Below, piece by piece: positions 1 to 64,000 of a DNA stretch of 64,000 nucleotides. The notes beneath the pieces were generated by a model. It saw only the letters and a program-made list of their open reading frames with translations. It did no database searches and was not told the DNA's origin. Every line of letters begins with the position of its first letter. Within the stretch, counting starts at the first letter, position 1. Origin of the DNA: Spirochaetaceae bacterium. GTDB lineage: Bacteria; Spirochaetota; Spirochaetia; DSM-2461. The position numbers and the translations under genes are program-made. Location of the stretch: positions 64,001 through 128,000 of the forward strand of contig JAOPTT010000010.1 in the NCBI GenBank assembly GCA_051531975.1. Direction: 5' to 3'.

Positions 1-814
1 GACTCTTGTGATAATCTTTTTGATATATCTGGTCAACTATGTATCTTTTTAACCAACGTATAGAAAGTGCTTCACCTTTATGTTTCATTACACATACATC
101 TTCACATGAGTGGGAGCAAATTCGACCACAAGAAGCAGGTAGTGGATTAGATTCATAGACAATTCTTAAACCATCTTCTATATCACCACTTCTAATTGCA
201 GCAATATAACCTGGAACATCCATATGAGCCGGACATGTTGCAACACAAATTCCACATGATACACAACGATCTGCTTCTCTAATCGCCTGGTCCTTACTAT
301 AACCATAAACCATTTCTATAAAGCTATGTTTACTCTCTTCAAAAGGCATCATTGGCATTTCTACTCTAACACCATCTAATAGGTCGTAACCTTCTGAACG
401 TCTATAACCTTTTTCTGAGTTATCCCAACTTTTTTTATCTACTCCTGGAGTAAATCTAAAAACTTCAGGGTCTGCATCTATCCATATATATTCGTTACTC
501 ATACCTAAAGATGATGTTGGACAAACATCTACACATAGGGCACACCAACAACATCTACCATAATCTATATTTGGTCTTAAACCAGAGTCACCATCTTTAG
601 TCTCTATTCCATCTACTGGAATAATATCTATAGCATTGTTTTGACAGATCTCTTCGCAGGTTCCACAACCGATACATTTTTCTGTGTCATTAATATGGAA
701 ACCTCGGTATCTATCTGATCCAGGTCTAGTTACAATTGGGTTCTTTTGTGTATAAGGCTTTTCTAGGGCTCTGCTCCAAACCATAAATGGAGCTGCAATA
801 TCTTTTAAACTCAT
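1..814 (-). CDS. NuoI/MbxN-like 2x[4Fe-4S] domain fused to a GltD/SudA/NfnB-like FAD/NAD(P) oxidoreductase; 3' part lies outside the window
   Basis: Not in the ORF track. Manual translation from ATG at 814: MSLKDIAAPF...YRGFHINDTEKCIGCGTCEEIC...CCWCALCVDVCP...EADRCVSCGICVATCPAHMDVPGYI...NPLPASCGRICSHSCEDVC...IRWLKRY, open to base 1. Confidence 0.85.
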   Translation of the reverse strand, partial: MSLKDIAAPFMVWSRALEKPYTQKNPIVTRPGSDRYRGFHINDTEKCIGCGTCEEICQNNAIDIIPVDGIETKDGDSGLRPNIDYGRCCWCALCVDVCPTSSLGMSNEYIWIDADPEVFRFTPGVDKKSWDNSEKGYRRSEGYDLLDGVRVEMPMMPFEESKHSFIEMVYGYSKDQAIREADRCVSCGICVATCPAHMDVPGYIAAIRSGDIEDGLRIVYESNPLPASCGRICSHSCEDVCVMKHKGEALSIRWLKRYIVDQIYQKDYHKS

Positions 815-818
815 CTTT

Positions 819-2060
819 CTACCTCTCTACTTCTGGTGGATATGTATGTAACGAAACCATTAATCCCGCTGTATCTGCAATGTTTCCACCAATAGAAAGG
901 TGTTCCATTAAACTTACAGCATGGGTATAACTAGGACCACGAACATATATTCTTTGTGGAGTATCCGTACCATCTGTTTTCAGATAGTATCCATACTCAC
1001 CTCTAGTACATTCTGCTTTTTTATATATTTGGCCTTCAGGTACTTTCCAGTTTAGTACGTTAGGTAGCTTTGTAAAAAATTCACCTTTTTTAGGCATCTT
1101 ACTTAAAATCTGCCTAATCATATCAATACTCTGATACATCTCTTTTAACCGTACTTCGGCTCTTGTAAATGCATCTGAATCTTGACCAGTAATTACATCA
1201 AAATCTAGTTTATCGTACATTAAGTATGGTTCATCTTTTCTTAAGTCTCTTTTGAATCCAGCGGCTCTAGCGTTTGGGCCTGTAATTCCAAACTGATCTA
1301 CAATATCCGGGTGAATAATACCTAAACCTTTAGATCTCATTTTGAAAATAGCATTATGAAACATAGTTAGTTCAATATCATTTAACGTCTTCTCGCATGT
1401 ATCCATAGTATCTAAAACTCTACGTTCAAATCCATCTGTAAAGTCTGCTCTAACCCCACCTGGTAACATATACATATGGTATATTCTTCCACCAGTTAGT
1501 TCTTCGAACAGGTCTAAGATGTAATCTCTCATTGTTACAGTCCACTGCCCCTGGGTATTCATACCAAATGAACCACCTTGACCACCAAGCCACATGAAAA
1601 AACTTGCAAGTCTTGCCAATTCTAAGTTTAGTGTTCTAATCCATAAAGCCTTTTCTGGAACCTGGATTCCTGCTAACTCTTCTAAAGTAGCGGCAAACAG
1701 GTACTCGTTGAAGTCTGGTTCTGGTACAGCAACACGGCAAACAATTGGGAAACACTGCATAAACTTACGTCTCTCCATAAGTTTTTCGAAACCTCGATGA
1801 AGATATCCAATATGGGTTTTACACTCCATAATCTCATCTCCACAAACTGTAAGTTCTAAACTCATATTTCCAGTTATACCTGGGTGTTGTGGACCCTGCC
1901 AAATTTTTAAGTACTTTCCACTATCTAGGTCAAAAACTGCTTTACCATCAACAATTGGTGGAAGTTTTGGGTTATCATTTATATGCTCCTGGCTTCTTGT
2001 AAAAAGGTTAGGAACACCTTTTTCTACCATAGGCGATTTTTTTGATTTTTTCTCTACCAT
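819..2060 (-). CDS. nuoD: NuoD/MbxL-like subunit, without NiFe ligands
   Basis: GPQHPG, IGYLHRGFEK, GITGPNARA and ECTRGE motifs; C-terminus PPEVER. Confidence 0.85.
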   Translation of the reverse strand: MVEKKSKKSPMVEKGVPNLFTRSQEHINDNPKLPPIVDGKAVFDLDSGKYLKIWQGPQHPGITGNMSLELTVCGDEIMECKTHIGYLHRGFEKLMERRKFMQCFPIVCRVAVPEPDFNEYLFAATLEELAGIQVPEKALWIRTLNLELARLASFFMWLGGQGGSFGMNTQGQWTVTMRDYILDLFEELTGGRIYHMYMLPGGVRADFTDGFERRVLDTMDTCEKTLNDIELTMFHNAIFKMRSKGLGIIHPDIVDQFGITGPNARAAGFKRDLRKDEPYLMYDKLDFDVITGQDSDAFTRAEVRLKEMYQSIDMIRQILSKMPKKGEFFTKLPNVLNWKVPEGQIYKKAECTRGEYGYYLKTDGTDTPQRIYVRGPSYTHAVSLMEHLSIGGNIADTAGLMVSLHTYPPEVER

Positions 2061-2599
2061 TTTTCAGCCTCACTAGGATACATTTTTTCTCTCATATACT
2101 CAGTTGGATCGTATGTTTTTCTACCTGGTCGTTCATAAAATGTCTCTTCAGAGAACTTTTTAGTATCAAAATCCTTTCTCATAGGAGGTATATCTTCCCA
2201 ACCTTCTAGGCAAAAGTTCTCGTTAACACCTGGGGATCCAGGGAAATCTACACCGTACATCTCTCTTAGTTCCCTCTGGTATGTTGCAGCTGCAGGCCAT
2301 AAGTAGTGGATACTATCCATAGTTGCATTTTCACGGTCTATAGATACAAGAACTGCGATATCGTGATTAAATTTATAGCTATGTAACATATAAATCAGAT
2401 CAAACTCCCCTCTCTCTATGTGGTCTATTGCCGTAAAAAAGGAGAGATGGGCATAGGATTCAACTTTTTGTAGATTTGAAATTAATGCTATAGCTTTATC
2501 TTTTTTTACACGAATATACGCCTGAGTAGGGTTTTTAACTTCTAACCCAAAGGTTTCATATCCATGTTCTAATCTATTAAATAATTCTGATCTGTCCAT
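2054..2599 (-). CDS. nuoC: NuoC/MbxK-like subunit
   Basis: WPAAATYQRELREMYGVDFPG and PPMRKDF motifs. Confidence 0.85.
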   Translation of the reverse strand: MDRSELFNRLEHGYETFGLEVKNPTQAYIRVKKDKAIALISNLQKVESYAHLSFFTAIDHIERGEFDLIYMLHSYKFNHDIAVLVSIDRENATMDSIHYLWPAAATYQRELREMYGVDFPGSPGVNENFCLEGWEDIPPMRKDFDTKKFSEETFYERPGRKTYDPTEYMREKMYPSEAEKW

Positions 2600-2607
2600 A
2601 TCTCTCC

Positions 2608-3357
2608 CTACCAGTTATAGTCTGGCATATTCCAGTCTTTTATAATTCGTTTTTGGTTTGCTTTATACCACTCAAAGTTCTGAGCATATTTATTTGCACC
2701 TTCACCATTACCAGCTTTTATTATTTTTTTAAGTTCCATAAAACCGGCTAATAAAGCTTCTGGCCTTGGCATACACCCAGCAATATAAACATCAACAGGT
2801 ATATAGTGGTCGATTCTGTTTACTGTGTTATAAGAATCCCAATACATTCCACCGTTAATGGTGCAGCTACCTAAAGCAATAACAAACTTAGGTCCCTGCA
2901 TCTCCTCGTAACTTCTAACTATTCGTTTCATTGTTTTAACAGATGCATAACCACCAATAACAAATACACTAGATTGCCTTGGGGTTGGTCTTGGCTGAAT
3001 ACCATACTGGTACATATCAAACCGACTAGTCATTAATGGTCTTAATTCTATTGCACCACAACCGGTACCAAAACCTAAAACCCATAAAGACTCACTTCTA
3101 GCCCAGTTTAAAAAGTTCTCCCAGAAACCTCTAAAAGGTTTAATAACATCTGGAGCCTGGTCACAGAAGTTATCTCTATCTTCAGGAGCTAAACCTTCAT
3201 TTTTAAGTGTCAGCTGCTCTGTAAAAAGTTTTAATTGCTCGCCTGCAGTTAGATTATCTGACATTTCACCGCCAGGAATTGTTCTAGGATCAGGATTTGC
3301 AACTGGGCAGCCATCTGGGGCACCCTTGTCTGCATATTTTCTTTCTAAGTCACTCAT
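2608..3357 (-). CDS. nuoB: NuoB/MbxJ-like Fe-S subunit
   Basis: WARSESLW, TGCGAIE, PKFVIALGSC and PVDVYIAGCMPRPE motifs. Confidence 0.88.
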   Translation of the reverse strand: MSDLERKYADKGAPDGCPVANPDPRTIPGGEMSDNLTAGEQLKLFTEQLTLKNEGLAPEDRDNFCDQAPDVIKPFRGFWENFLNWARSESLWVLGFGTGCGAIELRPLMTSRFDMYQYGIQPRPTPRQSSVFVIGGYASVKTMKRIVRSYEEMQGPKFVIALGSCTINGGMYWDSYNTVNRIDHYIPVDVYIAGCMPRPEALLAGFMELKKIIKAGNGEGANKYAQNFEWYKANQKRIIKDWNMPDYNW

Positions 3358-3366
3358 TTATATCTC

Positions 3367-4299
3367 CTAAACACTCTGTAATACTACTGCGGCAATACCT
3401 ATAATTGTAGGTACTCCAAGGAAAAATCGTATTGACTGTTCTGTTTTAAACCTAGGGAAACTAGCCCCTACTAGATTTACATATAGGTAGATTAAAAATG
3501 TTTTTGCAACCATTATTAATATAGCAATTAAAACATATTTATGTGTTGCTCCACCCCAGAAAAGGTTCATGAATAGAACCATTTTTGCTCCATTAAATAT
3601 TGCTCTATTTGTTTGTAACATACCTAAGAAGCTTGACTGCATCTCAGTTGGAGGTCCTATTGGGATCTCCTGTGGTGCTATAACAACAGAAAATGGATTA
3701 CCCATACTCATTCCTAAAAATGCTAACATTCCGGAAATCATTGCTAGAGGGTTTGTAAATGCTACCCAGTTTTGGAATCCTCCCTGCTGAGCTGCTACAA
3801 TTTCTGTAATAGATAAAGTACCATATTGTGCTGCAATTGAAATTATTGCTAAAGCAAAAGGAAGTTCAAATGCTGTCATCTGAGCTAAACCTCTACCTAC
3901 TCCTAATGGAGCGTAAGGGTGTCCACTTTGACCAGCACCTAAAGCCATACCTAATTGGCCAAAAAATATAAAATACATTACAAGAATTAGATCTCCAGAG
4001 AAGGAGAGATTCTCAAACATAACAAAACCAAAAACTACAGGCATAAATAGATATGTACCTAAGCCTCCTGCAAGTCTAAATACAGGGCCTAAATAGAACA
4101 TTATACCGTGGGATATCCCAGTTCTTTTGGCATTGTTTTTTATAATATCAATATATGGCTGCCATATAGGCTGCCCAATTCTTCCCTGGACCTTAGCTCG
4201 AATCCGAGCCATAGTACCAATTAGAAGAAGTGCATAGTTAAGTATTACCATTAAAGAGATAAATAGATATAATCCCTTAGTTAAAATTTGTTGTAACAT
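3367..4299 (-). CDS. nuoH: NuoH/MbxM-like membrane subunit
   Basis: AKVQGRIGQPIWQPYIDIIK, EIPIGPPTE and FPRFK motifs; multiple TM helices. Confidence 0.85.
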   Translation of the reverse strand: MLQQILTKGLYLFISLMVILNYALLLIGTMARIRAKVQGRIGQPIWQPYIDIIKNNAKRTGISHGIMFYLGPVFRLAGGLGTYLFMPVVFGFVMFENLSFSGDLILVMYFIFFGQLGMALGAGQSGHPYAPLGVGRGLAQMTAFELPFALAIISIAAQYGTLSITEIVAAQQGGFQNWVAFTNPLAMISGMLAFLGMSMGNPFSVVIAPQEIPIGPPTEMQSSFLGMLQTNRAIFNGAKMVLFMNLFWGGATHKYVLIAILIMVAKTFLIYLYVNLVGASFPRFKTEQSIRFFLGVPTIIGIAAVVLQSV

Positions 4300-7200
4300 T
4301 AAGCCTGACCTCCCAAAATAACAAAGATAAATATAAGATATAGAACTATCTGGAACATATAACCCTGAGGGTTACCACTATTCCATCTTCTTAATCCTCC
4401 AGAAATTGTATGTACAATGTTACTAGAGGTATCCCAAAATCGTCTTGCCCATGGATCAACTAAGAAACCTAGTGCTTTTTGATAATGACCAAAGAAATTA
4501 TATGCATAATGAGTTGTCTCAGGTTTATCTGGTCTCTCAGATGCAAATACAATGTTAAACTGTTTAACCTTTGTAATATTAGTGTTCATAACTAATAACC
4601 AGATTAATGGAACTGCAAAAACACCCATAACTACGTACATTACAGCATTACCATTCCAGTAACCCATTGATGTAATTACTTCGTAACCATTCCACTCTAT
4701 TGTACTAGCAAAATATGGTGTTATAATTTCTTGTAGAGGTTTAAGTATTAAGTTAGGGTACATTGAAAATGCCATAACAATAATAAAGAAGATATACTGA
4801 GGTATTAAGAATACAATTGGTGCTTCTTTTATCTCTCTGTAAATACCTTTTTCTTGACCTAAGAAAATAGCGTGTATAAGTCTAAACAAGTATAGGAATG
4901 CTACACCAGAAGCAAACATAGCTAATGCTGCTTGTAGGTACCAACCTTTCTCTAATAGAGCACTGTAAATTAACCACTTTGCTCCAAAACCAGATAGAGG
5001 TGGAACACCTGATAACGCGATAATTCCAACTAATACACTAATAAAACTAAGGGGCATTCTTTTTATTAAACCACCCATCTGGTACATAAATCTAGTTCCA
5101 GTTCGGTATACAACACCTGCAATTGCTATAAATAACATTCCCTTAATCATTGTATGGGTAACAGCTAGATAAAGACTACTCATCCAACCTAAATGGCTCA
5201 TAACTGCAAAACCTAGCACCATGTAACCAACTTGTCCCATAGAAGAATAAGCCAATGTATATTTAATATCTTCTTGGAATAGAGCCATCATAGAACCAGC
5301 TACTGCTGTAATTGCTCCAATCCAACCTATTATATAGATAAAATCTAAACCTCTAAAGTTACCCATTGCTGGTATGAGGTTTTCAGCAAAAAATGATCCA
5401 CCTAAGAACAGTAGAAATAGTCCTGCTTTACTTAAAATAGTAGAGAATAGTGATGAAACATCATCCTCAGCCTCGGCGTATGTAACAGGTAACCAGATGT
5501 GGAAACCAATATTTCCCATTTTAATCAGGGCACCTAAACTTATTAATATTTTAGCAGCTAAGAAGTTTCCTTCAGCTCCAAAAGCGTCACCAATATAAAC
5601 ATTTCCTAATAGAGTTAAACCAGCTAATAAAGTAAAAGCTGAACCTAAAGAGAATATAATATAACGTAGTCCACCAGCAGAAGCTTTGTTACCTCGGCTC
5701 ATTAAGAAGTAGGAAGTTAGTGTCATCATCTCCCAACCAAAGAACAGTCCAAAGTTTGAGTTACTAACTAAAATAGTTCCTAAAGAGACAATTAGCCCCA
5801 TAATCATGGCCATTAAGCCAGGAGTACGTCCTTTTCTATTTAAGAATATAATTAACTGTACAAGTGTACCAATTATGAAAATGGCACCAAATACAATTTT
5901 AATCCCCTGTAGCTGTGGTAATAATATCCAGCCGTAATAAGCTGTGGCAGCTATGGATAAAATTACTTGTATTTTTGTAGGAACCCTTAATAGGTCTAAT
6001 AGACCAAAGGCGATAACCACAACAAATGGTATAAACAGAATAGCTGAAAGACCTACTTGAATATTGTAATAATAACCAACAACAAATAGTGAAACTGCCA
6101 TTAGACCTAGAAATAACTGAGTCCATGTAAAAGCTTTTTTATCAACAATTACTTTTTTAGCACCATCGATTCCAGCTAAAACTGTTTGTGGAGCCTCACC
6201 AATAACATCCGTAGATTTATATACTGGTTTATTAGCAACATTATCTGCTGGAACTTCCTCTTCTAAAGTAGTTCCTTTGTCTTCAGGATGTCTAATTTTT
6301 TTACTAAACCATCTAAATAGATATACACCTTCTAAAAGTGATCCTGATAAAATGATAAACATTAACAGATACTGATCGCTATTAGCTAAATACTGTATAA
6401 TAGAATATTTTGCACCAAATGCAGGGAATGGAGGTAAACCTATTAGTGTAACAATAAATATTGCTGCTAATATTAGTAAAAATGGTCTATTTCGTCCCGA
6501 TTCAACTACTGAACCATTAAATCCTGTATTTTTTTCATCAAAATATTTTCCAACAAAAAATAGTCCAGTTTTACCAACACTGTGGCTTAATAGTAGAATT
6601 ATAGCTGGGAAAATAGCATTACTTCCTAGACTTAAAACTATTAAAACAAGACCAATTTGAGCAGACGATGAATAACCTAACATCTTCTTAAATGATGTCT
6701 GGCTCAGAGCCTGTATCTGAGAAACAATAAAGGTTAATCCACCTACTGTTAATAACATTGGTAACATAAGAGCTGGGTTTACTAAAGCAAACATTTTGGT
6801 TAAAACCATTAAAAATGCTGTTGCCTGAATCCCACTCATCATAGCACCCATAGAGTGATCCGCAGCTTCGTAGGTATCCATTGCCCAACCATTTGCTAAG
6901 GCTGGTTTTAACTCTATCAATAGACCAGTAATAATAAATACTGGCCATAATAGACCTATTGGTCCTGCAGACAGATCAACATTAGCAGGAATTGCATCTA
7001 GGTTAAGTGTTCCAGCTAATAGATAAAATAGTCCAATACCTATTAGATAAAATACAGAGGATAATCCAGTGGCTAACATGTATTTAAAACCACCCTCAAA
7101 TACTCTCTGATCTTTAGCTGTACTTAATAGTCCAAAAAGAGAGATAGATGATATTTCCATAAATACAAAGATATTAAATAGGTCTCTAGTTATTACTAAA

Positions 7201-7568
7201 CCGTTAGCACCTAATAATAGAACAGCAAACAAAATAATCTGTTTACCTTTCCAGGCATCGGTTTTACTAAAAATTAACTGGGATATAACAAACAGACCTA
7301 AGCTGTTTATTACAGTTAATATAGTTGCTTCGTATATTCCAACTGCAACGTTAATAGTTAAGAAACTTGGAAGTCCCGCTGTTCCCATATAAACAAATCC
7401 AGGTTCACCAGTTAAAATATTAAATAACCATAAAGCCGGAATAGCTGCCATTGCAGAAAAAACTATAACTGTTGCTAATTTACCAACACCTATGTGAATC
7501 TTTTCAAATAGAGGAAATATAAATGCAAAGCCCAAGGCAAGGGCTAAAAGAATTAAAGGGTTTACCAT
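4299..7568 (-). CDS. Fused double MrpD/MrpA-type (MbxH+H'-like) proton-pumping antiporter subunit
   Basis: Two NuoL/M/N-like halves (DLFNIFVFMEI...LGYSSSAQIG...GLPPF and FFGWEMMTL...FHIWLP...LAYSSMGQVG...GVPPLSGF) joined by a polar linker. Confidence 0.85.
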   Translation of the reverse strand: MVNPLILLALALGFAFIFPLFEKIHIGVGKLATVIVFSAMAAIPALWLFNILTGEPGFVYMGTAGLPSFLTINVAVGIYEATILTVINSLGLFVISQLIFSKTDAWKGKQIILFAVLLLGANGLVITRDLFNIFVFMEISSISLFGLLSTAKDQRVFEGGFKYMLATGLSSVFYLIGIGLFYLLAGTLNLDAIPANVDLSAGPIGLLWPVFIITGLLIELKPALANGWAMDTYEAADHSMGAMMSGIQATAFLMVLTKMFALVNPALMLPMLLTVGGLTFIVSQIQALSQTSFKKMLGYSSSAQIGLVLIVLSLGSNAIFPAIILLLSHSVGKTGLFFVGKYFDEKNTGFNGSVVESGRNRPFLLILAAIFIVTLIGLPPFPAFGAKYSIIQYLANSDQYLLMFIILSGSLLEGVYLFRWFSKKIRHPEDKGTTLEEEVPADNVANKPVYKSTDVIGEAPQTVLAGIDGAKKVIVDKKAFTWTQLFLGLMAVSLFVVGYYYNIQVGLSAILFIPFVVVIAFGLLDLLRVPTKIQVILSIAATAYYGWILLPQLQGIKIVFGAIFIIGTLVQLIIFLNRKGRTPGLMAMIMGLIVSLGTILVSNSNFGLFFGWEMMTLTSYFLMSRGNKASAGGLRYIIFSLGSAFTLLAGLTLLGNVYIGDAFGAEGNFLAAKILISLGALIKMGNIGFHIWLPVTYAEAEDDVSSLFSTILSKAGLFLLFLGGSFFAENLIPAMGNFRGLDFIYIIGWIGAITAVAGSMMALFQEDIKYTLAYSSMGQVGYMVLGFAVMSHLGWMSSLYLAVTHTMIKGMLFIAIAGVVYRTGTRFMYQMGGLIKRMPLSFISVLVGIIALSGVPPLSGFGAKWLIYSALLEKGWYLQAALAMFASGVAFLYLFRLIHAIFLGQEKGIYREIKEAPIVFLIPQYIFFIIVMAFSMYPNLILKPLQEIITPYFASTIEWNGYEVITSMGYWNGNAVMYVVMGVFAVPLIWLLVMNTNITKVKQFNIVFASERPDKPETTHYAYNFFGHYQKALGFLVDPWARRFWDTSSNIVHTISGGLRRWNSGNPQGYMFQIVLYLIFIFVILGGQA

Positions 7569-7921
7569 TTGAGCTCCTTTGCTTTATCTATCATTAAACT
7601 TTTATTTCGTTTAGCCAGTCTAACTGCATAACTTAACATTAAAGCGGTTACTGCTAAACCAATTACAATAGCTGTTAAAACTAGTGCTGAAGGTATTGGG
7701 TCTACAGCTTTTTCTAACGCCTGGGCTACCTGCAAATCCCCGTCAAATATAGGTGCTGTTCCATCTTTTCTGTAACCTATAGCTACTAGAAACATATGAA
7801 TACCAGTATCTAAAATTGAAAATCCAAGAATTATTTTTACAATATTTCTACGGGTTAAAAGAGCCCATAAACCAACTAGAACTAAAATCCCAGCTAATAT
7901 ATATAAATATGTTGTCATCAT
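7562..7921 (-). CDS. mnhC: Mrp antiporter subunit C (MnhC/MbxG)
   Basis: RRNIVKIILG; DPIPSALVLTAIVIG. Confidence 0.9.
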   Translation of the reverse strand: MMTTYLYILAGILVLVGLWALLTRRNIVKIILGFSILDTGIHMFLVAIGYRKDGTAPIFDGDLQVAQALEKAVDPIPSALVLTAIVIGLAVTALMLSYAVRLAKRNKSLMIDKAKELKW

Positions 7922-8607
7922 GAATAACTCCTCATGCCATCTATTAATCCTGACATCTCAGATCCAACTTTTATACCAACTAATGAGTAGATAACAGGTA
8001 TTGCTCCTGCACTAAATAGTGAACCAAACTCTCCCATTGGTAAAAATCTTGGATCAAGGAATCCACCTGCTAACCATAAACCTAGTAGACCAACAGCAAC
8101 ATAAGAAACACCAGCGAGTCCTTCTAAGAAGCTAATTAAACTATGGTTAAGTCCTTTTAGTGTTCCACCAAATAGAGCCAAAATTACACCGGAAGCGATA
8201 ATAACTCCACCTTGGAAACCACCACCAGGGGATATGTGTCCAAATACAAAAATATAGATACCAAAAACAAATATTAGAGGTAGTAGAACCATTGCACCTG
8301 TTTCTAATATCTCAGAAGGAGAGTCACCTTCCTCTTCTCTTTTTTTACCATGGAATTGGGAGAAAACAAGTGCGACACCAGCTGCTGCTGCAAATAGTAC
8401 TGTAACCTCACCTAATGTATCTAAACCACGATATGTAACAACTACTGCTGTTACTAAGTTTGGAGCTCCTAAATCTGCAGCACCGTTAACTAGGTACTCT
8501 TTTGCAAGATCTCCAACATCATTTCTCTCGTATATTACATTTGCTAAAGGAAAAAATAGTGAGGCAAAAATAATCAATAATACAATTGTGAATACTCTTT
8601 TAATCAT
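7918..8607 (-). CDS. mnhB: Mrp antiporter subunit B (MbhE+F-like fusion)
   Basis: NLVTAVVVTYRGLDTLGE; GHISPGGGFQGG. Confidence 0.9.
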   Translation of the reverse strand: MIKRVFTIVLLIIFASLFFPLANVIYERNDVGDLAKEYLVNGAADLGAPNLVTAVVVTYRGLDTLGEVTVLFAAAAGVALVFSQFHGKKREEEGDSPSEILETGAMVLLPLIFVFGIYIFVFGHISPGGGFQGGVIIASGVILALFGGTLKGLNHSLISFLEGLAGVSYVAVGLLGLWLAGGFLDPRFLPMGEFGSLFSAGAIPVIYSLVGIKVGSEMSGLIDGMRSYS

Positions 8608-8866
8608 TTTTTTCCTCCTTTTTCTCTTTTTCTACATTTTTTACTCTAAACCAGGCAAAAAGGAATACAACAGTAGTTAATGCAGAACCAATAGATGCCT
8701 CTGTCATTGCAACATCTGGTGCACCATAAATTAGGTATAAAACCGATGCTAATAGAGAAACTGCACCAGCTGCTATTATAGAACTAACCATATCTTTTAG
8801 TTGAATTGCTAAAATAGCAGAAATTACTACCATTACTGATAAAACAATTAATATTATACTAATCAC
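8600..8866 (-). CDS. MbhD/DUF4040 small membrane subunit
   Basis: APDVAMTEASIG motif. Confidence 0.85.
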   Translation of the reverse strand: MISIILIVLSVMVVISAILAIQLKDMVSSIIAAGAVSLLASVLYLIYGAPDVAMTEASIGSALTTVVFLFAWFRVKNVEKEKKEEKND

Positions 8867-9216
8867 TTTTTATCACCTCCATCTTTATACTCTCTAAGCT
8901 CATCTCTTGAAGGAATGTCCTTAGCATATTTTTTAAGAAGTGGATTTGAACCAATATAATGGGCGGCTCTAACTAAGGTATGTGAAGAGATTGGGTTAGT
9001 AAAAAATATAAATAGAACTAACAGTAAATATTTTGTCCAATCCGATGGGTTATACATAATAAAACCTAAAAAGATTAAAATACTACCAAGAGTAGAAGCT
9101 TTTGTTCCAGCTTGCATTCTGTTATATATATCTGGCATCCGAATTAATCCGATACTAGCCAAAAGCAAAAATATAGAACCTATTAAAATTACAACTGCTG
9201 CTATTATTTCAATCAT
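8863..9216 (-). CDS. mnhG: Mrp antiporter subunit G
   Basis: GLIRMPDIYNRMQAGTKASTLG; TNPISSH. Confidence 0.9.
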   Translation of the reverse strand: MIEIIAAVVILIGSIFLLLASIGLIRMPDIYNRMQAGTKASTLGSILIFLGFIMYNPSDWTKYLLLVLFIFFTNPISSHTLVRAAHYIGSNPLLKKYAKDIPSRDELREYKDGGDKK

Positions 9217-9478
9217 CTAATCCTCCTCTTTCGGTATAACGGGCAAATGCTATAACACCTAAAAAGCTTAATAATCCGTATACTAGGGCAACATCTAAAT
9301 ATATAGACCGGCCTAATATGTGGGATATAAAAACTATTAAGGATATAGACATAATTGTTAGTGCATCAAACGCTACTACACGATTCAGGTAATCTGGACC
9401 TATAAGTAGACGTATAAACGTTATTGTCATTGCAAGTAGTAAAATTACACAGGCAACCATTAAAATTATATTAGCCAA
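9209..9478 (-). CDS. mnhF: Mrp antiporter subunit F
   Basis: RLLIGPDYLNRVVAFD; YLDVALVYGLLSF. Confidence 0.9.
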   Translation of the reverse strand: MANIILMVACVILLLAMTITFIRLLIGPDYLNRVVAFDALTIMSISLIVFISHILGRSIYLDVALVYGLLSFLGVIAFARYTERGGLDD

Positions 9479-9968
9479 AGATAACCTCCAGATATTTCTC
9501 GAAACCTTTTACAATTTCGTCTGTTGCTTCCTGGGGATCTACAGATTCTATATTAATCCAATGAATAAACAGAGAATCACCTTTTACATCCACAGTAATT
9601 GTACCTGGCGTAAGGGTAATTGAGTTTGCTAAACAGAGCCTACCTAATCTACTTTTTAAAGTAGTTTTAACTTCTACGATACCAGGATTAATTGGCATTT
9701 TAGGGGTTAATACAATAAGTGCTATTTGGATATTAGACTTAACTACTGCCCATAAAAAGATAAAGATATAGACGATACCATAACCAATCTTTTTTGGAAC
9801 TAATTTAAGTTCTCCGTATACTTCCGAACCAGGGAGTGGAACAAGAATAAAAAATAGAGTAATTAACACCCCTATAATTGAATCTTGTAGACTCAGTGGA
9901 AAAACCAATAGAACCCATAACCCAAATATTGAAAGGGCTAACGGAATCCTAAACCAGAATTTTTTCAT
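9471..9968 (-). CDS. mnhE: Mrp antiporter subunit E
   Basis: INPGIVEV; LANSITLTPGT; start moved to ATG 9968, which follows a GGAGGT SD. Confidence 0.9.
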   Translation of the reverse strand: MKKFWFRIPLALSIFGLWVLLVFPLSLQDSIIGVLITLFFILVPLPGSEVYGELKLVPKKIGYGIVYIFIFLWAVVKSNIQIALIVLTPKMPINPGIVEVKTTLKSRLGRLCLANSITLTPGTITVDVKGDSLFIHWINIESVDPQEATDEIVKGFEKYLEVIFG

Positions 9969-10027
9969 TTTTACCTCCGGCATTAAATATATCTATTTCG
10001 ATACATATAGAAAATAATATGTATTAA

Positions 10028-10056
10028 ATTATCGATTGAATCTGAGCCAAAGTCAA
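10028..10056 (-). promoter_or_regulatory. sigma70-type promoter of the mrp-mbx operon
   Basis: TTGACT-17 nt-GATAAT on the minus strand, about 60 nt upstream of mnhE. Confidence 0.55.
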
Positions 10057-10334
10057 GGAAAATGTTTAGTAGTTTACAAACAGGCTATAATTGGGCTTAA
10101 AGTGCCTTAGAACATAAAATATTAGAATATATGATAATAAGAGCCTATATTATTAGGATATTGACATAAAATACTTTTCAGCTATTGTAGAGAAATCTCC
10201 CTATTTAAGGAATTTGATAAGCCCTACTTTCCTACCTTGGCGGTATGAATTTCTCTCTATTTTAAGCCAAAAACTGTATCAGGCTTGCTCATATTTTCCT
10301 ATATATATTCTGCAGTTCACAATTAATTGATATA

Positions 10335-11186
10335 TTATTGATTTAAATATTGATTAAATCCCTCACCTAAAACTTCATGTGTAAAACTTACAGAAATAAA
10401 TGCGTTTGGATCTAAGTTTCTTATAAATAGTTTTAATTTTATGTACTCTTTTTTATTTAAAATAGCCTGAATAACCTGTTTTGTTTCCCCAGTATATCCA
10501 CCAACAGCTTCGTAGATTGTAGTAGTTCTATCTATAGATTTTACAACAAAATCATTAATCTGTTTTGACTGCTTACTAATAACTACAACATGGAGTTTTT
10601 GTTCAAACCCGGCTATAACTCTGTCTATAACAAGTCCATTTAGTACAATTCCGACAAATGCCCATAACCCTAGAGTAAAACCAAAGGCAAACCCGGCAGA
10701 AATTACGACAACAAAATCTGTAATTAATAACGCACGTCCTATTTCGGTATGAAAGTATTTATTAATAACTTTTGCAACAATATCAGTACCACCAGTGGAT
10801 GCATCCTGATAAAAAATAAGCCCCATTCCTAAGCCCTGGATAACTATCCCAAAAATTAGATTTAAAAGAGTATCATCAACAATCGGTCCACTTAGAGGAA
10901 AAAACATCTCAAATAAAAATATAATACCTGATAGAGCTAAACTTGAATAAATAGTATTTGCTGTAAATTTTTTGCCAAAGAGAATTAAGGCCACTAAAAT
11001 TAAAACAACATTCATAACTGTCATAACTATTCCAATAGGAATTATAGGTACAAAATGGTTTATAACCATAGCTAGACCAATAATTCCACCTGCTGCTAAA
11101 TCCGATGCAATTAAAAAGAAGTGCAGTCCTATAGCCATAACTATTAGACCGACATTTATAAGTAAAAATTTCTTAAGTTTTTTCAT
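10335..11186 (-). CDS. yitT: YitT family membrane protein
   Basis: LAAGGIIGLA, ASTGGTDIV and DPNAFISV motifs; C-terminal EVLGEGF. Confidence 0.88.
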   Translation of the reverse strand: MKKLKKFLLINVGLIVMAIGLHFFLIASDLAAGGIIGLAMVINHFVPIIPIGIVMTVMNVVLILVALILFGKKFTANTIYSSLALSGIIFLFEMFFPLSGPIVDDTLLNLIFGIVIQGLGMGLIFYQDASTGGTDIVAKVINKYFHTEIGRALLITDFVVVISAGFAFGFTLGLWAFVGIVLNGLVIDRVIAGFEQKLHVVVISKQSKQINDFVVKSIDRTTTIYEAVGGYTGETKQVIQAILNKKEYIKLKLFIRNLDPNAFISVSFTHEVLGEGFNQYLNQ

Positions 11187-11251
11187 AACTTGTAAAATCT
11201 AACATGATAAATACGACAATACAACACCTCTAGTACCAATTATGATTTTAA

Positions 11252-11283
11252 CAAATAACAGAGAGGATTATCCTCTCTGCTAT
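11252..11283 (-). terminator. Probable intrinsic terminator downstream of tyrS
   Basis: Stem CAGAGAGGA-TAA-TCCTCTCTG followed by TTATTTGT on the minus strand. Confidence 0.55.
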
Positions 11284-11341
11284 CAATTACTTTTGTAGTA
11301 AAATAATAGACTATTAATAACTTACAATCACAAATAGTACT

Positions 11342-12553
11342 TTAACCTAGAAATTTTACAAACCGTCTTTTTCCAACTTTAATAGTTAAAGATTCACCTT
11401 GTTTCAGATTAATAAAAAGATCACTGTTATCTATTTTTTCTCCATCAATTTTAATAGCCCCCTGGGATATTAATCTCTTAGCCTCTGTTACAGAGGGTAC
11501 TAATTCATAAGTTTTTAATAAATTGATAAGTTTACTCTCTTTAGTACCAATAGTAACTTCTGGGATATCTGTTGGGGCTTCTTTATTACTAAATACTTTA
11601 AGAAACTCATCTTTACAAAAGTCAGCCTCTTTCTTGGAATGATATATAGAGACAATTTCACTGGCTAATTCCAACTTTAAATCCCTAGGATTCTCAAGTT
11701 TCAGTCTCTCTTCAATTATTAAAACTTGATCCTGGTTAAAATTTGTACAGTAGCTAAAAAAAGTAGTTATTATATCGTCTCTAATAGCCATAACCCTACC
11801 AAACTTATCTGATGCTTTTGACAACACAGGTATATGATTATTAAAAGATTTACTCATTTTTCTACCATCGGAACCTAAAAGAAGTGGCATAAAAAGTGCA
11901 ACCTGTGGTTCTAATCCTGAATCCTTTAACATATCCCTTCCACATAAGATATTAAACTTCTGATCCATACCTCCAAGTTCTACATCGCACTCTATTTGTA
12001 CAGAGTCCCAGGCTTGTAATACAGGGTAAAATAGTTCATGCAGAGAGAGTCTAGCACCTGTTTCAAGTCGTTTCTTAAAAGTTTCGTGACTTAACATATG
12101 GGCTACAGAGAATTTAGAACTAGCAGTTAGAAGATCCTGCAGATCAACTTTGTTAAACCAATCACTCTGTTTATGAATTGTAGTTTTATCCCTATCTACA
12201 ATTTTGAATATCTGCTGGCTATAGGTTTCTGCATTGTTTTCTACATCATTAGCTGTAAGTGGAGGTCTCTCTGAATTCCTTCCTGTAGGGTCACCTATTC
12301 TAGCAGTGTAATCTCCAATAATAAGATGGGCATGGTGTCCTAAATCCTGAAACTGTCTAATCTTCTTATAAACAGTCATATGGCCTAAATGCACATCCGG
12401 GGATGTAGGATCAATTCCCATTTTAATTTTTAATGCAATTCCAGTCTCTAAACTTTTTTTAATTTTAGCTTCTAACTCTTTAACTGGCATAATTTCAGCT
12501 ACACCCTCTGTAATAATTCCCATCTGTCTTTGAACTTCTAGCTCTATATTCAT
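11342..12553 (-). CDS. tyrS: Tyrosine--tRNA ligase
   Basis: GIDPTSPDVHLGH (HIGH), KMSKS and a C-terminal S4 domain; start moved to ATG 12553 (MNIELEV) after an AAGGGGG SD. Confidence 0.97.
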   Translation of the reverse strand: MNIELEVQRQMGIITEGVAEIMPVKELEAKIKKSLETGIALKIKMGIDPTSPDVHLGHMTVYKKIRQFQDLGHHAHLIIGDYTARIGDPTGRNSERPPLTANDVENNAETYSQQIFKIVDRDKTTIHKQSDWFNKVDLQDLLTASSKFSVAHMLSHETFKKRLETGARLSLHELFYPVLQAWDSVQIECDVELGGMDQKFNILCGRDMLKDSGLEPQVALFMPLLLGSDGRKMSKSFNNHIPVLSKASDKFGRVMAIRDDIITTFFSYCTNFNQDQVLIIEERLKLENPRDLKLELASEIVSIYHSKKEADFCKDEFLKVFSNKEAPTDIPEVTIGTKESKLINLLKTYELVPSVTEAKRLISQGAIKIDGEKIDNSDLFINLKQGESLTIKVGKRRFVKFLG

Positions 12554-12572
12554 ATTTTTCCCCCTTATAAAC

Positions 12573-12606
12573 AAAAAAAAGACCCGTAGGATATACCTAC
12601 GGGTCT
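12573..12606 (-). terminator. Attenuator terminator in the tyrS leader
   Basis: Perfect 11-bp stem AGACCCGTAGG-TATAT-CCTACGGGTCT followed by a T tract, about 20 nt before the tyrS start. Confidence 0.9.
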
Positions 12607-12627
12607 GAAATTGTTCATAATTTAATA

Positions 12628-12711
12628 TTACAACTTCTGTAGCTTATACCTTACAAAAAAGAGTGAGTTGTAATAATAATAATAGTTTGTATTTGCTACA
12701 GAAATATTCAT
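12628..12711 (-). CDS. Tyr-rich leader peptide of tyrS, 27 aa (MNISVANTNYYYYYNSLFFVRYKLQKL)
   Basis: ATG at 12711, five consecutive Tyr codons (TAT x4, TAC), TAA at 12628-12630, directly upstream of the terminator hairpin. Confidence 0.85.
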   Translation of the reverse strand: MNISVANTNYYYYYNSLFFVRYKLQKL

Positions 12712-12874
12712 ACCTAATTATTAGCATAGATATTAAGGTTTGTACAGAAGAGAACATTAAGGTTCTGTTTTAACTGATACAGAAGTTATGAATAGGAGTA
12801 TTTGATAATTCTATAAATAATATATGTACATAGTTTAAACTAAATAATATTTATACTTGTTAAATGAAATAGTA

Positions 12875-13408
12875 TTAACACAAAATAGCTTCAGGTATTT
12901 CCCGAAATATCTCTTTTACTAAAACATCATGTTTATCTGTAAATAGTGAAATTCTTCTTCCATTACTTGAACCTGTATCTTCTGTTATTATAGAAATATT
13001 ATTGTTTATTAAGAAATTTTCAGCACAAAAAATATTTCTTTGTCCTATTGATTGGTCATTTTTTGTGCTTGGTATTATACTTCCACCACCAAAGATTTTT
13101 GCTTCAATAGATGTAACTTCAGCACCAAATTCAACCATTTTATTTATCAACTCTTTATTAGCATTATCACCAAATCTTAGGGCAGATAGATTTGATTCAT
13201 TATTAAGATATTCTATATTTGAATTACTATTTTGGGGAAGCATATAGTGATTCATACCTGAAACCCCATTTTTTTTGTCAAACAGGCATATAGAGATGCA
13301 TGAACCTAGTATCGTAGTAATAATTTCATCTTTTCTACTAACGTATACTTCACCGGGAAATATAGTTACCTGATCAATTTTATATTGTTGGTTAAAAACT
13401 CTTGTCAT
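12875..13408 (-). CDS. cheD: Chemoreceptor glutamine deamidase CheD
   Basis: ITTILGSCISICL, GMNHYMLP, AKIFGGG and EDTG motifs. Confidence 0.92.
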   Translation of the reverse strand: MTRVFNQQYKIDQVTIFPGEVYVSRKDEIITTILGSCISICLFDKKNGVSGMNHYMLPQNSNSNIEYLNNESNLSALRFGDNANKELINKMVEFGAEVTSIEAKIFGGGSIIPSTKNDQSIGQRNIFCAENFLINNNISIITEDTGSSNGRRISLFTDKHDVLVKEIFREIPEAILC

Positions 13409-13627
13409 TTTGTACTACCTATTCAAATATTTTTTTTAAATTATTGCTCTATGTAATAGACCTTATTTATACAAAAAAACCTGTATTATCCAGACCCTAT
13501 AATTAATAAATTTAATCAAATTAATTCAATTTGTATTAATTTTATACGCATCCTATAGTAAACACAATAGTTCATGAAACTAAGAACACGAATATTTAAT
13601 ATAAACATAAGTACCAGATATGTGAAC

Positions 13628-14206
13628 CTAATATGCACGAATAGCACGTACTGAATAAGTATCCCATTCTGCGCCATCACTACTAAAACTTCCATCACTA
13701 AAATTCATATAACCAGCATATCCATCAGTTTCTAAAGATGATGACCAATAATTTTCTGAATCAAAATTACCAATCAAATCCTTTTTAGAATATAAACTTT
13801 CTAATTCAGATTTTGAAGGTAAAAACCAATCGCTATAACCATTTCGATCAGAAGAGTCACATGCATTTGCAGCATATGTTCCAGAACCTAAAGTATCAAC
13901 AAGAAGCTGCGTATTACTACTTCCTAGCCCTACTGATGAAAATAAATCATTTATATCTACGTAGTTTCCATAACCATTATACCAATACATTTCTGAATTT
14001 TCATCAGTCATTGCAACTTCTAAAAATCTCCAACCATCAGAATAACTACCTTTATCATAGAAAATGTAACCTCCAGATGGGCCAATTTCTAATTCATTAG
14101 CGTCTTCTAATTCATTAGCTTCTGGAGCATATTTAAAAAATGGATTTATAGAGAGCTGATCACAACTAAAAAGTAGTATTAATATAGCAAGTTTAATTAT
14201 TTTCAG
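13628..14206 (-). CDS. DUF1566 (Lcl C-terminal) domain lipoprotein, probable CTG start
   Basis: Frame extends upstream of track start 14011 to CTG 14206 (KIIKLAILILLFSC lipobox; GPSGGYIFYDKG); contains GYSDWFLPSKSEL, YWSSS and VRAIRAY. Confidence 0.75.
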   Translation of the reverse strand: MKIIKLAILILLFSCDQLSINPFFKYAPEANELEDANELEIGPSGGYIFYDKGSYSDGWRFLEVAMTDENSEMYWYNGYGNYVDINDLFSSVGLGSSNTQLLVDTLGSGTYAANACDSSDRNGYSDWFLPSKSELESLYSKKDLIGNFDSENYWSSSLETDGYAGYMNFSDGSFSSDGAEWDTYSVRAIRAY

Positions 14207-16014
14207 AACAGTACTCCTATAGATGGTGAGTATATAAAGTCAGCATCATCTGATAAAAAGTTTGTTGGATAAAAATAATTGTTTATTTGCAAGATGATTC
14301 TACCTAAAGGAATACTAAAACCTAAATTTAAACCAATATCTGTTACATAACCTAAGTTGGACTCATAGTCATCTTGATCAAATATTATGTATCCAAGGCC
14401 ATCTTGACTGGTTATATTCTGATATCTAATTAAATCTGATGTTATCCCCGCGTATAACCAAAAAGGTTTTTTAAAAAAATAGTAGTTAAACTCCAATGGG
14501 ATTGCTACTGAATAATAATCATAATAAGCAAAGGAAAGACCCATTTTCAAACCAAATCTCTTGGTAGGATTCCATAGAGAACTAGCTGTTACTAGAGATC
14601 CACCTCCAACATATGCATTCCACATGAATGTATCAAATTCTGGGATGTTTACTGTAAAATTTGAATCTGGTTTTAATTCAAGAAATTTTGTTTCCCATTC
14701 CAATACAGAACCTTTTGATAATTTTACATTTCTCTGTTTCATTAAATCCCAAATATCACCGTAATACTCTTTTAGGTGCTTTACAAACTGATACTTACTT
14801 TTTGTCTTTTTATCACTAAGATAAGAATTATACAGAGCTTCTATATATAAACTATCATTTCTGTATAAATTTAAAAAATCCTTAGAAAACCAAAATGTAA
14901 GAGCTTTGACTTCATTTTCATGAGAGTAATACCCCTCATAATCTTTCTTTACTAAAAGTTTTATTCCTTCTAATTTTTGTAAAACTGAAATCAACTGAAC
15001 ACTTCTTAGAAACTCTTGTTCAGCTATACTTTTATTTTCACTATCTTTTAAGAATTTATGACTTATCTGAAAAAATGAAGTGTTTATATTCTCTTTATTA
15101 TTAAAGTTTTCAATTGCATTATTAAGTTCTCTATTTATTTCTAAACGTAATAATAGTTGCTCGATATCTTTCTTCTCAATTATTAGAGTTGGGCTAAATG
15201 ACAAATCGTCCATTGATTCTAAAAGAGCTTTAACTTCCATAAGCCGAATGTCAATATCAATATTATTTACAATTGTATTTTTGGCTAATATAGCTATATT
15301 TTTAATATTCTCTTCTTCATAAGCTGTTAAATATGGAACAGAGAAATCTATATTAAGCTTTTCCCTCTCTTTTAAAAGATACTCTTTCGAGAATATAACT
15401 TTCTTCTGGTTAAACCTATTTTGTTTTATCTCTATTAAGTATGTTCCGTTTAATACTTTAGGTATATGAATAGTGTTATTACCAACAAAAGAGCCATTCA
15501 AGTAGATCTCAAAAGCTGCTTTTTCGCCACGATTATTAAAATTTATTGATCCAAAACCAATATGCTCATCACTAAAACGACTTAACATCTCAGATATTAA
15601 AATTTCTGAAATATCAAAAATATCAAAGTAGTTTTCTGCAATATAATCTTTTGATAATAAAAGACTATCTGTTTTACTCTCATAAAGAGAGTTATTTAGT
15701 ACAATATTATTTTTTTCATCAAGGTTAAGAAAACCATAAATAACATTATCTATATAGTTTTCTATAACATAGTTATGTAATTCACCTTTTGACAAACCAG
15801 AGTGTTCATCTTGTTGATCAATCAATATCTCGTATATACCCATATATTTAAGGGAATTAGTTATGGTAGAGTTTATACTAGAACATATAGCATTATAGAT
15901 ATCATCGTCTACTTGGTTTTCGAAGGGAATAATTAAAATTCTAGGTTTTATATCGTTTGAATGAACTAAAGAGATAAAATTAATAATAATAAAGGCTATT
16001 AATATCTTTTTCAC
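14203..16014 (-). CDS. Exported protein with TolB/CsgG-like N-terminus, PEGA-like segment and probable C-terminal beta-barrel
   Basis: Signal peptide; RILIIPFEN; EIYLNGSFVG; alternating aromatic strands ending in Phe. Confidence 0.55.
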   Translation of the reverse strand: MKKILIAFIIINFISLVHSNDIKPRILIIPFENQVDDDIYNAICSSINSTITNSLKYMGIYEILIDQQDEHSGLSKGELHNYVIENYIDNVIYGFLNLDEKNNIVLNNSLYESKTDSLLLSKDYIAENYFDIFDISEILISEMLSRFSDEHIGFGSINFNNRGEKAAFEIYLNGSFVGNNTIHIPKVLNGTYLIEIKQNRFNQKKVIFSKEYLLKEREKLNIDFSVPYLTAYEEENIKNIAILAKNTIVNNIDIDIRLMEVKALLESMDDLSFSPTLIIEKKDIEQLLLRLEINRELNNAIENFNNKENINTSFFQISHKFLKDSENKSIAEQEFLRSVQLISVLQKLEGIKLLVKKDYEGYYSHENEVKALTFWFSKDFLNLYRNDSLYIEALYNSYLSDKKTKSKYQFVKHLKEYYGDIWDLMKQRNVKLSKGSVLEWETKFLELKPDSNFTVNIPEFDTFMWNAYVGGGSLVTASSLWNPTKRFGLKMGLSFAYYDYYSVAIPLEFNYYFFKKPFWLYAGITSDLIRYQNITSQDGLGYIIFDQDDYESNLGYVTDIGLNLGFSIPLGRIILQINNYFYPTNFLSDDADFIYSPSIGVLF

Positions 16015-16213
16015 AATTTAACTTAATATGTAGCGTAGATGATGTCAAACTTTTTTAAATTTTTTTCTAAAAGCAAGATAATATTATATAAACGAAATGA
16101 CAGTTTACATCTCTGCTTACACTTGAATATATTTTCTACTGAACTGATACAGCAGAGAATATTTAATATAAGTCCCAGATATGTAGAATAATAGAAATAA
16201 TATCAATAATTTA

Positions 16214-16930
16214 TTAATTTCCACTAATGATTTTTTTCTCTGCTATTGTAATTACTTTTTTCATTTCACCACTTTCTATCATCTCTTTAATAGCATTATC
16301 AACTATAGGAACAATCTCTGATTTACTAACATATATATAGTGGAATAGGTCAAGGACTGCCAGAGGATTTTCAAAAGGAATAATATCTGTATACCCTAAT
16401 TTTTTTATTGCAATAAGACCATCAACAGTATTAGTTAGTGCAATATCAATCCTCTTGTTTTCTAGCATTTTTATCATCTGTAATGTAGTATTAATATTCA
16501 CAACATCATCTAAACCTTCTGTGATATTATTAGTATGTTTAACCCCACGAACTTTCCCCACTCTATAATTTATTAGATCCTCTTTATTATTAATAACAAT
16601 ACCGCTGTCTTTTTTTATGAAACCCATTGTTTCAAGGTAATAATATGGAGTTGGAACCCTAACTGAGGTAGGATTTTCTTCTCCATAGCTATATATTCTC
16701 ATAATTTCACCATCTTTCTTGCCAGATATAGCTAATTGTTGAGCTCTTATTCCCGGTACTGGTGTTATTGAGACTTCAAGATCAAGTTTCTTATATATTT
16801 CAAGAATGATAAGTCGTCCAATTTTCTGCTCAATTAAATTTTCGATAGATACAAAATCATAATCCTCACCATAAGAAAAGCCAGTAATTATTATTGAAAA
16901 TAGCATTAATGAAGCAATGATTTTTTTCAC
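16214..16930 (-). CDS. Family-3-like periplasmic substrate-binding protein
   Basis: Signal peptide; PGIRAQQLA...DGEIMR; VGKVRG; RIDIAL. Confidence 0.75.
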   Translation of the reverse strand: MKKIIASLMLFSIIITGFSYGEDYDFVSIENLIEQKIGRLIILEIYKKLDLEVSITPVPGIRAQQLAISGKKDGEIMRIYSYGEENPTSVRVPTPYYYLETMGFIKKDSGIVINNKEDLINYRVGKVRGVKHTNNITEGLDDVVNINTTLQMIKMLENKRIDIALTNTVDGLIAIKKLGYTDIIPFENPLAVLDLFHYIYVSKSEIVPIVDNAIKEMIESGEMKKVITIAEKKIISGN

Positions 16931-17129
16931 ATAAAAGTCCTTTTATATTTAGTATAATTCAATTCTAATTATTGTATTAGAAAAATAATGTTAATCTACA
17001 GTTAAGAAAATATATGAAACCATCTATATTTATTAAAAGTATAATCATTTCTGTAAACAAAAAGCACAACATGGAGTCAGAAGGCAGTTCTATATTCATG
17101 ATAGTTGTATTCAAAAGTAATACAGTTGC

Positions 17130-20100
17130 TTATTTTTCGTGTATAACATCGTATATAAGTTTACTAAGTTCATCAATTCTGTATGGTTTTGCTAAATAAC
17201 CTGATAACCCAAAGCCTTTAAGATCTGTACAATTGATATTATCTGTAAATCCGGAGGATATTATGATTCTGCTGTTATCATCAATTTCTTTCATTTTAAA
17301 AAAGGCATCTCGACCATTAACATTCGGCATTACCATATCCATTAATACCAGGTCTATTTCAGAATGTTTACTACTAAAAATATTTATCGCCTCATGCCCA
17401 TCTTTTGCGGTAATAACATTATACCCAAGCTCTTTAAGCATATCATTTACAGTAATACGAATAAGTTCTTCATCATCAACTACCAGTATGTTACCGCTTC
17501 CAATAACTGCCTTATGATAAGTTTTCTTTTCAACAGTTCTACTTTCTGCACATGGTAATAGGATCGTGAACATTGTTCCAGATTTCTCTTTACTATATAC
17601 GCTTATTGAGCCATGGTGTTCAGTTATTGTTGTGTAAGCAGATGCCAGCCCGAGGCCTGTGCCTTTACCTTTTTGTTTTGTTGTAAAAAACGGGTCAAAT
17701 ATTTTATCTATTATACCTTCAGGAATTCCTATTCCATCATCTTTAATCGTTATTCTACAATATTCACCTTCTTCCAATTCAAATAAAGAATTTTGGCAAT
17801 ATCCTTTATCTAATACAGTATTTTGCACAGTAATCTCTATATTTCCACAATCACTCATAGCGTGACTTGAATTGATTCCTAGATTTATGAATATATTCTG
17901 TAATGCAGAAAAATCACCATTAACAATATTGAAATCAGATTCATTGTGAATAGATATTTTGATCCTTTTATCTAATGATCTTGATAATATAGAAATAACA
18001 TCTTCTAATAGTTTATTAAGATCTATATTACTTTTATTAAAGACTCTATTCCCACCAAAAGTTAATAACTTTGTAGTTAGATCAGCAGCTCTACTTGATG
18101 TTTGAATAATCAAATCAACATATCTTTTTGACTTATCATCAAGATTTCTTTTAGGAGAGAGTAGCAGCTGGGATGAATTCATTATTGCAGTCAAAAGATT
18201 ATTAAAATCATGAGCTATTCCCCCAGCTAAAAGCCCAAGGGCTTCCATTTTATTTGCCTGCTGAAGTTTTCCCTCTAGAATTTTAGTTTGAAGTAGAGAA
18301 TTGTGATTTTGGGATAACTGTAACTGACTTGATATTCTGGCTAAAAGCTCATATTTGGAAAAAGGTTTTGTAATGTAATCATTTGCGCCTACAGAAAATC
18401 CCTGGACAAAATCAGTAATCAGGTTTTTAGCAGTTAGTAGTATTATGGGTAGTTCATTTGCAGTATATTTTTTTCGAAGTATTTGACAAACATCAAAACC
18501 AGACATTTTTGGCATCATAACATCTAATAAAATTAAGTTTGGATTTCCATATTTTTGAATAAGTTCCAAAGCTTCCTGCCCACTCTCGGCACCAATGCAA
18601 GAGTAATTTTCTAGAGAAAGATAGTTAATAATCATTTTTACGTTTATTGGATCGTCATCAACTATTAAAATTTTAAACAAACTGTTTTTTGCAGTATCGT
18701 CTTTAGAAGAGTAAGAATTTTCTTTAACTATTTCATCAGGATCTTCAAAGACTATAGAATTCATGATAGTTGAAGAAGTAGGGGTTTTCTCTGCATTCTT
18801 TTTAGATTTAAGCAGAGTGAAAAAAAAGGTAGTACCTTTTCCAAGAATTGATTCAACCCGGATACTCCCCCCATGTAATTCTATAAGTTGTTTGGTAATC
18901 GCTAATCCTAAACCAGTTCCTCCATATAATCTCTCTGTCGAACTATCAATTTGCTCAAATGACTCAAACACTGAATCTAGGTTTTCTTCAGAAATACCAA
19001 TTCCAGTATCCTTAACTGATATTTCAAGAGTATTACCGATATCTTTTGCAGAGATTTCAATATTTCCTGATTCCGTAAATTTAATTGCATTACCAACTAA
19101 ATTATATAAAATTTGTTGTACTCGGTTTTCATCAGCCATAACTGTAGAAAATTCAGGATTAATTTTATTATTAAAAGTTACATTTTTTGACTTAATTAAA
19201 GGTTTTGATAACTTTAGAACAATATCTGCAATTGAATACATATCCACTGCTAAAAAAACTATTTCGATATCCTGATTTTTCATTTTTGAAAAATCAAGAA
19301 TATCATTTATTAAGTATGAAAGTCGTTTCCCAGCCTGAGTAATCATTTTAAGGTCACCTTTTTGAGCTGGAGTAACAGGCCCACCAATTCCTTCCGATAA
19401 GGTTTCACTAAGCCCGATAATTCCACCTAGGGGAGTACGGAGTTCATGGGATGTATTTGTTAAAAAAGAATCCTTAATCTTATTTAAGCGTTGAAGTTCA
19501 TTATTCTGAAGATCTACTAGTTCTTTTTCTTTTATAAAAGTCAAACTACGAGATAGAGCAATCATAAAGATAGCAACTAAAAGCAGTAAACTGGAAATAA
19601 TTCCCAGATATTGAATATTTTGTTTTTTATCCTTAAGTTCAATATTGAGAATGTTTGTTAATTCTAGAAAAATAGCCTCCATTGTTGTTCTAACAACTTG
19701 AAATGATCGTATATTCTCAATCAGAAGTGTAATTTTTGTTCCAGTTCTTGACTTAAATGATTGCAAGGTATCAAATTCTTCTAAATTACCACTTTCGAAC
19801 AGGACCAATAAATCATTTTCAATTAGTTTGGCATCTTCTTTATTTATCTCCCAGAGAGCATAGATCGTCTGTTCCATCTCAGCAAAATCAACATGGGTTG
19901 ATTTTATGTCTATAATAGTTGGTAACTGTGAAAGTTTGATAAATTTTTCTTCAAAGCTTACCCTAGAATCCTGCCACTCTTCATAACGGTTTTCTATATA
20001 TTCGTCTATAAGTAATGATTGAATGCTAATATTTACGACCGATAATGAGTGAAGTAGTTCTTGAAGATTTGTCTGGGCATTATCAAGTTTTTCCATTTTC

Positions 20101-20189
20101 CCATAGGCAAAAATAAGCACACCGATCATAGAAATCTGGAGGACAAACAAGACTATTATAAGAGAAAACCAACCGAGTTTACGTTTCAT
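17130..20189 (-). CDS. Membrane hybrid histidine kinase (HisKA-HATPase-REC-HisKA-HATPase-REC)
   Basis: [61 protein letters not shown]. Confidence 0.93.
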
Positions 20190-20201
20190 TAGAACTCCAT
20201 T

Positions 20202-21536
20202 CTATTTAATGTAACCATTTTTTTTAAATAACAATTCTATACTTTGGTGGGCTTCTTTTAAAGCTTCTTCTTCTGTTTTTTTCCCATCCATGAAATCGAA
20301 CCATGCTTTGTAAAGAATTGGCTCAAGATCTGAAGCGACTGGAATCGTGGGACGGGAACGTGTAGTTAATTTTTCGCCCTCAAGGTTGACTGCAAAAAAA
20401 TCTGATAATTCAGGTTTTAAAGATTTTAATTGTTTTGATTCATGGGTGGATTGTCTTGCAATTGGTGCTCCATGAAGAAACCATTCTACAGCGTTTTCTC
20501 TGCTGGTAAGCCATTTTAAAAATAAAAAAGCTGCTTCTGTATTTTTAGACTGATTTGAAATGGCAAGGGCACCTCCTCCAACAATAAACTTACCTGGTTG
20601 TGGTGCTACCCATGAAACATTGGCAAGCCTTGACTGTTTTGGATCCAAAGCCTTGATCATATAGTTAGTCCAGTTTTGAACCATGGCAATATTTCCCATT
20701 TTATCATAATAACCAGTTTGTTCGTTAGCACCCCAATCACTAAATGCTATAGGTGGTGCATAATTTGATAGTTTTTTTGCAAATCGAAAAGCTTCTGCAT
20801 TTCCTGGAGTATCCAAAAGAACCTGATAAGTTTCTTCATCATATATTTCTCCACCGAAGCTCCAAATATACCACAAAACATTCTTATATGTTGCACTTCT
20901 GTTTCCATGGGATCGGGCCCAACCGTACTGGTCTATTTCCCCATTTCCATCTGTATCTCTTGTAAAAAACTCAGCAACATCCATAAATTGCTGCATTGTA
21001 CGGGGAGGAAGTAAATCATAACCATACTTTTGTTTAAAGTTTTTCTGCTCTTCTGGATTTTCAAACCAATCAGTTCGATATAGGTTCAGTTGGGTAATTG
21101 AGCTATATGGAAATCCTAAAGTATCCCTGCGACCTGGATATTTAACAAAATAGTCAGCTGTAGGAAAGTCTTTAAAATCAACATTGTATTTTTTCATTAA
21201 ATTATCAATAGGAAATAAGTAATCCTCTTGTGATAAGAAACCAATGTGACCTGGGGAAAGATAAAAAATATCGATTTTCCCAAGTTTAGCTTTATGTTCC
21301 AGTTTTAGCTTTTTAAAAAATACAAAATAGCTATCTTGAGATACTTCTACTTTAATTCCCGTAAGTTTCGTAAATTTTTCAATCATTGGAAAAAAGGAAT
21401 CTACATCCGCTCGTTTAGTCATTGCGACATTGATTGTAATCCCTCTAAAAGAATTTGTTTGCTCTGTAATACTATCTTCAGCAAAGACAATAGAACCTAA
21501 AATTAAAATACTAAAAAAGACTAGTGACTTTATCAT
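20202..21536 (-). CDS. Sugar-type (family 1) ABC substrate-binding protein
   Basis: Signal peptide; FTKLTGIKVEV; YRTDWF; PPRTMQQF; GGGALAIS. Confidence 0.8.
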   Translation of the reverse strand: MIKSLVFFSILILGSIVFAEDSITEQTNSFRGITINVAMTKRADVDSFFPMIEKFTKLTGIKVEVSQDSYFVFFKKLKLEHKAKLGKIDIFYLSPGHIGFLSQEDYLFPIDNLMKKYNVDFKDFPTADYFVKYPGRRDTLGFPYSSITQLNLYRTDWFENPEEQKNFKQKYGYDLLPPRTMQQFMDVAEFFTRDTDGNGEIDQYGWARSHGNRSATYKNVLWYIWSFGGEIYDEETYQVLLDTPGNAEAFRFAKKLSNYAPPIAFSDWGANEQTGYYDKMGNIAMVQNWTNYMIKALDPKQSRLANVSWVAPQPGKFIVGGGALAISNQSKNTEAAFLFLKWLTSRENAVEWFLHGAPIARQSTHESKQLKSLKPELSDFFAVNLEGEKLTTRSRPTIPVASDLEPILYKAWFDFMDGKKTEEEALKEAHQSIELLFKKNGYIK

Positions 21537-21746
21537 GTAACCCCCCTTAATGAAATATAATATAATTATAGTCTGAACCTACACAATTAACACAAAAGAT
21601 TTTATGTATTCCAATATATATATAATCAATTGTTATTCTGAAAGAATTATTAGATCAAGGAAACTTGAAGAATACAATTGACATATGGGGGGACTAATAT
21701 AATAACTGTACCTGTATAAAATAATCTGTTATAATATAATTAAATT

Positions 21747-22523
21747 ATGAAACGATATGGCCATGGACAGTACAAAATAGAAGACTCAGAAGATATACTG
21801 TTTACAAAGTGGATGGGTAGCTGGAATGAAGAGATGATGGAGGAGTTCCATTGGAAAATCCGATCTGTCTATGAATCTAGAACTGGTAACCCTTTTATAG
21901 AAATATTAGATATTAGTGAATGGGAATTAACCTCCCTTGATGTAATAGAAACAACAGTAGATCATAATTGGAATGATTATAAGTTAAGTGTGGGGCTGAA
22001 ACTTTATATAATAATTATAAAGAGTAATTTAATTGAGAGCTTAACATATCTAAAATATAAATCTAGAGTTCATATCCCTGTTGAAATTGTTCATTCTTAT
22101 AATGATGCTTTACATTTGGTACGTTCTAGGGAAAATCTAATAAACCATACACTTGATAGAGTGGGAAAATTCTATTTTATCCTGGAGCCTAATCTAACTC
22201 ATGTAATATTTTCAGGTATATGGGAAGAAAATGATTTTATAGCGTATAAAGAAGCTCTAGATGAATTATTTAAAATTATAGATTCATGTAATTACCTATT
22301 TCTTCAAGATTTAAGGTTATGGGATTCTATATCTTTACAAGCACCTTTAAGTTTACTTTCTGATATTTTGAATAAAGGGAAGAGTGAAAAAAAACTTAAA
22401 CAAAATTTTATTATTTGCAGGGATGACGAGCAGGTTAAGAAAATTGAAACCTATCTATCTCAAACTTCCAATAAGTTCACCATAAGCTGCTCTATTGATC
22501 ACTTGTTAGCCACAATGGTTTAA
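21747..22523 (+). CDS. Hypothetical protein with two tandem STAS/SpoIIAA-like halves
   Basis: Repeated pattern: KWMGSWNEE...ILDISEWE versus IFSGIWEEN...LQDLRLWD. Confidence 0.5.
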   Translation: MKRYGHGQYKIEDSEDILFTKWMGSWNEEMMEEFHWKIRSVYESRTGNPFIEILDISEWELTSLDVIETTVDHNWNDYKLSVGLKLYIIIIKSNLIESLTYLKYKSRVHIPVEIVHSYNDALHLVRSRENLINHTLDRVGKFYFILEPNLTHVIFSGIWEENDFIAYKEALDELFKIIDSCNYLFLQDLRLWDSISLQAPLSLLSDILNKGKSEKKLKQNFIICRDDEQVKKIETYLSQTSNKFTISCSIDHLLATMV

Positions 22524-22588
22524 ACGAAAGGTAGAGATAGCCCAGGAAGAGATAGTAAATATAAAACTAAGTTGATATACTTATAATA

Positions 22589-23356
22589 ATGAATATTGAA
22601 GAGATACTATTAAATACAACTCGTTTTAATTTAATAAAAGATGCGAGTACACCAAAAGACATCAAGAAAATAGATAATCAGTTAATTAAATTAACTAGTT
22701 GTTTTAATAAAAACTCACAAAAACTCTTAGTTCTATTTGATAAAATAGATAATCATAAAATAAATATTAATAATTATCCTAATTATACAATAGGTGATAG
22801 AACTGAGGTTATAATAAAAAATAATTCTCAATTACAAGAAGCATTAGTTGAAGTATATGATGAAAAAATCATAGGTTTTGACACAGAGCAGAAACCAACT
22901 TTTAAAAAAGGTCAGATTCAACATAAAATATCCATAGTACAAATATCAACAAAAAATTATTCTTTTATTATCCAAATGAAATATTTTGAAAACAATTATG
23001 ATATTGGAAAAGTCTTATCTGATAAATCAATATTAAAAGTAGGATTTGGTCTGAATAATGATACAAAACAATTAACAAAATTATTTGGGAAAAAACCTGA
23101 ATCATTACTTGATATATCTGTTTTTATTAAAAAAGTATTTAAGACAAAAAATAACATTGGAACTAAAAATGCTATTGCTATTTTCTTAGAAAAAAAATTA
23201 CAGAAATCTAAAAATGCTGCTTTATCTAATTGGGAAAATAGTGAACTAACATTAGGTCAAATTAAGTATGCTTCAGAAGATGGGACAGCTCCATTAGATG
23301 TTTATTACTCAATATTAACTGAGTTTTCTTTTTTACATTATTATGCAATTATATAA
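22589..23356 (+). CDS. 3'-5' exonuclease (DnaQ/WRN-exo-like)
   Basis: IGFDTEQKP, KVGFGLNND, SNWE and YASED motifs. Confidence 0.85.
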   Translation: MNIEEILLNTTRFNLIKDASTPKDIKKIDNQLIKLTSCFNKNSQKLLVLFDKIDNHKININNYPNYTIGDRTEVIIKNNSQLQEALVEVYDEKIIGFDTEQKPTFKKGQIQHKISIVQISTKNYSFIIQMKYFENNYDIGKVLSDKSILKVGFGLNNDTKQLTKLFGKKPESLLDISVFIKKVFKTKNNIGTKNAIAIFLEKKLQKSKNAALSNWENSELTLGQIKYASEDGTAPLDVYYSILTEFSFLHYYAII

Positions 23357-23394
23357 AACAAAAAAATATTACAGCTGGAGATAATTTGACTGCT

Positions 23395-24531
23395 TTATTT
23401 CTTCTTCATTTTGATCTGTCCTGCCCTGTGTAATAATCCACTCCTATAAATAGTCGCCTTATTTCTTCCATTTTCTTTAGAAAGATATAAAGCCTCGTCT
23501 GCCCTATTTAAGATATCATTTGATGTTAAATTTTCAACCCAATTATATACACTTACACCTATACTAACAGTGACTTTTAACTCTTTATCTTGATATTTAA
23601 TAGTCAATAATTCGATAGCGGATCTAATTCTATTAGCAATCATTAGAGCTACGTTTCCTGTTGTTTCTGGAAGTAATACAGTAAACTCTTCTCCCCCAAA
23701 CCTAGATACAATATCCATCTCTCTGACCAGATGTTTTAATTCATGAGCTATTTTAATAATAACTTCGTCTCCGGCTAGGTGACCATAATCATTATTAAAT
23801 ATTTTAAAATTATCAATATCAATTATGATTAATGCCGAAGGAGTTTTGCTTCTTTTAGATCGGGCAAATTCTTCATTAACTCTACTAATAAAAAAAAGAT
23901 GATTATACAGACCAGTTTTACCATCTTTAACAGAATTTTCATAATGAATATTATTTTGTATACCAACTGATATAAAACTCATTAATCTATCAATGTATTT
24001 TATCTCTTTATCAGTATAATCTTCATCCAATATCTTCGGACCAAATAGAATAAGACCATATAACCCAGAATGGCCATGAACAGGGATTATGATTTCAGTA
24101 TTTATCTCTTTAAATGGAGCGACTAATTTTGAATTAGCTATACCATCTTCAAAAACTTTGAAATTCATGGTTCCTGGATTATTATTAAAATAGTCTACAT
24201 AGGGCTCTAATGTAGATAAATTAACTTCTATTGTCTCTCTCTTTAAATTCTTATATGTAATAAACTTTAAACCACTATTATTTAATACACCTTCATTAAC
24301 AATAACTACAAGATTTGATGGTACAAATTTCTCAGTTAAACCCTGGACTAAATATCCAACTAATTCATCCACAGATTTTTTTTCAGATATAATATACGCT
24401 TCAGAAATAAGATCTTCTAGCTCTTTATTCTTCATATTAATGGATTCAATATACTCTATAATACCTAGTTCTGAGAGTAAACTGAAATTATTTATAAGTA
24501 AGGGGTTTGACGATATATCATTCCAGTCCAT
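23395..24531 (-). CDS. Diguanylate cyclase with GAF-like N-terminus
   Basis: DIDNFK, GHLAGD, RxxD (REMD) and RFGGEEF motifs. Confidence 0.9.
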   Translation of the reverse strand: MDWNDISSNPLLINNFSLLSELGIIEYIESINMKNKELEDLISEAYIISEKKSVDELVGYLVQGLTEKFVPSNLVVIVNEGVLNNSGLKFITYKNLKRETIEVNLSTLEPYVDYFNNNPGTMNFKVFEDGIANSKLVAPFKEINTEIIIPVHGHSGLYGLILFGPKILDEDYTDKEIKYIDRLMSFISVGIQNNIHYENSVKDGKTGLYNHLFFISRVNEEFARSKRSKTPSALIIIDIDNFKIFNNDYGHLAGDEVIIKIAHELKHLVREMDIVSRFGGEEFTVLLPETTGNVALMIANRIRSAIELLTIKYQDKELKVTVSIGVSVYNWVENLTSNDILNRADEALYLSKENGRNKATIYRSGLLHRAGQIKMKKK

Positions 24532-24666
24532 ATATTAATTATATCCTGAAACCCTCTTTATTCAAGTAATTAATAATGATTTTCTTATTGTATTTGACTT
24601 GGATGGAAACTAAAATTTAAAAAAGTATTAATAATTACAAACTATAATATATCAGAGGAGATTATT

Positions 24667-27600
24667 ATGATAACAAATAAGAAATTTAGTCTAATTCCTG
24701 CACTTTTTTATTGTATTCTACTTATTTCATGTGTTTCCAATGCAAATAATATAACTGATTCATCAAACTCACAGTTAAACATGGTATTTCAAGGTGGTCA
24801 TGTTTTGGCTGTTACAGATGTAGCAGTAAGCCCCGATGGTAAATTTTATGCAACATGTGGTTATGACAATATGGTTATGATATGGAGATCAACTGATAAT
24901 GTATTAGTAAAACAGATTGGATTCAAATCTCATTTAAATTCAATTTCCTATAGTCCTGATGGAACAAAATTAGCGGTTGGAGGTTCTGGTGTAAATCTGA
25001 TTGATATACTAACAGGAAACATTTTGTGGAATAACAATGAATCAGAGCTAGAACCATTTGAGATTTGTTGGAGTAAGGATGGATTAACAATACTTACTGC
25101 CCAGGGTAAAAACCCTAGAGATATTATTAGGAAAGGTAAAGTTGTAAAATATTCAGCAAAATCTGGTAATATAATAATTTCAACTGATTATTCTGAAAAT
25201 GTTTATTCAATACAATATAACGATGACTTCTCTTTATATGGAATTGGTCTAAGTGACGGTTCTATTAAAGTATATAAACCATTAGGAGGATTATATAAAA
25301 CAATAAATAGTTCTTCAGAAATTAGGTCACTTCAGTTCCTTGATACAGGAACAATTATTACTGGTCATTTAGATGGGGAATTAAGGACTTGGAATCTAGA
25401 AACAGGGGATCTATTAAATAATATTAAACTGAATAGAGGACCAATTAATAGTCTAGCCTATAATAAAAATAGTGGTTTGCTATTATGTGGAATTGAAGCA
25501 AGGAAAGAACATCAATTTTCAAATGAGGCTAAAGGCATTGTAATTCTTTATGAGCCCAAAACTAGAAAAATAATATCTGAATACGATAAACAATTATATC
25601 TTGTTAACAGCATAAAATGGTTAAAAGATGACACCTCATTTATATCAGTATCCGGTGAATATCAAGATGGTGAAGTATACTCATTTAATATAAAAAATAG
25701 TTCTTATTCTAAAAATCCTGTCTTGCTTCTTCCCTCAAGTGTAAACTTTAATGCAAAAAACAATGTTCTTGTTACTACAGGGAAAAAATGGGATGATTTG
25801 AATATTGGATCGATATCATTTCTTGATCTTCTAAACTTCAATTTGACATTTGGATCTATAGGTAAATATGGAAGTATAGATAATGCCAATATCCATCCAA
25901 GTGGTGATTGGCTTGTAGCAAATCATAAAACTGGAGATATTACTGTATGGGACTCAAATTCCCAATCAATAATAAAAACTTTACCAAGACTAAAATACAA
26001 TCAATTTTTTTCTGCCTTTAACCATGATGGATCTTTATTAGCTCTAGCTTCGTCCTTAGATGGTGTCTCTATAAGTCATATTAGAATAATGGATACAATA
26101 AACCAAAAAATATTATGGTCTAAAGATATATCTGATGGAATATTCCATGGAATAGCATTTAATAAAAAAGGTGATAAAATCTATTGTGCTGGTGGTTCTG
26201 AAGATGATCAAAAAGGTAAAATTCATATATTTGAGACGCTCTCTGGAAAACTTATCGATGTAGTTGATATTGGTTCTAGAATTCGGGATATTGATATATC
26301 ACCTGACGATACAATTATACTTGGAATAGATACAGAAGATGTAAATTATGGTGGATTATTTCTTAAACCTAAAAATATGAAAATTTCAAAGACCCTTACT
26401 AATTACGATACTATTAACAGGGTTTCTATAAATAATGATGGAACATTATTTGCTGCTGGAGAGTACTCTGGAACAGTGTCTATCTGGGATCTAGAAAAGA
26501 AGAAAATAATTTACCAACTACCTGGATTTTCAAATATCGAAAGCCTATCCTGGCATAAAACAAAAAATATAGTAACTATCGGATATTGGAACGGATCAAT
26601 TAAACTGTGGAATATTGATAATGATAAATCAGCCACATTAATTATTAGAGACCAGGATTGGATAATTTATACTCCAGAGGGATATTTTGCAGCTTCTGAA
26701 GATGGAGGGAAATTAACTGTCATGGTTGATGGGCTGACAGCATATGGGATTGATCAATTTGCATTAACAAACAACCGTCCTGATATTGTTCTTAGGGATT
26801 TGAACTTAGGTAATGATGAAGTAATTAATTATTACTACAATTTATATTTAAAACGATTAAAAAAATCAGGCTTTTCTGAACTGAATATCTCACAGACAAA
26901 ATATGTTCCTTATGCCCAAATATTAACATATAAACAGCATAACAAATTTATTGATCTGACTTTTAAATTATCAGATGAACATTCCAACTTAATTAAATAC
27001 AATATTTATATAAATGACGTACCAATATATGGAGCATATGGTAAAAAGATTTTTGGTAATAATATAACAATAACAGAAGCTATAGAACTTAGTTCTGGGA
27101 ACAATAAAATAGAAGTTACATGTATAAACAATAAAGGTGTAGAATCCTATAGACCTGTTATAAATATTACATATAAAGAATTAGTAAAAGCTAACCTATA
27201 TTTTATCGGATTTGGTGTTTCAAACTATCAAGACGATATTTTGGACCTAAAATATGCATCAAAAGATGTAGTCGACTTAGGTTCAGTATTAAAATCAAAC
27301 CTAAAAACTCAATTTAAAAATATCTATATACATACATTTATAGACGAAGAAGTTACAGCTGAGAATATGATATCTACAAAATCTTTATTAGAAAATGCAA
27401 AAGTTGATGATACCTTCATACTGCTTGTTGCTGGCCACGGTGTACACGATAATGATGAGGAATCAACATATTATTATCTTACATATAATACTGAAATAAA
27501 TGATCTTAAAAATACAGCAATAAACTTTGAGGAAATTGAAAATTTAATGCAAGGTATTGCTCCTAGAAATAAACTATTCCTAATGGATACATGCGAATCA

Positions 27601-28038
27601 GGAGAGACTGATGAAGAAACAGAAGCACGATATTATACTTTAGCAGGATCAAGAGGGATTCAACCACGAACAGCTAGGGGTTTAAAAGTTATAAGCAAAA
27701 CAGAAGATGAATTAAAACCAAGAAAATATTTACAGAACTCAAATCGTTTCATTTATAATGATCTATTTAGAAGATCAGGTGCTATAGTTTTTTCTTCTTC
27801 AAATGGAGGAGAGTTTTCATATGAAAGTGATAAAATTCAAAATGGGTTCTTTTCAGAAGGCATCCTAAAATGTCTATCTGATCCATTATCAGATAAAAAT
27901 AAAAATGGGTTTATTTCAATAAAGGAATTACAAGATTATGTAGTAAATTATGTATCTAAAGAGACAAAAGGTTTACAAAATCCAACGATTGATAGGGATA
28001 ACATATATCAGAAGTTTAATTTTCAAGTCTCAAAATAA
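24667..28038 (+). CDS. Lipoprotein with WD40 repeats and a C-terminal caspase-like (C14) protease domain
   Basis: LLISC lipobox; GH...VAVSPDG...W repeats; AGHG and MDTCESG catalytic dyad. Confidence 0.88.
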   Translation: MITNKKFSLIPALFYCILLISCVSNANNITDSSNSQLNMVFQGGHVLAVTDVAVSPDGKFYATCGYDNMVMIWRSTDNVLVKQIGFKSHLNSISYSPDGTKLAVGGSGVNLIDILTGNILWNNNESELEPFEICWSKDGLTILTAQGKNPRDIIRKGKVVKYSAKSGNIIISTDYSENVYSIQYNDDFSLYGIGLSDGSIKVYKPLGGLYKTINSSSEIRSLQFLDTGTIITGHLDGELRTWNLETGDLLNNIKLNRGPINSLAYNKNSGLLLCGIEARKEHQFSNEAKGIVILYEPKTRKIISEYDKQLYLVNSIKWLKDDTSFISVSGEYQDGEVYSFNIKNSSYSKNPVLLLPSSVNFNAKNNVLVTTGKKWDDLNIGSISFLDLLNFNLTFGSIGKYGSIDNANIHPSGDWLVANHKTGDITVWDSNSQSIIKTLPRLKYNQFFSAFNHDGSLLALASSLDGVSISHIRIMDTINQKILWSKDISDGIFHGIAFNKKGDKIYCAGGSEDDQKGKIHIFETLSGKLIDVVDIGSRIRDIDISPDDTIILGIDTEDVNYGGLFLKPKNMKISKTLTNYDTINRVSINNDGTLFAAGEYSGTVSIWDLEKKKIIYQLPGFSNIESLSWHKTKNIVTIGYWNGSIKLWNIDNDKSATLIIRDQDWIIYTPEGYFAASEDGGKLTVMVDGLTAYGIDQFALTNNRPDIVLRDLNLGNDEVINYYYNLYLKRLKKSGFSELNISQTKYVPYAQILTYKQHNKFIDLTFKLSDEHSNLIKYNIYINDVPIYGAYGKKIFGNNITITEAIELSSGNNKIEVTCINNKGVESYRPVINITYKELVKANLYFIGFGVSNYQDDILDLKYASKDVVDLGSVLKSNLKTQFKNIYIHTFIDEEVTAENMISTKSLLENAKVDDTFILLVAGHGVHDNDEESTYYYLTYNTEINDLKNTAINFEEIENLMQGIAPRNKLFLMDTCESGETDEETEARYYTLAGSRGIQPRTARGLKVISKTEDELKPRKYLQNSNRFIYNDLFRRSGAIVFSSSNGGEFSYESDKIQNGFFSEGILKCLSDPLSDKNKNGFISIKELQDYVVNYVSKETKGLQNPTIDRDNIYQKFNFQVSK

Positions 28039-28045
28039 GTTATTA

Positions 28046-28705
28046 CTACTGGAGAACTGCCTTAAAAAAAAGACATTCCCAACCACGTTTTACCGCTTCC
28101 TTATATAGTTTTTTATCCGGATTTACAGGTATAGCTTTTGAACATAAATCTAGTAGAGGTAGATCGTTATAGGAATCTGAATAAAAAACCGCATCCTCAA
28201 AGGATAAATTTTCCTGTTTAAAAAATGATTCAACAGCAATTTTTTTATCTTCACCAAAAGCAGGTTCCCCTACTAAGTGACCAGTAGTTACACCGTCTTT
28301 TATTTCCATTCTACTAGAAACAAATTCATCAATTCCTAAATAATTTAGAACAGGTTCAATTAAAAAATCTACAGAGGATGTAGCAGCGATAACTCTATGC
28401 CCATCTTTTTTTAACAGAGCTACTAATTTTATAGCATCGGTATATATTTGGGACTTTGTCTGCCTGTTAAAAGTTAACATTGATAATTCACGTAAAAAAT
28501 CCAGTTTTATATTTTTTAACTTCATAACTTCTATTTTAATAAAGTCAGGATCTAAAAGTGATAATTTATACAATATATATTTAAAAGGAAAAGTTATTAT
28601 CTGGGGAATAGTAATTATTTTATGACTTAATGCTTCCTTTAAAAAACATCTTCCGGTGGATTGTCTGATTAATGTATGATCAACATCAAAAATGTGTATT
28701 GCCAT
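28046..28705 (-). CDS. HAD-IB family phosphatase
   Basis: FDVDHTL; FYSDSYNDLPLL; VNPD. Confidence 0.88.
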   Translation of the reverse strand: MAIHIFDVDHTLIRQSTGRCFLKEALSHKIITIPQIITFPFKYILYKLSLLDPDFIKIEVMKLKNIKLDFLRELSMLTFNRQTKSQIYTDAIKLVALLKKDGHRVIAATSSVDFLIEPVLNYLGIDEFVSSRMEIKDGVTTGHLVGEPAFGEDKKIAVESFFKQENLSFEDAVFYSDSYNDLPLLDLCSKAIPVNPDKKLYKEAVKRGWECLFFKAVLQ

Positions 28706-28716
28706 GGGTATCCTTT

Positions 28717-29394
28717 CTAATTAGTTTTAATAAATTCTATATATTCTGTACTTTTTTTTGCTGGATCACTGTAGTAACCTCTCAAATTCTCCGGTAGCAG
28801 ATCTGAAACCTGATACATAATGCTCACCATCATTTTTTCACGTACTACAGAGTTTATTTTATCTTCACTTTTTAAAATGAAGGGTCGTCCTATTTTATAA
28901 GTTATTTTAGTTCTTTTAAACCTTTTTAAATTCCCCCATACTTTTTCCCCGCCATACTGAACAATAGGTAAAAGTGGAGCACCGGATAATAGAGCCATAG
29001 GAACAACTCCAGGTTTCCCTTTTAGTAGAACTCCATCCCCACTTCTTGTACCTTCAGGAGCAATACAGATAATTTTTTCTTCTTTTAAGAGTTTATTTAT
29101 ATTTTTAAACGCTGATAGATTACCCTTACCCCTATCTACTGGGATAGCATCAAAGGTATTAAATATAAATGCCAATAAAGGATTATCCCATGTCTCTTTT
29201 TTTGCAAATCCAATCATATCACGTGGTTGCAACAGTACATGAGTTAAGGGAACATCAAGGAAATTAATGTGGTTTATACAGATAATCAAAGGACCTTTTA
29301 GAGGAATAACTGATAAATCCACATCATCTACACGACAGATTAGACCTAGTGTATTTTTAAGGAATTTATTAACTATATATTTTCTAACTCTCAT
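28717..29394 (-). CDS. Lysophospholipid (PlsC-type) acyltransferase
   Basis: NHINFLD (HxxxxD); APEGTRS. Confidence 0.9.
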   Translation of the reverse strand: MRVRKYIVNKFLKNTLGLICRVDDVDLSVIPLKGPLIICINHINFLDVPLTHVLLQPRDMIGFAKKETWDNPLLAFIFNTFDAIPVDRGKGNLSAFKNINKLLKEEKIICIAPEGTRSGDGVLLKGKPGVVPMALLSGAPLLPIVQYGGEKVWGNLKRFKRTKITYKIGRPFILKSEDKINSVVREKMMVSIMYQVSDLLPENLRGYYSDPAKKSTEYIEFIKTN

Positions 29395-29398
29395 ATTA

Positions 29399-30316
29399 CT
29401 AATTGTGAATAATCCTTAATGCTTCTGGTATACAATCGATTTTTAACTCTTTACCAGTTGTGCAAATAGTCTCTCCATCGGCATGAACAATTAAATTACC
29501 ATTTAAAGCTTTTATATTATAGGATTTTGCCCGGTCCATAATAATCCCTTCAGTACCTTTCTGGGTTCCCTTAGTATAGTGTTTAACAGAGGTTAATAAT
29601 GTTCGTCTATTTATATGTTTAACAATACAAAGATCAAGTTGACCATCGTTATTAACAGCATCAGGTGCCATATAAAAAAGACCTCCCATTCTGCTTCCAT
29701 TCATAATGGATATTTGAATTGCTTTTAATGTTATGTTATTATCGTTAAATGTTGTTTCAATGACCGGGGAATCTGAAAATTTGATAAGAGTTTTAACTGT
29801 CCCGGCAATATATCCAAGTGCTCCCTTGAGATACTTCATTTTAGACGCTTCCAATCCTACAGTTGTATCAAATCCTATTCCTATTCCGTTTCCAAAATAT
29901 CTACCATCTGGGTAATCTCCACCCTTTATTAAACCAATATCAAGGAATGATGTTTTTCCATTAATGATAACATCTAAGGCTTCTTCTATTTTGTTAGGGA
30001 CATTTGCCCCGTATGAAAAATCATTACCCCGTCCAATTGGTATAACACTAAATACAGGGCTATATTGTTTTTTACCCTTCATTAAGCCGTTAATTACTTC
30101 GTTACAGGTTCCATCCCCACCTGCTGCAATTACAGCTATATCCTCTGTATTTGCATATGTTTCTGCAATTTCTGCTGCATGACCAATATATTCTGTGTTA
30201 ATCAATTCAAAATTAACATCTGATTTTTCTAAATAGGCTTCAATTAAAGGTAATTGTTTTTTTGCCAACCCTTTCCCGGCAGTAGGATTAAAAATAATTA
30301 TTAGTTTATTTAACAA
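29399..30316 (-). CDS. Diacylglycerol/lipid kinase family protein (DagK/YegS-like)
   Basis: NPTAG, GGDGT, PIGRGNDF and ADGE motifs; probable TTG start at 30316 after an AAGGGG SD. Confidence 0.88.
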   Translation of the reverse strand: MLNKLIIIFNPTAGKGLAKKQLPLIEAYLEKSDVNFELINTEYIGHAAEIAETYANTEDIAVIAAGGDGTCNEVINGLMKGKKQYSPVFSVIPIGRGNDFSYGANVPNKIEEALDVIINGKTSFLDIGLIKGGDYPDGRYFGNGIGIGFDTTVGLEASKMKYLKGALGYIAGTVKTLIKFSDSPVIETTFNDNNITLKAIQISIMNGSRMGGLFYMAPDAVNNDGQLDLCIVKHINRRTLLTSVKHYTKGTQKGTEGIIMDRAKSYNIKALNGNLIVHADGETICTTGKELKIDCIPEALRIIHN

Positions 30317-30472
30317 GTTATTCCCCTTAAGATAATAATACACTGAATACGTTAATTTACCTATTATTAAAACAAATGCAACAAACCTATGTTCAAATTC
30401 CATTTATATTTATCTATAAAAATTATGTTGCATATCATTCTTAACATTCCTACAATTAATATTGAGGGCACA

Positions 30473-31357
30473 ATGAAGGATGTTGCAGATTTAAAAAAAC
30501 GTATACAACTGCTGACGGAGCAAATAGAAAACCTAACATTAAGAAACAGTGAATTATCAGAAGAGTTAAATCAAATGAGGGTGATATATGTTAGTTCCAT
30601 GGATTATGGATCTACACTTGAAAACGAACTTGATCAGCAGATTAAAATCCTATCAAAAGAAAATTCAGTAGAACCGAAGAGCAGTATGGATCACGACAGA
30701 GATCTTAGACTAAGATTAACACTTGAAATATCAAAAAATGAACACTTAGAACTAATAAATAAGAGCCTTATGGAACAGGTAGAACAGTTAAGAGTTCTAT
30801 ATGTTAATGTCTCTTCCCATTCTACAGCTCTAGAAAACGATCTAGACGAAAAATATGAAGAAGTTAAGCGTTTATCAATAACCGATCCTCTTACTGGAAT
30901 ATATAATAGAAGTGGATTTTACAAATCTGCAGAAGCCATAATAGATAATATGAAAAGAAAAAATATGCCACTTTCAATAATTATGATGGATATTGATAAT
31001 TTCAAGATCTGTAACGATACACATGGTCATGACGTAGGAGATGAAGTACTGATAAGTATAACAAAGACATGTTTAAAATCTATAAGAAAAAGCGATATAT
31101 TGGCTAGATGGGGTGGGGAAGAATTTATATTTATTGTTCCTGAACTTAATATGAATAAAACTATAGAGTTAGCAGAGAGAATTAGAGAGAACATTGAAAG
31201 TGAGATCTATAATATTTGTGAAAAAATAACCTGTAGCTTTGGAGTATCCACATTTAATAATGAACCTATAGAACATTGTATTAAACGATCTGACTTAGCT
31301 CTATATGAAGCAAAAAATAGGGGTAAAAACAGAGTGGAAGGATATAAAGATGGATAA
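30473..31357 (+). CDS. Diguanylate cyclase with duplicated coiled-coil N-terminus
   Basis: TDPLTG, RKSD and RWGGEEF motifs; start probably ATG 30473 after GAGG. Confidence 0.9.
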   Translation: MKDVADLKKRIQLLTEQIENLTLRNSELSEELNQMRVIYVSSMDYGSTLENELDQQIKILSKENSVEPKSSMDHDRDLRLRLTLEISKNEHLELINKSLMEQVEQLRVLYVNVSSHSTALENDLDEKYEEVKRLSITDPLTGIYNRSGFYKSAEAIIDNMKRKNMPLSIIMMDIDNFKICNDTHGHDVGDEVLISITKTCLKSIRKSDILARWGGEEFIFIVPELNMNKTIELAERIRENIESEIYNICEKITCSFGVSTFNNEPIEHCIKRSDLALYEAKNRGKNRVEGYKDG

Positions 31358-32345
31358 AAAAGAGCAGATGGAAAAAATTTTTAAATTACTTAACGATTCA
31401 TGGACCGGAGCTGCATTATCAGCAGGTATGTCAGCCGGTATATTTAACACAATTCAAAGTCGAAACAAGTGGACCCAGAAGGAACTTGCCCAAGAGCTGG
31501 ATTTTGATCAAAATAAACTTGATATGTGGCTCTATTTTGCAGAGCATATGCAGTGGGTAACAAAAGTTGATAATAATTACAGTCTAACAGATTATGGAAT
31601 GAATTTTACTAAAGATGCTGGGTCTCCTGATATAAAGGGATTACTTCAGCTTTCTCAATATTATTTAAATGCAGCATCCCATGCTGATGAAACATTTAAA
31701 CCCCATAAAAGTCTTGATAAATTAAGTGATGGTAAAATAAGCAGAGAATATCAGCCTAGGGTTTCTGATAATTTTTCGATTGCCCTTAAGGATCTTTTTA
31801 TTAAACATGATTTTAAACCAAACGAAACACTTCTTGATGTTGGTTGTGGTAACGGTAGTTTCTTAAGAAATATTGGTCCACATATGGTAGATATAAAACT
31901 GGTAGGTGTGGATACAAACTTATTTGCCATTGAAAAGGGTAAACAAATTAACAAACAGGAAAAACCTATTAATCCTATAAAATTATTGGCTGGAGATATA
32001 ACAGAGGATATGGATGATTTTAAAGATAAATCATACGACTGGGTGACATCAATAAATGTTATGCATTTCATTGATATGTCTAATAGATTACCTGTGATTG
32101 AAAATATGATAAGAATAGCAAAAAAAGGGGTTTTTATTACACAGGTTATGATTGAATCTACTCCATTATCAAGATCTGCCAATCCATTAATGGGTCTATT
32201 ATGGAATGATTTTACTGGATTTTTTTATAAAAATGAAATTGACAATATAAATAGATATTTGCAAAGTAAATTTTTAGACCACTCATTTAAAGTTGAAAAA
32301 ATTATGCATGGTAATAGCTCAATTTTAATAATCGAAAAAAAATAG
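31350..32345 (+). CDS. Class I SAM methyltransferase with N-terminal winged-helix/dimerisation domain
   Basis: LLDVGCGNG; ELAQELD HTH-like segment; YDWVTSINVMH; start overlaps the DGC 3' end. Confidence 0.8.
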   Translation: MDKKEQMEKIFKLLNDSWTGAALSAGMSAGIFNTIQSRNKWTQKELAQELDFDQNKLDMWLYFAEHMQWVTKVDNNYSLTDYGMNFTKDAGSPDIKGLLQLSQYYLNAASHADETFKPHKSLDKLSDGKISREYQPRVSDNFSIALKDLFIKHDFKPNETLLDVGCGNGSFLRNIGPHMVDIKLVGVDTNLFAIEKGKQINKQEKPINPIKLLAGDITEDMDDFKDKSYDWVTSINVMHFIDMSNRLPVIENMIRIAKKGVFITQVMIESTPLSRSANPLMGLLWNDFTGFFYKNEIDNINRYLQSKFLDHSFKVEKIMHGNSSILIIEKK

Positions 32346-32355
32346 TGAGGACTAT

Positions 32356-33789
32356 ATGTTTTTAGATAATATTATAAATCTTGGAATAGAAAAATCTGAT
32401 GAGGTTAATACCGTTAGATATAAAAGACAGATTAATGGACTTAATCTTTTTTATACAGCAATTGCGTTAAGTGTTGGACTTATTTCATTTATTTTATTAA
32501 ATAAATCCCGAGTTGGATTATTTCTAGGATATGTACAAATTTTAGCCACGCTTATGTATGCTGGTAATTTATATAATAATAGAATTAAATTCAAAAAATA
32601 TGTAAATCATCTGACTATTTTAGCTTTTGAATTGCATCTGTTTTTATGTGCACTATTAACTGGATTATTTGATAGTCCCGTTGCTATTGTTATTGTTTTA
32701 TTCCCGTTATTAGCTGCTTTAGTTGAAGTATCAATATTTCTCCATCTCTTTATTGGTCTATTCCAATTTATGTTATTAATTATGTTTCATTTTATTTTTC
32801 CTGAGTTGGAAAACAGTATTAATACATATCTGGGTATTACTGAAAGTTCTACTGTTATTCTTAGAATAATGGGATTAGGTTATTTTCCTATAATGTCAGC
32901 TGGAATAATTAATATTATATTTGCTGAAAATTTATCTGCAAGAAAAAAACAGAAAGTGATGATAAAAGAACTAAGTAGGATGCATCATAAATTAAAAATT
33001 TATGCTGACGCATTAAAAGATGAATCTATAAGGTTAAAAGCCGAAGTGAATATTGCCAAAGATATACAGGCGATGGTACTGCCAGATGATAATGATTTAT
33101 CAGATTTAAGTGATCAGGAAGTATCCTGTATAATGCGTCCCGCCGATGAAGTTGGTGGTGATTATTACGATGTTATTCAATCTGATGGAAAGCTTGTATT
33201 TGGTATAGGAGATGTGACAGGTCATGGACTAGCATCGGGAATTATTATGTTAATGGCTCAAACTGCTATTAAAACTATAGTAGAGACAAAGTCAGCTAAG
33301 TATGAAGAGTATCTACCAATTGTTAATAAGGTTCTTTTTGATAATATAAATAGAATAAATGCAAATAGAAATATGACTCTTGCTCTTTTTAATTACCTTG
33401 GAAATGGTAGATATATAGCAACAGGACAACATGAATATTTTATAATATATAGAGCTAAAACAAAACAGATAGAGATTAACGATACAATGGACGATGGTTT
33501 TTTTATAGGAATGATAGAATCTGTAACTGAATTTTCAAATTTAAACGATTTTGTATTATACAAAGATGATATTCTATTACTTTTTTCAGATGGTGTAACA
33601 GAAGCAGAGGATATGGATAGCAACCAATTTGGTTTAGAACGACTTGTACAATATCTTGAACAATATGCAGAACTTCCACCAAGTAAAATAAAACAGAAAA
33701 TCATGCAGAAAATATATAATTACATAGGAGACAGAGATATTCTAGATGATATTTCACTATTAATAATAAAACAAAAGGAGTGTTTATGA
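32356..33789 (+). CDS. Membrane-bound PP2C/SpoIIE serine phosphatase
   Basis: About 5-6 TM helices; EVGGDYYD, GDVTGHG, FSDGVTEA and DDISL motifs. Confidence 0.9.
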   Translation: MFLDNIINLGIEKSDEVNTVRYKRQINGLNLFYTAIALSVGLISFILLNKSRVGLFLGYVQILATLMYAGNLYNNRIKFKKYVNHLTILAFELHLFLCALLTGLFDSPVAIVIVLFPLLAALVEVSIFLHLFIGLFQFMLLIMFHFIFPELENSINTYLGITESSTVILRIMGLGYFPIMSAGIINIIFAENLSARKKQKVMIKELSRMHHKLKIYADALKDESIRLKAEVNIAKDIQAMVLPDDNDLSDLSDQEVSCIMRPADEVGGDYYDVIQSDGKLVFGIGDVTGHGLASGIIMLMAQTAIKTIVETKSAKYEEYLPIVNKVLFDNINRINANRNMTLALFNYLGNGRYIATGQHEYFIIYRAKTKQIEINDTMDDGFFIGMIESVTEFSNLNDFVLYKDDILLLFSDGVTEAEDMDSNQFGLERLVQYLEQYAELPPSKIKQKIMQKIYNYIGDRDILDDISLLIIKQKECL

Positions 33790-34346
33790 ACAAAGCGCTA
33801 ATTAAAAGAACTGTATTTTTTTCAAATGAAGACAATATATCCAATATGGTTCACATAACCCTTCTACCTAAAGATCTTGCATTGTACTGGCAGCGATGTG
33901 GATTAACTGCTGATTTTGGTGCATCCTTTGCATCATTTTGTTTTCCAAAAATATCTGAAGCTAAAAATTCATTATCTGTAATATTAAATGAACTTGTTGA
34001 AAATGCAGTAAAATACAGCTCAGAGAGTAGTAAAAGAATAAAAATAACACTTTGTGATAATGATGGTTTCCTATATTTTGAGGTTGAAAACTATATATCT
34101 GATGAACAAAAAAAGTTATTTATTGATTTCATTGAAAAATTAGAAAGTGCTGAAGATATAAATGACTTTTATACGGAAGCTATGGAAAAGGCTATGACTG
34201 GTGAGGGTTCCGGACTTGGACTATTGACTATTTTAAATGATTATAATGTCGGAATGTCATTTACTTTTAGCAAAAAGCAAGATTTTCCTTCATTCCATAT
34301 AGTAAAACTTCAGGTCAGAATTAATCCGGAGGGCATAATATGTTAA
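33786..34346 (+). CDS. Slr1658/SiaB-like (DUF6272-type) GHKL protein kinase
   Basis: WQRCGLTADF; NELVENAVKYS; GSGLGLLT. Confidence 0.75.
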   Translation: MNKALIKRTVFFSNEDNISNMVHITLLPKDLALYWQRCGLTADFGASFASFCFPKISEAKNSLSVILNELVENAVKYSSESSKRIKITLCDNDGFLYFEVENYISDEQKKLFIDFIEKLESAEDINDFYTEAMEKAMTGEGSGLGLLTILNDYNVGMSFTFSKKQDFPSFHIVKLQVRINPEGIIC

Positions 34347-34687
34347 AAATTGAAGGTGATATCTATTTAGTATGGTATAAAGATAACGACCATATTATAC
34401 ATTTTGAGGGTTCATTAAGGTTATGGGACCCTGGAGAATATGGCAGAATAAAACAGTATATGCTTGATATATATGAACTTGATACTAAAACCCTTTCTAT
34501 AGATTTAACAAAATTAGAGTTTTTAAACAGTTCAGGAATAAGTATGTTGTGCAAATTTGTATTTGATATTAAAAAAGGTAACCAGCTTCCAATAATTATA
34601 ATTGGTAAAAAAGATATATTATGGCAAAGAAAATCTCTGCATAATCTAAAAAAATTATGGGATAAAATTGAGTTAAAGTTAATATAA
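34340..34687 (+). CDS. Slr1659-like STAS anti-anti-sigma-type protein
   Basis: FEGSLRL; LEFLNSSGI phospho-Ser motif; WQRKSLHNL. Confidence 0.75.
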   Translation: MLKIEGDIYLVWYKDNDHIIHFEGSLRLWDPGEYGRIKQYMLDIYELDTKTLSIDLTKLEFLNSSGISMLCKFVFDIKKGNQLPIIIIGKKDILWQRKSLHNLKKLWDKIELKLI

Positions 34688-34733
34688 TAAAACTTTAATA
34701 CAATATTATCACCATCAGTATTTTATAAAAATT

Positions 34734-36497
34734 TTATGGTAAAGCTGTAAAAAAGTCTGCAGAAACTATATCTCTGTTAATATTTTTAATTAATATATTT
34801 ACAGTTTTACCACTATCAGAAAATATCAATTGCCTATCTGTACCAGAAGGAGTTGTCTGATTAGTAATAATATTGTCTCGTATAGTATCAGATATAATTA
34901 TTCCAGAAATTGTTAGCTTTAATATATCAGTCTCAGCAAGTCTATTAAAATCCCATATAATATCGGTGCTTGAAGATCCAGCATCATCAATTTCAAATAC
35001 AAAAGTATCATCACCATCTAGTCCAAATAGGTCGTCATCTCCACCTTGTCCATCAATTATATCATTTCCTGAACCAACACCATCTAAAGTACCAATCTGG
35101 GAACTAAAAATATTTGATAAGACACCATTAACATAGTCATATAACAGTCCTGAGGAATCTTCCCAAAGTAAAAAATCTGTAGTTCCATCTGTACCATCAC
35201 CACCTTGTCCGTAGCCTCCACTAGCCATATTGTATAATGGTGTACTTATATTTATAGGTTGATTTGAACTATTTAGACCGCCAAAACCGGCACCTCCACC
35301 AGCTCCAAAAGCATTATTTCCAGTTCCACCTAGAGATTGTTCAGTAAAATAACCTGATCCATTATTATATGGAATAGCACTATGCCCACCCCACATTTTA
35401 TCATTTGAAGCAGTTCCACCAATAGGTTTACTTGTAACACCACCATCAAAACCACCAAATAAAGAAGTTCCAGCAGTAGTACTCGATTGAGCACCTCCTC
35501 CACCAGCAAGAAGCCCCCCAATACCACCATTACCTTGTGGGGATGCATTAGAACCGCCGCCACCGCCACCGCCTCCGAAGCCTCCATTAGCTCCATTATA
35601 ATCACCTACACCAAGACCAGAAGTACCATTAAATCCATCACCAAATATTATATCGTTTCCGCTACCACCAAAAATGATATCAGAACCAGAACCTGCTGTT
35701 CCACCAGGAGAGACACGATATTGCTCACCGCCTCCACCTCCACCACTTCCATCTCCGAATATTACATCGTTTCCAGAACTAGCAGTAATAACATCGTCAC
35801 TTCCACCACCATTACCACCAGCGGCATCGCTGCTGTAGTCTGTACTATAATCTCCAGAACCACCACTTCCACTTCCATCACCAGCATAATATCCTATTGC
35901 TGTTCCCCAAATTGAATATAAAATGATGTTATTAGCCGGCATTAAAAATGGTGGTGTTATAACACTCCCATCAGAAGTCAGGGACCAACCACTAAAAAAG
36001 TGACCAGTAAAAGCTATACCTGATCCATCATTTAAAGTTATTTCGGCACCTTCTAAATATGCTGTACTATCAACTGGTAAACTTCCAGTTCCACCATTTA
36101 GATCATATGTAATGCTATATGTATCTATTTCTATAGCTATAGCTGAAACATTAATAATGACATTATTACTTCCAGTACTTATATCAACTGTAGTTTCACC
36201 AGTGTATAACAATACGGATCTATCTAAATTATATAAATTCAATACAAATTTTCGATCAGTTCCTAATAAAACATCTACAGAAATGAACTCAACCTGAGTA
36301 GTTATTGTAATATCATCAAAATCTGATGCAGAAACTATTAATTCATATAAATAAGCATCGTCGGTTATAGCTCTAGATGATGGTAACGTTAAGTTTATAG
36401 TAGAAAATTTAGAATTATTATCAGATGAAAAAAGTTCACAACCTGCTATTAATAATATAAATATTAAAGATACAAAAAAAATCTTTTTCATAATCAC
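34734..36497 (-). CDS. Surface lipoprotein with InlB-B/Flg_new repeat and Gly-rich RTX-like Ca-binding repeats
   Basis: LIAGC lipobox; YSITYDLNGG...FSGWS; SGNDVIFGDG, GGSGNDIIFGDG, GSGNDIIDGQGGDDDLFGLDGDDTFVF. Confidence 0.7.
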   Translation of the reverse strand: MIMKKIFFVSLIFILLIAGCELFSSDNNSKFSTINLTLPSSRAITDDAYLYELIVSASDFDDITITTQVEFISVDVLLGTDRKFVLNLYNLDRSVLLYTGETTVDISTGSNNVIINVSAIAIEIDTYSITYDLNGGTGSLPVDSTAYLEGAEITLNDGSGIAFTGHFFSGWSLTSDGSVITPPFLMPANNIILYSIWGTAIGYYAGDGSGSGGSGDYSTDYSSDAAGGNGGGSDDVITASSGNDVIFGDGSGGGGGGEQYRVSPGGTAGSGSDIIFGGSGNDIIFGDGFNGTSGLGVGDYNGANGGFGGGGGGGGSNASPQGNGGIGGLLAGGGGAQSSTTAGTSLFGGFDGGVTSKPIGGTASNDKMWGGHSAIPYNNGSGYFTEQSLGGTGNNAFGAGGGAGFGGLNSSNQPINISTPLYNMASGGYGQGGDGTDGTTDFLLWEDSSGLLYDYVNGVLSNIFSSQIGTLDGVGSGNDIIDGQGGDDDLFGLDGDDTFVFEIDDAGSSSTDIIWDFNRLAETDILKLTISGIIISDTIRDNIITNQTTPSGTDRQLIFSDSGKTVNILIKNINRDIVSADFFTALP

Positions 36498-36720
36498 CTC
36501 TTATTGGAATACTAAATTTATTAGTTTATATCAAATAATTATAGATCTTTATAATAGATTGTCTAGTGTTAAGAATGATAATAAGCACTAATACCCCACT
36601 CATAGAGTCTGAATATTAATGTTTAGACAATATTATTAATAAATACATCCTAATATACAGAAATTGATATACTATAATGAATCTTACACATATAATAACA
36701 TGTAATTATTAGGAGATATC

Positions 36721-37422
36721 ATGGATTTCTTTAAGTGTGAACAAGAGATACTTAACAATGCAGAAGAATTCTTAACCCTTGAGAATAAACCGTCTGACGC
36801 ATATACAGATGAGTACCTAAAGTTATATCGTGGTTTTAAGAAGCTATTAAAAGAGTCAAAAAAACTTATCTCATTATCAGATATTACCCATAAACAGTTA
36901 AAAGATAGTGAGGAAAAGTTAACAGAATTATCTATAAGAGATCCATTAACAGGTTTACTAAATAGACGTGGAGTTTATCAGTGGCTTGATGATGAATTGG
37001 TTAGACTTAAACGAAACAATACAACTTTGGCTATTTTTATTATGGATATAGACTTTTTTAAAGATGTAAATGATACATATGGCCATACTGCCGGGGATTA
37101 TGCATTACAGCAACTAGCTAACCTATATCATGACTCTGTAAGAGAACAAGATTGTATTGGTCGTTGGGGTGGAGAAGAGTTTATATTAGTACTTCCTAAT
37201 ACCGATGCCACTGGAGCTTTTAATCTTGGTGAGAAACTTAGAAAAAGAGTGGAAGATTTTATAATCATATATGATAATAAACGTATAGAATTAAAGATAT
37301 CATTAGGTGGTTGTAGTTTAGATGAAAATACAACTCTAGATGACTGTCTAAAGTGTGCTGATAATGCACTTTATAAAAGTAAAGCGGAGGGAAGAAATAA
37401 GGTGACTATGCATGAATCTTGA
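36721..37422 (+). CDS. siaD: SiaD-like diguanylate cyclase
   Basis: Helical N-terminus (LLKESKKLISLSD); RDPLTGL, REQD and RWGGEEF; adjacent to siaB/C/A-like genes. Confidence 0.8.
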   Translation: MDFFKCEQEILNNAEEFLTLENKPSDAYTDEYLKLYRGFKKLLKESKKLISLSDITHKQLKDSEEKLTELSIRDPLTGLLNRRGVYQWLDDELVRLKRNNTTLAIFIMDIDFFKDVNDTYGHTAGDYALQQLANLYHDSVREQDCIGRWGGEEFILVLPNTDATGAFNLGEKLRKRVEDFIIIYDNKRIELKISLGGCSLDENTTLDDCLKCADNALYKSKAEGRNKVTMHES

Positions 37423-37960
37423 AAGTTTATCCAATATCTATCAACTATTAAATGAAGATGGAATAATAATTAGTTATCAGGGTGTTTTTCATCAAGAAAT
37501 TATTGAAGAGATTACTTCTATAATTAATCTTAAGCTTTCTTCTGATCCCGGAACAAAAAATAAGCATAAATATCTTACAATGTTTGTTGAATTATCCCAG
37601 AATATTTTAAGATACTCATCAGATTCTCTATTGAACAGTGAAGGGAAACAGATTAGTACAGGTATTATACTAGTTGGAACTAAAGATGATAAAATATTTG
37701 TTATTAGTGGGAATCCTATTAGTCCAGAATATAGAGATGATATTGATGAAAAGTTAAAAACACTAACAACCTTATCTGTAGAAGATCTGAATATGGTATA
37801 TAAACAGCAACTAAAAACAAAAGACCGACATAACTTTAATAAAAGTGCAGGTTTAGGATTGGTAGATATTATAAGAAAAGCGGATAAATCCGAATATAAT
37901 ATACATGACCAATCCCCTGGAAAACCTTTTTTAACAATAAAAGTAGAGTATAAGCTTTAA
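37412..37960 (+). CDS. siaB: SiaB family protein kinase (DUF6272)
   Basis: ISYQG; FVELSQNILRYS; SGN; SAGLGLVDIIRK. Confidence 0.85.
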   Translation: MNLESLSNIYQLLNEDGIIISYQGVFHQEIIEEITSIINLKLSSDPGTKNKHKYLTMFVELSQNILRYSSDSLLNSEGKQISTGIILVGTKDDKIFVISGNPISPEYRDDIDEKLKTLTTLSVEDLNMVYKQQLKTKDRHNFNKSAGLGLVDIIRKADKSEYNIHDQSPGKPFLTIKVEYKL

Positions 37961-37969
37961 TCTATAAAT

Positions 37970-38341
37970 TTAATCTATAACTTTAATATTATAGGGGAAT
38001 TGGAAATCTTCCAGTAGATCTTCCCCTGTCTCTTTTGCTACTTCGTTATCAGCATTATATAACCAGTTTACAGATACTTTTTTACCTTTTTTAAAAGCCT
38101 CTTCTAATATATCAAAAAGATAAAACATAGCTTTAGTACTACTAGTATTAAGATACAATAACCGGACATTCAGTTCAAAAATTATACCTTCCTTCTCTAA
38201 ATATTCCTCTACCCAGGTTATTACTGGTTCATAAAAATTACTTGAGTTTTCTGGATATGATTGTCCATCAATAGTAAACAGTCTGTTTTCTTCGTCAAAA
38301 AGTATTCGTGGTGTCGATTTTCCTACTGCTATATCTATCAT
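37970..38341 (-). CDS. siaC: SiaC family regulatory phosphoprotein (DUF1987)
   Basis: STP; GQSYPEN; FYEP; YLNTSSTK; VNWLY. Confidence 0.9.
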   Translation of the reverse strand: MIDIAVGKSTPRILFDEENRLFTIDGQSYPENSSNFYEPVITWVEEYLEKEGIIFELNVRLLYLNTSSTKAMFYLFDILEEAFKKGKKVSVNWLYNADNEVAKETGEDLLEDFQFPYNIKVID

Positions 38342-40374
38342 TTGTCTTCCTTCAATTTAAACCCCATAAGAGTAATATCATCTCTCTGACTATAGCCATC
38401 TTGAAAGTCTGCTAAATCTTTTTGGAGGGTATCTAAGTAACTATTCATGTTTTTACCAGTAGCTTTTTTAAGAGCTGCTAAATATCTTTTCCACCCAAAA
38501 CTAAACTCCTTTTCTCCACCACTTTGGTCTATATAACCATCAGTAGTAAAGTGAAAAGACATTCCCCTCTGGATATCTATTTGTTGTGTTGTATATACAT
38601 AATCATACTTTGATCTTTTATAACCAACACCTTGTTTGTCACCTTTATATTCAACTATGTCCCCATTTAAAAGGGTAAATAGTCTAATTTTTGATCCTGA
38701 GAATTGTAGAGATTTTGTATCACTATTATAGATACAAAGCCCAATATCAAGACCATCATCTTTTATTTCATATATATTATCCTGGGACAGTACTTGTTTA
38801 AGTAGTCTATTAAGATTAGATAATATAACACCTGGATCATCACTATTTATATGCTGTACAATTCTCTCTAACTGAGATTTTGCAGACATTGTTAATAGCG
38901 CCCCTGGTACACCATGACCAGTACAATCTATAACAGCGGCAATAAAACCATTATCTTTTTTCATTATCCAGTAAAAATCACCACCTACAACATCTTTTGG
39001 TTTCCAGTCAAGATAATGATCAAAAAATATCTCATCTAGTTGTGCCTTAGATGGTAAGATAGAGTTCTGAATCAAAGCAGCATACTCTATACTCTGCATT
39101 ACTTCCCTGTTCTTAACTTTTAACTCTTTAGTACGATCTTCAACTTTATGTTCCAAAGTTTCATTTAGTTCAAGGTTCACACTATAAGATTTTTCTAAAG
39201 AGGTATGAGTCTGGGCAAAACGTTTACCTAATATTACAGTAAAAGTTATAACCAAGAGGAAAAAACCTTCACCAATAAACGGTGATTTAGCTAATATACC
39301 CATGAAACATAACATACTGTATACAAAAGAAACTGACAGTAAAAGAATACCCACAAGCATAGTTTTTGAGTAAAAAAACTTAAGTTTAATAGCTCTAATT
39401 GAGACAAAAACGAGGTAAAATACTACTAAGATGTAGCTAAAGTTGAAACCATTATATAAATATTTACCAAAATTAAAAATTTGACCTGTAAAGAGATATT
39501 CAACTAAAATGAAAGAAGTCATGAACAAATATAATCCAATAAATATTTTTGCTCCAAGTTTTAGTTTTAGGTTATAAAACGAATGGATGAATAAAATAGG
39601 GAACATATACATATTTACTCCACCAACAAATGTTATAACCCAATATCCCCATGCTTTATCAATTAAATAATAGGCTAGACCATAATATCCAATGGTAAAT
39701 AATGCTACAGATAAACTGAAACCTGAGATGTATAGGTTGTATCGTTCTTGTTTTCTATATAAATACATTATAAAGAAATATAGAGCAAGGAAAAGACTAA
39801 CAAATGAGATAGCTGAATTTTTAATAACATATATTATCCAGTTTTGCTGTAATTCTTTATAATTACCTATCTTAACAAAACCACTAAAACCACCAACAGA
39901 ACTAAAACTACCAGCTTTAATTAATAGTGAATTTTCTCCAGTGTTTATAAGGCTATTACTAAGTTTTAAAGCTATAGGTTTGTGACCAAATTTATTATAT
40001 CCATTATATATTAAATTGTTATTAAGGTATAACTCATATCCTCCATAACTTAATGGAATGTATACCCCAAGTTCTTCATTTATTACATCAGGACTAAGGA
40101 TAAAAGAAATTTGATACCATGCATCCCCATAATGAGTTGCTAATTCTGGAATTGAATACTTCCATGGACTTGCTGTGGATATAGAAAACCAGTCATCATA
40201 GTTTATATTATCCATTTCATTATATTCTTTATCTTCTATTGAGAAGTTCCACTCAGTATTTAAACTGTAGACTTTATTATAGTCATCAACTAGTAGTGGT
40301 TTTACACTTTCTGCATATGTAGACAATGAGCATAAAGTTATTAGTAATATTATAACATGATTTCTGATTTTCAT
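38338..40374 (-). CDS. siaA: SiaA-like sensor phosphatase: extracellular jelly-roll domain, 7TM-DISM-like region and SpoIIE/PP2C domain
   Basis: Signal peptide; about 7 TM helices; SIEYAALIQ, PKDVVGGDFYW, DCTGHGVPGA, TDGYIDQSGG and QRDDIT motifs. Confidence 0.82.
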   Translation of the reverse strand: MKIRNHVIILLITLCSLSTYAESVKPLLVDDYNKVYSLNTEWNFSIEDKEYNEMDNINYDDWFSISTASPWKYSIPELATHYGDAWYQISFILSPDVINEELGVYIPLSYGGYELYLNNNLIYNGYNKFGHKPIALKLSNSLINTGENSLLIKAGSFSSVGGFSGFVKIGNYKELQQNWIIYVIKNSAISFVSLFLALYFFIMYLYRKQERYNLYISGFSLSVALFTIGYYGLAYYLIDKAWGYWVITFVGGVNMYMFPILFIHSFYNLKLKLGAKIFIGLYLFMTSFILVEYLFTGQIFNFGKYLYNGFNFSYILVVFYLVFVSIRAIKLKFFYSKTMLVGILLLSVSFVYSMLCFMGILAKSPFIGEGFFLLVITFTVILGKRFAQTHTSLEKSYSVNLELNETLEHKVEDRTKELKVKNREVMQSIEYAALIQNSILPSKAQLDEIFFDHYLDWKPKDVVGGDFYWIMKKDNGFIAAVIDCTGHGVPGALLTMSAKSQLERIVQHINSDDPGVILSNLNRLLKQVLSQDNIYEIKDDGLDIGLCIYNSDTKSLQFSGSKIRLFTLLNGDIVEYKGDKQGVGYKRSKYDYVYTTQQIDIQRGMSFHFTTDGYIDQSGGEKEFSFGWKRYLAALKKATGKNMNSYLDTLQKDLADFQDGYSQRDDITLMGFKLKEDK

Positions 40375-40390
40375 TGTAACTTCCTATTTT

Positions 40391-40597
40391 TTAGTAATAA
40401 AACCCTATTTTTGTAGTCTTCATATCTTCTTTGTTATCTACAAGTTTTTTACTATCATCTTCAGAGACATCATAACCTTTATCCTGAAACCAAGATGCAA
40501 CTGTTTTGTGGTCACTACTATCAACAACTTTGAGTAATTCTTCACCAATAGTGGTGTCTTTTGCAGCATCTGCAATAAAATCAATAAAATTTTTCAT
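40391..40597 (-). CDS. RiPP precursor A, Nif11-like leader, C-terminus KIGFYY
   Basis: 68 aa; FIxxAxKD...EL...W-F...GYDVSEDD pattern of Nif11-type leaders; paralog at 41235; flanked by maturases. Confidence 0.75.
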   Translation of the reverse strand: MKNFIDFIADAAKDTTIGEELLKVVDSSDHKTVASWFQDKGYDVSEDDSKKLVDNKEDMKTTKIGFYY

Positions 40598-40634
40598 TCA
40601 AATTCCTTCATTTTTGATTTAATACGGTTTTTTA

Positions 40635-40663
40635 ATTTTAAGAGATATTAGACTTACTGTCAA
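40635..40663 (-). promoter_or_regulatory. sigma70 promoter for precursor A-siaA-siaC
   Basis: TTGACA-17 nt-TAAAAT. Confidence 0.65.
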
Positions 40664-40682
40664 ACTTTTAATTGAATACTTA

Positions 40683-41207
40683 TTATTTGATATATATCCC
40701 ATACATTATGAAATCAACTGAAGAATTACCATAGGATATCCATGCAAAACCTTTTATCCCCCACAACCTACCCCATGAGTTTTTAATAAGCCATGCCTGC
40801 TTTTCATCATCATACCCAATTACTGTTACCGCATGACCACCAAATGATTTTCCAAATCTATGTCTGTATATACCTTTTCTATAAAATATTAGATCTAATC
40901 TGAAGTTCAGTATGGATAATAATGGACCTTTGCTATCAAGCCACTCTTTCATTTTTATCTGTTTATCCAGAGCTGTATAATCTGTTATTATTTTTTTATC
41001 CTTTAATAAAGTAAGAGTCTGATAGATATTATTTGCACTAGTAGGATATTTTTTAAGAAACTGTCTTTCCGATATTAGGCAGTATTTACCTGTTTTTTTA
41101 AATTTTAAAATCTCAAGGTTTGCTAAAACTGCATAGACTATACATACAGATCTGAAGCCTTGATTTTTTATTGGTAGATCTGGAAATTTATTATTAAGAA
41201 TAGGCAT
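40683..41207 (-). CDS. Minimal papain-like (C1A) cysteine peptidase without signal peptide
   Basis: NQGFRSVC (Cys at Q+6 as in papain), GGHAV and KNSWG motifs. Confidence 0.8.
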
Positions 41208-41234
41208 AGTAAACTCCCAGATTTATATTTTGGA

Positions 41235-41441
41235 TTAGTAATATAACCCTATTTTTTGTGATGCTATAGAGTCTTTATTCATCATGATCTTTTCACACTC
41301 ATCTTGGTTGATTGAATAACCCTGATTCTCAAACCATGTTGAAATCTCTGTGATGTTTGAACCCACAATCTTGTTGTTTAATTCTGTTGCCATACTCTCG
41401 TTTTTTGCTGCGTCTGCAACAAAATCAATAAAATTTTTCAT
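41235..41441 (-). CDS. RiPP precursor B, Nif11-like leader, C-terminus KIGLYY
   Basis: 68 aa; aligns without gaps to precursor A, 28/68 identical by manual count. Confidence 0.75.
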   Translation of the reverse strand: MKNFIDFVADAAKNESMATELNNKIVGSNITEISTWFENQGYSINQDECEKIMMNKDSIASQKIGLYY

Positions 41442-41470
41442 ATTTACTCCTTTGTTATTTTTCTTCTATG

Positions 41471-41499
41471 ATATTAGTGTTGTAACTCTTTACTGTCAA
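41471..41499 (-). promoter_or_regulatory. sigma70 promoter for precursor B and the peptidase
   Basis: TTGACA-17 nt-TAATAT; shares TTGACAGTAA with the promoter at 40663. Confidence 0.6.
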
Positions 41500-41516
41500 G
41501 GAATTTAAAATAGTTG

Positions 41517-41552
41517 ATAACCCTATAACCCTATAACCCTATAACCCTATAA
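41517..41552. repeat. Perfect 8-bp tandem repeat ATAA(CCCTATAA)x4
   Basis: Seen directly in the divergent intergenic region between precursor B and the radical SAM operon. Confidence 0.95.
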
Positions 41553-41606
41553 TTATACACATAAAAGTCTAAAATTAGTGTCTTAATAAAAAAAAATTCT
41601 TTTTCA

Positions 41607-41635
41607 TTGTCAAATATATTTTAATACTCTAACAT
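41607..41635 (+). promoter_or_regulatory. Putative promoter giving a leaderless radical SAM transcript
   Basis: TTGTCA-17 nt-TAACAT, 7 nt before ATG 41643; no SD. Confidence 0.5.
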
Positions 41636-41642
41636 TCTAACA

Positions 41643-42656
41643 ATGTTATCTATAGAAGTAACAACAAAATGTAATTTACGATGTATTAATTGTTTTGCCC
41701 ATGATTCCTCCCATGTATTTGAACATCTTGGACTTAAGAAAGCAGAAGAGATAGCTCTTGAGGGTCGAGTTTTAGGTTATAAATCTATCAGTCTTACAGG
41801 TGGTGAGACCTTTTTGTGGCCTTATATACTCGGTTTTTTAACTTACCTTAAAAGTATTGGATATGAAACAATATTGATAAATAGTAACTTACACCTATTA
41901 ACTGAAGAGTTATGTAACAAACTGTCTAAATTTACTGATCTGTTGACCATTAGTTGTAGTATTAATGGATTTAAAGATGAACACGAAATTGTTAGAGGGA
42001 TTGGAAGTTACGATAAAGTAATTACAGGATTAAAAAATGCTATAACGTACGGTTTAAAAATGATTGTATATACAGTCGTTAATAGAAGAAACTTATATGA
42101 TATTCCTAAATTTACTGAGTGGTTATTTAAACAGTTCCCAGAAATTATAGATCTAGTTTTTATACAGTTAAGAGGAATAGACGACGGTTACTACCAGGTA
42201 GAAGACCTTAAACTAGAACCAAAAGATTTAATTGAGTTTGTTAAAATGATCAGCTATTTAAGTCTTGGTGGATATAATGTAAGCATATTAGAGAACTCAT
42301 TATCTACTGTTGTTGCAGAGATGCTTGGTTTTAAGTGGTATCCTAAGAGTCCAGAGATATCTAGAGATGGCAAAATAGTTGTAATGCAAACTGGGGTTAT
42401 TACAGATAATCACTCCAGTTTAGAAATATTAGGGAACTATAACAATCAATCCCTTAAAGATGTATTAGAATCAAAAGAATATAGAGAATTATGTGTAGAC
42501 GAGTCTAAATTATGTATAGGTTGTAAATTTATTTCAATATGTAGAAAGTCCGGTAAAGTGAGACCATCAGATATGTATCATAATACTGGAGACAGTGATT
42601 ATTACTACTGTCAAAAAGTATTAAGTCAGATAACCCAAGGAGTTATAAATGAATGA
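41643..42656 (+). CDS. Radical SAM enzyme with partial SPASM domain (peptide maturase-like)
   Basis: EVTTKCNLRCINC (CX3CX2C); LTGGE; SINGFKDEHEIVRGIGSY; C-terminal CIGCKFISIC...YYC. Confidence 0.85.
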   Translation: MLSIEVTTKCNLRCINCFAHDSSHVFEHLGLKKAEEIALEGRVLGYKSISLTGGETFLWPYILGFLTYLKSIGYETILINSNLHLLTEELCNKLSKFTDLLTISCSINGFKDEHEIVRGIGSYDKVITGLKNAITYGLKMIVYTVVNRRNLYDIPKFTEWLFKQFPEIIDLVFIQLRGIDDGYYQVEDLKLEPKDLIEFVKMISYLSLGGYNVSILENSLSTVVAEMLGFKWYPKSPEISRDGKIVVMQTGVITDNHSSLEILGNYNNQSLKDVLESKEYRELCVDESKLCIGCKFISICRKSGKVRPSDMYHNTGDSDYYYCQKVLSQITQGVINE

Positions 42657-44397
42657 TTTATTGTTAATTGTACCACCCTTTTTTTCCCCTGAATTACAGT
42701 CATTAGGACTACACAATTTACAGGCATGCGCTAGAAAAGAGGGATTCAGTACAGATATAAAATATGTTAACTTTGAATTAGCTAGACGTTTAGGAGATAA
42801 CTTTAAAAACTTCTGTGTTATGAACTATTTCCAATTAGGAGAGAGGATTTTTGCAAAAGCCGCTTGGGGGGATCTAGTTGGTGAGCAATTTTATGACGGA
42901 TTATATGATTTTTCTGACATATTTGACTGGGATAGGAATCCTGTTAAATTCTTTGATGAACAGAATCAATTAACAATAGCAGAGCTAAAAAAGTGTGAAA
43001 AAATAGCTACGTCCTGGCTTTTAGACCTTGAAGAACAATTTAAAGATCTACCTTACAAATATGTTGGTATTTCTAGCTCCTATGAACAGATAAATGCTGG
43101 CATAGCTTTATTTAAAATAATTAAACGGTTAAACCCAGAAATTATAACCTTTATTGGGGGATTTAACTGTGAAGAAGAGATGGCTAAAGGCATAGCATCT
43201 TTAGATAGTGATAGACAGTATATAGATTACATCTTCAGTGGAGAGAGCGAGATAAGCCTAATCAACTTTTTAAAAGATGGTGGATCAAAAAATAGAATTA
43301 TTCGAAGTGAACTTTTACAAGATATGAATATAATCCCGGATCTAGACTACTCAGACTATTTTAACCAGCTAAATTTTAAGACAGAGCATAAATTATTGGT
43401 TATGGAGCATAGCCGTGGCTGCTGGTGGGGAGAAAAAACCCAATGCAAATTCTGTGGAGTTGGACGTCTACAATTTAGAAAAAAGAATTTTGATCGGATT
43501 AAAACAGAGTTAGAAAATGCTAAAAAGTGGGGTATTAAGAGATTGCATATGGCAGATTTAGCTATGCCTGATTCACATTTAACAGACCTTCTTCCCCACC
43601 TCATAGATGAGGATTATGGCTGGGAGATATATTTTGAACAGAAGGTATCCCTTAACTATGAGCAGTTAAAACTCTTAAAGAAATCTGGAGTAAATGAAAT
43701 TCAACCTGGAATCGAAACCCTTAGCGACAATGTATTAAAAAAGATGTCTAAGGGTACTTCAATGAGACAAAATTTAACATTTCTACGTGATGGAACATCT
43801 CTGGGGTTAGAAGTCTTATGGAATATAGTGTGGGGAATTCCTGGAGAGACAATAGAAGATTATAGAGAGATGAATAAATTAATACCTCTACTAGTCCATC
43901 TTATGCCACCTGTAGGGATATTCCATATGACGTTGGTACGTTTTAGTCCATATTTTAATAATCCGAAACAGTATGGGATAACAAATATTAAACCTATAAA
44001 ATCATATTACGATGTATATCCAGATTTTGTAGATATAGACAATTTGGCTATGATATTTAAGTGTGAACATAACGAAGAAAACCTAAATGATAAAACAGAG
44101 TTAATAAAATTTTTAGAACTATTGGAGAGTTGGAACTCAAGGTGGGAGAATAACCTATTTACTCCAAAACTTGAGATAACTAAACTAGGTGATGGCACTG
44201 TAATACTGCTTGATACTCGGGGAATAGAGGGTTGTGAAGTTAAGAGAGAACTAAGTCCAGTAGAAATAGAATTATTATTATATCCTGCTATTTATACTAA
44301 TAGCGATATGGAGAATATGTTTATAGAAAACAAAGTAGCCATACTAGATGATGGATTTTTTATACCACTTGTTATAATTACAGAGGAGATGAGATAA
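42649..44397 (+). CDS. B12-dependent radical SAM RiPP C-methyltransferase (TIGR03975-like)
   Basis: N-terminal B12-binding fold (PPF...SLGL; FIGGFNCE; FSGESE); SRGCWWGEKTQCKFCG (CX7CX2C); IQPGIE; WNIVWGIPGE; LVHLMPP; RFSPYF. Confidence 0.85.
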   Translation: MNDLLLIVPPFFSPELQSLGLHNLQACARKEGFSTDIKYVNFELARRLGDNFKNFCVMNYFQLGERIFAKAAWGDLVGEQFYDGLYDFSDIFDWDRNPVKFFDEQNQLTIAELKKCEKIATSWLLDLEEQFKDLPYKYVGISSSYEQINAGIALFKIIKRLNPEIITFIGGFNCEEEMAKGIASLDSDRQYIDYIFSGESEISLINFLKDGGSKNRIIRSELLQDMNIIPDLDYSDYFNQLNFKTEHKLLVMEHSRGCWWGEKTQCKFCGVGRLQFRKKNFDRIKTELENAKKWGIKRLHMADLAMPDSHLTDLLPHLIDEDYGWEIYFEQKVSLNYEQLKLLKKSGVNEIQPGIETLSDNVLKKMSKGTSMRQNLTFLRDGTSLGLEVLWNIVWGIPGETIEDYREMNKLIPLLVHLMPPVGIFHMTLVRFSPYFNNPKQYGITNIKPIKSYYDVYPDFVDIDNLAMIFKCEHNEENLNDKTELIKFLELLESWNSRWENNLFTPKLEITKLGDGTVILLDTRGIEGCEVKRELSPVEIELLLYPAIYTNSDMENMFIENKVAILDDGFFIPLVIITEEMR

Positions 44398-45056
44398 TGG
44401 AAAAAGTTGTAAATGATAAAAAAATATGGGATGAGATATACGAAAAAGAGAACTTTACACCTGGATGGGGAAGCCCAGGTTTGGATAATAATATAGTTAC
44501 CTATGTAAAAGCTTATATAAATGAGTACAAACTTAAATCATTGTCCATATTAGATATTGGTTGTGGTAATGGTAGAAATTCCTTTGTAAAAGAGGAGCTG
44601 GAGAAAGATGGAGTTATTGTAGATTATACAGGTGCTGATTTTTCAGAGAAAGCTCTGACATACTGTAGGGAAACTTATACAGATAAAGAGTTTATACATC
44701 TTGATATTACTGATAATAACCTTCCTTTAAAAGAGAGTTATGATGTTATTATTGACTGTGGTTGTTTCCACGCTATTCCACCTGAAGTTCGTATTAAATA
44801 CATAGATAATGTAAAAAAACATTGCTCAGATAGTAGTTTATTAATTATTGGTGCATGGTACCGGGAAGAGAAACATACAGAAGTAGATAAACCTTCATAC
44901 TTTCCCTACCTCTATTTAGACGAATGGTTTCTTAATAGAAGTGATATGACCCAGATATTTAATAATAAGTTTAATGTTATATCTGAGCTTGTTGATAACA
45001 GGATATATGAAGGTTTAAACAAAGGCTTCGCATATTTTAGATTAAGACTTTGTTAA
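44397..45056 (+). CDS. Class I SAM-dependent methyltransferase
   Basis: ILDIGCGNGRN; GADFS; YDVIIDCGCFH. Confidence 0.88.
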   Translation: MEKVVNDKKIWDEIYEKENFTPGWGSPGLDNNIVTYVKAYINEYKLKSLSILDIGCGNGRNSFVKEELEKDGVIVDYTGADFSEKALTYCRETYTDKEFIHLDITDNNLPLKESYDVIIDCGCFHAIPPEVRIKYIDNVKKHCSDSSLLIIGAWYREEKHTEVDKPSYFPYLYLDEWFLNRSDMTQIFNNKFNVISELVDNRIYEGLNKGFAYFRLRLC

Positions 45057-45947
45057 TGGTGGTATAACTCCGGTTATACCCCACATCTCAGAATCTACAC
45101 CACACTCTCCATACTTAATCCAGAAGTAACCACTCTCTCCCCAGCTTTCACCCCAGGAGTTTTTACATAACCAAGCCTCTTTATCATCTGAATAACCAAC
45201 TATAGTTATGCAGTGACCTCCAAGTTCTGGTCCTAATATAGGGCTATAGATTCCTTCTCCATAAAAAAGAAAGTCCGCTCTTAAACTCATAGCACCGATA
45301 AGTGGGCCATTAGTAAATATCCAGCTTTTCATTTCCTCTTCAGTAGTTAGTGTTTTATAACCTTTTATTTTTGTAACCCTATTCTGCCATCCCGTCGACA
45401 GAGCTTTATCCTTATCGTCAGTATCGTAGGGAAACTCTTTTTCAGTTACAACTCCAGTATTAACTAGATAGTTTAGAGCATCTTCCACAGGCCAACCTGT
45501 TTTACAGTTATGGGTACTCGGTGTATCTTCTGGAGAAAACCCAGGGCTCTTAAAAAACAACTGACCTTCAGAGAGATTTATATCCACATTATGTTCAATT
45601 TTTGCCATACTCTCTGTAACTGCTAATGAACCAAAGGCTGCACAGGAACTGCAAAACCCCTGGTTTTTAACAGTTGCCATATAATTTTTACCCTTTTTAT
45701 TTAACCAGTTAAAACTTTTAGGGTAGTCTACTGTAATTATTTTAGTATCCTTCAGATGTTTAATATGGTTTTCCCTAGAAATTTCTACCCTTTCATCTAA
45801 TGATAACGTACTTTCTGTGGTTCTAAATCCAGCTAAACTCTTTAACTCTTCAAAAAGTATACCTGTAAAAAGGTTTAATGAAGGTGTCCACTGGGGTTTC
45901 TCTAACTTTGATAATTCTTTAAAAAATAACTCGTCTAATATACTCAT
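45042..45947 (-). CDS. Papain-like (C1A) cysteine peptidase, cytoplasmic, with N-terminal pro-like region
   Basis: YPKSFNW; VKNQGFCSSCAAF; LSEGQL; GGHCITIVGY; KNSWGESWGESGY. Confidence 0.9.
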   Translation of the reverse strand: MSILDELFFKELSKLEKPQWTPSLNLFTGILFEELKSLAGFRTTESTLSLDERVEISRENHIKHLKDTKIITVDYPKSFNWLNKKGKNYMATVKNQGFCSSCAAFGSLAVTESMAKIEHNVDINLSEGQLFFKSPGFSPEDTPSTHNCKTGWPVEDALNYLVNTGVVTEKEFPYDTDDKDKALSTGWQNRVTKIKGYKTLTTEEEMKSWIFTNGPLIGAMSLRADFLFYGEGIYSPILGPELGGHCITIVGYSDDKEAWLCKNSWGESWGESGYFWIKYGECGVDSEMWGITGVIPPLTKS

Positions 45948-46028
45948 GCTGGGATTATACTACGGTTATTAATAATCTAGGTATAATTTTATGGGTAATC
46001 GATTTATGTTTGTATTATAATATTAATT

Positions 46029-46868
46029 ATGAAGAAATATATAATAATATTGTCACTATTAATTACACTTTTTTCATGTTCCAAATTTAGTAAACAACTG
46101 TATCAAGAACATGAAATGGTATTGGTTGAACCTGGTTCCTTTATTATGGGCTCAGATTCTGGGAAAGAGAACGAAAAGCCAGCCCACAAAGTTAAAATAA
46201 CAAGAGCATATTATATAGGTGTTTATGAAGTCACCTTTAATCAGTACGATGCTTATACACTGGAAACTAAAAGGAAATCTGCAGACCCAACTATTAAAGA
46301 TAGAGGGCAAAGACCTGTAATGAGTGTGGACTGGATACAAGCTGTAACCTACTGTAACTGGTTAAGTAAAAAAGAGGGATTCACCCCTTGTTATATAGTA
46401 AAAGGTGTAAAAACAACATGTAATTTTGAAGCCGATGGTTATAGATTACCAACTGAAGCAGAGTGGGAATTTGCAGCCTCTGGGGGGAATAAAAGCAAAG
46501 GATTTATATATTCCGGAAGCAATAATGTTGATGAAGTAGGATGGTATGAAAAAAACTCAAATAACGATTTTTATAATATAGGACTTAAGAAACCTAACGA
46601 ATTAGGACTGTACGATATGTCAGGGAACATGTGGGAATGGTGTTGGGATTATTGGGATAAAGATTATTATAAATATTCACCATCCATAGATCCAACAGGG
46701 CCATTAACAATACCGAAACAGGACATGGCATATAATGTGGAAAAATCCAGGCGTAGCTCCAGATGGTTAAATACAGAATTTTATCTGAGAGTTTTTAACC
46801 GTTCAGCAGACTTCATAAATTATGAGGGAGATAATGGAATACGTCTTGTAAGAAGTAAAGTTAATTAA
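46029..46868 (+). CDS. FGE-sulfatase (SUMF1/EgtB/PvdO) domain lipoprotein, probably non-catalytic
   Basis: LFSC lipobox; FIMGS; YEVT; YRLPTEAEWEFAA; PNELGLYDMSGNMWEWC. Confidence 0.88.
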   Translation: MKKYIIILSLLITLFSCSKFSKQLYQEHEMVLVEPGSFIMGSDSGKENEKPAHKVKITRAYYIGVYEVTFNQYDAYTLETKRKSADPTIKDRGQRPVMSVDWIQAVTYCNWLSKKEGFTPCYIVKGVKTTCNFEADGYRLPTEAEWEFAASGGNKSKGFIYSGSNNVDEVGWYEKNSNNDFYNIGLKKPNELGLYDMSGNMWEWCWDYWDKDYYKYSPSIDPTGPLTIPKQDMAYNVEKSRRSSRWLNTEFYLRVFNRSADFINYEGDNGIRLVRSKVN

Positions 46869-46983
46869 CAATTTATATAATATCCTTTATAGATATAATT
46901 AGATTAATGAAATACAATTCATCTTGGATATCTCACTTAAGATGCTCCGGTTTTGCCTAGTAATTAATATTAACGGAGAAATA

Positions 46984-48174
46984 ATGAAAAATAGAAATTT
47001 ATGGTTCTTAATAGCTACACAATGCTTTTTTATGAGTGCTAATATGATGTTTACAACACTTGCACCAATGTTAGGAAAATCGCTACTAATAAATGTTAGT
47101 TATGCTACCCTGCCCATGGCTATGAGTATGTTATCAATGCTTATTTTCTCTTTCCCCGTAAGTATATGGATGGGGAAAAAAGGACGGGGACCAGCTTTTA
47201 AAACAGGCTTACTATCTAATATGTTAGCCGCAGTTATATTTTTTATAGCACTCCAGTCTAATCAATTTTATCTATTATTAATAGGTTCTGTTTTTTTTGG
47301 ATTCTCAATATCCACTGCAAATTTCTATAGATTTGCAGCTATGGAACTAGTACCTGAAAAAGATCAATCTAAAGCTATATCCATGGTTATGTCTGTTGGA
47401 ATAGTTGCTGCTTTAGTCGGCCCCAATTTAGGTTCTGTTACTAAAAATCTAATTTTTGATATTGATTTCTCCGCATCAGTACTTACTTTTATTCCACTAT
47501 CATTAATGAGTCTAATAATGGTTTCAAATGTAAAATGGCCGGCAATAAAAGAATTAAAAAAAGAAAACGATGATATAACCACCTTAATTGCTCCCCTTGA
47601 TATATGGAAATCTGGAACTTGGAAGCCAATTTTTGGGGCCATGGTATCATTTGGAATAATGGTTTTAATTATGAGTGCTACACCCCTACATATGTCAGCT
47701 TCTAAATATGCATTTTCTGATACTGCTTGGGTAATTCAATGGCATGTATTAGGTATGTTTGCCCCATCTTTTTTCCTTGGTTGGATAATAAAGAAGATAG
47801 GTTTAAATAGACTGCTTATATTAGGAGTAATATTTTTAATCCTCTCTATAGCTGTTAATTTAATTTCTGATAGTAGAGCCCTTTTAACTATTGGATTATT
47901 ATTCTTAGGCATAGGTTGGAACTTCCTATTTCTTGGTTCTAGTAAGTGGTTAATGAATTGTATAATACACTTAAATGTAAAGGAAAGATCTAGAGTTCAA
48001 GGTATAAACGAAGTATTAGTATACGGCTTATCATCTGCTGCAACTCTTAGTTCCGGCTGGATAATAAATAAACTAGGGTGGCAAGTACTAAATATAGTTG
48101 CACTTCCTATTTTAATACTATTATTAGGTGTATTAATTCTAAATACTTTGAAAACCAAAAAGTTAATCTTATAA
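46984..48174 (+). CDS. MFS transporter
   Basis: About 12 TM helices; FYRFAAMELV; VIQWHVLGMFAPSFF; GIGWNFLF; start ATG 46984 after GGAG. Confidence 0.88.
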   Translation: MKNRNLWFLIATQCFFMSANMMFTTLAPMLGKSLLINVSYATLPMAMSMLSMLIFSFPVSIWMGKKGRGPAFKTGLLSNMLAAVIFFIALQSNQFYLLLIGSVFFGFSISTANFYRFAAMELVPEKDQSKAISMVMSVGIVAALVGPNLGSVTKNLIFDIDFSASVLTFIPLSLMSLIMVSNVKWPAIKELKKENDDITTLIAPLDIWKSGTWKPIFGAMVSFGIMVLIMSATPLHMSASKYAFSDTAWVIQWHVLGMFAPSFFLGWIIKKIGLNRLLILGVIFLILSIAVNLISDSRALLTIGLLFLGIGWNFLFLGSSKWLMNCIIHLNVKERSRVQGINEVLVYGLSSAATLSSGWIINKLGWQVLNIVALPILILLLGVLILNTLKTKKLIL

Positions 48175-48250
48175 AATTATTCCCATATAAATTAGCAACT
48201 TTAAGTAAAATGATTGTTTTCCCTATAGATTGAACCTAAACTTTTTATAT

Positions 48251-48580
48251 ATGGACAGTGAAATAGATGAAATTCTGGAAGTTGAAAGAAAAGCAAAATC
48301 AATAATAGATGATGCAAGAGCGAAATCCCTCAAAATCAGGTCTAAAGACGATATAGAGATTAGTAACAGAACAAAAAGTATTAAAGATGAAATTAATAGT
48401 TATCTGAAAACAGAATCAAAAAATGCAAAAATAGAAAGTTCCAAGGAACATCAATTAAAAATAGAAGAGGTTGAATCCACTATTCTATTTGATACAGTAC
48501 CTAAAAAAATAAAAGATAAATTAATAAATGATATAATATCTATAATTCTTGATACCACATTTAAGATGGTGGAGAGATGA
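48251..48580 (+). CDS. V/A-type ATPase peripheral stalk subunit G/H-like
   Basis: Charged coiled coil (ILEVERKAKSIIDDA); first gene of the operon. Confidence 0.6.
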   Translation: MDSEIDEILEVERKAKSIIDDARAKSLKIRSKDDIEISNRTKSIKDEINSYLKTESKNAKIESSKEHQLKIEEVESTILFDTVPKKIKDKLINDIISIILDTTFKMVER

Positions 48581-49608
48581 TAAATAGTAAATTTATTAAT
48601 TCAAAACTAAAAGCAAAAATGAGCCTTATGTTAACAAAGGAATTTTTTAATATATTAAGCCGTTCCAACTCCTTAGAAGAAGGTATCCAGATGTTAAGGG
48701 GAACAGACTTTGACATCTTAACCAGGAATTATATGCTTACAGGTGATCTTAAAATGGGAGAACTGGAACTCTTTAAAAAACAGATAAAGTTTTATACAGA
48801 ACTTGAACCATTTTACCCTACAAGTTTTAAACCTCTAGTACATGCACTACTTCTAAAATATGAGATTGATGTCTTAAAATCTGTATTCAGATTGTGGTTT
48901 GATAAAAATATTAGAAAACGTGATATAGGTGGACGATTAGGTTATATATATAGAAACAGTATAATAAATAAAATACCAATAGATGAAATCTTAAACTGTT
49001 CTAGTTTAGAGAAGATAGCGCAACTTTTTGAAGATTCACCATACTATTCTCTAGTTGTTTTAGAATCTGGGAACATATTAAAATATCAATCCCTATTTTT
49101 ATTTGAAACCAGTCTGGATATTTTATACTTCAGAGAAATATTTTCAGCTATAAATAGATTAAAAAGAGAGAACAAAAAAATTGCTTTAACATATTATAAC
49201 TATGTAGTTGATGTAGAAAATATAAAATGGGCAAATAGGTTTAGAGAGTTTGATGTTTATAAAGATATAGATTTTGGTGCAATATACATCCCCTATGGGT
49301 TAATAAACAAACAGTTATATAAAAGACTTTTAAAATCTGAAGATTCTGAGTTCCTAGAACAGTTAAAAAAAAGATATAAGAAGATTAATATAAACAGAGA
49401 TGAACAGTTCCCAGTAGATAAGACAATTTACGAAATGGAACTATCTATCCAGCTTAAAATACAAAAGTTATTACATGGAGATCCATTTTCAATAGGAACC
49501 TTAATAGCATATTTTTATAAAAAACAGCTGGAAATTAGTAAAATAATTACTGTATTAAATGCAATATCCTATGAATTATCTGAAAAAAGAATAAGGGAGT
49601 TAATATGA
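48577..49608 (+). CDS. ntpC: V/A-type ATPase subunit C (d)
   Basis: FINSKLKAK; YEIDVLK; DVENIKW; PFSIGTLIAY. Confidence 0.8.
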   Translation: MINSKFINSKLKAKMSLMLTKEFFNILSRSNSLEEGIQMLRGTDFDILTRNYMLTGDLKMGELELFKKQIKFYTELEPFYPTSFKPLVHALLLKYEIDVLKSVFRLWFDKNIRKRDIGGRLGYIYRNSIINKIPIDEILNCSSLEKIAQLFEDSPYYSLVVLESGNILKYQSLFLFETSLDILYFREIFSAINRLKRENKKIALTYYNYVVDVENIKWANRFREFDVYKDIDFGAIYIPYGLINKQLYKRLLKSEDSEFLEQLKKRYKKININRDEQFPVDKTIYEMELSIQLKIQKLLHGDPFSIGTLIAYFYKKQLEISKIITVLNAISYELSEKRIRELI

Positions 49609-51290
49609 TATTCCCCTTAAAAATGAGAAAAATTACAGCTATATTATTAAAAGAATATGGTGATGATATGGCAAAATCCCTTTTGGATATTGGTGTTATA
49701 GATTTTATTAACCCAGAAAATATGGAAACAAAGGATAATCTAAAATCTCTAGAATTATTAAAAGATCGAATAGATATATTTCTAAATATGATTCCTGGAA
49801 ACAAAGACAGCAAAAACTTAAGTATGGAAGATCTAACTATAATAGATTCTCCAATGGTTATTAAGTTTCTAGATACTCTAAATGATAAATTAAAACATAT
49901 TAGAAAAGAGCAAAAACAGATACAGGAAAAGATTTTATCCCTAGAAGAGATAGAGAGACAAACCAAACTAATACCTGGGGATATACCCTCTGATGCCTCA
50001 TCAGATATTGAAGAGTTAAGACAGAATCAGTTAATATTAAATGACAAAACATTAGAAACTGTAGAATCACATAAAGATGAATTATTAAAAATATCAAGGG
50101 AACTAAAGACTAATATTATATATATTCAGATTCAAACTAGTTTTGTACAAACCGATAGTACATTTATCTTTTCTGGGTGGATACCTGAGATTAATATAAA
50201 AAAACTTGAAAATAGATTAAACGACATTACATCTAATAACTACTATTTAAAATTATCAGACGAGATAGAGGACATACCTGTTGAACTCTCCTCCCCAGGT
50301 ATACTTAATCCATTTAAAAAAATAGTGGAGAACTACTCGCTTCCAGATTATGGAACCATAGATCCTACAATATTTACAGCCTTCACCTACATGATAATGT
50401 TTGGATTAATGTTTGCAGATGCAGGACATGGTTTTGTTATATTAACAATAGGTTTATTAGGAATAAAATTTATTAAAGGTAAATATAATCATATATATCA
50501 GTTAATGATCTGGTGTGGATTTTCAGCAATAATATTTGGAATACTTTTTGGATCATATTTTGGTATGAAATGGTTTAATCCTATCTGGTTTGATTACCAC
50601 GGAATTATCTCGGGAGAGTCCCATGGTGATTCAGAAATAAACACTATTTTTGGTGTACTTGGAGTAACCGTCTATTTTGGCATATTTGTTATATATCTTG
50701 GTCTTGTAATGAACTGGGTAAATCTATTTATTCAAAAGAGATGGATCAGACTGTTTTTTGCTAAAGAGGGAATCCTTGGTGGCTGGATATATGGAGCAGG
50801 AATATATACAGCACGTTTTTTTATAATAAATGATTACAAATCCCTACCAGATCCGGTTTTACTGTTTTTTATTATTATGTTACCTACACTTCTGCTATTT
50901 GTGAAAGCACCTCTTGAATCTAGAGATGAAAAGTTTTCAGCTAGCCTAATTACAGATTTTATAATGGACGGGATTGTACAAGTCCTTGAAATGTTTACAG
51001 GCTACCTCTCAAACACCCTATCTTTTATGAGGATTGCAGGCCTTGGAATAGCACATATAAGTCTCATGATCGCATTTTTTCAGATTGCCCAGTCAGTAAA
51101 CAATACCTTTATATCAATAATCATCCTTATATTAGGAAATGCCTTAGTAATAACACTGGAAGGACTATCAGCTGGAATACAGTCATTAAGGTTAAATTAT
51201 TATGAATTTTACTCAAAATATTTTAATGGGAAAGGTCGGGGTTTTAATCCGCTATCCCTAGGTTATATAAAAAAGAAGGAGTCAATATGA
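49605..51290 (+). CDS. ntpI: V/A-type ATPase subunit I (a)
   Basis: GWIP; IDPT; FGLMFADAGHG; NTLSFMRI; IQSLRLNYYEFY. Confidence 0.92.
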   Translation: MIFPLKMRKITAILLKEYGDDMAKSLLDIGVIDFINPENMETKDNLKSLELLKDRIDIFLNMIPGNKDSKNLSMEDLTIIDSPMVIKFLDTLNDKLKHIRKEQKQIQEKILSLEEIERQTKLIPGDIPSDASSDIEELRQNQLILNDKTLETVESHKDELLKISRELKTNIIYIQIQTSFVQTDSTFIFSGWIPEINIKKLENRLNDITSNNYYLKLSDEIEDIPVELSSPGILNPFKKIVENYSLPDYGTIDPTIFTAFTYMIMFGLMFADAGHGFVILTIGLLGIKFIKGKYNHIYQLMIWCGFSAIIFGILFGSYFGMKWFNPIWFDYHGIISGESHGDSEINTIFGVLGVTVYFGIFVIYLGLVMNWVNLFIQKRWIRLFFAKEGILGGWIYGAGIYTARFFIINDYKSLPDPVLLFFIIMLPTLLLFVKAPLESRDEKFSASLITDFIMDGIVQVLEMFTGYLSNTLSFMRIAGLGIAHISLMIAFFQIAQSVNNTFISIIILILGNALVITLEGLSAGIQSLRLNYYEFYSKYFNGKGRGFNPLSLGYIKKKESI

Positions 51291-51655
51291 ATATAAAATC
51301 ATTTAAGAAGAGAGTTAGTATTAGCTTTTTTATTACAGCAGGATTTATGATAGTTTTTTCATTTTTAACACCAACTCCAGTTTCAGCAGAAACCAGTGAA
51401 AAGAGTGTTGTAGTAGCTAATGAACAAGTGGAAAATGTTATGGCAAAAAAATGGGCATTTATATCAGCAGCTATTGCTTTTGGTTTAGGTGCTATTGGTG
51501 CAGCTATTGCAATATCCAACGTTGGAGCTGCAGCTATGGGTGCCATGAGTGAAAAGCCTGAAATAGGTTCCCAGGCACTTATTTTTATAGCATTAGCCGA
51601 AGGTCTGGTTGTATTTGGATTTATTACCGCTTTAATGATACTGAGCAGGATTTAA
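51287..51655 (+). CDS. ntpK: V/A-type ATPase proteolipid subunit K (c)
   Basis: GAAAMGAMSEKPE; IALAEGLVVFG. Confidence 0.92.
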   Translation: MNIKSFKKRVSISFFITAGFMIVFSFLTPTPVSAETSEKSVVVANEQVENVMAKKWAFISAAIAFGLGAIGAAIAISNVGAAAMGAMSEKPEIGSQALIFIALAEGLVVFGFITALMILSRI

Positions 51656-51656
51656 C

Positions 51657-51962
51657 ATGAAATATTTTGTTATTGGAGATGATGATACAGTACTTGGTTT
51701 CTCTTTAGTTGGTGTTGAAGGTATAACAGCAAAAACATCTGCCGAAGTAAAAGATGCATTTAACAGAGCTTTAAGTAATAGTAATTATGGAATAATCATT
51801 ATTACAGATAGGTGTGCTGAATTAATAAGAGAAGAGGTAAATAACTTTCTTTTTACACAAACATTTCCATTAATATTAGAAATTCAAGATAAAAACGGTC
51901 CTATTACTGGTAAACCTAGTCTAAAAGAGATTGTAGACCAGGCTATTGGAATTAAACTATGA
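51657..51962 (+). CDS. ntpF: V/A-type ATPase subunit F
   Basis: VIGDDDTVLGFSLVGV; IVDQAIGI. Confidence 0.92.
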   Translation: MKYFVIGDDDTVLGFSLVGVEGITAKTSAEVKDAFNRALSNSNYGIIIITDRCAELIREEVNNFLFTQTFPLILEIQDKNGPITGKPSLKEIVDQAIGIKL

Positions 51963-52591
51963 CAAAAGAAGAACTATCTGCAGGTATAATTGAAAAAGCT
52001 CGTATAGAAGCAGATGAAATTATATTAACTGCTGAAAAATCCTCTGGGATTAAAATAGAGAACAATGAAAAGAGATTAAACCGGCAGTTTAACGATGCAA
52101 AATTAAAAGCAGAGAAAGTTAAAAAAATCACATATTCTAAACAAGAAAAACTGACATCAATGTATATTAACCGTTACAAACTTAAGGATAGAGAAGATTT
52201 TATTGATAAAATAACTAAGGTCGTTATTGATAAAATAAATGACAAAATTCGATCCCCTGAATATATAATGCATCTGGAAAATCTAATTTTAGAGGGAGCT
52301 CTTGGACTTAATAGATCTAAAATGTATCTAAATAGTTCTAAAGAGGAGTTAAATCTTTTGTCATCTGAATCACTTAAAAATATAGGTAATAAAGCTTCTG
52401 GGATTCTTGGAGTAGATGTAGAAATATTACTTTCAAAAGATAAACCTCTGTCTACTAAAGGAATTATATTAATAAGTGAAGATGGCAGAGTCTCATACAA
52501 TAATCTTATAAAAAGTAGAATTAAGCGTAAACAGGAAATTATAAATGAGCTAATAGCAAGATCATTGGATATGGTGAACAACCATGAATGA
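51959..52591 (+). CDS. ntpE: V/A-type ATPase subunit E
   Basis: N-terminal coiled coil; GIILISEDGRVSYNN. Confidence 0.85.
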   Translation: MTKEELSAGIIEKARIEADEIILTAEKSSGIKIENNEKRLNRQFNDAKLKAEKVKKITYSKQEKLTSMYINRYKLKDREDFIDKITKVVIDKINDKIRSPEYIMHLENLILEGALGLNRSKMYLNSSKEELNLLSSESLKNIGNKASGILGVDVEILLSKDKPLSTKGIILISEDGRVSYNNLIKSRIKRKQEIINELIARSLDMVNNHE

Positions 52592-54353
52592 TAAAATAAT
52601 TGGAGTAATTAAGAGGGTAAACGGCCCTGTTATTACAGCTGAGTCTGTTACAGATGCCATGATGCTTGAACATATACAAGCTGGTGAAAATAGATTAATA
52701 GGTGAAATTGTAAAACTATCAGGGGACGAAGCATTAATTCAGATATATGAAGATACAACAGGTTTATCACCTGGAGATTTTATCTACGGTTCATCTACCC
52801 CGCTTTCAGTAGAACTTGGCCCTGGACTTTTAGGCTCCATCTTTGATGGTATACAGAGACCACTACAAGGTGAAGAAAAAAACACAAGTGACTACATAGA
52901 AAAAGGTGTGGTAATACCTCCCCTACCTAGAAAAAAGCTTTGGCACTTTATTCCAACTGTTAAACCCGGGGATAACATTTCTGAAGGTATGATAATTGGA
53001 ACTGTTAGAGAGTCTAAAAGTATAGATCATAAAATATTAATCCCCCCTTTTATAAAAGGAAAACTTATATGGCTAGTAGAAGAAGGAGATTATCACATAG
53101 AAGATGTTATTGGTCAGGTTGATAATGGTAGTGATAAAATATCAATTTTTATGAAACATAACTGGTCCATTAGAAAACCCCGTCCTGTTTCAAATAGATT
53201 AGCTTTGGAAACCCCATTAATTACTGGTCAGAGGGTAATAGATACTCTATATCCTTTAGCAAAAGGTGGAACAGTTGCAATCCCAGGTGGTTTTGGAACT
53301 GGAAAAACCATGGTTCAGCATTCTATAGCTAAAAATTGTGATGCAGATATTATAATCTATATAGGTTGTGGAGAGAGAGGAAACGAGATGACCGATGTTT
53401 TAACAAGTTTCCCTAAACTCATTGACCCTAAAACAGGTAACCCATTAATGGATAGGACAATATTAATTGCAAATACATCTAATATGCCAGTCTCAGCCAG
53501 AGAGGCAAGTATATACACAGGGGTTACAATAGCAGAATATTATAGGGATCAGGGGTTTCATGTAGCAGTTATGGCGGATTCTACTTCTAGATGGGCTGAA
53601 GCTTTAAGAGAGTTATCAGGTAGAATGGAAGAGATGCCTGCAGAAGAGGGATTCCCAGCCTATCTTCCTACAAAAATTGCACAATTTTACGAGAGAGCAG
53701 GATATATGGCAACACTATGTGGTAAGACAGGTTCTGTTACTATAATAGGTGCTGTTTCCCCTCCTGGAGGTGACTTCTCAGAGCCTGTAACACAACATAC
53801 AAAACGGTTTGTAAGATGTTTCTGGAGCCTTGATAAACAGTTGGCTTATTCAAGACACTACCCTGCAATATCCTGGCTTGATAGTTATAGTGAATATGTT
53901 AGTGAAATTACAGGATGGTGGGTAGAGAAAGCCGGAAATGGCTGGACAGATAATAGAACCACCATATTAGAACTATTAAGAAAAGAGGTAAAACTTAAAC
54001 AGATAGTAAAACTTGTAGGACCAGATGCACTACCGGACAGTCAAAGGTTTATAATAGAGGTATGTACACTGTTTAAAAATGCATTTCTTCAGCAGAATAT
54101 TTTTGATGATATAGATAGATATACCACAGTAGAGAAACAGATGAGAATGTTAGAGATTATCCTGCTTTATAATAAAAGAGGATCAGAGATAATAAAAAAA
54201 GGTATACCAATAGTTAAGATTAGAAAAATTAAAATACTTCAGGATATTATGAAGATGAGATTTACTGTGGAAAATAGTGATCTGGCCTCCCTTGATAAGA
54301 TAGAGATGCGTTTAATACGGGCTTTTGATAGGTTGGAGGGAATTCATGGATGA
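52584..54353 (+). CDS. ntpA: V/A-type ATP synthase subunit A
   Basis: [40 protein letters not shown]. Confidence 0.97.
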
Positions 54354-55755
54354 TAAACTAAAAGGTTTATTAAAAGAACTTAAAAAAGGTCGGGAATATA
54401 TAGGTGTTTCCAAAATTGACGGCCCTCTGATTTTTGTGGAAAAAACTGACCCTGTTGGATATCGAGAGTTGGTTGAAGTTATAGACCGTGAAGGTAATCT
54501 TCGTAAAGGAATGGTATTAGAAACATCAAAAGATATTGTTGTTGTACAGGTCTTTGATGGAACCTCTGGTTTAACAATAAACCAGACAAATGTACGGTTT
54601 ATGGGGGAGCCATTAAGTATTAAAGTCTCGGATGAGATGTTAGGACGTGTATTTAATGGTTTAGGAATCCCAAGGGACGGAGGTCCTATTCCAACAAAGG
54701 GTGAAAAAACTGATATTAACGGCCGTGCAATTAATCCTGTTTCCAGGTTATACCCAAGAAACTTTATACAGACAGGAATATCTGTTATCGACGGTATGAA
54801 TACGTTAATAAGAGGACAAAAACTTCCTATATTTTCCGGAAACGGTTTACCACATAATGAAGTTGCAGCCCAGATAGCAAGACAGGCTACCCTATTACAG
54901 GATAATGATGACTTTGTTATAGTTTTTGCAGCCATGGGTGTAAAACATGATGTTGCACGATATTTTGTAAACTCATTTGAAGAGTCTGGTGTTATAAACA
55001 AGGTTGCACTTTTTTTATCCCTTGCAGATGACCCGTCTATTGAGAGATTAATTACTCCAAGGTCAGCGTTAACCCTGGCTGAACACCTGGCTTTTAAACA
55101 GGGTAAACACGTATTGGTAATAATGACAGATATGACAAACTACTGTGAATCATTAAGGGAGATATCTACATTAAGAGGTGAAATCCCATCAAGAAAGGGA
55201 TACCCCGGATATTTATACTCAGATTTAGCAGAACTTTATGAGAGGTCAGGAATGATTAAAGGTATTCCAGGTTCAATTACCCAGATACCAATACTCTCTA
55301 TGCCAAACGATGATATATCCCACCCTATTCCGGATTTAACTGGATATATAACAGAAGGCCAGATAGTTTTTCAGCGGGAACTATTTGGTAGAAGTATCTA
55401 TCCACCAATTGCTGGTCTTCCATCCCTATCTAGATTAATGAAGGATGGAATTGGAGAGGATTTAACAAGAAGTGATCATAACCATTTAGCAAGCCAGCTG
55501 TTTGCATCTTACAGTTACGTAAATGAAGTTAGAAACTTAGCATCTGTAATTGGAATTGAAGAGTTAACTGAACTGGATAGACAGTATATAGAATTTGGAG
55601 AAGAGTTTGAGAGAAGGTTTGTATCCCAGGGTCAAAATGAGAACAGAACTATTATTCAGACCTTAGATCTTGCATGGGAGTTATTATCAATCCTGCCAAT
55701 TGAGGAGTTAACTAGAGTCTCTACTGAGGAACTGGAAGAGTATTATGGACAGTAA
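54346..55755 (+). CDS. ntpB: V/A-type ATP synthase subunit B
   Basis: [34 protein letters not shown]; start ATG 54346 after GGAGG. Confidence 0.97.
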
Positions 55756-56374
55756 TACAGCTCCTACAAAAAGTAATCTCTTAAGATTAAAGGACGAACT
55801 AAAATTTGCAAATGTTGGTTTTGATCTATTGGATCAGAAAAAAAAGATATTAATTAATGAAATGTTAAGCCTAATAGATTCAGCTATTGAATACGAGGAC
55901 AAGGTGAACGAATCTTTAAGTAAGGCATATTTTTCACTACAGGAGGCTGTATTAAAAATGGGCAGATTAAAAGTTTCACATTTAGCCAGTGTTATTAATG
56001 TACAATCAGAGATAAAACTGGATTCTAGAAAAGTTATGGGAGTCAGGTTACCGGTTGTTAATACTGAATTTGAGAATCATGGGCCATATTTTAGTCCATT
56101 TGGTACAGAGTGGTGGATTGATAGTTCATTAGAGATTTTTAAAGAGACTTTAAGTTATTTAGGACAACTATCAGAGCTAAAAATATCTATAATGAAACTT
56201 GCAGGGGAAGTAAAAAAAACAATTAGAAAAGTTAATGCACTTGAAAAAATTGCTATTCCTGATCTTTCAAAATCTGTACATCAGATTGAAAATAGGCTGG
56301 AAGAGAATGAGAGAGAAAATTTTATAATCATGAAAATGATAAAAGATAAATTACAATCGGAGAAGGGATTATGA
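55745..56374 (+). CDS. ntpD: V/A-type ATP synthase subunit D
   Basis: [19 protein letters not shown]. Confidence 0.95.
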
Positions 56375-56859
56375 GTGAACCGATTAAAAATATTATGGTA
56401 TATCTTGATGGAACTGAGCAATCAATTACAGCAGTACAATATGCAATAATATTATCAAAGGAAACGGGCGCAGAATTAACAGGTATATATGTTGTAAATA
56501 CCAGAGCATTAAACGATCTGGTAAAATCACACATATTTATTAAATCAGAGCAGGATGAATATCATTCTGATTTAGATTCAGATGCTGATAAATATCTGGA
56601 TTATTTTAAAGAGTTGGCTACTAATAAAAACCTTAGTGTAAAAACTATTAAAGAGAGTGGTTCTGTTTTAACTGTAGTAAAGGATATAATTAAAAAGGAA
56701 AAAATTGATCTTTTAATTATTGGAGAGCTTTCAAGAATTAGAAGTCGACGGGACGAGTTTTTTTCCGATACTGAAAAACTTATGAGACAGGCGACCTGTT
56801 CTGTTTTAATTGTAAAAGATGAAGATTTAGTCGATGATATATATGAAGCAACAAAATAG
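56371..56859 (+). CDS. Universal stress protein
   Basis: NIMVYLDGTE; DLLIIG; CSVLIVK. Confidence 0.88.
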   Translation: MSEPIKNIMVYLDGTEQSITAVQYAIILSKETGAELTGIYVVNTRALNDLVKSHIFIKSEQDEYHSDLDSDADKYLDYFKELATNKNLSVKTIKESGSVLTVVKDIIKKEKIDLLIIGELSRIRSRRDEFFSDTEKLMRQATCSVLIVKDEDLVDDIYEATK

Positions 56860-56868
56860 GATGAAAAA

Positions 56869-57318
56869 ATGGCACTACTTGAATTAATTGATAATAAAAT
56901 AGTAAAGACCCCACTGGTTTCTGATAATAAAATTGATGTAATAAAAGAACTGTTAACTATATTAGTAGATGCTGGTAAGTTAACAGATATTGATACCGCT
57001 GTAGAAGCTATTCTTGAAAGAGAGGATTTAGGTAGTACCGGTTTAACAGATGGTATTGCAATCCCCCATGCAAAAACAAACGTAGTAGATTCGTTAACTA
57101 TTGCAATAGGACTCTCACCAGAGGGTATAGATTTTGAAGCACTGGATGAAAACCCATCAACAATGTTTTTTTTAATACTTGCTCCACCTGATCAGTCTGG
57201 ACCACACCTTCAGGCTCTTACAGAAATTGCTAATGTTGTAAGAAGTAAAGCTTTCTGCAGACTTTTATTAGCATCAACATCCGCTGAAGAAGTGGTGGAA
57301 CTATTTAAGGAAGATTAG
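56869..57318 (+). CDS. PTS EIIA (Fru/Ntr-type) domain protein
   Basis: REDLGSTG...GIAIPHAK; GIDFEALD. Confidence 0.9.
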   Translation: MALLELIDNKIVKTPLVSDNKIDVIKELLTILVDAGKLTDIDTAVEAILEREDLGSTGLTDGIAIPHAKTNVVDSLTIAIGLSPEGIDFEALDENPSTMFFLILAPPDQSGPHLQALTEIANVVRSKAFCRLLLASTSAEEVVELFKED

Positions 57319-57329
57319 ATATAAAATAA

Positions 57330-58007
57330 TTAACTACTACTTCTAAGTTTCTCTACTCTACCATTTATCTTTTTTAGAGATATCTTATAAATTAACGACT
57401 TTATTACATTAACCTTGTTATTGTATTTATCTGTTTTGTAAAAGTCCCATGGGTTATCCCACAAACCTAGATCCTCTGTTACTGCATCCATTTGAACAAA
57501 CTTCTCTGTTTCCAAATTAAAACCTGCACTTGATTCCCCACTATCACAGGAAACAGAATAACCTGTAGTCCACCCTTTTTCTGATAGTTTCTTCTTTCCT
57601 GCATTATAGAAGAATATATCGTTAATAAAAGAGTCTATTTTTATCCACCTGTCTTTAACTTTTACCTCTAACCAACTATGTGATATCTCTCTTGGCATAA
57701 GTTTATATATAAAACCAGTAAACAGTCCCTTTTGAATCTCTCTTTTTATATTTGAAAAATGTATTTTTGCTTCAATATCTACAGCTTTGCACATATATAG
57801 AAACAGCGTACTTTTATTATTACATTGCCCAACTTTCCTATTAAGAGTCTCTTCCGGTGTAATAAAATCTCCTTCTTTACAGAAACCAAATTTTATTTCA
57901 TCTCTAACATAATAAAAAAGAGCTTCTAACTTTTTTTCAGTAGTTTTTTGATTTTTAGTTAACTTTAATGCGGTTTCTTTAACTTGATCTTTCACTTTGT
58001 CTTTCAT
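57330..58007 (-). CDS. Transglutaminase-like protein
   Basis: FYYVRDEI; GQCNNKS (Cys), HSWLEV (His), KIDS (Asp). Confidence 0.85.
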   Translation of the reverse strand: MKDKVKDQVKETALKLTKNQKTTEKKLEALFYYVRDEIKFGFCKEGDFITPEETLNRKVGQCNNKSTLFLYMCKAVDIEAKIHFSNIKREIQKGLFTGFIYKLMPREISHSWLEVKVKDRWIKIDSFINDIFFYNAGKKKLSEKGWTTGYSVSCDSGESSAGFNLETEKFVQMDAVTEDLGLWDNPWDFYKTDKYNNKVNVIKSLIYKISLKKINGRVEKLRSSS

Positions 58008-58047
58008 ATTAGATTCTCCTTACTGTTAAGTTATATTAACAAGTAAT

Positions 58048-58782
58048 CTAAGAGAAGAATTGAATAAACTGGCTATGTTTTATAATTTTAGAGCTGTTTA
58101 ATCCAAAATTTGATTTAAATGTCCGGGATAAGTGGGCAGAATCAGAGAATCCTGTTTCGTAAGCAGCATATGTTAAATCTTTTCCAGTACATATAAGTTT
58201 TATAGCATCCTTTAATCTTAACCAGAGCAGATATTTTCTTAAAGGAAGACCTACTTCTTCCTTAAAAAGATGTATAAGTCTACCCTCTGATAGTCCTACT
58301 TCTTTAGAAAGAACAGAAATAGATATCTTCTTTTCTAGACTTTTATCAATTATCTTTAAAGCTGTAATTATTCTTGAATCTTTAGTAGAACAAATACAAC
58401 TTTTAGGAATAGAAATAACCTGTAATATCCCACTAATAAATGTTTTTGCACTGTTTATATCCTTAACAGCCGGTAGATGAGCTTCTTTTTCCAGACTTTT
58501 AAAGGCTGAACCTTCTAATATTTTTTGAGAGATATGCCCAGATATACTTGATTCGTTATCAATTAAAAAGGTGACTAATTTATTAGCTGAAAATTCTACA
58601 GAGTGTTCTACATTACTATTAACAATTAAAAACGAACTAATTATTGTCTGATTATTTACTTTGAATTTAACTGGTTTATTACATATAAAAAACTGTATTG
58701 CATTGTGGCTATGACTTTTAACAGGACCTAACACTCCCTGTAACAACATATAATAGTCATATATAAATATAAAGTTCTTCAT
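58048..58782 (-). CDS. AraC family transcriptional regulator
   Basis: HSHNAIQ cupin; LSEGRLIHLFK; GFSDSAHLSRTF. Confidence 0.92.
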   Translation of the reverse strand: MKNFIFIYDYYMLLQGVLGPVKSHSHNAIQFFICNKPVKFKVNNQTIISSFLIVNSNVEHSVEFSANKLVTFLIDNESSISGHISQKILEGSAFKSLEKEAHLPAVKDINSAKTFISGILQVISIPKSCICSTKDSRIITALKIIDKSLEKKISISVLSKEVGLSEGRLIHLFKEEVGLPLRKYLLWLRLKDAIKLICTGKDLTYAAYETGFSDSAHLSRTFKSNFGLNSSKIIKHSQFIQFFS

Positions 58783-58851
58783 TAAATAATTTCCACCTAT
58801 TACAGTATAATAATATATAATAGGTTAATAATAAAATAAAAAGGAAATAAA

Positions 58852-59871
58852 ATGAAAGTATTATTTATAGGTGGAACTGGAACTATTAGTACAGAGATCT
58901 CAAAACAATTAATAGAGTTGGGTACTGATCTGTATATTATAAACAGAGGAAATAGAAATGACATTTTAGGTACAGATGCAGTTAAATATTTAACATGTGA
59001 TATCAACGATGAAGATGTTGTTTCAGGTTTAATTAAGGATTTAACCTTTGATGTGGTTGCAGATTTTATAGCATTTGAACAATCTGCTCTAGAGAGAGAT
59101 TATAGGTTGTTTAAAGATAAAACCAAACAATTTATATTTATAAGTTCCGCCTCTGTTTATCAGAAACCACTTTCAGATTATAGAATTACAGAAGGCACTC
59201 CACTTTCTAATCCATATTGGCAGTATGCACAAAATAAAATAACCTGCGAGGATTATCTAATAAAAATGTATAGAGAAGAAGGTTTTCCTATAACTATAAT
59301 TAGACCAAGCCATACCTACGATGAGAGGTCAATACCCATAGGAGTCCATGGCAACAGTGGCAGCTGGCAGATAGCAAAACGGATGTTAGAAGGTAAACAG
59401 GTGATCATCCATGGGGATGGGACATCTTTATGGACTATGACATCAAATATTGATTTTGCAAATGGTTTTATAGGTTTAATGGGTAATCTACATGCTATTG
59501 GTGAAGCCGTTCAGATAACATCAGATGAATCTTTAACTTGGAACCAGATATATAGATCAATTGCAGATGCTCTAGGTGTAGAGTTAAAACCATATTATGT
59601 TCCATCGGACTTTTTAGATGAAGTTGGTCCCTACGATTTTAAAGGTGGATTAATTGGTGACAAAGCAAATACAGTTGTATTTGATAATAGTAAATTAAAA
59701 CGTCTTGTCCCAGATTTTATTCCAACTATAAGATATGACCAAGGAATTAAAAAGACAATACACCACATACTTAATAACCCAAAACTACAACTCCTAGATC
59801 CAGAATTTGATAGTTGGTGTGATAAAATTATTGAGGTTATGGAAAATGCTAAAAAAAGTATAATAGGTTAA
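58852..59871 (+). CDS. NAD-dependent epimerase/dehydratase (extended SDR)
   Basis: IGGTGTIS; FISSASVY; YAQNK; RPSHTY. Confidence 0.9.
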   Translation: MKVLFIGGTGTISTEISKQLIELGTDLYIINRGNRNDILGTDAVKYLTCDINDEDVVSGLIKDLTFDVVADFIAFEQSALERDYRLFKDKTKQFIFISSASVYQKPLSDYRITEGTPLSNPYWQYAQNKITCEDYLIKMYREEGFPITIIRPSHTYDERSIPIGVHGNSGSWQIAKRMLEGKQVIIHGDGTSLWTMTSNIDFANGFIGLMGNLHAIGEAVQITSDESLTWNQIYRSIADALGVELKPYYVPSDFLDEVGPYDFKGGLIGDKANTVVFDNSKLKRLVPDFIPTIRYDQGIKKTIHHILNNPKLQLLDPEFDSWCDKIIEVMENAKKSIIG

Positions 59872-59874
59872 ATA

Positions 59875-60474
59875 GTGATATTTTCTATAATTTATATACA
59901 CGGATTTGCATCGGTTGGAGACTCTTCTAAAGGTCTGTTATTAAAAAAATCAATTAAAAACCACAATGTATTTTCTCCAACTCTTTCCCCTGATTCAAAA
60001 GTAGCTATAAAACAGATAAAAGAGCTAATATCAAGTAAGGAAAACCCTATATTAATAGGCTCTAGTCTTGGTGGATTTTACGTAGATTATTTTAACACCA
60101 TTTATGGCATACCAGCTATATTAATCAACCCACTAGTAGATTCTACTAAAATTAAAGTTTATATAGGAGAGAATAAAAACCTATATACAGATGAAAGTTT
60201 TGAGTTTACTTTAGAAAGTTATAATTATTTACAGGACCTTAAAACCCAGAAAGAACAATCATCTAATTACAGTGATAGGAAGGCCAATATGTTTATTATG
60301 TTGGCAAAAGATGATGATGTAATAGATTATAAAACAGCTGAGCTTGAATACAACAGTAAAAAACAGACTGTTTATACATATGATACAGGGGGACACCGAT
60401 TTATAAATGATGATGAGGTAATATCTAAAGTAGAAAAGTTAATATCTTATGTTAGAAGTTCTAAAGCTTTTTGA
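59875..60474 (+). CDS. YqiA/YcfP family alpha/beta hydrolase
   Basis: YIHGFAS; GSSLGG; INP; DDVID; GGHRF. Confidence 0.88.
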   Translation: MIFSIIYIHGFASVGDSSKGLLLKKSIKNHNVFSPTLSPDSKVAIKQIKELISSKENPILIGSSLGGFYVDYFNTIYGIPAILINPLVDSTKIKVYIGENKNLYTDESFEFTLESYNYLQDLKTQKEQSSNYSDRKANMFIMLAKDDDVIDYKTAELEYNSKKQTVYTYDTGGHRFINDDEVISKVEKLISYVRSSKAF

Positions 60475-61004
60475 TATTTATTAAGTTCATGTTCATATAC
60501 TATCTTAAGTTCTTCATCATAAACTCCATCGGCTATGGTAAAGTTATTATTAAATCTAGGTAGTATAAAACTTGCAACAATGTTTCCACCCATATGAGGG
60601 AAATATGATTTGGCTTGATTAAATACAGCTTCTCCACCTCTATGTCCAGGAGCTGTGGATAATAAAAACATCGGCTTATTGTCCCAAAGCTTTCTCTTTG
60701 ACGTTGATGCCCAATCAAGAATATTTTTAAATGCAGCAGTATAGGATCCATTATGTTCTGCAAGGGAAATTATAATCCCATCGGACTCTTCTATCATGTG
60801 AACAAAATCTAAGGCTTTTTGTGGAATACCATCTTCTGACTCTTTATCAACACTATAAAGAGGTAGTTCAAAATCTATTATTTTTAACTCTTTAGTGCTT
60901 ACGTTTTGTAACTTCTTTCCTGTATACCTAGCAAGCTCAGCATTAATAGATCTTCGACTACTACTTCCACCAATAACTAATATTCTTTTTATTAATTTAT
61001 TCAT
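60447..61004 (-). CDS. NADPH-dependent FMN reductase
   Basis: GSSSRRSIN; AEHNGSYTAAFKNILDW. Confidence 0.9.
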   Translation of the reverse strand: MNKLIKRILVIGGSSSRRSINAELARYTGKKLQNVSTKELKIIDFELPLYSVDKESEDGIPQKALDFVHMIEESDGIIISLAEHNGSYTAAFKNILDWASTSKRKLWDNKPMFLLSTAPGHRGGEAVFNQAKSYFPHMGGNIVASFILPRFNNNFTIADGVYDEELKIVYEHELNKYQKALELLT

Positions 61005-61076
61005 AGTCTTCCCCTTAAAACATACCTAAACTTTAGTGGCAATAATTACTGCTGTCAACAAGGGGAAGATTATAAG

Positions 61077-61532
61077 TTATTTAGCTAATATTTTAATTAC
61101 TAATTTTTTAACCTGTGAAGGTTCTTCCTGGCTTAGTTTAGGACCATGGTATTCCCCGGGCATTACCATTGCAAAAACTCCTGGTTCTAATGGAAAATTG
61201 ATACCATCTACTAAAGTAAATAGTTTAACATCCTTTTCAGGGTTATACTCCTTAGTAACCTTTGGCTCAACTGCTGGACAGGCTCTAAAATACTCTTTAC
61301 CACTTAATACAAGCTGAATATCAATATATTTCTCATGGGTCTCACCAAAACCAACTGAGTGATCAATTGGAGCATATTCTGCATACATTACATATACATT
61401 TTCCCCATCTATATCATTTTTTCCAATAGATAGAGTTTTACTATCTAAGCTTTCTAAGAAGTCGATGGCAGTATCTATATTTTTAGATAGACCTCTGTAT
61501 TTTTTAGCATTTTCAATTTTATCGTATATCAT
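61077..61532 (-). CDS. YhcH/YjgK/YiaL family protein
   Basis: ETHEKYIDIQ; PGEYHGP; KKLVIK. Confidence 0.9.
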   Translation of the reverse strand: MIYDKIENAKKYRGLSKNIDTAIDFLESLDSKTLSIGKNDIDGENVYVMYAEYAPIDHSVGFGETHEKYIDIQLVLSGKEYFRACPAVEPKVTKEYNPEKDVKLFTLVDGINFPLEPGVFAMVMPGEYHGPKLSQEEPSQVKKLVIKILAK

Positions 61533-61546
61533 TCAGATATTATAAC

Positions 61547-62341
61547 TTAAGTTAAATCCTTATTCCAGTCTTGGATACCAACTTTAACTGATCTACGCAT
61601 CTCTTTAGTAAAAGTCGCACCGGTTTTATTTAAATAGTATAATTGCCCAATATTATCTGCACCTTTTCTTTTATAGACAGTATCATCTGAAAATCGCTCT
61701 TCTTTTAACTGTTTAAACATATCTTCAAAACCATTTGAATCGATTCTTTTATAACTATTTTTAAAGTGTATATACTCTTTAGGAAACCTAGAAGTTAATT
61801 TTTTATTTCCACTACCCTCTTTTTTATATCCATAACATAACATAGCTACTGGAAATACTTTATCAGGAAGGTTAAACATCTCTCTGTGTATCTCAATGTT
61901 TTCGATTATATCCCCAATATAGCAGGAACCTATACCTAAAGCCTCAGCTGCAATAACCGTATTTTGTGCTGCAATAATTGCATCTGAACTTGCAAGGATT
62001 AGATCTGACTCCTTAGGGCCCTCAAAATCTGTTCCATTTTTTTTACATAGCTCTCTAACACCACTATGTTCAAAATAGTCGTACCACCTTTGCATATCTG
62101 CTAAAAATATTAAAACTAAAGGGGACTTAGCAATAAAAGGTTGATCATCGCAGGTTTTCACTAATTTATCTTTATCTTCCTGTTTATCAACCTCAAGTAT
62201 GGAATATAACATCATATTTCCCGCTGTTGGAGCTCTAAATGCGGACTCTAAAATAATCTCTTTATCATCATTTGAAATTGCTTTATTTAAAAATCCTCTT
62301 TCAGATTTTCTTTTCATTATTAGATCAATTGTTTCATTCAT
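61547..62341 (-). CDS. Nitroreductase family protein (NfsA-like)
   Basis: RKSER; APTAGNM; DAIIAAQN; GIGSCYIG. Confidence 0.9.
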   Translation of the reverse strand: MNETIDLIMKRKSERGFLNKAISNDDKEIILESAFRAPTAGNMMLYSILEVDKQEDKDKLVKTCDDQPFIAKSPLVLIFLADMQRWYDYFEHSGVRELCKKNGTDFEGPKESDLILASSDAIIAAQNTVIAAEALGIGSCYIGDIIENIEIHREMFNLPDKVFPVAMLCYGYKKEGSGNKKLTSRFPKEYIHFKNSYKRIDSNGFEDMFKQLKEERFSDDTVYKRKGADNIGQLYYLNKTGATFTKEMRRSVKVGIQDWNKDLT

Positions 62342-62350
62342 GTAATTATC

Positions 62351-64000
62351 CTAACTATTCATTTTTTTTAGAAGTTCTAATGCTTCAGATGCGGGTACAG
62401 GTTTTGAATAATAGAACCCCTGTATAATATCACAACCCATAGAACTAATATGTTGCATTTGTTCTTTTGTCTCTACACCTTCTGCAACAACCTTAAAACC
62501 CATTGCATGAGCCATATTCACGATTGAGGATAAAAAGACATCGGGCTCCCCAAGTTTTATAGAATTAATAAATGACTTATCTACTTTTAATGTCTGTATT
62601 GGTAATCGTCTAAGATAACTTAGAGATGAATAACCTGTACCAAAATCATCTAAAGCTATAGATACATTATGGTCAGAGATTTCATGTAAAATCCGAGTTA
62701 CTTCATCAAAATCATCGATCATTAAACTTTCAGTTATTTCAACTTCAAGATAATGGGGTAAAATACCATTTATTTTGAGAGTTTGTTTTATTTTTTCAAC
62801 AATATTGTCTTTTGCAAACTGTACTGGAGATATATTTACAGCCATTGTAATATCGTCAAATCCTGCCTGATTAAACTTACTTAGTTCCATTAGTGTTCGA
62901 TTTAACATAATTTCGCCATAATGCACTATTAAACCAGTATCTTCCATTAGTGGTATAAATTTGTTTGGAGATACAACTCCCCATTTAGGGGATATCCACC
63001 TGGCTAAGCCTTCAAAACCTATAATTCTCTCTGTTTTTACATCAATTTTAGCTTGAAAGTATGGTTGAATCTCACCAAGGTGCATTGAATCCCTTAGATC
63101 CCGTTCCATCTCAGCTCTCTCCAATACAACCTTCTTCATATCTCCATGGAATATGATAAACTGTTTTTTCCCACGCCATTTTGCTTCAGTCATAGCCGTA
63201 TCAGCATTTTTTAGTAACTCTTTATAGGTTGTACCATCTTCCGGGTATACTGTTGCTCCAATACTACAAGAGACATAGTGGGGAATTGTATCTACAACAA
63301 TATCTTTTAGAACTATGTTTTGGATTTTATTTCCTCTTTCAAGAATCTCTTTATTACTAAAATTACCCTTATACACTATTGCAAACTCATCCCCAGCCAT
63401 TCTTGCAACAAGATCTGCTCTGATTAACCTCTCATTAAGTCTTCGCCCTAATTCATAGATAATTTCATCCCCAAGAGAGTGACCTAACAGATCATTTATT
63501 TTTTTAAAATCATCTAGGTCTAAATAATAGATAACAAAACCAGACTCTTCTTCTGGAGTATCTAGGATTAAAGATGTTATATGTTTCTTAAAATTCTCTC
63601 TGTTAGGAAGGTCAGTTAGATTATCAAAATATATTAGATGTCTTATAGTTTTTTCTCTATCTATTAATAGCCTATTCTGCTCACTCAAATCGTTTTTTGC
63701 ATTAGTTAATTTAATATTTGATCTATTTATTTCAATATTTTTCTGAGATAGAGTTAACATAGAACACGCCATAAAATTTGTAATTCGCCTAATACTTACT
63801 GTAACAACTCCACCTAATAGTGCAAAGCCTGCAACTGTGGTAGCCCATGCACTTGGGTCGTAGAACAGTGTTACTATATCAAAGTCAAATTTAATGATTC
63901 CAAATACAACTAAAATAGCAATTATTAAAACATAAAAAACACTGGAGAAAAAGAATATATTAGTTATTTTTTTATTAAAAAAGAGAGGAACTAATGCACA
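62351..64000 (-). CDS. Membrane GGDEF-EAL protein; 5' end lies outside the window
   Basis: Frame open from base 64000 through TM helices into the track ORF; AGDEF, EGLARW and DDFGTGYSS motifs. Confidence 0.88.
   Translation of the reverse strand, partial: CALVPLFFNKKITNIFFFSSVFYVLIIAILVVFGIIKFDFDIVTLFYDPSAWATTVAGFALLGGVVTVSIRRITNFMACSMLTLSQKNIEINRSNIKLTNAKNDLSEQNRLLIDREKTIRHLIYFDNLTDLPNRENFKKHITSLILDTPEEESGFVIYYLDLDDFKKINDLLGHSLGDEIIYELGRRLNERLIRADLVARMAGDEFAIVYKGNFSNKEILERGNKIQNIVLKDIVVDTIPHYVSCSIGATVYPEDGTTYKELLKNADTAMTEAKWRGKKQFIIFHGDMKKVVLERAEMERDLRDSMHLGEIQPYFQAKIDVKTERIIGFEGLARWISPKWGVVSPNKFIPLMEDTGLIVHYGEIMLNRTLMELSKFNQAGFDDITMAVNISPVQFAKDNIVEKIKQTLKINGILPHYLEVEITESLMIDDFDEVTRILHEISDHNVSIALDDFGTGYSSLSYLRRLPIQTLKVDKSFINSIKLGEPDVFLSSIVNMAHAMGFKVVAEGVETKEQMQHISSMGCDIIQGFYYSKPVPASEALELLKKMNS

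Follow-up and report, generated by a model that had tools for sequence, protein, structure and literature searches.

Organization of the tyrS locus

The 64,000-nt stretch of DNA analysed in this work (hereafter, the window) belongs to a genome of 5.46 Mb with 31% G+C. This genome contains three FlaA genes, which we take to mark it as that of a spirochaete. On the minus strand of the window, a gene for tyrosyl-tRNA synthetase (TyrRS; tyrS) is preceded by a small open reading frame (ORF) with a run of tyrosine codons and by an intrinsic terminator (Table 1). For tyrS, the ATG start was preferred because a Shine-Dalgarno (SD) run is present and because this start agrees with those of the relatives; the TTG at 12574 called by the ORF finder was rejected, as it overlaps the U tract of the terminator. 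The gene is the second tyrS copy of the genome, a point overlooked in the earlier note on this DNA. The two copies are 31% identical, and the sets of solved structures matched by the two proteins differ. The window gene belongs to another subfamily than that of the resident tyrS, which is located on contig C8 directly after a gene that we take to be glyS.

The genome also encodes a prephenate dehydrogenase domain, and the organism may thus be able to synthesize tyrosine. There are three tRNA-Tyr genes, all with anticodon GTA. Two tRNA gene pairs are triplicated, namely, Thr(TGT)-Tyr(GTA) and Lys-Glu, each present three times (G000:C15:8382-9050, C19:35174-35942). Genes for tRNA-Ala and tRNA-Ile were not found in the assembly and are probably unassembled along with the rRNA operons.

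Upstream of tyrS and on the same strand lies cheD, which has a terminator-like site of its own. On the 3' side, a YitT-family membrane protein (PF02588, DUF2179) is encoded 155 nt from tyrS, with no terminator-like site between the two genes. A 127-aa ORF weakly resembles the C-terminal portion of the Lcl adhesin model (42 bits against a cut-off of 500) and is probably a gene fragment.

Table 1. Features of the tyrS leader region and other leaders in the same genome (G000). Positions without a genome prefix are those of the window.
Feature	Position	Strand	Remarks
127-aa ORF	14011-13628	minus	weak Lcl match
Terminator-like site of cheD	12907-12889		
37-codon ORF	12757-12644	minus	overlaps leader ORF
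Predicted sigma-70-type promoter	12746-12717	minus	-35 12746-12741, 18-nt spacer, -10 12722-12717
Leader ORF	12711-12628	minus	27 codons; without SD
Predicted 1:2 helix	12705-12697 with 12641-12633	minus	in the minimum free energy (MFE) structure; occupancy without ribosome 0.03
Predicted antiterminator	12656-12584	minus	-16.1 kcal/mol with terminator forbidden
Antiterminator outer helix	12656-12645 with terminator loop and 3' arm	minus	
Antiterminator CUAC:GUAG helix	CUAC 12642-12639 with GUAG 12600-12597	minus	on the inner hairpin
Antiterminator inner hairpin	12637-12630 with 12614-12607	minus	conserved core
Intrinsic terminator	12606-12573	minus	11-bp stem 12606-12580, 7 pairs G-C, 5-nt loop, U tract
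SD-like purine-rich run of tyrS	12564-12560	minus	6 nt 5' of ATG
tyrS, second copy	12553-11342	minus	403 aa; TIGR00234, 325 bits vs cut-off 114; ATG 12553
YitT-family gene	11186-10335	minus	
Thr-run leader before thrS	G000:C14:176890 (L113)	minus	11/12 promoter and terminator
Ser-run leader before second of two serS	G000:C5:436062 (L112)	minus	11/12 promoter and terminator
Leu-rich leader before short leuA (about 400 aa)	G000:C14:128851 (L307)	minus	10/12 promoter and terminator
Gln leader	G000:C3:152405-152334 (L111)	minus	23 codons, nine Gln; promoter and terminator
Arg leader before one of two argS	G000:C14:149008	minus	three tandem Arg and further Arg; promoter and terminator
Val/Thr/Ala-containing ORF	G000:C12:98513	plus	25 codons; 10/12 promoter and terminator

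The leader ORF and its predicted promoter

The leader ORF reads MNISVANTNYYYYYNSLFFVRYKLQKL. A 27-codon ORF with five Tyr codons had been claimed for this place on the minus strand, and it is indeed present; the five tandem Tyr codons are codons 10-14 (12684-12670), and a sixth is codon 22. UAU accounts for five of the six, and for 79% of the Tyr codons in the long ORFs of the genome (0.0314 vs 0.0085). Both UAU and UAC occur in frame in the leaders of the relatives; several are UAU-rich, and some have mostly UAC (for example, L205, 3/4). These codon choices bear on an alternative in which the sensor would respond to the speed of UAU decoding (for example, through tRNA-Tyr modification, as the single GUA anticodon must wobble) rather than to charging. 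Such a sensor would fit the UAU-rich leaders and the identical anticodons of all three tRNA-Tyr genes, but the genome-wide preference for UAU, the leaders that use mostly UAC, and the nature of the regulated gene, which encodes the charging enzyme itself, leave it with a very slim chance. A further ORF, of 37 codons, overlaps the leader ORF in a different frame, in which the Tyr run becomes a Leu run. Its start lies upstream of the predicted promoter, and we regard this ORF as a by-product.

The predicted promoter has nine of 12 consensus matches (shuffle p = 0.028), and most relatives have one in the same placement. The match is weak taken alone, as the region has four promoter-like sites for an expectation of 5.6. 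Because the -10 element ends 5 nt 5' of the leader ATG, the transcript likely begins at or beside the AUG. Among the spirochaete-group Tyr leaders, seven of 12 have a promoter with at least nine matches that ends 4-9 nt 5' of the ATG, and the remaining five score 8, 8, 7, 7, and none. As background, the same placement was seen in the window genome for 61 of 1316 intergenic ATGs and for 135 of 1130 gene starts. Of the 19 Tyr leaders, not one shows an SD word 4-16 nt upstream of its ATG. With its predicted start and the lack of an SD, the Tyr leader is likely leaderless or nearly so, and this apparent leaderless start is another feature that the earlier note overlooked.

Terminator, predicted antiterminator, and competing helices

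A scan of 12400-13100 found two terminators, compared with 0.1 in shuffled sequences, and the 161-nt leader folds with z = -6.07 (none of 200 shuffles was equally stable). The 11-bp hairpin and U tract described earlier lie, as reported, directly before the tyrS SD. The tract consists of eight T (12580-12573), and the first T is the closing base of the stem. When the segment 12560-12720 is folded, which the earlier note had proposed as a check, the MFE structure lengthens the hairpin by a further helix that ends beside the SD run.

Two pairings had been described upstream of the terminator, and both were recovered: 12675-12666 with 12635-12626 (10/10 paired) and 12703-12695 with 12643-12635. 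They are alternatives to each other because they cross and share one base, which had been missed. The predicted 1:2 helix would hold the antiterminator strand in the absence of a ribosome. With the terminator forbidden and a ribosome on any of the five Tyr codons, the extended antiterminator is the best structure, in line with the proposal that such a structure can form. The predicted antiterminator also contains an inner hairpin, likewise overlooked before, which is its conserved core. A bulge in the antiterminator could admit invasion by the base of the terminator, and the switch may therefore be leaky.

At equilibrium, the terminator state is favoured over the antiterminator by 12.7 kcal/mol, and the terminator probability is still 0.98 under a stall. 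The E. coli attenuators trpL, thrL, and pheM have no equilibrium switch either (terminator 0.92-0.96; trpL 0.92), and equilibrium folding was rejected as an uninformative test of switching. Any switch must work by kinetic pre-emption, given the greater stability of the completed terminator. For the ribosome scan, we used a 13-nt ribosome shadow and a transcript end just beyond the terminator loop, and the readout was the extent to which upstream RNA holds the loop-side 5' arm of the terminator. The occupancy was 0.56-0.65 for codons 9-17, 0.08-0.28 for codons 1-8, 0.24 and 0.19 for codons 18 and 19, at most 0.08 from codon 20 onward, and 0.03 without a ribosome. In this model, the stall window of codons 9-17 covers Tyr codons 10-14, which agrees with the suggestion that stalling on these codons would free the antiterminator.

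The occupancy of the window leader (0.60 stalled and 0.00 at the stop codon) is close to that of E. coli trpL (0.67 and 0.01); thrL and pheM are sharper (1.00 stalled against 0.00 and 0.02 at the stop codon). Shuffles of the antiterminator strand region reached the window occupancy in 30 of 100 cases, which is not significant. The corresponding counts for the E. coli controls are 22 (trpL), four (pheM), and none (thrL) of 100, and six of the 19 Tyr leaders have three or fewer. For all 11 of the other spirochaete-group leaders, the occupancy is 0.49-1.00 under a stall and drops to 0.00-0.23 with the ribosome at the stop codon; in the Chloroflexota clade, the at-stop occupancy stays at or above 0.40 in six of seven leaders. 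The folding model fits a kinetic switch, short of proof.

Conservation of the leader among tyrS loci

We defined a leader as a 6-60-codon ORF in which one residue fills three or more places in seven, with a terminator 10-110 nt past the stop codon. The window tyrS type is found in 8 of 401 genomes of the class, belonging to five families. The common type, to which the copy on contig C8 belongs, is present in 283 of 301 genomes of the class, including all five of the window-type genomes covered by the common-type search. A search for Tyr-rich upstream ORFs in related genomes had been suggested, and it returned leader and terminator at all nine window-type loci (the eight genomes and the metagenome contig L124). 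For the common type, 90 upstream regions were taken from among the 283 matching genomes, and two of them passed the Tyr test. Residues other than Tyr passed at two or fewer of the nine window-type loci each, except for Leu (4/9), which is a shifted frame of the Tyr codons. In the two-copy genomes for which both upstream regions were compared (G000, G005, G010, and G084), the leader is present at the second copy only. Among the relatives, the terminator and the start codon lie between about 25 and about 190 nt apart.

The element travels with tyrS, as cheD and the YitT gene flank tyrS at none of the eight other window-type loci. In the window genome, 111 of 2013 upstream regions have a terminator, and a single one, that of tyrS, combines it with a Tyr-run ORF. 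These distributions bear on the possibility that the arrangement arose by chance, as a (TAT)n microsatellite in 31% G+C DNA beside the terminator of the upstream cheD transcript. An AT-rich genome and a cheD gene upstream on the same strand would lend themselves to such a coincidence; the uniqueness of the match, its persistence at eight loci without cheD, and the terminator-like site that cheD has of its own argue against it, and we regard it as extremely improbable.

In an outside set from other phyla and metagenomes (159 tyrS loci, of which 10 were dropped for having less than 250 nt upstream), eight of the 149 remaining loci passed the Tyr test, with seven distinct peptides. This count alone is no proof because Arg, Ser, Val, and Thr pass as often (14, 10, 10, and 9 loci, respectively); other residues with two codons pass at zero to two loci. 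Where placed, the positives fall among Chloroflexota rows.

Several further observations concern the distribution of these leaders. Tyr leaders with terminators before tyrS occur in Chloroflexota and unplaced genomes (L039, L041, L042, L045, L046, L065, L126, and L135), on at least two branches, and L061 has a leader with two Tyr codons, which is below the test threshold. One genus (L017, L118, and L121, from G007, G012, and G020) has the Tyr leader on the common-type tyrS; it includes both positives from the test of 90 regions and a third, L121. No second-type tyrS was found in this genus. In L017, the antiterminator wins even at equilibrium, and by eye a short G-rich/C-rich pairing in the genus resembles the Gln leader of G000. 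Three Bacillota relatives of the window tyrS type (L059, L062, and L079) have a terminator without a Tyr leader. By eye, L059 has a T-box-like motif, so T-box and leader-peptide sensors may both occur on one tyrS subfamily.

In a tree of 100 rows built with a quick method (L037 was left out for a bad start call), eight of the nine window-type rows form one branch (SH-aLRT 93), and L207 is a long branch. The leader label needs six changes on this tree, four of which are forced by well-supported branches.

Apparent covariation and alternative outputs

Four leaders could be aligned with one another. In this alignment, the paired cells number 44/44 for the terminator, 48/48 for the antiterminator core, and 36/36 for the 1:2 helix; when the partners were slid by one to three columns as a control, 27-58% pair. 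At one position, the bases change jointly at 12698, 12640, 12599, and 12587 (U, A, U, A in the window; C, G, C, G in two relatives; U, G, C, G in one), and all three helices are kept. Two-sided changes number one in the terminator and one in the 1:2 helix. Column shuffles matched the observed covariation in 125, 125, and 235 of 500 cases, which is not significant, and the apparent covariation rests on four sequences and one lineage-level event. The outer antiterminator duplex is formed in all four leaders from differing sequences (-6.9 to -16.2 kcal/mol). Of the two upstream pairings, the one at the 5' end of the ORF is fully paired in all four leaders; the one at the Tyr codons is long in two and has 5 bp in the other two. 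The columns flanking the terminator are variable, with hardly any change in its stem and U tract.

These patterns bear on a reading in which the ribosome would sense the Tyr run with a mainly translational output, the terminator flanks masking the tyrS ribosome-binding site and termination being secondary. The MFE extension that ends beside the SD run points in this direction, as do mycobacterial leaderless poly-Cys ORFs, which are reported to work in this manner (10.1101/834739). However, the variable flanks beside a nearly invariant stem and U tract, together with the wide range of terminator-to-start distances, make a translational output quite improbable.

The terminator might instead be a fixed damper on a redundant tyrS, with the ORF untranslated or irrelevant and the Tyr run a relic. 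We give this a very small chance: the dominance of the terminator at equilibrium, the lack of an SD before the leader, and the non-significant strand-shuffle test of the window leader would all be expected of a fixed damper, but the Tyr run stays in frame with an ATG at all nine loci, which span five families, even as the remainder of the peptide varies, and the antiterminator pairs survive base changes.

Other leaders in the same genome

The combination of promoter, short ORF, and terminator was found in 40 of 2037 upstream regions of the window genome. Five of the 40 have a run of at least five identical residues in seven, and in four of these the residue matches the gene: Thr for thrS, Ser for serS, Tyr for tyrS, and Leu for leuA. 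The fifth is a Gln leader before a gene for a MetRS-like protein of 646 aa, which scores below all metG cut-offs; a distinct metG is also present in the genome, along with two PF00749 proteins. At five loci homologous to that of the MetRS-like gene, no Gln leader was found. An Arg leader precedes one of two argS genes. In total, five of the 26 synthetase or synthetase-like genes that were inspected have such a leader, and four of these five are in a duplicated pair.

The Val/Thr/Ala-containing ORF lies before an aminotransferase-like gene (labelled by eye) and is a candidate for a further attenuator. A repeated element of about 30 nt is located between terminator and gene at thrS and argS, both on contig C14, and occurs twice at thrS; it is possibly a small mobile or palindromic repeat.

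Comparison with known systems

In Rfam searches, the T-box (RF00230) had no match in 12300-13200 up to an E-value of 10, and none was found in the genome, for which 150 of 238 candidates were scored. Other Rfam leaders had no match at gathering thresholds in 12300-13200 (trpB motif, 35.7 bits vs 59; Thr_leader, 17.1 vs 55). Taken on sequence, the Tyr element has every feature of a classical leader-peptide attenuator that can be checked in this way and does not match the T-box.

A close likeness is E. coli pheM-pheST, which also has a leader ORF with codons for its own amino acid, an antiterminator, and a terminator with the synthetase downstream, and which behaves in the same way in the folding model when stalled or at the stop codon. 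It differs in that the amino acid here is Tyr rather than Phe, the gene is tyrS, the organism is a spirochaete, the synthetase is a second copy, an SD and 5' UTR are likely lacking, and no sequence family matches. The earlier note was right that leader-peptide attenuation of a synthetase is known for pheST, but pheST is not the only case. Besides pheST, which PMC1262725 names as a synthetase attenuator, attenuators of this kind have been predicted for trpS2 and leuS of Streptomyces (PMC1262725), for hisS paralogues in bacilli (PMC2965389), and for cysS, as uORFC-8-2 in Rhodobacterales (PMC8632094). The trpS2, leuS, hisS, and cysS attenuators share the design on a synthetase gene, and trpS2 and the hisS paralogues are also extra copies; none is for Tyr or tyrS.

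A second likeness is the "Cys ribulon" of mycobacteria, in which leaderless poly-Cys short ORFs act on translation through SD masking (10.1101/834739). Both systems have an ORF with an amino-acid run, which in the mycobacterial case begins at the first base of the transcript and in the window is predicted to do so or nearly so, and in both several independent operons share the design. The Cys ribulon masks an SD, whereas the window has a conserved intrinsic terminator, a variable extension on the SD side, and a leaderless start that is predicted.

The T-box tyrS leaders have the same gene, signal (uncharged tRNA-Tyr), and output (premature termination) as those proposed here. They sense a tRNA bound to the leader RNA, whereas the sensor in the window would be a translating ribosome. 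The second tyrosyl synthetase gene of B. subtilis, tyrZ, is reportedly under T-box control.

The statement that Firmicute tyrS genes are under T-boxes is borne out by the available rows of the PMC2965389 supplement, in which the tyrS attenuator candidates are listed as T-box in 25 of 32; within places 1-32 of 34 there, four tyrS rows are unannotated and none is called a leader peptide. In the available part of PMC1262725, tyrosine is placed under T-box control, and no Tyr element is reported for Actinobacteria. Premature tyrS transcript ends are reported for S. pneumoniae and S. aureus in the accessible text of PMC13714241. The six attenuators given for Shewanella in the available part of PMC3223726 include none for Tyr, and "tyr" does not occur in the accessible portions of PMC4833913 or PMC11109978. 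As the earlier note supposed, no described Tyr leader for tyrS and no spirochaete attenuator was found in the literature searched; larger survey supplements could list one. The new aspects are tyrosine as the amino acid, tyrS as the gene, spirochaetes as the phylum, a likely leaderless start, and the connection with a second synthetase.

Proposed mechanism and implications

The conserved element before the second tyrS is very probably a classical ribosome-mediated transcription attenuator, a function that we infer. The earlier reading of Tyr leader-peptide attenuation is thus supported by the leaders at 9/9 loci, the linked base changes, the modelled stall window, the lack of a T-box match, and the sister leaders. 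Under this reading, transcription would start on the leader AUG or no more than a few bases away from it, and the leader would be translated without an SD. When Tyr-tRNA is plentiful, the ribosome would reach the stop codon and cover 12656-12630, and the terminator would form. Without translation, the 1:2 helix would hold the antiterminator strand, and the terminator would form as well. A stall on codons 10-14 would leave 12656-12630 free to fold with 12614-12607; the freed strand would then pair with the loop-side half of the emerging terminator, and RNA polymerase would read into tyrS. The attenuator would in this way turn the second tyrS up when charged tRNA-Tyr is scarce. Its purpose may be to keep the second synthetase low and to raise it only if tyrosylation falls short.

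A broader reading, which we hold tentatively as possible, joins three points. Spirochaetes may possess a set of leader-peptide sensors, so far undescribed, that are near-leaderless and coupled to terminators. The Tyr member may reserve an extra TyrRS of a different subfamily, which would be activated if starvation, or inhibition of the resident enzyme, caused tyrosylation to fail. Both tyrS subfamilies may have acquired Tyr leaders on several occasions, so that the leader codons could serve as a general readout, from sequence only, of the substrate of a synthetase paralogue.

The surprise is limited because the mechanism itself is textbook. The finding would nevertheless add tyrosine and tyrS to leader-peptide attenuation and spirochaetes to the phyla using it, given that the literature searched, in its available parts, places tyrS control only under T-boxes. 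The combination of a leaderless start with an intrinsic terminator would join two designs that are described apart in the literature compared. It would also offer a testable explanation of why two unrelated TyrRS enzymes are retained. Finally, leader codons may flag the substrate of a synthetase, which bears on the Gln-rich leader before the MetRS-like gene.

Follow-up and report, generated by a model that had tools for sequence, protein, structure and literature searches.

Peptide pheromones are known mainly in Gram-positive bacteria, and their output is transcriptional. In ComQXPA of Bacillus, the membrane sensor is the receptor for the ComX peptide. Ribosomally made, modified peptides with Nif11 leaders typically have precursors with a double-glycine cleavage site and a peptidase-containing ABC exporter. 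Precedents for compact peptide cassettes are ComQXP and PalP-PalX-PalQ (PMC10853753). In mycofactocin biosynthesis, the radical SAM enzyme MftC decarboxylates a terminal Tyr of the precursor (PMC5264612). In Pseudomonas aeruginosa, the SiaABCD module comprises a PP2C phosphatase, a kinase, SiaC with an Asn-Thr-Ser motif, and a stalked diguanylate cyclase (PMC8457831, PMC7647112). Here we describe a locus found in a 64,000-nucleotide stretch of a Spirochaetaceae genome (the window). Many spirochaete genomes keep a small protein ending in Tyr, its probable modifying enzymes, and a membrane receptor at one place, and this co-location suggests an undescribed peptide-signal system.

Results

The features of the locus are listed in Table 1. 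The sequence-only reading had placed precursor A 16 bp before the receptor gene on the same strand, with no hairpin between them, a 4-bp overlap of the receptor gene with siaC, and a TTGACA-17-TAAAAT promoter upstream of the precursor, all of which was confirmed. The gap holds an AGGAAG ribosome site, 0 terminator-like sites were found, and the 120-nt junction folds weakly (-7.1 kcal/mol). This spacing suggests that precursor A, the receptor, and siaC are cotranscribed. Promoter-like sites are not enriched across the window (39 versus a shuffle mean of 53.8); an 11/12 match arose in only 14 of 2,000 shuffles of the stretch upstream of precursor A, and a TTGAC(A/T) box lies 54 to 73 nt 5′ of the precursor start in 6/6 relatives and both window copies. 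Farther upstream, the strand that carries precursor A also carries the short papain-like gene and precursor B. The siaB and siaD genes are adjacent, as had been read, but do not share that strand: they converge on siaC and therefore belong to a separate transcript.

Table 1. Positions within the window of the genes and promoters of the locus
Feature	Position	Strand	Basis
SiaD-like diguanylate cyclase gene	36721..37422	+	Pfam GGDEF; NF038266 below cut-off; PDB 7e6g
SiaB-family protein kinase gene	37412..37960	+	NF038262; PDB 6kko_A
SiaC phosphoswitch gene	37970..38341	-	PF09345; alignment to 6kko_C
Receptor gene (7TMR-DISM + SiaA-like PP2C)	38338..40374	-	Pfam, structure model, fold, PDB 6k4e
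Precursor A gene, 68 aa	40391..40597	-	Translation; PF07862 below cut-off; terminal Tyr as in most of the family
Sigma-70-type promoter of precursor A	40635..40663	-	11/12 match; position conserved in relatives
Short papain-family (C1) cysteine protease gene	40683..41207	-	PF00112, E 7.7e-18
Precursor B gene, 68 aa	41235..41441	-	Translation; identity to A
Sigma-70-type promoter of precursor B	41471..41499	-	10/12 match
Radical SAM enzyme gene, SPASM-like end	41643..42656	+	Pfam; curated families far under cut-off
B12-dependent radical SAM C-methyltransferase gene (RiPP type)	42649..44397	+	TIGR03975
Class I methyltransferase gene	44397..45056	+	Pfam; retained in four related loci
Second papain-family (C1) protease gene	45042..45947	-	PF00112, E 6.3e-42; retained in three related loci

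These checks bear out the precursor-receptor layout, and chance does not account for the linkage. It recurs in all five relatives with informative or consistent contigs (directly in G001, G005, G010, and G014 and split across two contig ends in G002) and in seven families from other classes of the phylum. Counts here and below come from related genomes and are therefore not independent events, and the metagenome loci were not dereplicated. A small gene ending in Tyr or Trp lies directly upstream of 45/48 assessable close receptor relatives versus 4/59 distant ones. In the receptor tree, a branch with 99% support sets apart the side that holds all 48 precursor-linked receptors; across it, 0/36 are linked. 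Within the linked side are 19 receptors of one family that lack an upstream precursor of their own, and none was found upstream of three close receptors (L186, L190, and L193). The sensor part is constant and the attached outputs differ (PP2C alone, HisKA-HATPase-REC-PP2C, HisKA-HATPase-REC-His_kinase, and PAS-HisKA_3).

The receptor was modeled with a pLDDT of 92 and has seven long helices. The only PDB match of its PP2C domain is 6k4e (E 8.8e-54), and the GGDF, DCxGHG, TDG, and RDD motifs of SiaA-type PP2C domains, whose residues are named in PMC7647112, align in it, so that the metal-binding Asp motifs are present. The likeness of the receptor to SiaA holds for residues 405 to 674 and not for the rest (NF038263, 241.8 bits versus a cut-off of 700). 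Residues specific to the receptor clade (W226, G232, Y244, T248, Y249, E292, F310, and E369) sit at helix ends and are predicted to face outward. A complex prediction for the sensor part and the C-terminal 32 residues of precursor A scored 0.02 against a mark of 0.32 and is evidence neither way. Fold comparison identified the outer domain as a jelly-roll like the sugar-binding domains of GH2 enzymes, and because of this fold the receptor could sense something else, such as a sugar or the state of the envelope, with the pathway merely controlling or accompanying production of a modified peptide that acts elsewhere, for example as a small antimicrobial or metabolite. The three close receptors without a precursor fit this explanation, as does the fact that regulators next to RiPP clusters are common. 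We consider it unlikely, since the constant companion of the receptor is the precursor (38 pairs, with gaps of -41 to 412 nt), unlike the enzyme genes, which vary in place or sit elsewhere; moreover, the majority of outputs are not linked transcription factors but modules of the second-messenger or phosphoswitch type, and no immunity or export gene was seen to recur among precursor loci.

Each Sia protein of the window has its Sia counterpart as its best or only PDB match. SiaB scored 135.2 bits with NF038262 (cut-off, 85), with 6kko_A as its sole match; SiaC matched PF09345 (E 4.8e-39) and retains the Asn-Thr-Ser motif in alignment to 6kko_C. The cyclase consists of a stalk and a GGEEF domain and best matches 7e6g over residues 29 to 228, stalk included; NF038266 is its best NCBIfam model, below cut-off. 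The working residues of the Sia parts are in place. What the window lacks is a single operon that joins siaBCD to a full-length SiaA orthologue: NF038263 covers residues 405 to 674 of the receptor only, and siaD-siaB converges on receptor-siaC. SiaB, SiaC, and SiaD were found beside the precursor in the window's family only, and within that family SiaB was found only in precursor-bearing genomes (5/7); in other lineages, kinase domains or different phosphatase domains are attached to the same sensor. Strong SiaC matches occur in 3/41 Tyr-precursor genomes of the phylum sample, all unlinked. Given these counts and the other output domains, a Sia output was rejected as a defining trait of the precursor family. 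In the window genome, the system seems to act on a switch that controls the biofilm messenger c-di-GMP, but the c-di-GMP output proposed earlier is one lineage's version and not general.

Precursors A and B are 41% identical and end in G-F-Y-Y and G-L-Y-Y. A terminal Tyr is found in 100/119 members of the precursor family (Trp in 1/119) versus 27/1,069 long open reading frames; the residue before it is of 15 different kinds, so that tails vary, and paralogues lacking the Tyr exist. A word-indexed search with precursor A returned one relative only. PF07862 (Nif11) scored 19.5 and 14.4 bits, both under the cut-off of 23.8 (E 0.0012 for A), TIGR03798 scored 15.5 bits against 32.3, and Nif11 neighbors in the Atlas (0.78 to 0.80) are a lead only. 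Neither window precursor contains Gly-Gly in its translation, and no peptidase-containing ABC exporter is among the recurring neighbors of precursor loci; a classical double-glycine bacteriocin was rejected as a reading.

The radical SAM enzyme is the maturase common to nearly all precursor loci of the family, and in a sample of 400 genomes it occurs in 36/41 precursor-bearing genomes versus 7/359 others. Its nearest PDB match spans the N-terminal half only, leaving no close solved relative. The B12 methylase (TIGR03975, 430.3 bits versus 281.85) occurs in the same 7/38 family genomes as the precursor; as a query for related loci in genome contigs, it returned 0. The short papain-like protease, with Cys, His, and Asn motifs and no obvious signal peptide, is a candidate leader protease. 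No prenyltransferase of the kind described below was found in the window genome, whose locus has the B12 and class I methyltransferases and the two papain-like proteases.

Among relatives, a prenyltransferase of the isoprenoid-synthase fold is present in 31/55 spirochaete and 39/43 metagenome precursor loci. Its sequence profile reached only E values above 0.07 against the PDB, and its identity was settled by a fold search (TM 0.5 to 0.7 to polyprenyl synthases). In 104/113 of these enzymes, Trp-Arg precedes the second Asp motif, where Trp-specific enzymes have Gln (PMC13290415). In a reciprocal metagenome set chosen by the radical SAM enzyme, the prenyltransferase adjoins or is fused with that enzyme in 57/57 loci, with the precursor just downstream in 37/47; near 14 distant radical SAM enzymes there is neither. 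The cassette of this second lineage lies behind an adenylate/guanylate cyclase-ATPase-TPR gene in 37/43 loci, and this gene is a second, unrelated signaling partner.

The major facilitator (MFS) gene at 46924-48174, proposed earlier as the exporter, is found in 1/55 spirochaete loci (the window itself) and 0/43 metagenome loci and was rejected because no other precursor locus has it. An FGE-like lipoprotein (46029-46868) was rejected as part of the system because FGE matches are absent from the family's loci. Across precursor loci, neither an exporter nor any one protease family is seen repeatedly. Such lack of a conserved exporter would suit a modified peptide that stays in the cell and acts from the cytoplasm or inner membrane to report enzyme function (Fe-S, SAM, B12, or isoprenoid status or oxygen). 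So would the second lineage, where export is unneeded because the partner is cytoplasmic, and the prenylated or aromatic tails, which would partition into membranes (tail hydropathy, 1.3 in 7 loci without prenyltransferase versus -1.2 in 69 with it). We regard this too as improbable: the receptor residues specific to the clade are grouped on what is predicted to be the outer side, variable tails suit strain-specific signals, and neither ComX nor the three-gene PalPXQ cluster has been assigned an exporter or a protease (PMC10853753). That the small protein is an unmodified switch regulator, or its adjacency an inherited accident, would fit the weak Nif11 score, the Tyr-less paralogues, and the gene order shared by kin but is very doubtful, because radical SAM enzyme and prenyltransferase track the precursor in two lineages with unrelated partners, partner cytoplasmic domains differ between loci, and of 57 small genes lying up to 1.5 kb ahead of a receptor, 55 end in Tyr or Trp.

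Discussion

We favor, with a probability of roughly 60%, the reading that a modified, Tyr-tipped peptide is the signal of the co-encoded receptor; its chemistry, cleavage, export, and binding are what we infer. The reading is based on gene content, linkage, conserved residues, folds, and swappable outputs. Against it stand the sugar-binding-type outer domain, the three precursor-less close receptors, the 19 unlinked receptors, the Nif11 match below cut-offs, the lack of a recurring exporter or protease family, and the cytoplasmic partner of the second lineage.

Under this peptide-signal reading, the 68-residue proteins would be precursors, each made of a folded Nif11-like leader and the short tail that it presents. 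The radical SAM enzyme would modify the tail at its last residue, with the side chain or carboxyl end of this Tyr as the most likely site and oxidative decarboxylation as one example of the reaction. In the window, the tail would also be methylated, by the B12 and class I methyltransferases; in most relatives, prenylation by the isoprenoid-synthase-fold enzyme would take the place of methylation. A papain-like protease, in the window, may free a hydrophobic tail of about 3 to 6 residues, which would leave the cell and bind the outer face of the receptor. In the window's lineage, the receptor phosphatase would counteract SiaB, the kinase that acts on SiaC, and SiaC in its unphosphorylated form would activate the SiaD-like cyclase; by this wiring, the peptide would set c-di-GMP, raising or lowering it.

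We give even odds to the broader view that these loci encode a family of peptide pheromones of diderms that has so far gone undescribed, made by a radical SAM enzyme, tipped with Tyr, and often prenylated, with two unrelated receptor types and interchangeable outputs: c-di-GMP via the Sia switch here, kinases or phosphatases in other spirochaetes, and the cyclase-ATPase-TPR protein in the second lineage. If true, 7TM-DISM receptors would gain a class of peptide ligands, and the isoprenoid-synthase fold would gain its first prenyltransferase directed at Tyr. In spirochaetes, the setting of c-di-GMP or cyclic nucleotides by a modified peptide would link cell-cell signaling to second messengers by a new route. 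A concrete candidate ligand is now offered for a 7TM-DISM receptor. Two enzyme families that fall under curated cut-offs or match none also come into view: a radical SAM enzyme whose apparent target is a terminal Tyr, and a prenyltransferase departing from the Trp-only rule (PMC13290415).

Among known systems, mycofactocin (PMC5264612) likewise pairs an enzyme of the radical SAM/SPASM type with a precursor whose last residue is Tyr. The window enzyme is not an MftC orthologue (TIGR03962, 46 bits versus 265), no MftB-type chaperone gene or linked dehydrogenases were seen, and here, the tail is unconserved and signaling genes are linked. The parts of SiaABCD (PMC8457831, PMC7647112) are shared, but the sensor part of the receptor is unrelated to that of SiaA, the genes form two convergent transcripts, and a peptide cassette is linked. 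ComQXPA (PMC10853753, PMC13290415) likewise has a short, modified C-terminal peptide with variable tails and a precursor gene directly before a membrane sensor gene; it differs in prenylating an internal Trp without a radical SAM step, in its transcriptional output, and in its Gram-positive host. Of the features of ComQXP and PalPXQ, the window has the precursor beside a membrane sensor gene and lacks the prenyltransferase and the Trp acceptor with Gln. In PalPXQ of Paenibacillus alvei, the acceptor Trp is recognized by Gln197 beside the second Asp motif, a place where the enzymes of the present family have Trp-Arg and the precursor offers Tyr. Our system also adds a radical SAM enzyme, its leader is Nif11-like and its sensor 7TM-DISM, and no such prenyltransferase was found in the window genome itself. 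The three-gene logic of PalP-PalX-PalQ, with no exporter or protease among the three genes (PMC10853753), is nonetheless shared: a sensor, an isoprenoid-synthase-fold prenyltransferase, and a precursor whose large leader is conserved, here too, as is an aromatic residue at its C terminus.

Organization of the locus in the window

The reading frames of the sequence-only reading, its 16-bp gap between precursor A and the receptor, the 4-bp overlap of the receptor gene with siaC, and the promoter were all reproduced in the window DNA. Along the minus strand, precursor B with its promoter comes first, then a short papain-like gene, then precursor A with its own promoter, and finally the receptor and siaC. 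The siaB and siaD genes do lie beside siaC, as described earlier, but in the opposite orientation, converging on it. The radical SAM, B12-dependent radical SAM, and methyltransferase genes are divergent from the precursors, with a second papain-like gene after the maturation genes. The window genome has a single locus of this kind and a single siaB, and siaC is matched twice. FlaA is present too; five sampled genomes of the phylum share it and 14 controls lack it, which points to a spirochaete.

An 8-bp tandem repeat (~4 copies), whose length could be variable, lies in the divergent promoter region that separates precursor B from the radical SAM gene. Adjoining siaD is a glycine-rich, lipoprotein-like open reading frame (ORF) with RTX-type calcium-binding repeats. 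A single gene run encoding a diguanylate cyclase, a methyltransferase, a membrane PP2C, and slr1658-like and slr1659-like proteins is a second switch.

Table. Coordinates of features in the window and in fetched loci (L numbers)
Feature	Sequence	Coordinates	Strand
Precursor B	window	41235-41441	-
Precursor A	window	40391-40597	-
8-bp tandem repeat	window	41506-41558	
ORF with RTX-type repeats	window	34734-36497	
Second-switch gene run	window	30389-34687	
Trp-ending precursor	L010	2680-2886	
Second small-protein type	L058	7618-7842	
Second small-protein type	L060	7745-7969	
Second small-protein type	L061	12168-12392	
Second small-protein type	L067	9850-10143	
CrtC/lipocalin-like gene	L123	8234-9328	
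CrtC/lipocalin-like gene	L139	6632-7717	
Orphan second siaC	L244 (G000:C12)	7525-7893	
Paralogous receptor	L245 (G000:C2)	6357-8441	

A probable precursor family with a conserved terminal residue

The small proteins match Nif11 weakly, and no double-glycine site was seen in them. A cluster-representative search with the small protein gave 65 matches. A profile built from 53 sequences had matches in seven families outside the window's class (53 of the 400 other phylum genomes) and, within the window's family, in 6 of the 37 other genomes. Among the distinct complete members from all loci fetched, 100 of 119 end in Tyr and 1 in Trp, compared with Tyr in 27 of 1,069 long ORFs; the profile is itself biased to Tyr ends but still recovered 18 members ending otherwise. 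Fifteen different kinds of residue precede the terminal Tyr.

Precursors ending in Trp are that of L010, P0012, and P0018; in L010 a B12 gene follows the precursor, and the radical SAM gene is absent from the contig. A second small-protein type, with a hydrophobic tail end and no Tyr, occurs at four loci with chemoreceptor and WYL genes (FabH-like in 3 of 4).

Linkage of precursor and receptor

Receptor-precursor linkage is specific. With only the window's sensor part as query, we searched 401 genomes, scored the best candidates (at most four per genome), and examined the surrounding DNA for a Tyr- or Trp-ending precursor on the sensor's strand, no more than 1.5 kb upstream. At ≥100 bits, 45 sensors were linked and 3 unlinked (5 at contig ends were set aside); below 100 bits, 4 were linked and 55 unlinked (1 set aside). 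Four loci of the window's family are among these rows, and relatedness of the genomes inflates both linkage and co-occurrence counts. The search missed the window genome's own receptor paralogue. Of the proposed precursor-siaA linkage, precursor-sensor adjacency recurs elsewhere; among the proteins scanned for domains, the SiaA-like PP2C is the form of the window's family.

In a quick tree (111 rows, many long branches), one side of a 99% branch holds 48 of 48 linked receptors and the other 0 of 36. Also on the linked side are 5 truncated rows, 3 receptors without a linked precursor, and 19 long-branched paralogues of a single family, whose genes adjoin a prenyltransferase gene. Clade-specific residues (37 linked versus 12 other dereplicated rows) lie at helix ends placed outside by predicted topology, which would fit a pocket on the outer face.

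What remains in twelve genomes of one genus (L088-L092, L095-L097, and L099-L102) is a precursor-like ORF without terminal Tyr, together with a prenyltransferase and a receptor of divergent sequence; no radical SAM gene turned up in these 12. Three loci of the same genus (L047, L049, and L052) kept the full set.

Maturation genes and a second lineage

The radical SAM enzyme is present in 36 of 41 Tyr-precursor genomes and 7 of 359 others, 2 of which had a precursor missed by the first profile (L188 and L191). Its family has CX3CX2C at residue 10, four invariant C-terminal cysteines, and an invariant His, with no N-terminal recognition domain. MftC decarboxylates a C-terminal Tyr (PMC5264612) and is a precedent for radical SAM chemistry at a terminal Tyr, not a test of that chemistry.

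When metagenomes were scanned with an alignment of the radical SAM enzyme, 194 relatives came up, of which the best 80 (66 close and 14 distant, several loci near-duplicate) were taken. All 57 close loci with enough flanking sequence pair the enzyme with a prenyltransferase, 6 of them as fusions and the rest as neighbours, and 37 of 47 show a precursor immediately downstream; neither gene accompanies the 14 distant relatives. Also within the best 80, the gene before the prenyltransferase encodes a zinc ribbon-adenylate/guanylate cyclase-AAA-TPR protein in 37 of 43 with room; the other six have a 7TM-type receptor (four) or a partial match to that receptor cluster (two). Atlas neighbours of one cyclase-lineage prenyltransferase are mostly from Myxococcota and Thermodesulfobacteriota, a lead only. 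Loci differ in their geranylgeranyl-reductase-like genes, B12 enzymes, and peptidases of various kinds.

Prenyltransferase-radical SAM fusion proteins of ~670 to 680 residues are found at L133, L146, L147, L149, L153, and L162. The cyclase-ATPase-TPR partner is two ORFs, broken near the same point, at L112, L113, L123, L136, and L163. Downstream of two cassettes is a CrtC/lipocalin-like gene, compatible with a lipophilic product.

The recurring ~330-codon gene beside the radical SAM gene has two Asp-rich motifs; it matched no NCBIfam family and matched Pfam polyprenyl_synt below the cut-off only. Its model (pLDDT, 90.7) has a trans-isoprenyl-diphosphate-synthase fold, and a prenyltransferase, as judged by this fold, is the usual partner of precursor loci. 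Trp-Arg precedes the second Asp motif in 104 of 113 (the remaining 9 lie outside the search pattern); a 2026 review states that every characterised prenyltransferase of isoprenoid-synthase fold acts on Trp and that all have a Gln in common ahead of the second motif (PMC13290415). The gene was not found in the window genome, and a search of 38 genomes from the window's family turned it up in only 1. Family loci without it have hydrophobic precursor tails and the B12 enzyme, a hint, from a single clade, that these features go together.

A constant sensor with a swappable output

The receptor's output is swappable, while its sensor is constant. In a domain scan of 37 + 7 proteins, the sensor is joined, in the window's family, to a SiaA-like PP2C and otherwise to another PP2C, HisKA-HATPase-REC-PP2C (the majority), HisKA-HATPase-REC-His_kinase, or PAS-HisKA_3; the closest sensor from another family (genome G233) has the kinase-REC-PP2C form. 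SiaB occurs in 5 of 38 genomes of the window's family, all among the 7 precursor-bearing ones. SiaB and SiaC matches beside a precursor came up only in that family, and only 3 of 41 precursor genomes outside it have a strong SiaC match.

The window's Sia module looks complete from its sequence. The receptor phosphatase has 6k4e as its sole PDB match, with metal motifs aligned; SiaC retains Asn-Thr-Ser; the kinase scores above the SiaB-family cut-off; and the top PDB match of the cyclase, 7e6g, covers the stalk too. SiaC phosphorylation in Pseudomonas aeruginosa depends on SiaA and SiaB, and it is the unphosphorylated protein that switches SiaD on (PMC8457831). The c-di-GMP output proposed earlier is consistent with this module but belongs to one lineage, the sensor elsewhere carrying kinase or other phosphatase domains. 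The sensor part differs from that of SiaA: a jelly-roll domain, which resembles the sugar-binding domains of GH2 enzymes, precedes seven helices. Compared with SiaABCD, the system is Sia-like in output only.

Elsewhere in the window genome lie a second siaC, an orphan that follows a 99-residue PP2C remnant, and a paralogue of the 7TM-DISM receptor. The paralogue has a similar PP2C but no precursor, and could feed the same SiaC.

A putative signal and its relation to known systems

Because the terminal residue is constant, the rest is variable, and the core is tied to two unrelated signalling proteins in two lineages, the biosynthetic core is best read, from sequence, as a putative signal maker. 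Counting against this reading, no exporter or protease family recurs among the loci, and the receptor's outer domain is of sugar-binding type. The suggestion of MFS export is not supported: the window's MFS gene is found in 0 of 97 other precursor loci, many of them short.

Literature searches over titles and abstract openings showed no description of the family; genome-mining tables, including those of the ChrPC work, could already list the clusters. The locus and linkage are real. The nearest design is PalP-PalX-PalQ, which comprises a kinase, a large-leader precursor with a conserved terminal Trp, and a prenyltransferase (PMC10853753), a precursor cassette alike in logic. ComQXP is likewise similar in working. 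In contrast to both, the present cassette family does not share their Trp and Gln features.

Follow-up and report, generated by a model that had tools for sequence, protein, structure and literature searches.

The DNA analysed here, referred to as the window, is a stretch of 64,000 nucleotides from a bacterium of the Spirochaetaceae; the host is described as a marine spirochaete. It contains a group of genes for two small peptide precursors, putative tailoring enzymes, peptidases and a receptor module, with the following features:

36721-37422, (+) strand: SiaD-like diguanylate cyclase (GGDEF, 146.5 bits)
37412-37960, (+) strand: SiaB-family kinase (NF038262, 135.2 bits against a cut-off of 85; DUF6272)
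37970-38341, (-) strand: SiaC-like phosphoprotein (Pfam SiaC, 133.2 bits against 24.5)
38338-40374, (-) strand: SiaA-like receptor phosphatase (7TMR-DISM_7TM, 38.1 bits; SpoIIE, 65 bits)
40391-40597, (-) strand: preA, precursor of 68 aa with the C-terminus KIGFYY (from the list of open reading frames)
40635-40663, (-) strand: promoter-like site before preA, TTGACA-17-TAAAAT, 11/12 (consensus match only)
40683-41207, (-) strand: short papain-family C1 peptidase of 174 aa, between preB and preA (Peptidase_C1, 65.8 bits)
41235-41441, (-) strand: preB, precursor of 68 aa with the C-terminus KIGLYY (from the list of open reading frames)
41471-41499, (-) strand: promoter-like site before preB, TTGACA-17-TAATAT, 10/12 (consensus match only)
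41643-42656, (+) strand: radical SAM enzyme with a twitch/SPASM-like C-terminal domain (Radical_SAM, 64.7 bits)
42649-44397, (+) strand: B12-dependent radical SAM C-methyltransferase, PoyB/C-like (TIGR03975)
44397-45056, (+) strand: class I SAM methyltransferase (Methyltransf_25 and related families)
45042-45947, (-) strand: long C1A peptidase of 301 aa (Peptidase_C1, 144.6 bits over residues 76-288)
46029-46868, (+) strand: FGE-sulfatase-like lipoprotein (Pfam, 151.1 bits), doubtful member of the cluster
46924-48174, (+) strand: MFS transporter, possible exporter (MFS_1, 77.6 bits), doubtful member of the cluster

The precursors had been described in an earlier note on this DNA as ungapped twin paralogs with conservation concentrated at both termini. 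Alignment confirmed both points: 28 of the 68 residues are identical (E 4e-23), most densely at residues 1-13 and 62-68, and the family profile A2 matches preB at 5e-24. The proposal that they are Nif11-like stands as far as weak but consistent matches go, and falls short of the curated cut-offs: PF07862 (Nif11) scores 19.5 bits against preA (E 0.0012; cut-off 23.8), TIGR03798 reaches 15.5 bits (cut-off 32.3), and at E<=1 the two models match seven and six of eight family members, respectively, always under these cut-offs. Pfam Nif11 did not match preB at E<=0.01. Taken together, a distant kinship of the precursor family to Nif11 leaders is likely. According to the accessible part of a review, Nif11-leader precursors have a leader that ends in a double Gly and go together with a C39 PCAT exporter. 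Here, none of 14 close precursors shows GG, GA or GS ahead of the core, a signal peptide is lacking, and no PCAT, C39 or other ABC exporter was found among the open reading frames of the window.

The genes preB, short C1 peptidase, preA, siaA and siaC all run in the same direction, and only 16 nt lie between the end of the preA reading frame and the siaA start codon. The precursors are thus predicted to be co-transcribed with the SiaA-like 7TMR-DISM receptor of a SiaABCD module, a neighbourhood that the earlier note had missed. The promoter-like sites before preA and preB belong to a regional total that is not above that of shuffled sequences.

A conserved C-terminal YY, as previously suggested, was not borne out by the homologues. 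The close family instead shares the C-terminus [ILV]-G-x(1-3)-[Y/W], represented by KIGFYY, KIGLYY, KIGFFY, NLGLLY, NVGYY, KLGLVY and NLGLYPY, and further by EVGLGY, SLGYAY, RVGIAW, KLGVMY, RIGYIY, SLGLFY and KLGYFY. The terminal Tyr and, four residues from the end, the invariant Gly fit the earlier picture of a precursor that is almost all leader with a tiny aromatic core. The [ILV]-G motif is present in 14/14 close precursors vs 0/50 precursors of distant loci (a survey of 40 loci, with counts taken within the fetched flanks, in which related genomes are not independent samples). The terminal Tyr is far more widespread. A profile search yielded 194 related small proteins at E<=1e-3; among the matches listed (150 of 194), 145 are short, and 137 of these have Y as their last residue and 2 have W, compared with a background Y frequency of 3.6%. 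Four loci of one genus have precursor-like reading frames that lack a terminal Y and do not directly adjoin the receptor.

The genes for the radical SAM enzyme, the B12-dependent radical SAM enzyme and the methyltransferase overlap (42649/42656; 44397) and all lie on the (+) strand. The first enzyme had been called SPASM-type. A SPASM domain has seven Cys for two auxiliary clusters; however, Pfam SPASM (PF13186) gives 17.1 bits here, under the cut-off of 21.5, and the Cys residues invariant in 21 homologues are 10, 14, 17 and 291, 294, 300, 323. The enzyme therefore appears to be twitch-like rather than SPASM, since four invariant C-terminal Cys suffice for one auxiliary cluster. The combination of a terminal Tyr in the precursor and a radical SAM enzyme that has an auxiliary-cluster domain recalls MftA and MftC, and there is a weak match to the mycofactocin maturase model (46 bits), as might be expected if the peptide were the source of a redox cofactor made from its C-terminal Tyr, as in mycofactocin or PQQ. 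We consider this very improbable, because the 46 bits to TIGR03962 are far under the cut-off of 265 and cover the radical SAM core only, because an MftB- or PqqD-like partner and dependent dehydrogenases were not seen in the loci, and because the constant neighbour of the precursors is a receptor.

The second enzyme was correctly recognised in the earlier note as being of the TIGR03975 type: it scores 430.3 bits (cut-off 281.85), and 7/7 orthologues tested from close loci pass as well, at 436-465 bits. It also matches the Radical_SAM family and contains the Cx7Cx2C motif CWWGEKTQCKFC; by family, it is predicted to be a RiPP-maturation C-methyltransferase. The sequence relatives of the third enzyme with a solved structure include the plantazolicin N-methyltransferase BpumL (~1e-6). 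Among nine close loci, homologues of the radical SAM enzyme, the B12-dependent enzyme and the methyltransferase were identified in seven, eight and six, respectively; in the 40 distant loci, the corresponding counts are 21, 0 and 0. One locus without the radical SAM enzyme (G014) has a precursor ending in W. Because the enzyme was identified in just 21 of 40 distant loci (within fetched flanks), no single enzyme accounts for the invariant Tyr. On the other hand, both the [ILV]-G motif and the set of TIGR03975-type enzyme, methyltransferase and C1 peptidase are confined to close loci, which links the motif to the enzyme set.

Both C1 peptidases that had been reported for this cluster, one of them between the twin precursors, were recovered as Peptidase_C1 matches at the positions given for them. 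They are 32% identical, and the motifs NQG..C, GGH and NSWG, which provide the catalytic Gln, Cys, His and Asn of the papain family, are retained in both; Pfam match and motifs alike place them in the C1 family. The long version has a conserved N-terminal extension of 75 aa in which a signal peptide is not obvious. The order precursor-C1-precursor-receptor recurs in a related locus (L026). A C1 homologue was detected in 5/9 close and 0/40 distant loci, and it was not found in one genome that is 96% complete (G001). A peptidase that is not universal would suit a different explanation, in which the 68-aa protein stays uncleaved and partners the receptor inside the cell, so that what the enzymes do to its C-terminal tail amounts to a protein modification. 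The precursors' conservation along their full length (mean column identity 65% over eight family sequences) and their lack of a signal peptide, GG site or conserved exporter point the same way. Nevertheless, this explanation is improbable: the part common to the linked receptors comprises the outer and membrane domains only, which a cytoplasmic protein would hardly reach, the cluster has two genes for C1 peptidases, of which one separates the precursors, and the family consistently resembles Nif11 leaders.

The FGE-like and MFS genes lie where the earlier note had placed them, but their membership in the cluster could not be upheld, as neither has a homologue in the nine close loci. The FGE-like gene was nevertheless seen in 8/40 distant loci, whereas a BLAST search of the relatives' loci returned no homologue of the MFS transporter, which is unique to this genome. 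No conserved exporter was found among the loci.

The SiaA-like receptor consists of an extracellular beta-sandwich, a 7TMR-DISM membrane domain (38.1 bits against a cut-off of 29), a long helix and a PP2C domain. Its AlphaFold2 model (pLDDT 82.5) has seven membrane helices, and the best fold match is the PP2C domain of P. aeruginosa SiaA (6k4e; E 4.5e-17, TMt 0.86). In fold comparison, the outer domain resembles GH2 sugar-binding beta-sandwiches (E about 2e-7) and would equally suit a carbohydrate ligand. The family models for SiaC and SiaB score above their cut-offs, whereas the equivalog models for SiaA and SiaD do not: NF038263 reaches 241.8 of 700 bits, in the PP2C part only, and NF038266, the best NCBIfam match of the SiaD-like protein, 190.9 of 290 bits.

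Homologous clusters were found at nine further loci in relatives and metagenomes, and, given these, the grouping of the genes exceeds chance. The link between precursor and receptor is retained through three rearrangements of gene order in relatives: in L010 and L011, SiaABCD separates the precursor from the C1-methyltransferase-B12 radical SAM genes, and L020 and L028 have yet another order. All six loci with enough flank (the window, L007, L010, L011, L020 and L028) contain the precursor, SiaA, SiaB, SiaC, SiaD, the radical SAM enzyme, the B12-dependent enzyme and the methyltransferase. Presence and absence also go together among 38 genomes of the bacterial family: seven have the precursor, and SiaC is in six of these seven. 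The one without it is G008, an assembly of 74% completeness in which the contig begins at the precursor. Across the phylum, 61 of 401 spirochaete genomes encode a member of the precursor family. In 34 of the 40 spirochaete loci surveyed, a sensor-type receptor immediately follows the precursor on the same strand; 38 of the loci contain such a receptor somewhere.

The outputs of the linked receptors vary: PP2C alone, HisKA-HATPase-REC-PP2C, HisKA-HATPase, PAS-HisKA_3 and REC-His_kinase. In contrast, residues 1-400 of SiaA match every linked receptor, with E values from 3e-19 to 1e-109, while the genome's ten remaining 7TMR-DISM proteins reach 3e-8 at best. The linked sensors thus appear to form a specific clade. 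A protein with the trans-polyprenyl-synthase fold occurs in 27/40 distant loci, usually beside the radical SAM enzyme; the A3 profile identified a homologue also in L009 and no ComQ-like gene in the whole genome from which the window comes (G000). The wider precursor family therefore follows the type of receptor more faithfully than it follows any of the enzymes (38/40 vs 27/40 and 21/40), and tailoring enzymes and receptor outputs vary while the sensor part stays constant. These observations bear on whether the cluster makes a stand-alone RiPP natural product, such as an antimicrobial, with SiaABCD and 7TMR-DISM merely as a neighbouring regulator or producer-side sensor. The enzymes are typical of RiPP tailoring, a similar toolkit is known from the cytotoxic peptide polytheonamide (as far as the accessible source describes it), and an MFS transporter is nearby. 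However, the most faithful partner of the precursor is the sensor, ahead of the polyprenyl-synthase-like protein and the radical SAM enzyme, the sensor part is kept when outputs change, and neither an immunity gene nor a dedicated exporter is conserved. Thus, a stand-alone natural product seems unlikely.

The evidence tips slightly towards the cluster being the signal-making half of a ComQXP-like peptide/receptor circuit that feeds c-di-GMP synthesis, a reading built wholly on gene neighbourhood and homology. The modified peptide would probably be a cell-to-cell signal and not merely a new natural product. In this circuit, each of the two precursors would be expressed from its own promoter-like site, and its extreme C-terminus would be tailored by the twitch-type radical SAM enzyme, the PoyB/C-type B12 radical SAM C-methyltransferase and the SAM methyltransferase. 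A cytoplasmic C1A protease would then cut behind the invariant Gly, with a hydrophobic residue at P2, and release an aromatic product of 2-4 residues, e.g., FYY or LYY. The SiaA-like receptor may sense this product via its beta-sandwich and 7TMR-DISM sensor; its PP2C domain would act on SiaC, against the kinase SiaB, and SiaC would control the diguanylate cyclase SiaD, so that the signal sets the level of c-di-GMP. The sequence data show gene content, family membership and the retained linkage, and from these we infer the cleavage site, the residue that each enzyme targets, export of the product, its binding by the sensor and whether c-di-GMP would rise or fall. For spirochaetes as a whole, the chances seem evenly balanced that there are phylum-wide invariant-Tyr peptide signals, each the cognate ligand of a dedicated 7TMR-DISM clade, with interchangeable tailoring (prenyl- or methyl-type) and outputs (kinase, PP2C or c-di-GMP).

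Receptors of the 7TMR-DISM type are common bacterial sensors, most of which have no defined ligand known to us. Our literature search found no paper tying such receptors to peptide maturation. Here, a specific 7TMR-DISM sensor clade appears paired, gene by gene, with a precursor family and tailoring enzymes, and the pairing yields a candidate ligand that can be synthesised (an aromatic peptide of 2-4 residues) along with a c-di-GMP read-out via SiaABCD. If the phylum-wide reading is true, 7TMR-DISM sensors would have their first assigned class of ligand, spirochaetes their first quorum sensing by peptides, and a SiaABCD pathway a defined input. The proposed circuit would also bring ComX-like signalling by modified peptides into a diderm phylum. 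A polytheonamide-type enzyme set acting on a minimal core would also be of interest to RiPP enzymology.

Compared with known systems, the cluster shares with mycofactocin a small precursor whose C-terminal Tyr is invariant (MftA ends in VY) and a radical SAM enzyme that includes an auxiliary-cluster domain, but it differs in the score of the MftC equivalog (46 vs 265 bits), in four rather than seven C-terminal Cys, in the constant neighbour, which is a receptor, and in that MftB, MftD, MftE and MftF were not seen here. The enzyme combination, which the earlier note did not recognise from a characterised class, proved familiar: B12 radical SAM enzyme, C1A protease and SAM methyltransferase make up the polytheonamide/proteusin toolkit as outlined in the available part of a review. 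There, RiPP leaders are removed by the C1A proteases PoyH and ThoK, PoyC shares the Cx7Cx2C motif, and crocagin sets a precedent for a three-residue core. The likeness to polytheonamide, within the same portion of that source, extends to the Cx7Cx2C B12 enzyme passing TIGR03975, the C1A proteases, the methyltransferase and the putative cut after Gly. Nevertheless, the leader is Nif11-like rather than nitrile-hydratase-like, the core would comprise 2-4 rather than 49 residues, and the cluster is without a LanM-like dehydratase or hydroxylase and is coupled to a receptor.

The relationship to P. aeruginosa SiaABCD, to the extent that the sources at hand describe it, is seen in the SiaC and SiaB models, the PP2C match to 6k4e and SiaD as the best NCBIfam match of the GGDEF protein; the differences are the SiaA and SiaD equivalog scores below their cut-offs, the sensor part, made up of 7TMR-DISM and an outer beta-sandwich, and the predicted co-transcription with a peptide precursor. 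In the ComQXPA system, ComQ is an isoprenyl transferase, ComX a pre-peptide and ComP a membrane kinase, and a 2014 census, in the part available, reports ComQXPA-like loci in Firmicutes only (PMC4008528). Our locus differs in its Nif11-like terminal-Tyr precursor, its 7TMR-DISM/outer beta-sandwich sensor and its phylum; it has the B12 radical SAM enzyme, methyltransferase and C1 peptidase instead of a ComQ-like gene, and its output would be a PP2C partner switch to c-di-GMP rather than ComA. What the two have in common, as far as that source goes, is a small precursor with an aromatic C-terminal end that would become the signal, a tailoring enzyme and an adjoining polytopic membrane sensor; moreover, 27 of the 40 distant loci include a polyprenyl-synthase-fold protein, and some linked receptors carry HisKA_3, like ComP.

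All nine genes that an earlier note had assembled into a candidate new RiPP class are present where it had placed them. The twin 68-aa precursors, preA (40391-40597, minus strand) and preB (41235-41441, minus strand), give a full-length, gap-free alignment (28/68 identical, E 4e-23). Its papain-like proteases are borne out, as both C1 peptidases match the Pfam family (65.8 and 144.6 bits); they are 32% identical to each other, and the NQG..C, GGH, and NSWG motifs, which we take to be catalytic, are intact in each. The B12-dependent radical SAM enzyme (rSAM) is indeed of the TIGR03975 type (430.3 bits against a cut-off of 281.85), with a Cx7Cx2C motif in its translation. The other rSAM had been called SPASM-type; it scores 17.1 bits against Pfam SPASM, below the cut-off of 21.5, and is SPASM-like at most. 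Across 21 homologues, its invariant cysteines are C291, C294, C300, and C323 plus the CX3CX2C triad, with no further Cys invariant, a pattern that fits one auxiliary cluster. Sequence searches against solved structures returned only viperin-like core matches for this enzyme and only CysS (4e-5) for the B12 enzyme, and are uninformative on chemistry. The methyltransferase has a weak sequence likeness (about 1e-6) to the plantazolicin N-methyltransferase BpumL. Neither the precursors nor the rSAM have a model of their own in NCBIfam release 20, and Rfam gave no match within 36000-49000 of the window. From the same sample, a small metatranscriptome run yielded 0 contigs on the window versus full coverage by the DNA run, and is uninformative on expression. 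Promoter-like sites precede preA and preB (11/12 and 10/12 to consensus), as consensus matches only.

The precursors had also been described as Nif11-like, and this likeness appears real but weak: seven of eight members match PF07862 and six of eight match TIGR03798 at E<=1, with all scores below cut-off. The ESM Atlas returned Nif11-domain clusters alone (0.77-0.80), which is a lead only, and entries in the cluster look-up were blank or "hypothetical protein," with no informative names. Because a word-index protein search with preA found nothing more than itself and one 81%-identical protein, an exhaustive profile search was needed. A profile built from eight precursors, run against 1.84 billion representative proteins, gave 194 matches at E<=1e-3. 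Among the 150 matches listed, 145 are short (<130 aa), and these end in Y in 137 cases and in W in 2 (background Y, 3.6%); only 27 of these 145 listed short proteins have an [ILVM]-G-x(1-3)-[YW] tail. The conserved C-terminal YY proposed earlier does not hold even among close precursors, just 3/14 of which end this way; their tail is [ILV]-G-x(1-3)-[Y/W], with Gly65 and the terminal aromatic residue as its sole fixed points. Five long proteins (P0010, P0059, P0091, P0121, and P0122; 494-4091 aa) have 2-9 separate matches each to the mid-part of the profile, which may stem from repeats of a Nif11-like module or from sequence composition.

The RiPP reading is partly right, yet incomplete. The receptor next to the precursors went unused in the note. 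Only 16 nt separate the end of the preA ORF from the start codon of a 678-aa receptor on the same strand (38338-40374), which contains 7TMR-DISM_7TM and SpoIIE/PP2C domains. Encoded next to it are a phosphoprotein of the SiaC family (133.2 bits), a kinase of the SiaB family (135.2 bits versus 85), and a GGDEF protein whose best NCBIfam match is SiaD. In its AF2 model (pLDDT 82.5), the receptor consists of an outer beta-sandwich at residues 27-171, seven membrane helices, one long helix, and a PP2C domain. Among solved structures, P. aeruginosa SiaA matches the PP2C domain best (6k4e; E 4.5e-17, TMt 0.86, 32% identity), and the modelled beta-sandwich aligns with GH2 sugar-binding domains (E about 2e-7).

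Several other features were noted in the window and elsewhere in the host genome (G000). A second SiaC paralogue, 57% identical to that of the window, lies on contig C12 (61524-61892), and BLAST within 10 kb of it found no SiaA, SiaB, or SiaD homologue and no precursor. A few kb upstream in the window, 30389-34343 encodes GGDEF, methyltransferase-domain, 477-aa SpoIIE/PP2C, and DUF6272 (SiaB-like) proteins, a second partner-switch-like set. At 24667-28035, a 1123-aa protein combines WD40 beta-propellers with a caspase (Peptidase_C14) domain at its C-terminus, and a V-type ATPase operon (48230-56371) follows immediately downstream of the MFS gene. The region that separates the divergent operons for precursors and enzymes holds a perfect 8-bp tandem repeat, ATAACCCT, in 4.5 copies (41517-41552), just upstream of the promoter-like site of preB. 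This repeat occurs nowhere else in the genome and in none of the relatives' loci; it could serve as a site for a regulator or as a switch of variable length.

The association of precursor, Sia module, and enzymes recurs in close relatives, where the genomes and loci counted are related and hence non-independent samples. Homologues of the rSAM occur in 6/41 related genomes, the host included. Within the bacterial family, the precursor is found in 7/38 genomes and SiaC in 6/38, every one of them precursor-positive; in the genome with a precursor and no SiaC found (G008, 74% complete), the precursor stands at the very start of its contig. We read nine further close loci (L007-L011, L020, L025, L026, and L028; L027 duplicates L028). 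In all six loci with enough flank, the window included, the precursor, SiaA, SiaC, SiaB, SiaD, rSAM, TIGR03975 enzyme, and methyltransferase are present, and a C1 peptidase is present in five of them. Gene order varies in three ways; L010 and L011, for instance, place the SiaABCD genes between the precursor and enzyme genes. L026 repeats the precursor-C1-precursor-receptor order of the window, and in L028 both the precursor and the B12 enzyme are present as twins. The FGE-like and MFS genes, earlier counted with the cluster, drop out of its core, with homologues in 0/9 close loci. No homologue of the long C1 peptidase was found in one 96% complete genome (G001), and in another (G014) a DUF559 ORF occupies the rSAM position and the precursor ends in W.

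A 141-sequence profile found a member in 61/401 genomes sampled across the spirochaete phylum. A complete window-type cluster (L020) also lies in G452, a Clostridia-labelled MAG, although a member was found in only 2/301 genomes sampled from the phylum of G452, namely G452 itself and one with a weak match within a 745-aa ORF; this suggests that the contig was mis-binned or that genes were transferred.

We surveyed 40 distant loci, 20 from the top of the match list and 20 from lower down, picked by score and contig size, not by context.

Features of the distant loci, counted in flanks of 6-10 kb around the precursor
Precursor directly upstream of a sensor-type receptor, same strand, gap -40 to 573 nt: 34/40
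Sensor-type receptor anywhere in the locus: 38/40
rSAM homologue: 21/40
Polyprenyl-synthase-like protein (A3): 27/40
FGE-like protein (also in the window): 8/40
TIGR03975-type B12 enzyme, methyltransferase, C1, SiaB, or SiaC homologue: 0/40

Since such receptor genes number 10 or more among several thousand, adjacency by chance would be expected far more rarely than it was seen. In the two receptor-less loci (L072 and L102), the sequence stops within about 500 nt of the precursor. Residues 1-400 of SiaA (outer and membrane domains) match every linked receptor (E 3e-19 to 1e-109), mostly starting from about residue 10-40, versus a best of 3e-8, mainly across the membrane part, among the 10 other 7TMR-DISM proteins of the host. 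The outputs of linked receptors comprise PP2C alone, HisKA-HATPase-REC-PP2C, HisKA-HATPase, PAS-HisKA_3-HATPase, and REC-His_kinase. Judged by these alignments, the constant element of the linked receptors is their sensor part, while the outputs vary.

Terminal Y is found in 42/50 precursors of the distant loci. In four loci of one genus (L085-L088), precursor-like ORFs lack it and the receptor is one gene off; these ORFs adjoin A3, a 7TMR-DISM-PP2C receptor, and an FGE-sulfatase protein. Five loci form a variant type. L072, L076, and L077, where the retrieved sequence covers both precursors, have twin precursors, one ending in FLFLT[R/Q] and the other in PVMWAY (TMIGGY in L072), and also carry a chemoreceptor (MCP), a KAS III-like enzyme, and a WYL regulator; L092 and L100 show a precursor of the PVMWAY type only. 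A PAS-HisKA_3 7TMR-DISM kinase is present in L076, L077, L092, and L100.

The unannotated A3 family (about 280-380 aa) matches no Pfam model at 1e-4 and has two invariant Asp-rich motifs, LHSxDxHxxD and WRxxDDxxDxxxD. Its profile weakly matches hepta- and hexaprenyl diphosphate synthases (E 0.012 and 0.041), and 4/13 members match polyprenyl_synt. The model is confident and all-helical (pLDDT 88.6), with 45 matches to solved structures at E<=1e-3; those listed are all polyprenyl, GGPP, or FPP synthases (TM up to 0.69). A3 adjoins the rSAM in L063-L070, L074, L075, L079, L080, and others, often together with FAD enzymes resembling geranylgeranyl reductases or lycopene cyclases; in L102 the two are fused. 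Because this trans-polyprenyl-synthase fold lies beside the rSAM, often with such FAD enzymes, the gene content suggests that the wider family consists mostly of prenylated peptide signals. A3 is common in distant loci, and no homologue exists anywhere in the host genome, which has the B12, methyltransferase, and C1 genes instead; thus, the window's clade appears to have swapped an isoprenoid-type set for a methyl-type set (PoyB/C-like B12 rSAM, class I methyltransferase, and C1A protease). The [ILV]-G tail tracks the methyl-type set (14/14 close versus 0/50 distant precursors). A3 and a TIGR03975 enzyme occur together in L009 (G008).

On this genomic evidence, a peptide signal-receptor system with a 7TMR-DISM sensor clade of its own appears to be a stronger reading than a new RiPP class alone. 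The peptide cluster and the receptor are probably functionally coupled, and we lean slightly toward the processed peptide being the receptor's ligand. In the mechanism that we propose, recognition would run through the Nif11-like part (residues 1 to about 55). The C1A protease would cleave behind Gly65; papain-type S2 pockets favour a hydrophobic P2 residue. The B12 rSAM would add C-methyl groups, the twitch rSAM would modify the tail by cross-linking, epimerisation, or decarboxylation, and the methyltransferase may, after cleavage, methylate the new N-terminus. In published systems, PoyB and PoyC place C-methyl groups on aliphatic side chains, PoyH cleaves after GG, and crocagin and plantazolicin are N-methylated once the leader is removed. 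The small hydrophobic product would reach the sensor, and the PP2C/SiaB/SiaC switch would then determine SiaD activity, a role annotated for the Sia switch of the Pseudomonas system.

Our literature searches found no paper joining 7TMR-DISM with radical SAM, nothing on TIGR03975 function among the matches listed, and nothing relevant on RiPP, quorum sensing, spirochaetes, Nif11, or SpoIIE; the precursor-receptor association was not found there. Among known systems, mycofactocin is alike in its terminal Tyr; however, the MftC model gives the window's rSAM just 46 bits against a cut-off of 265, and no mycofactocin partner genes were seen in the loci. The window's enzymes resemble the polytheonamide set. 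The same logic as in the proposed system is found in ComQXPA, for which a census located loci in Firmicutes alone (PMC4008528).
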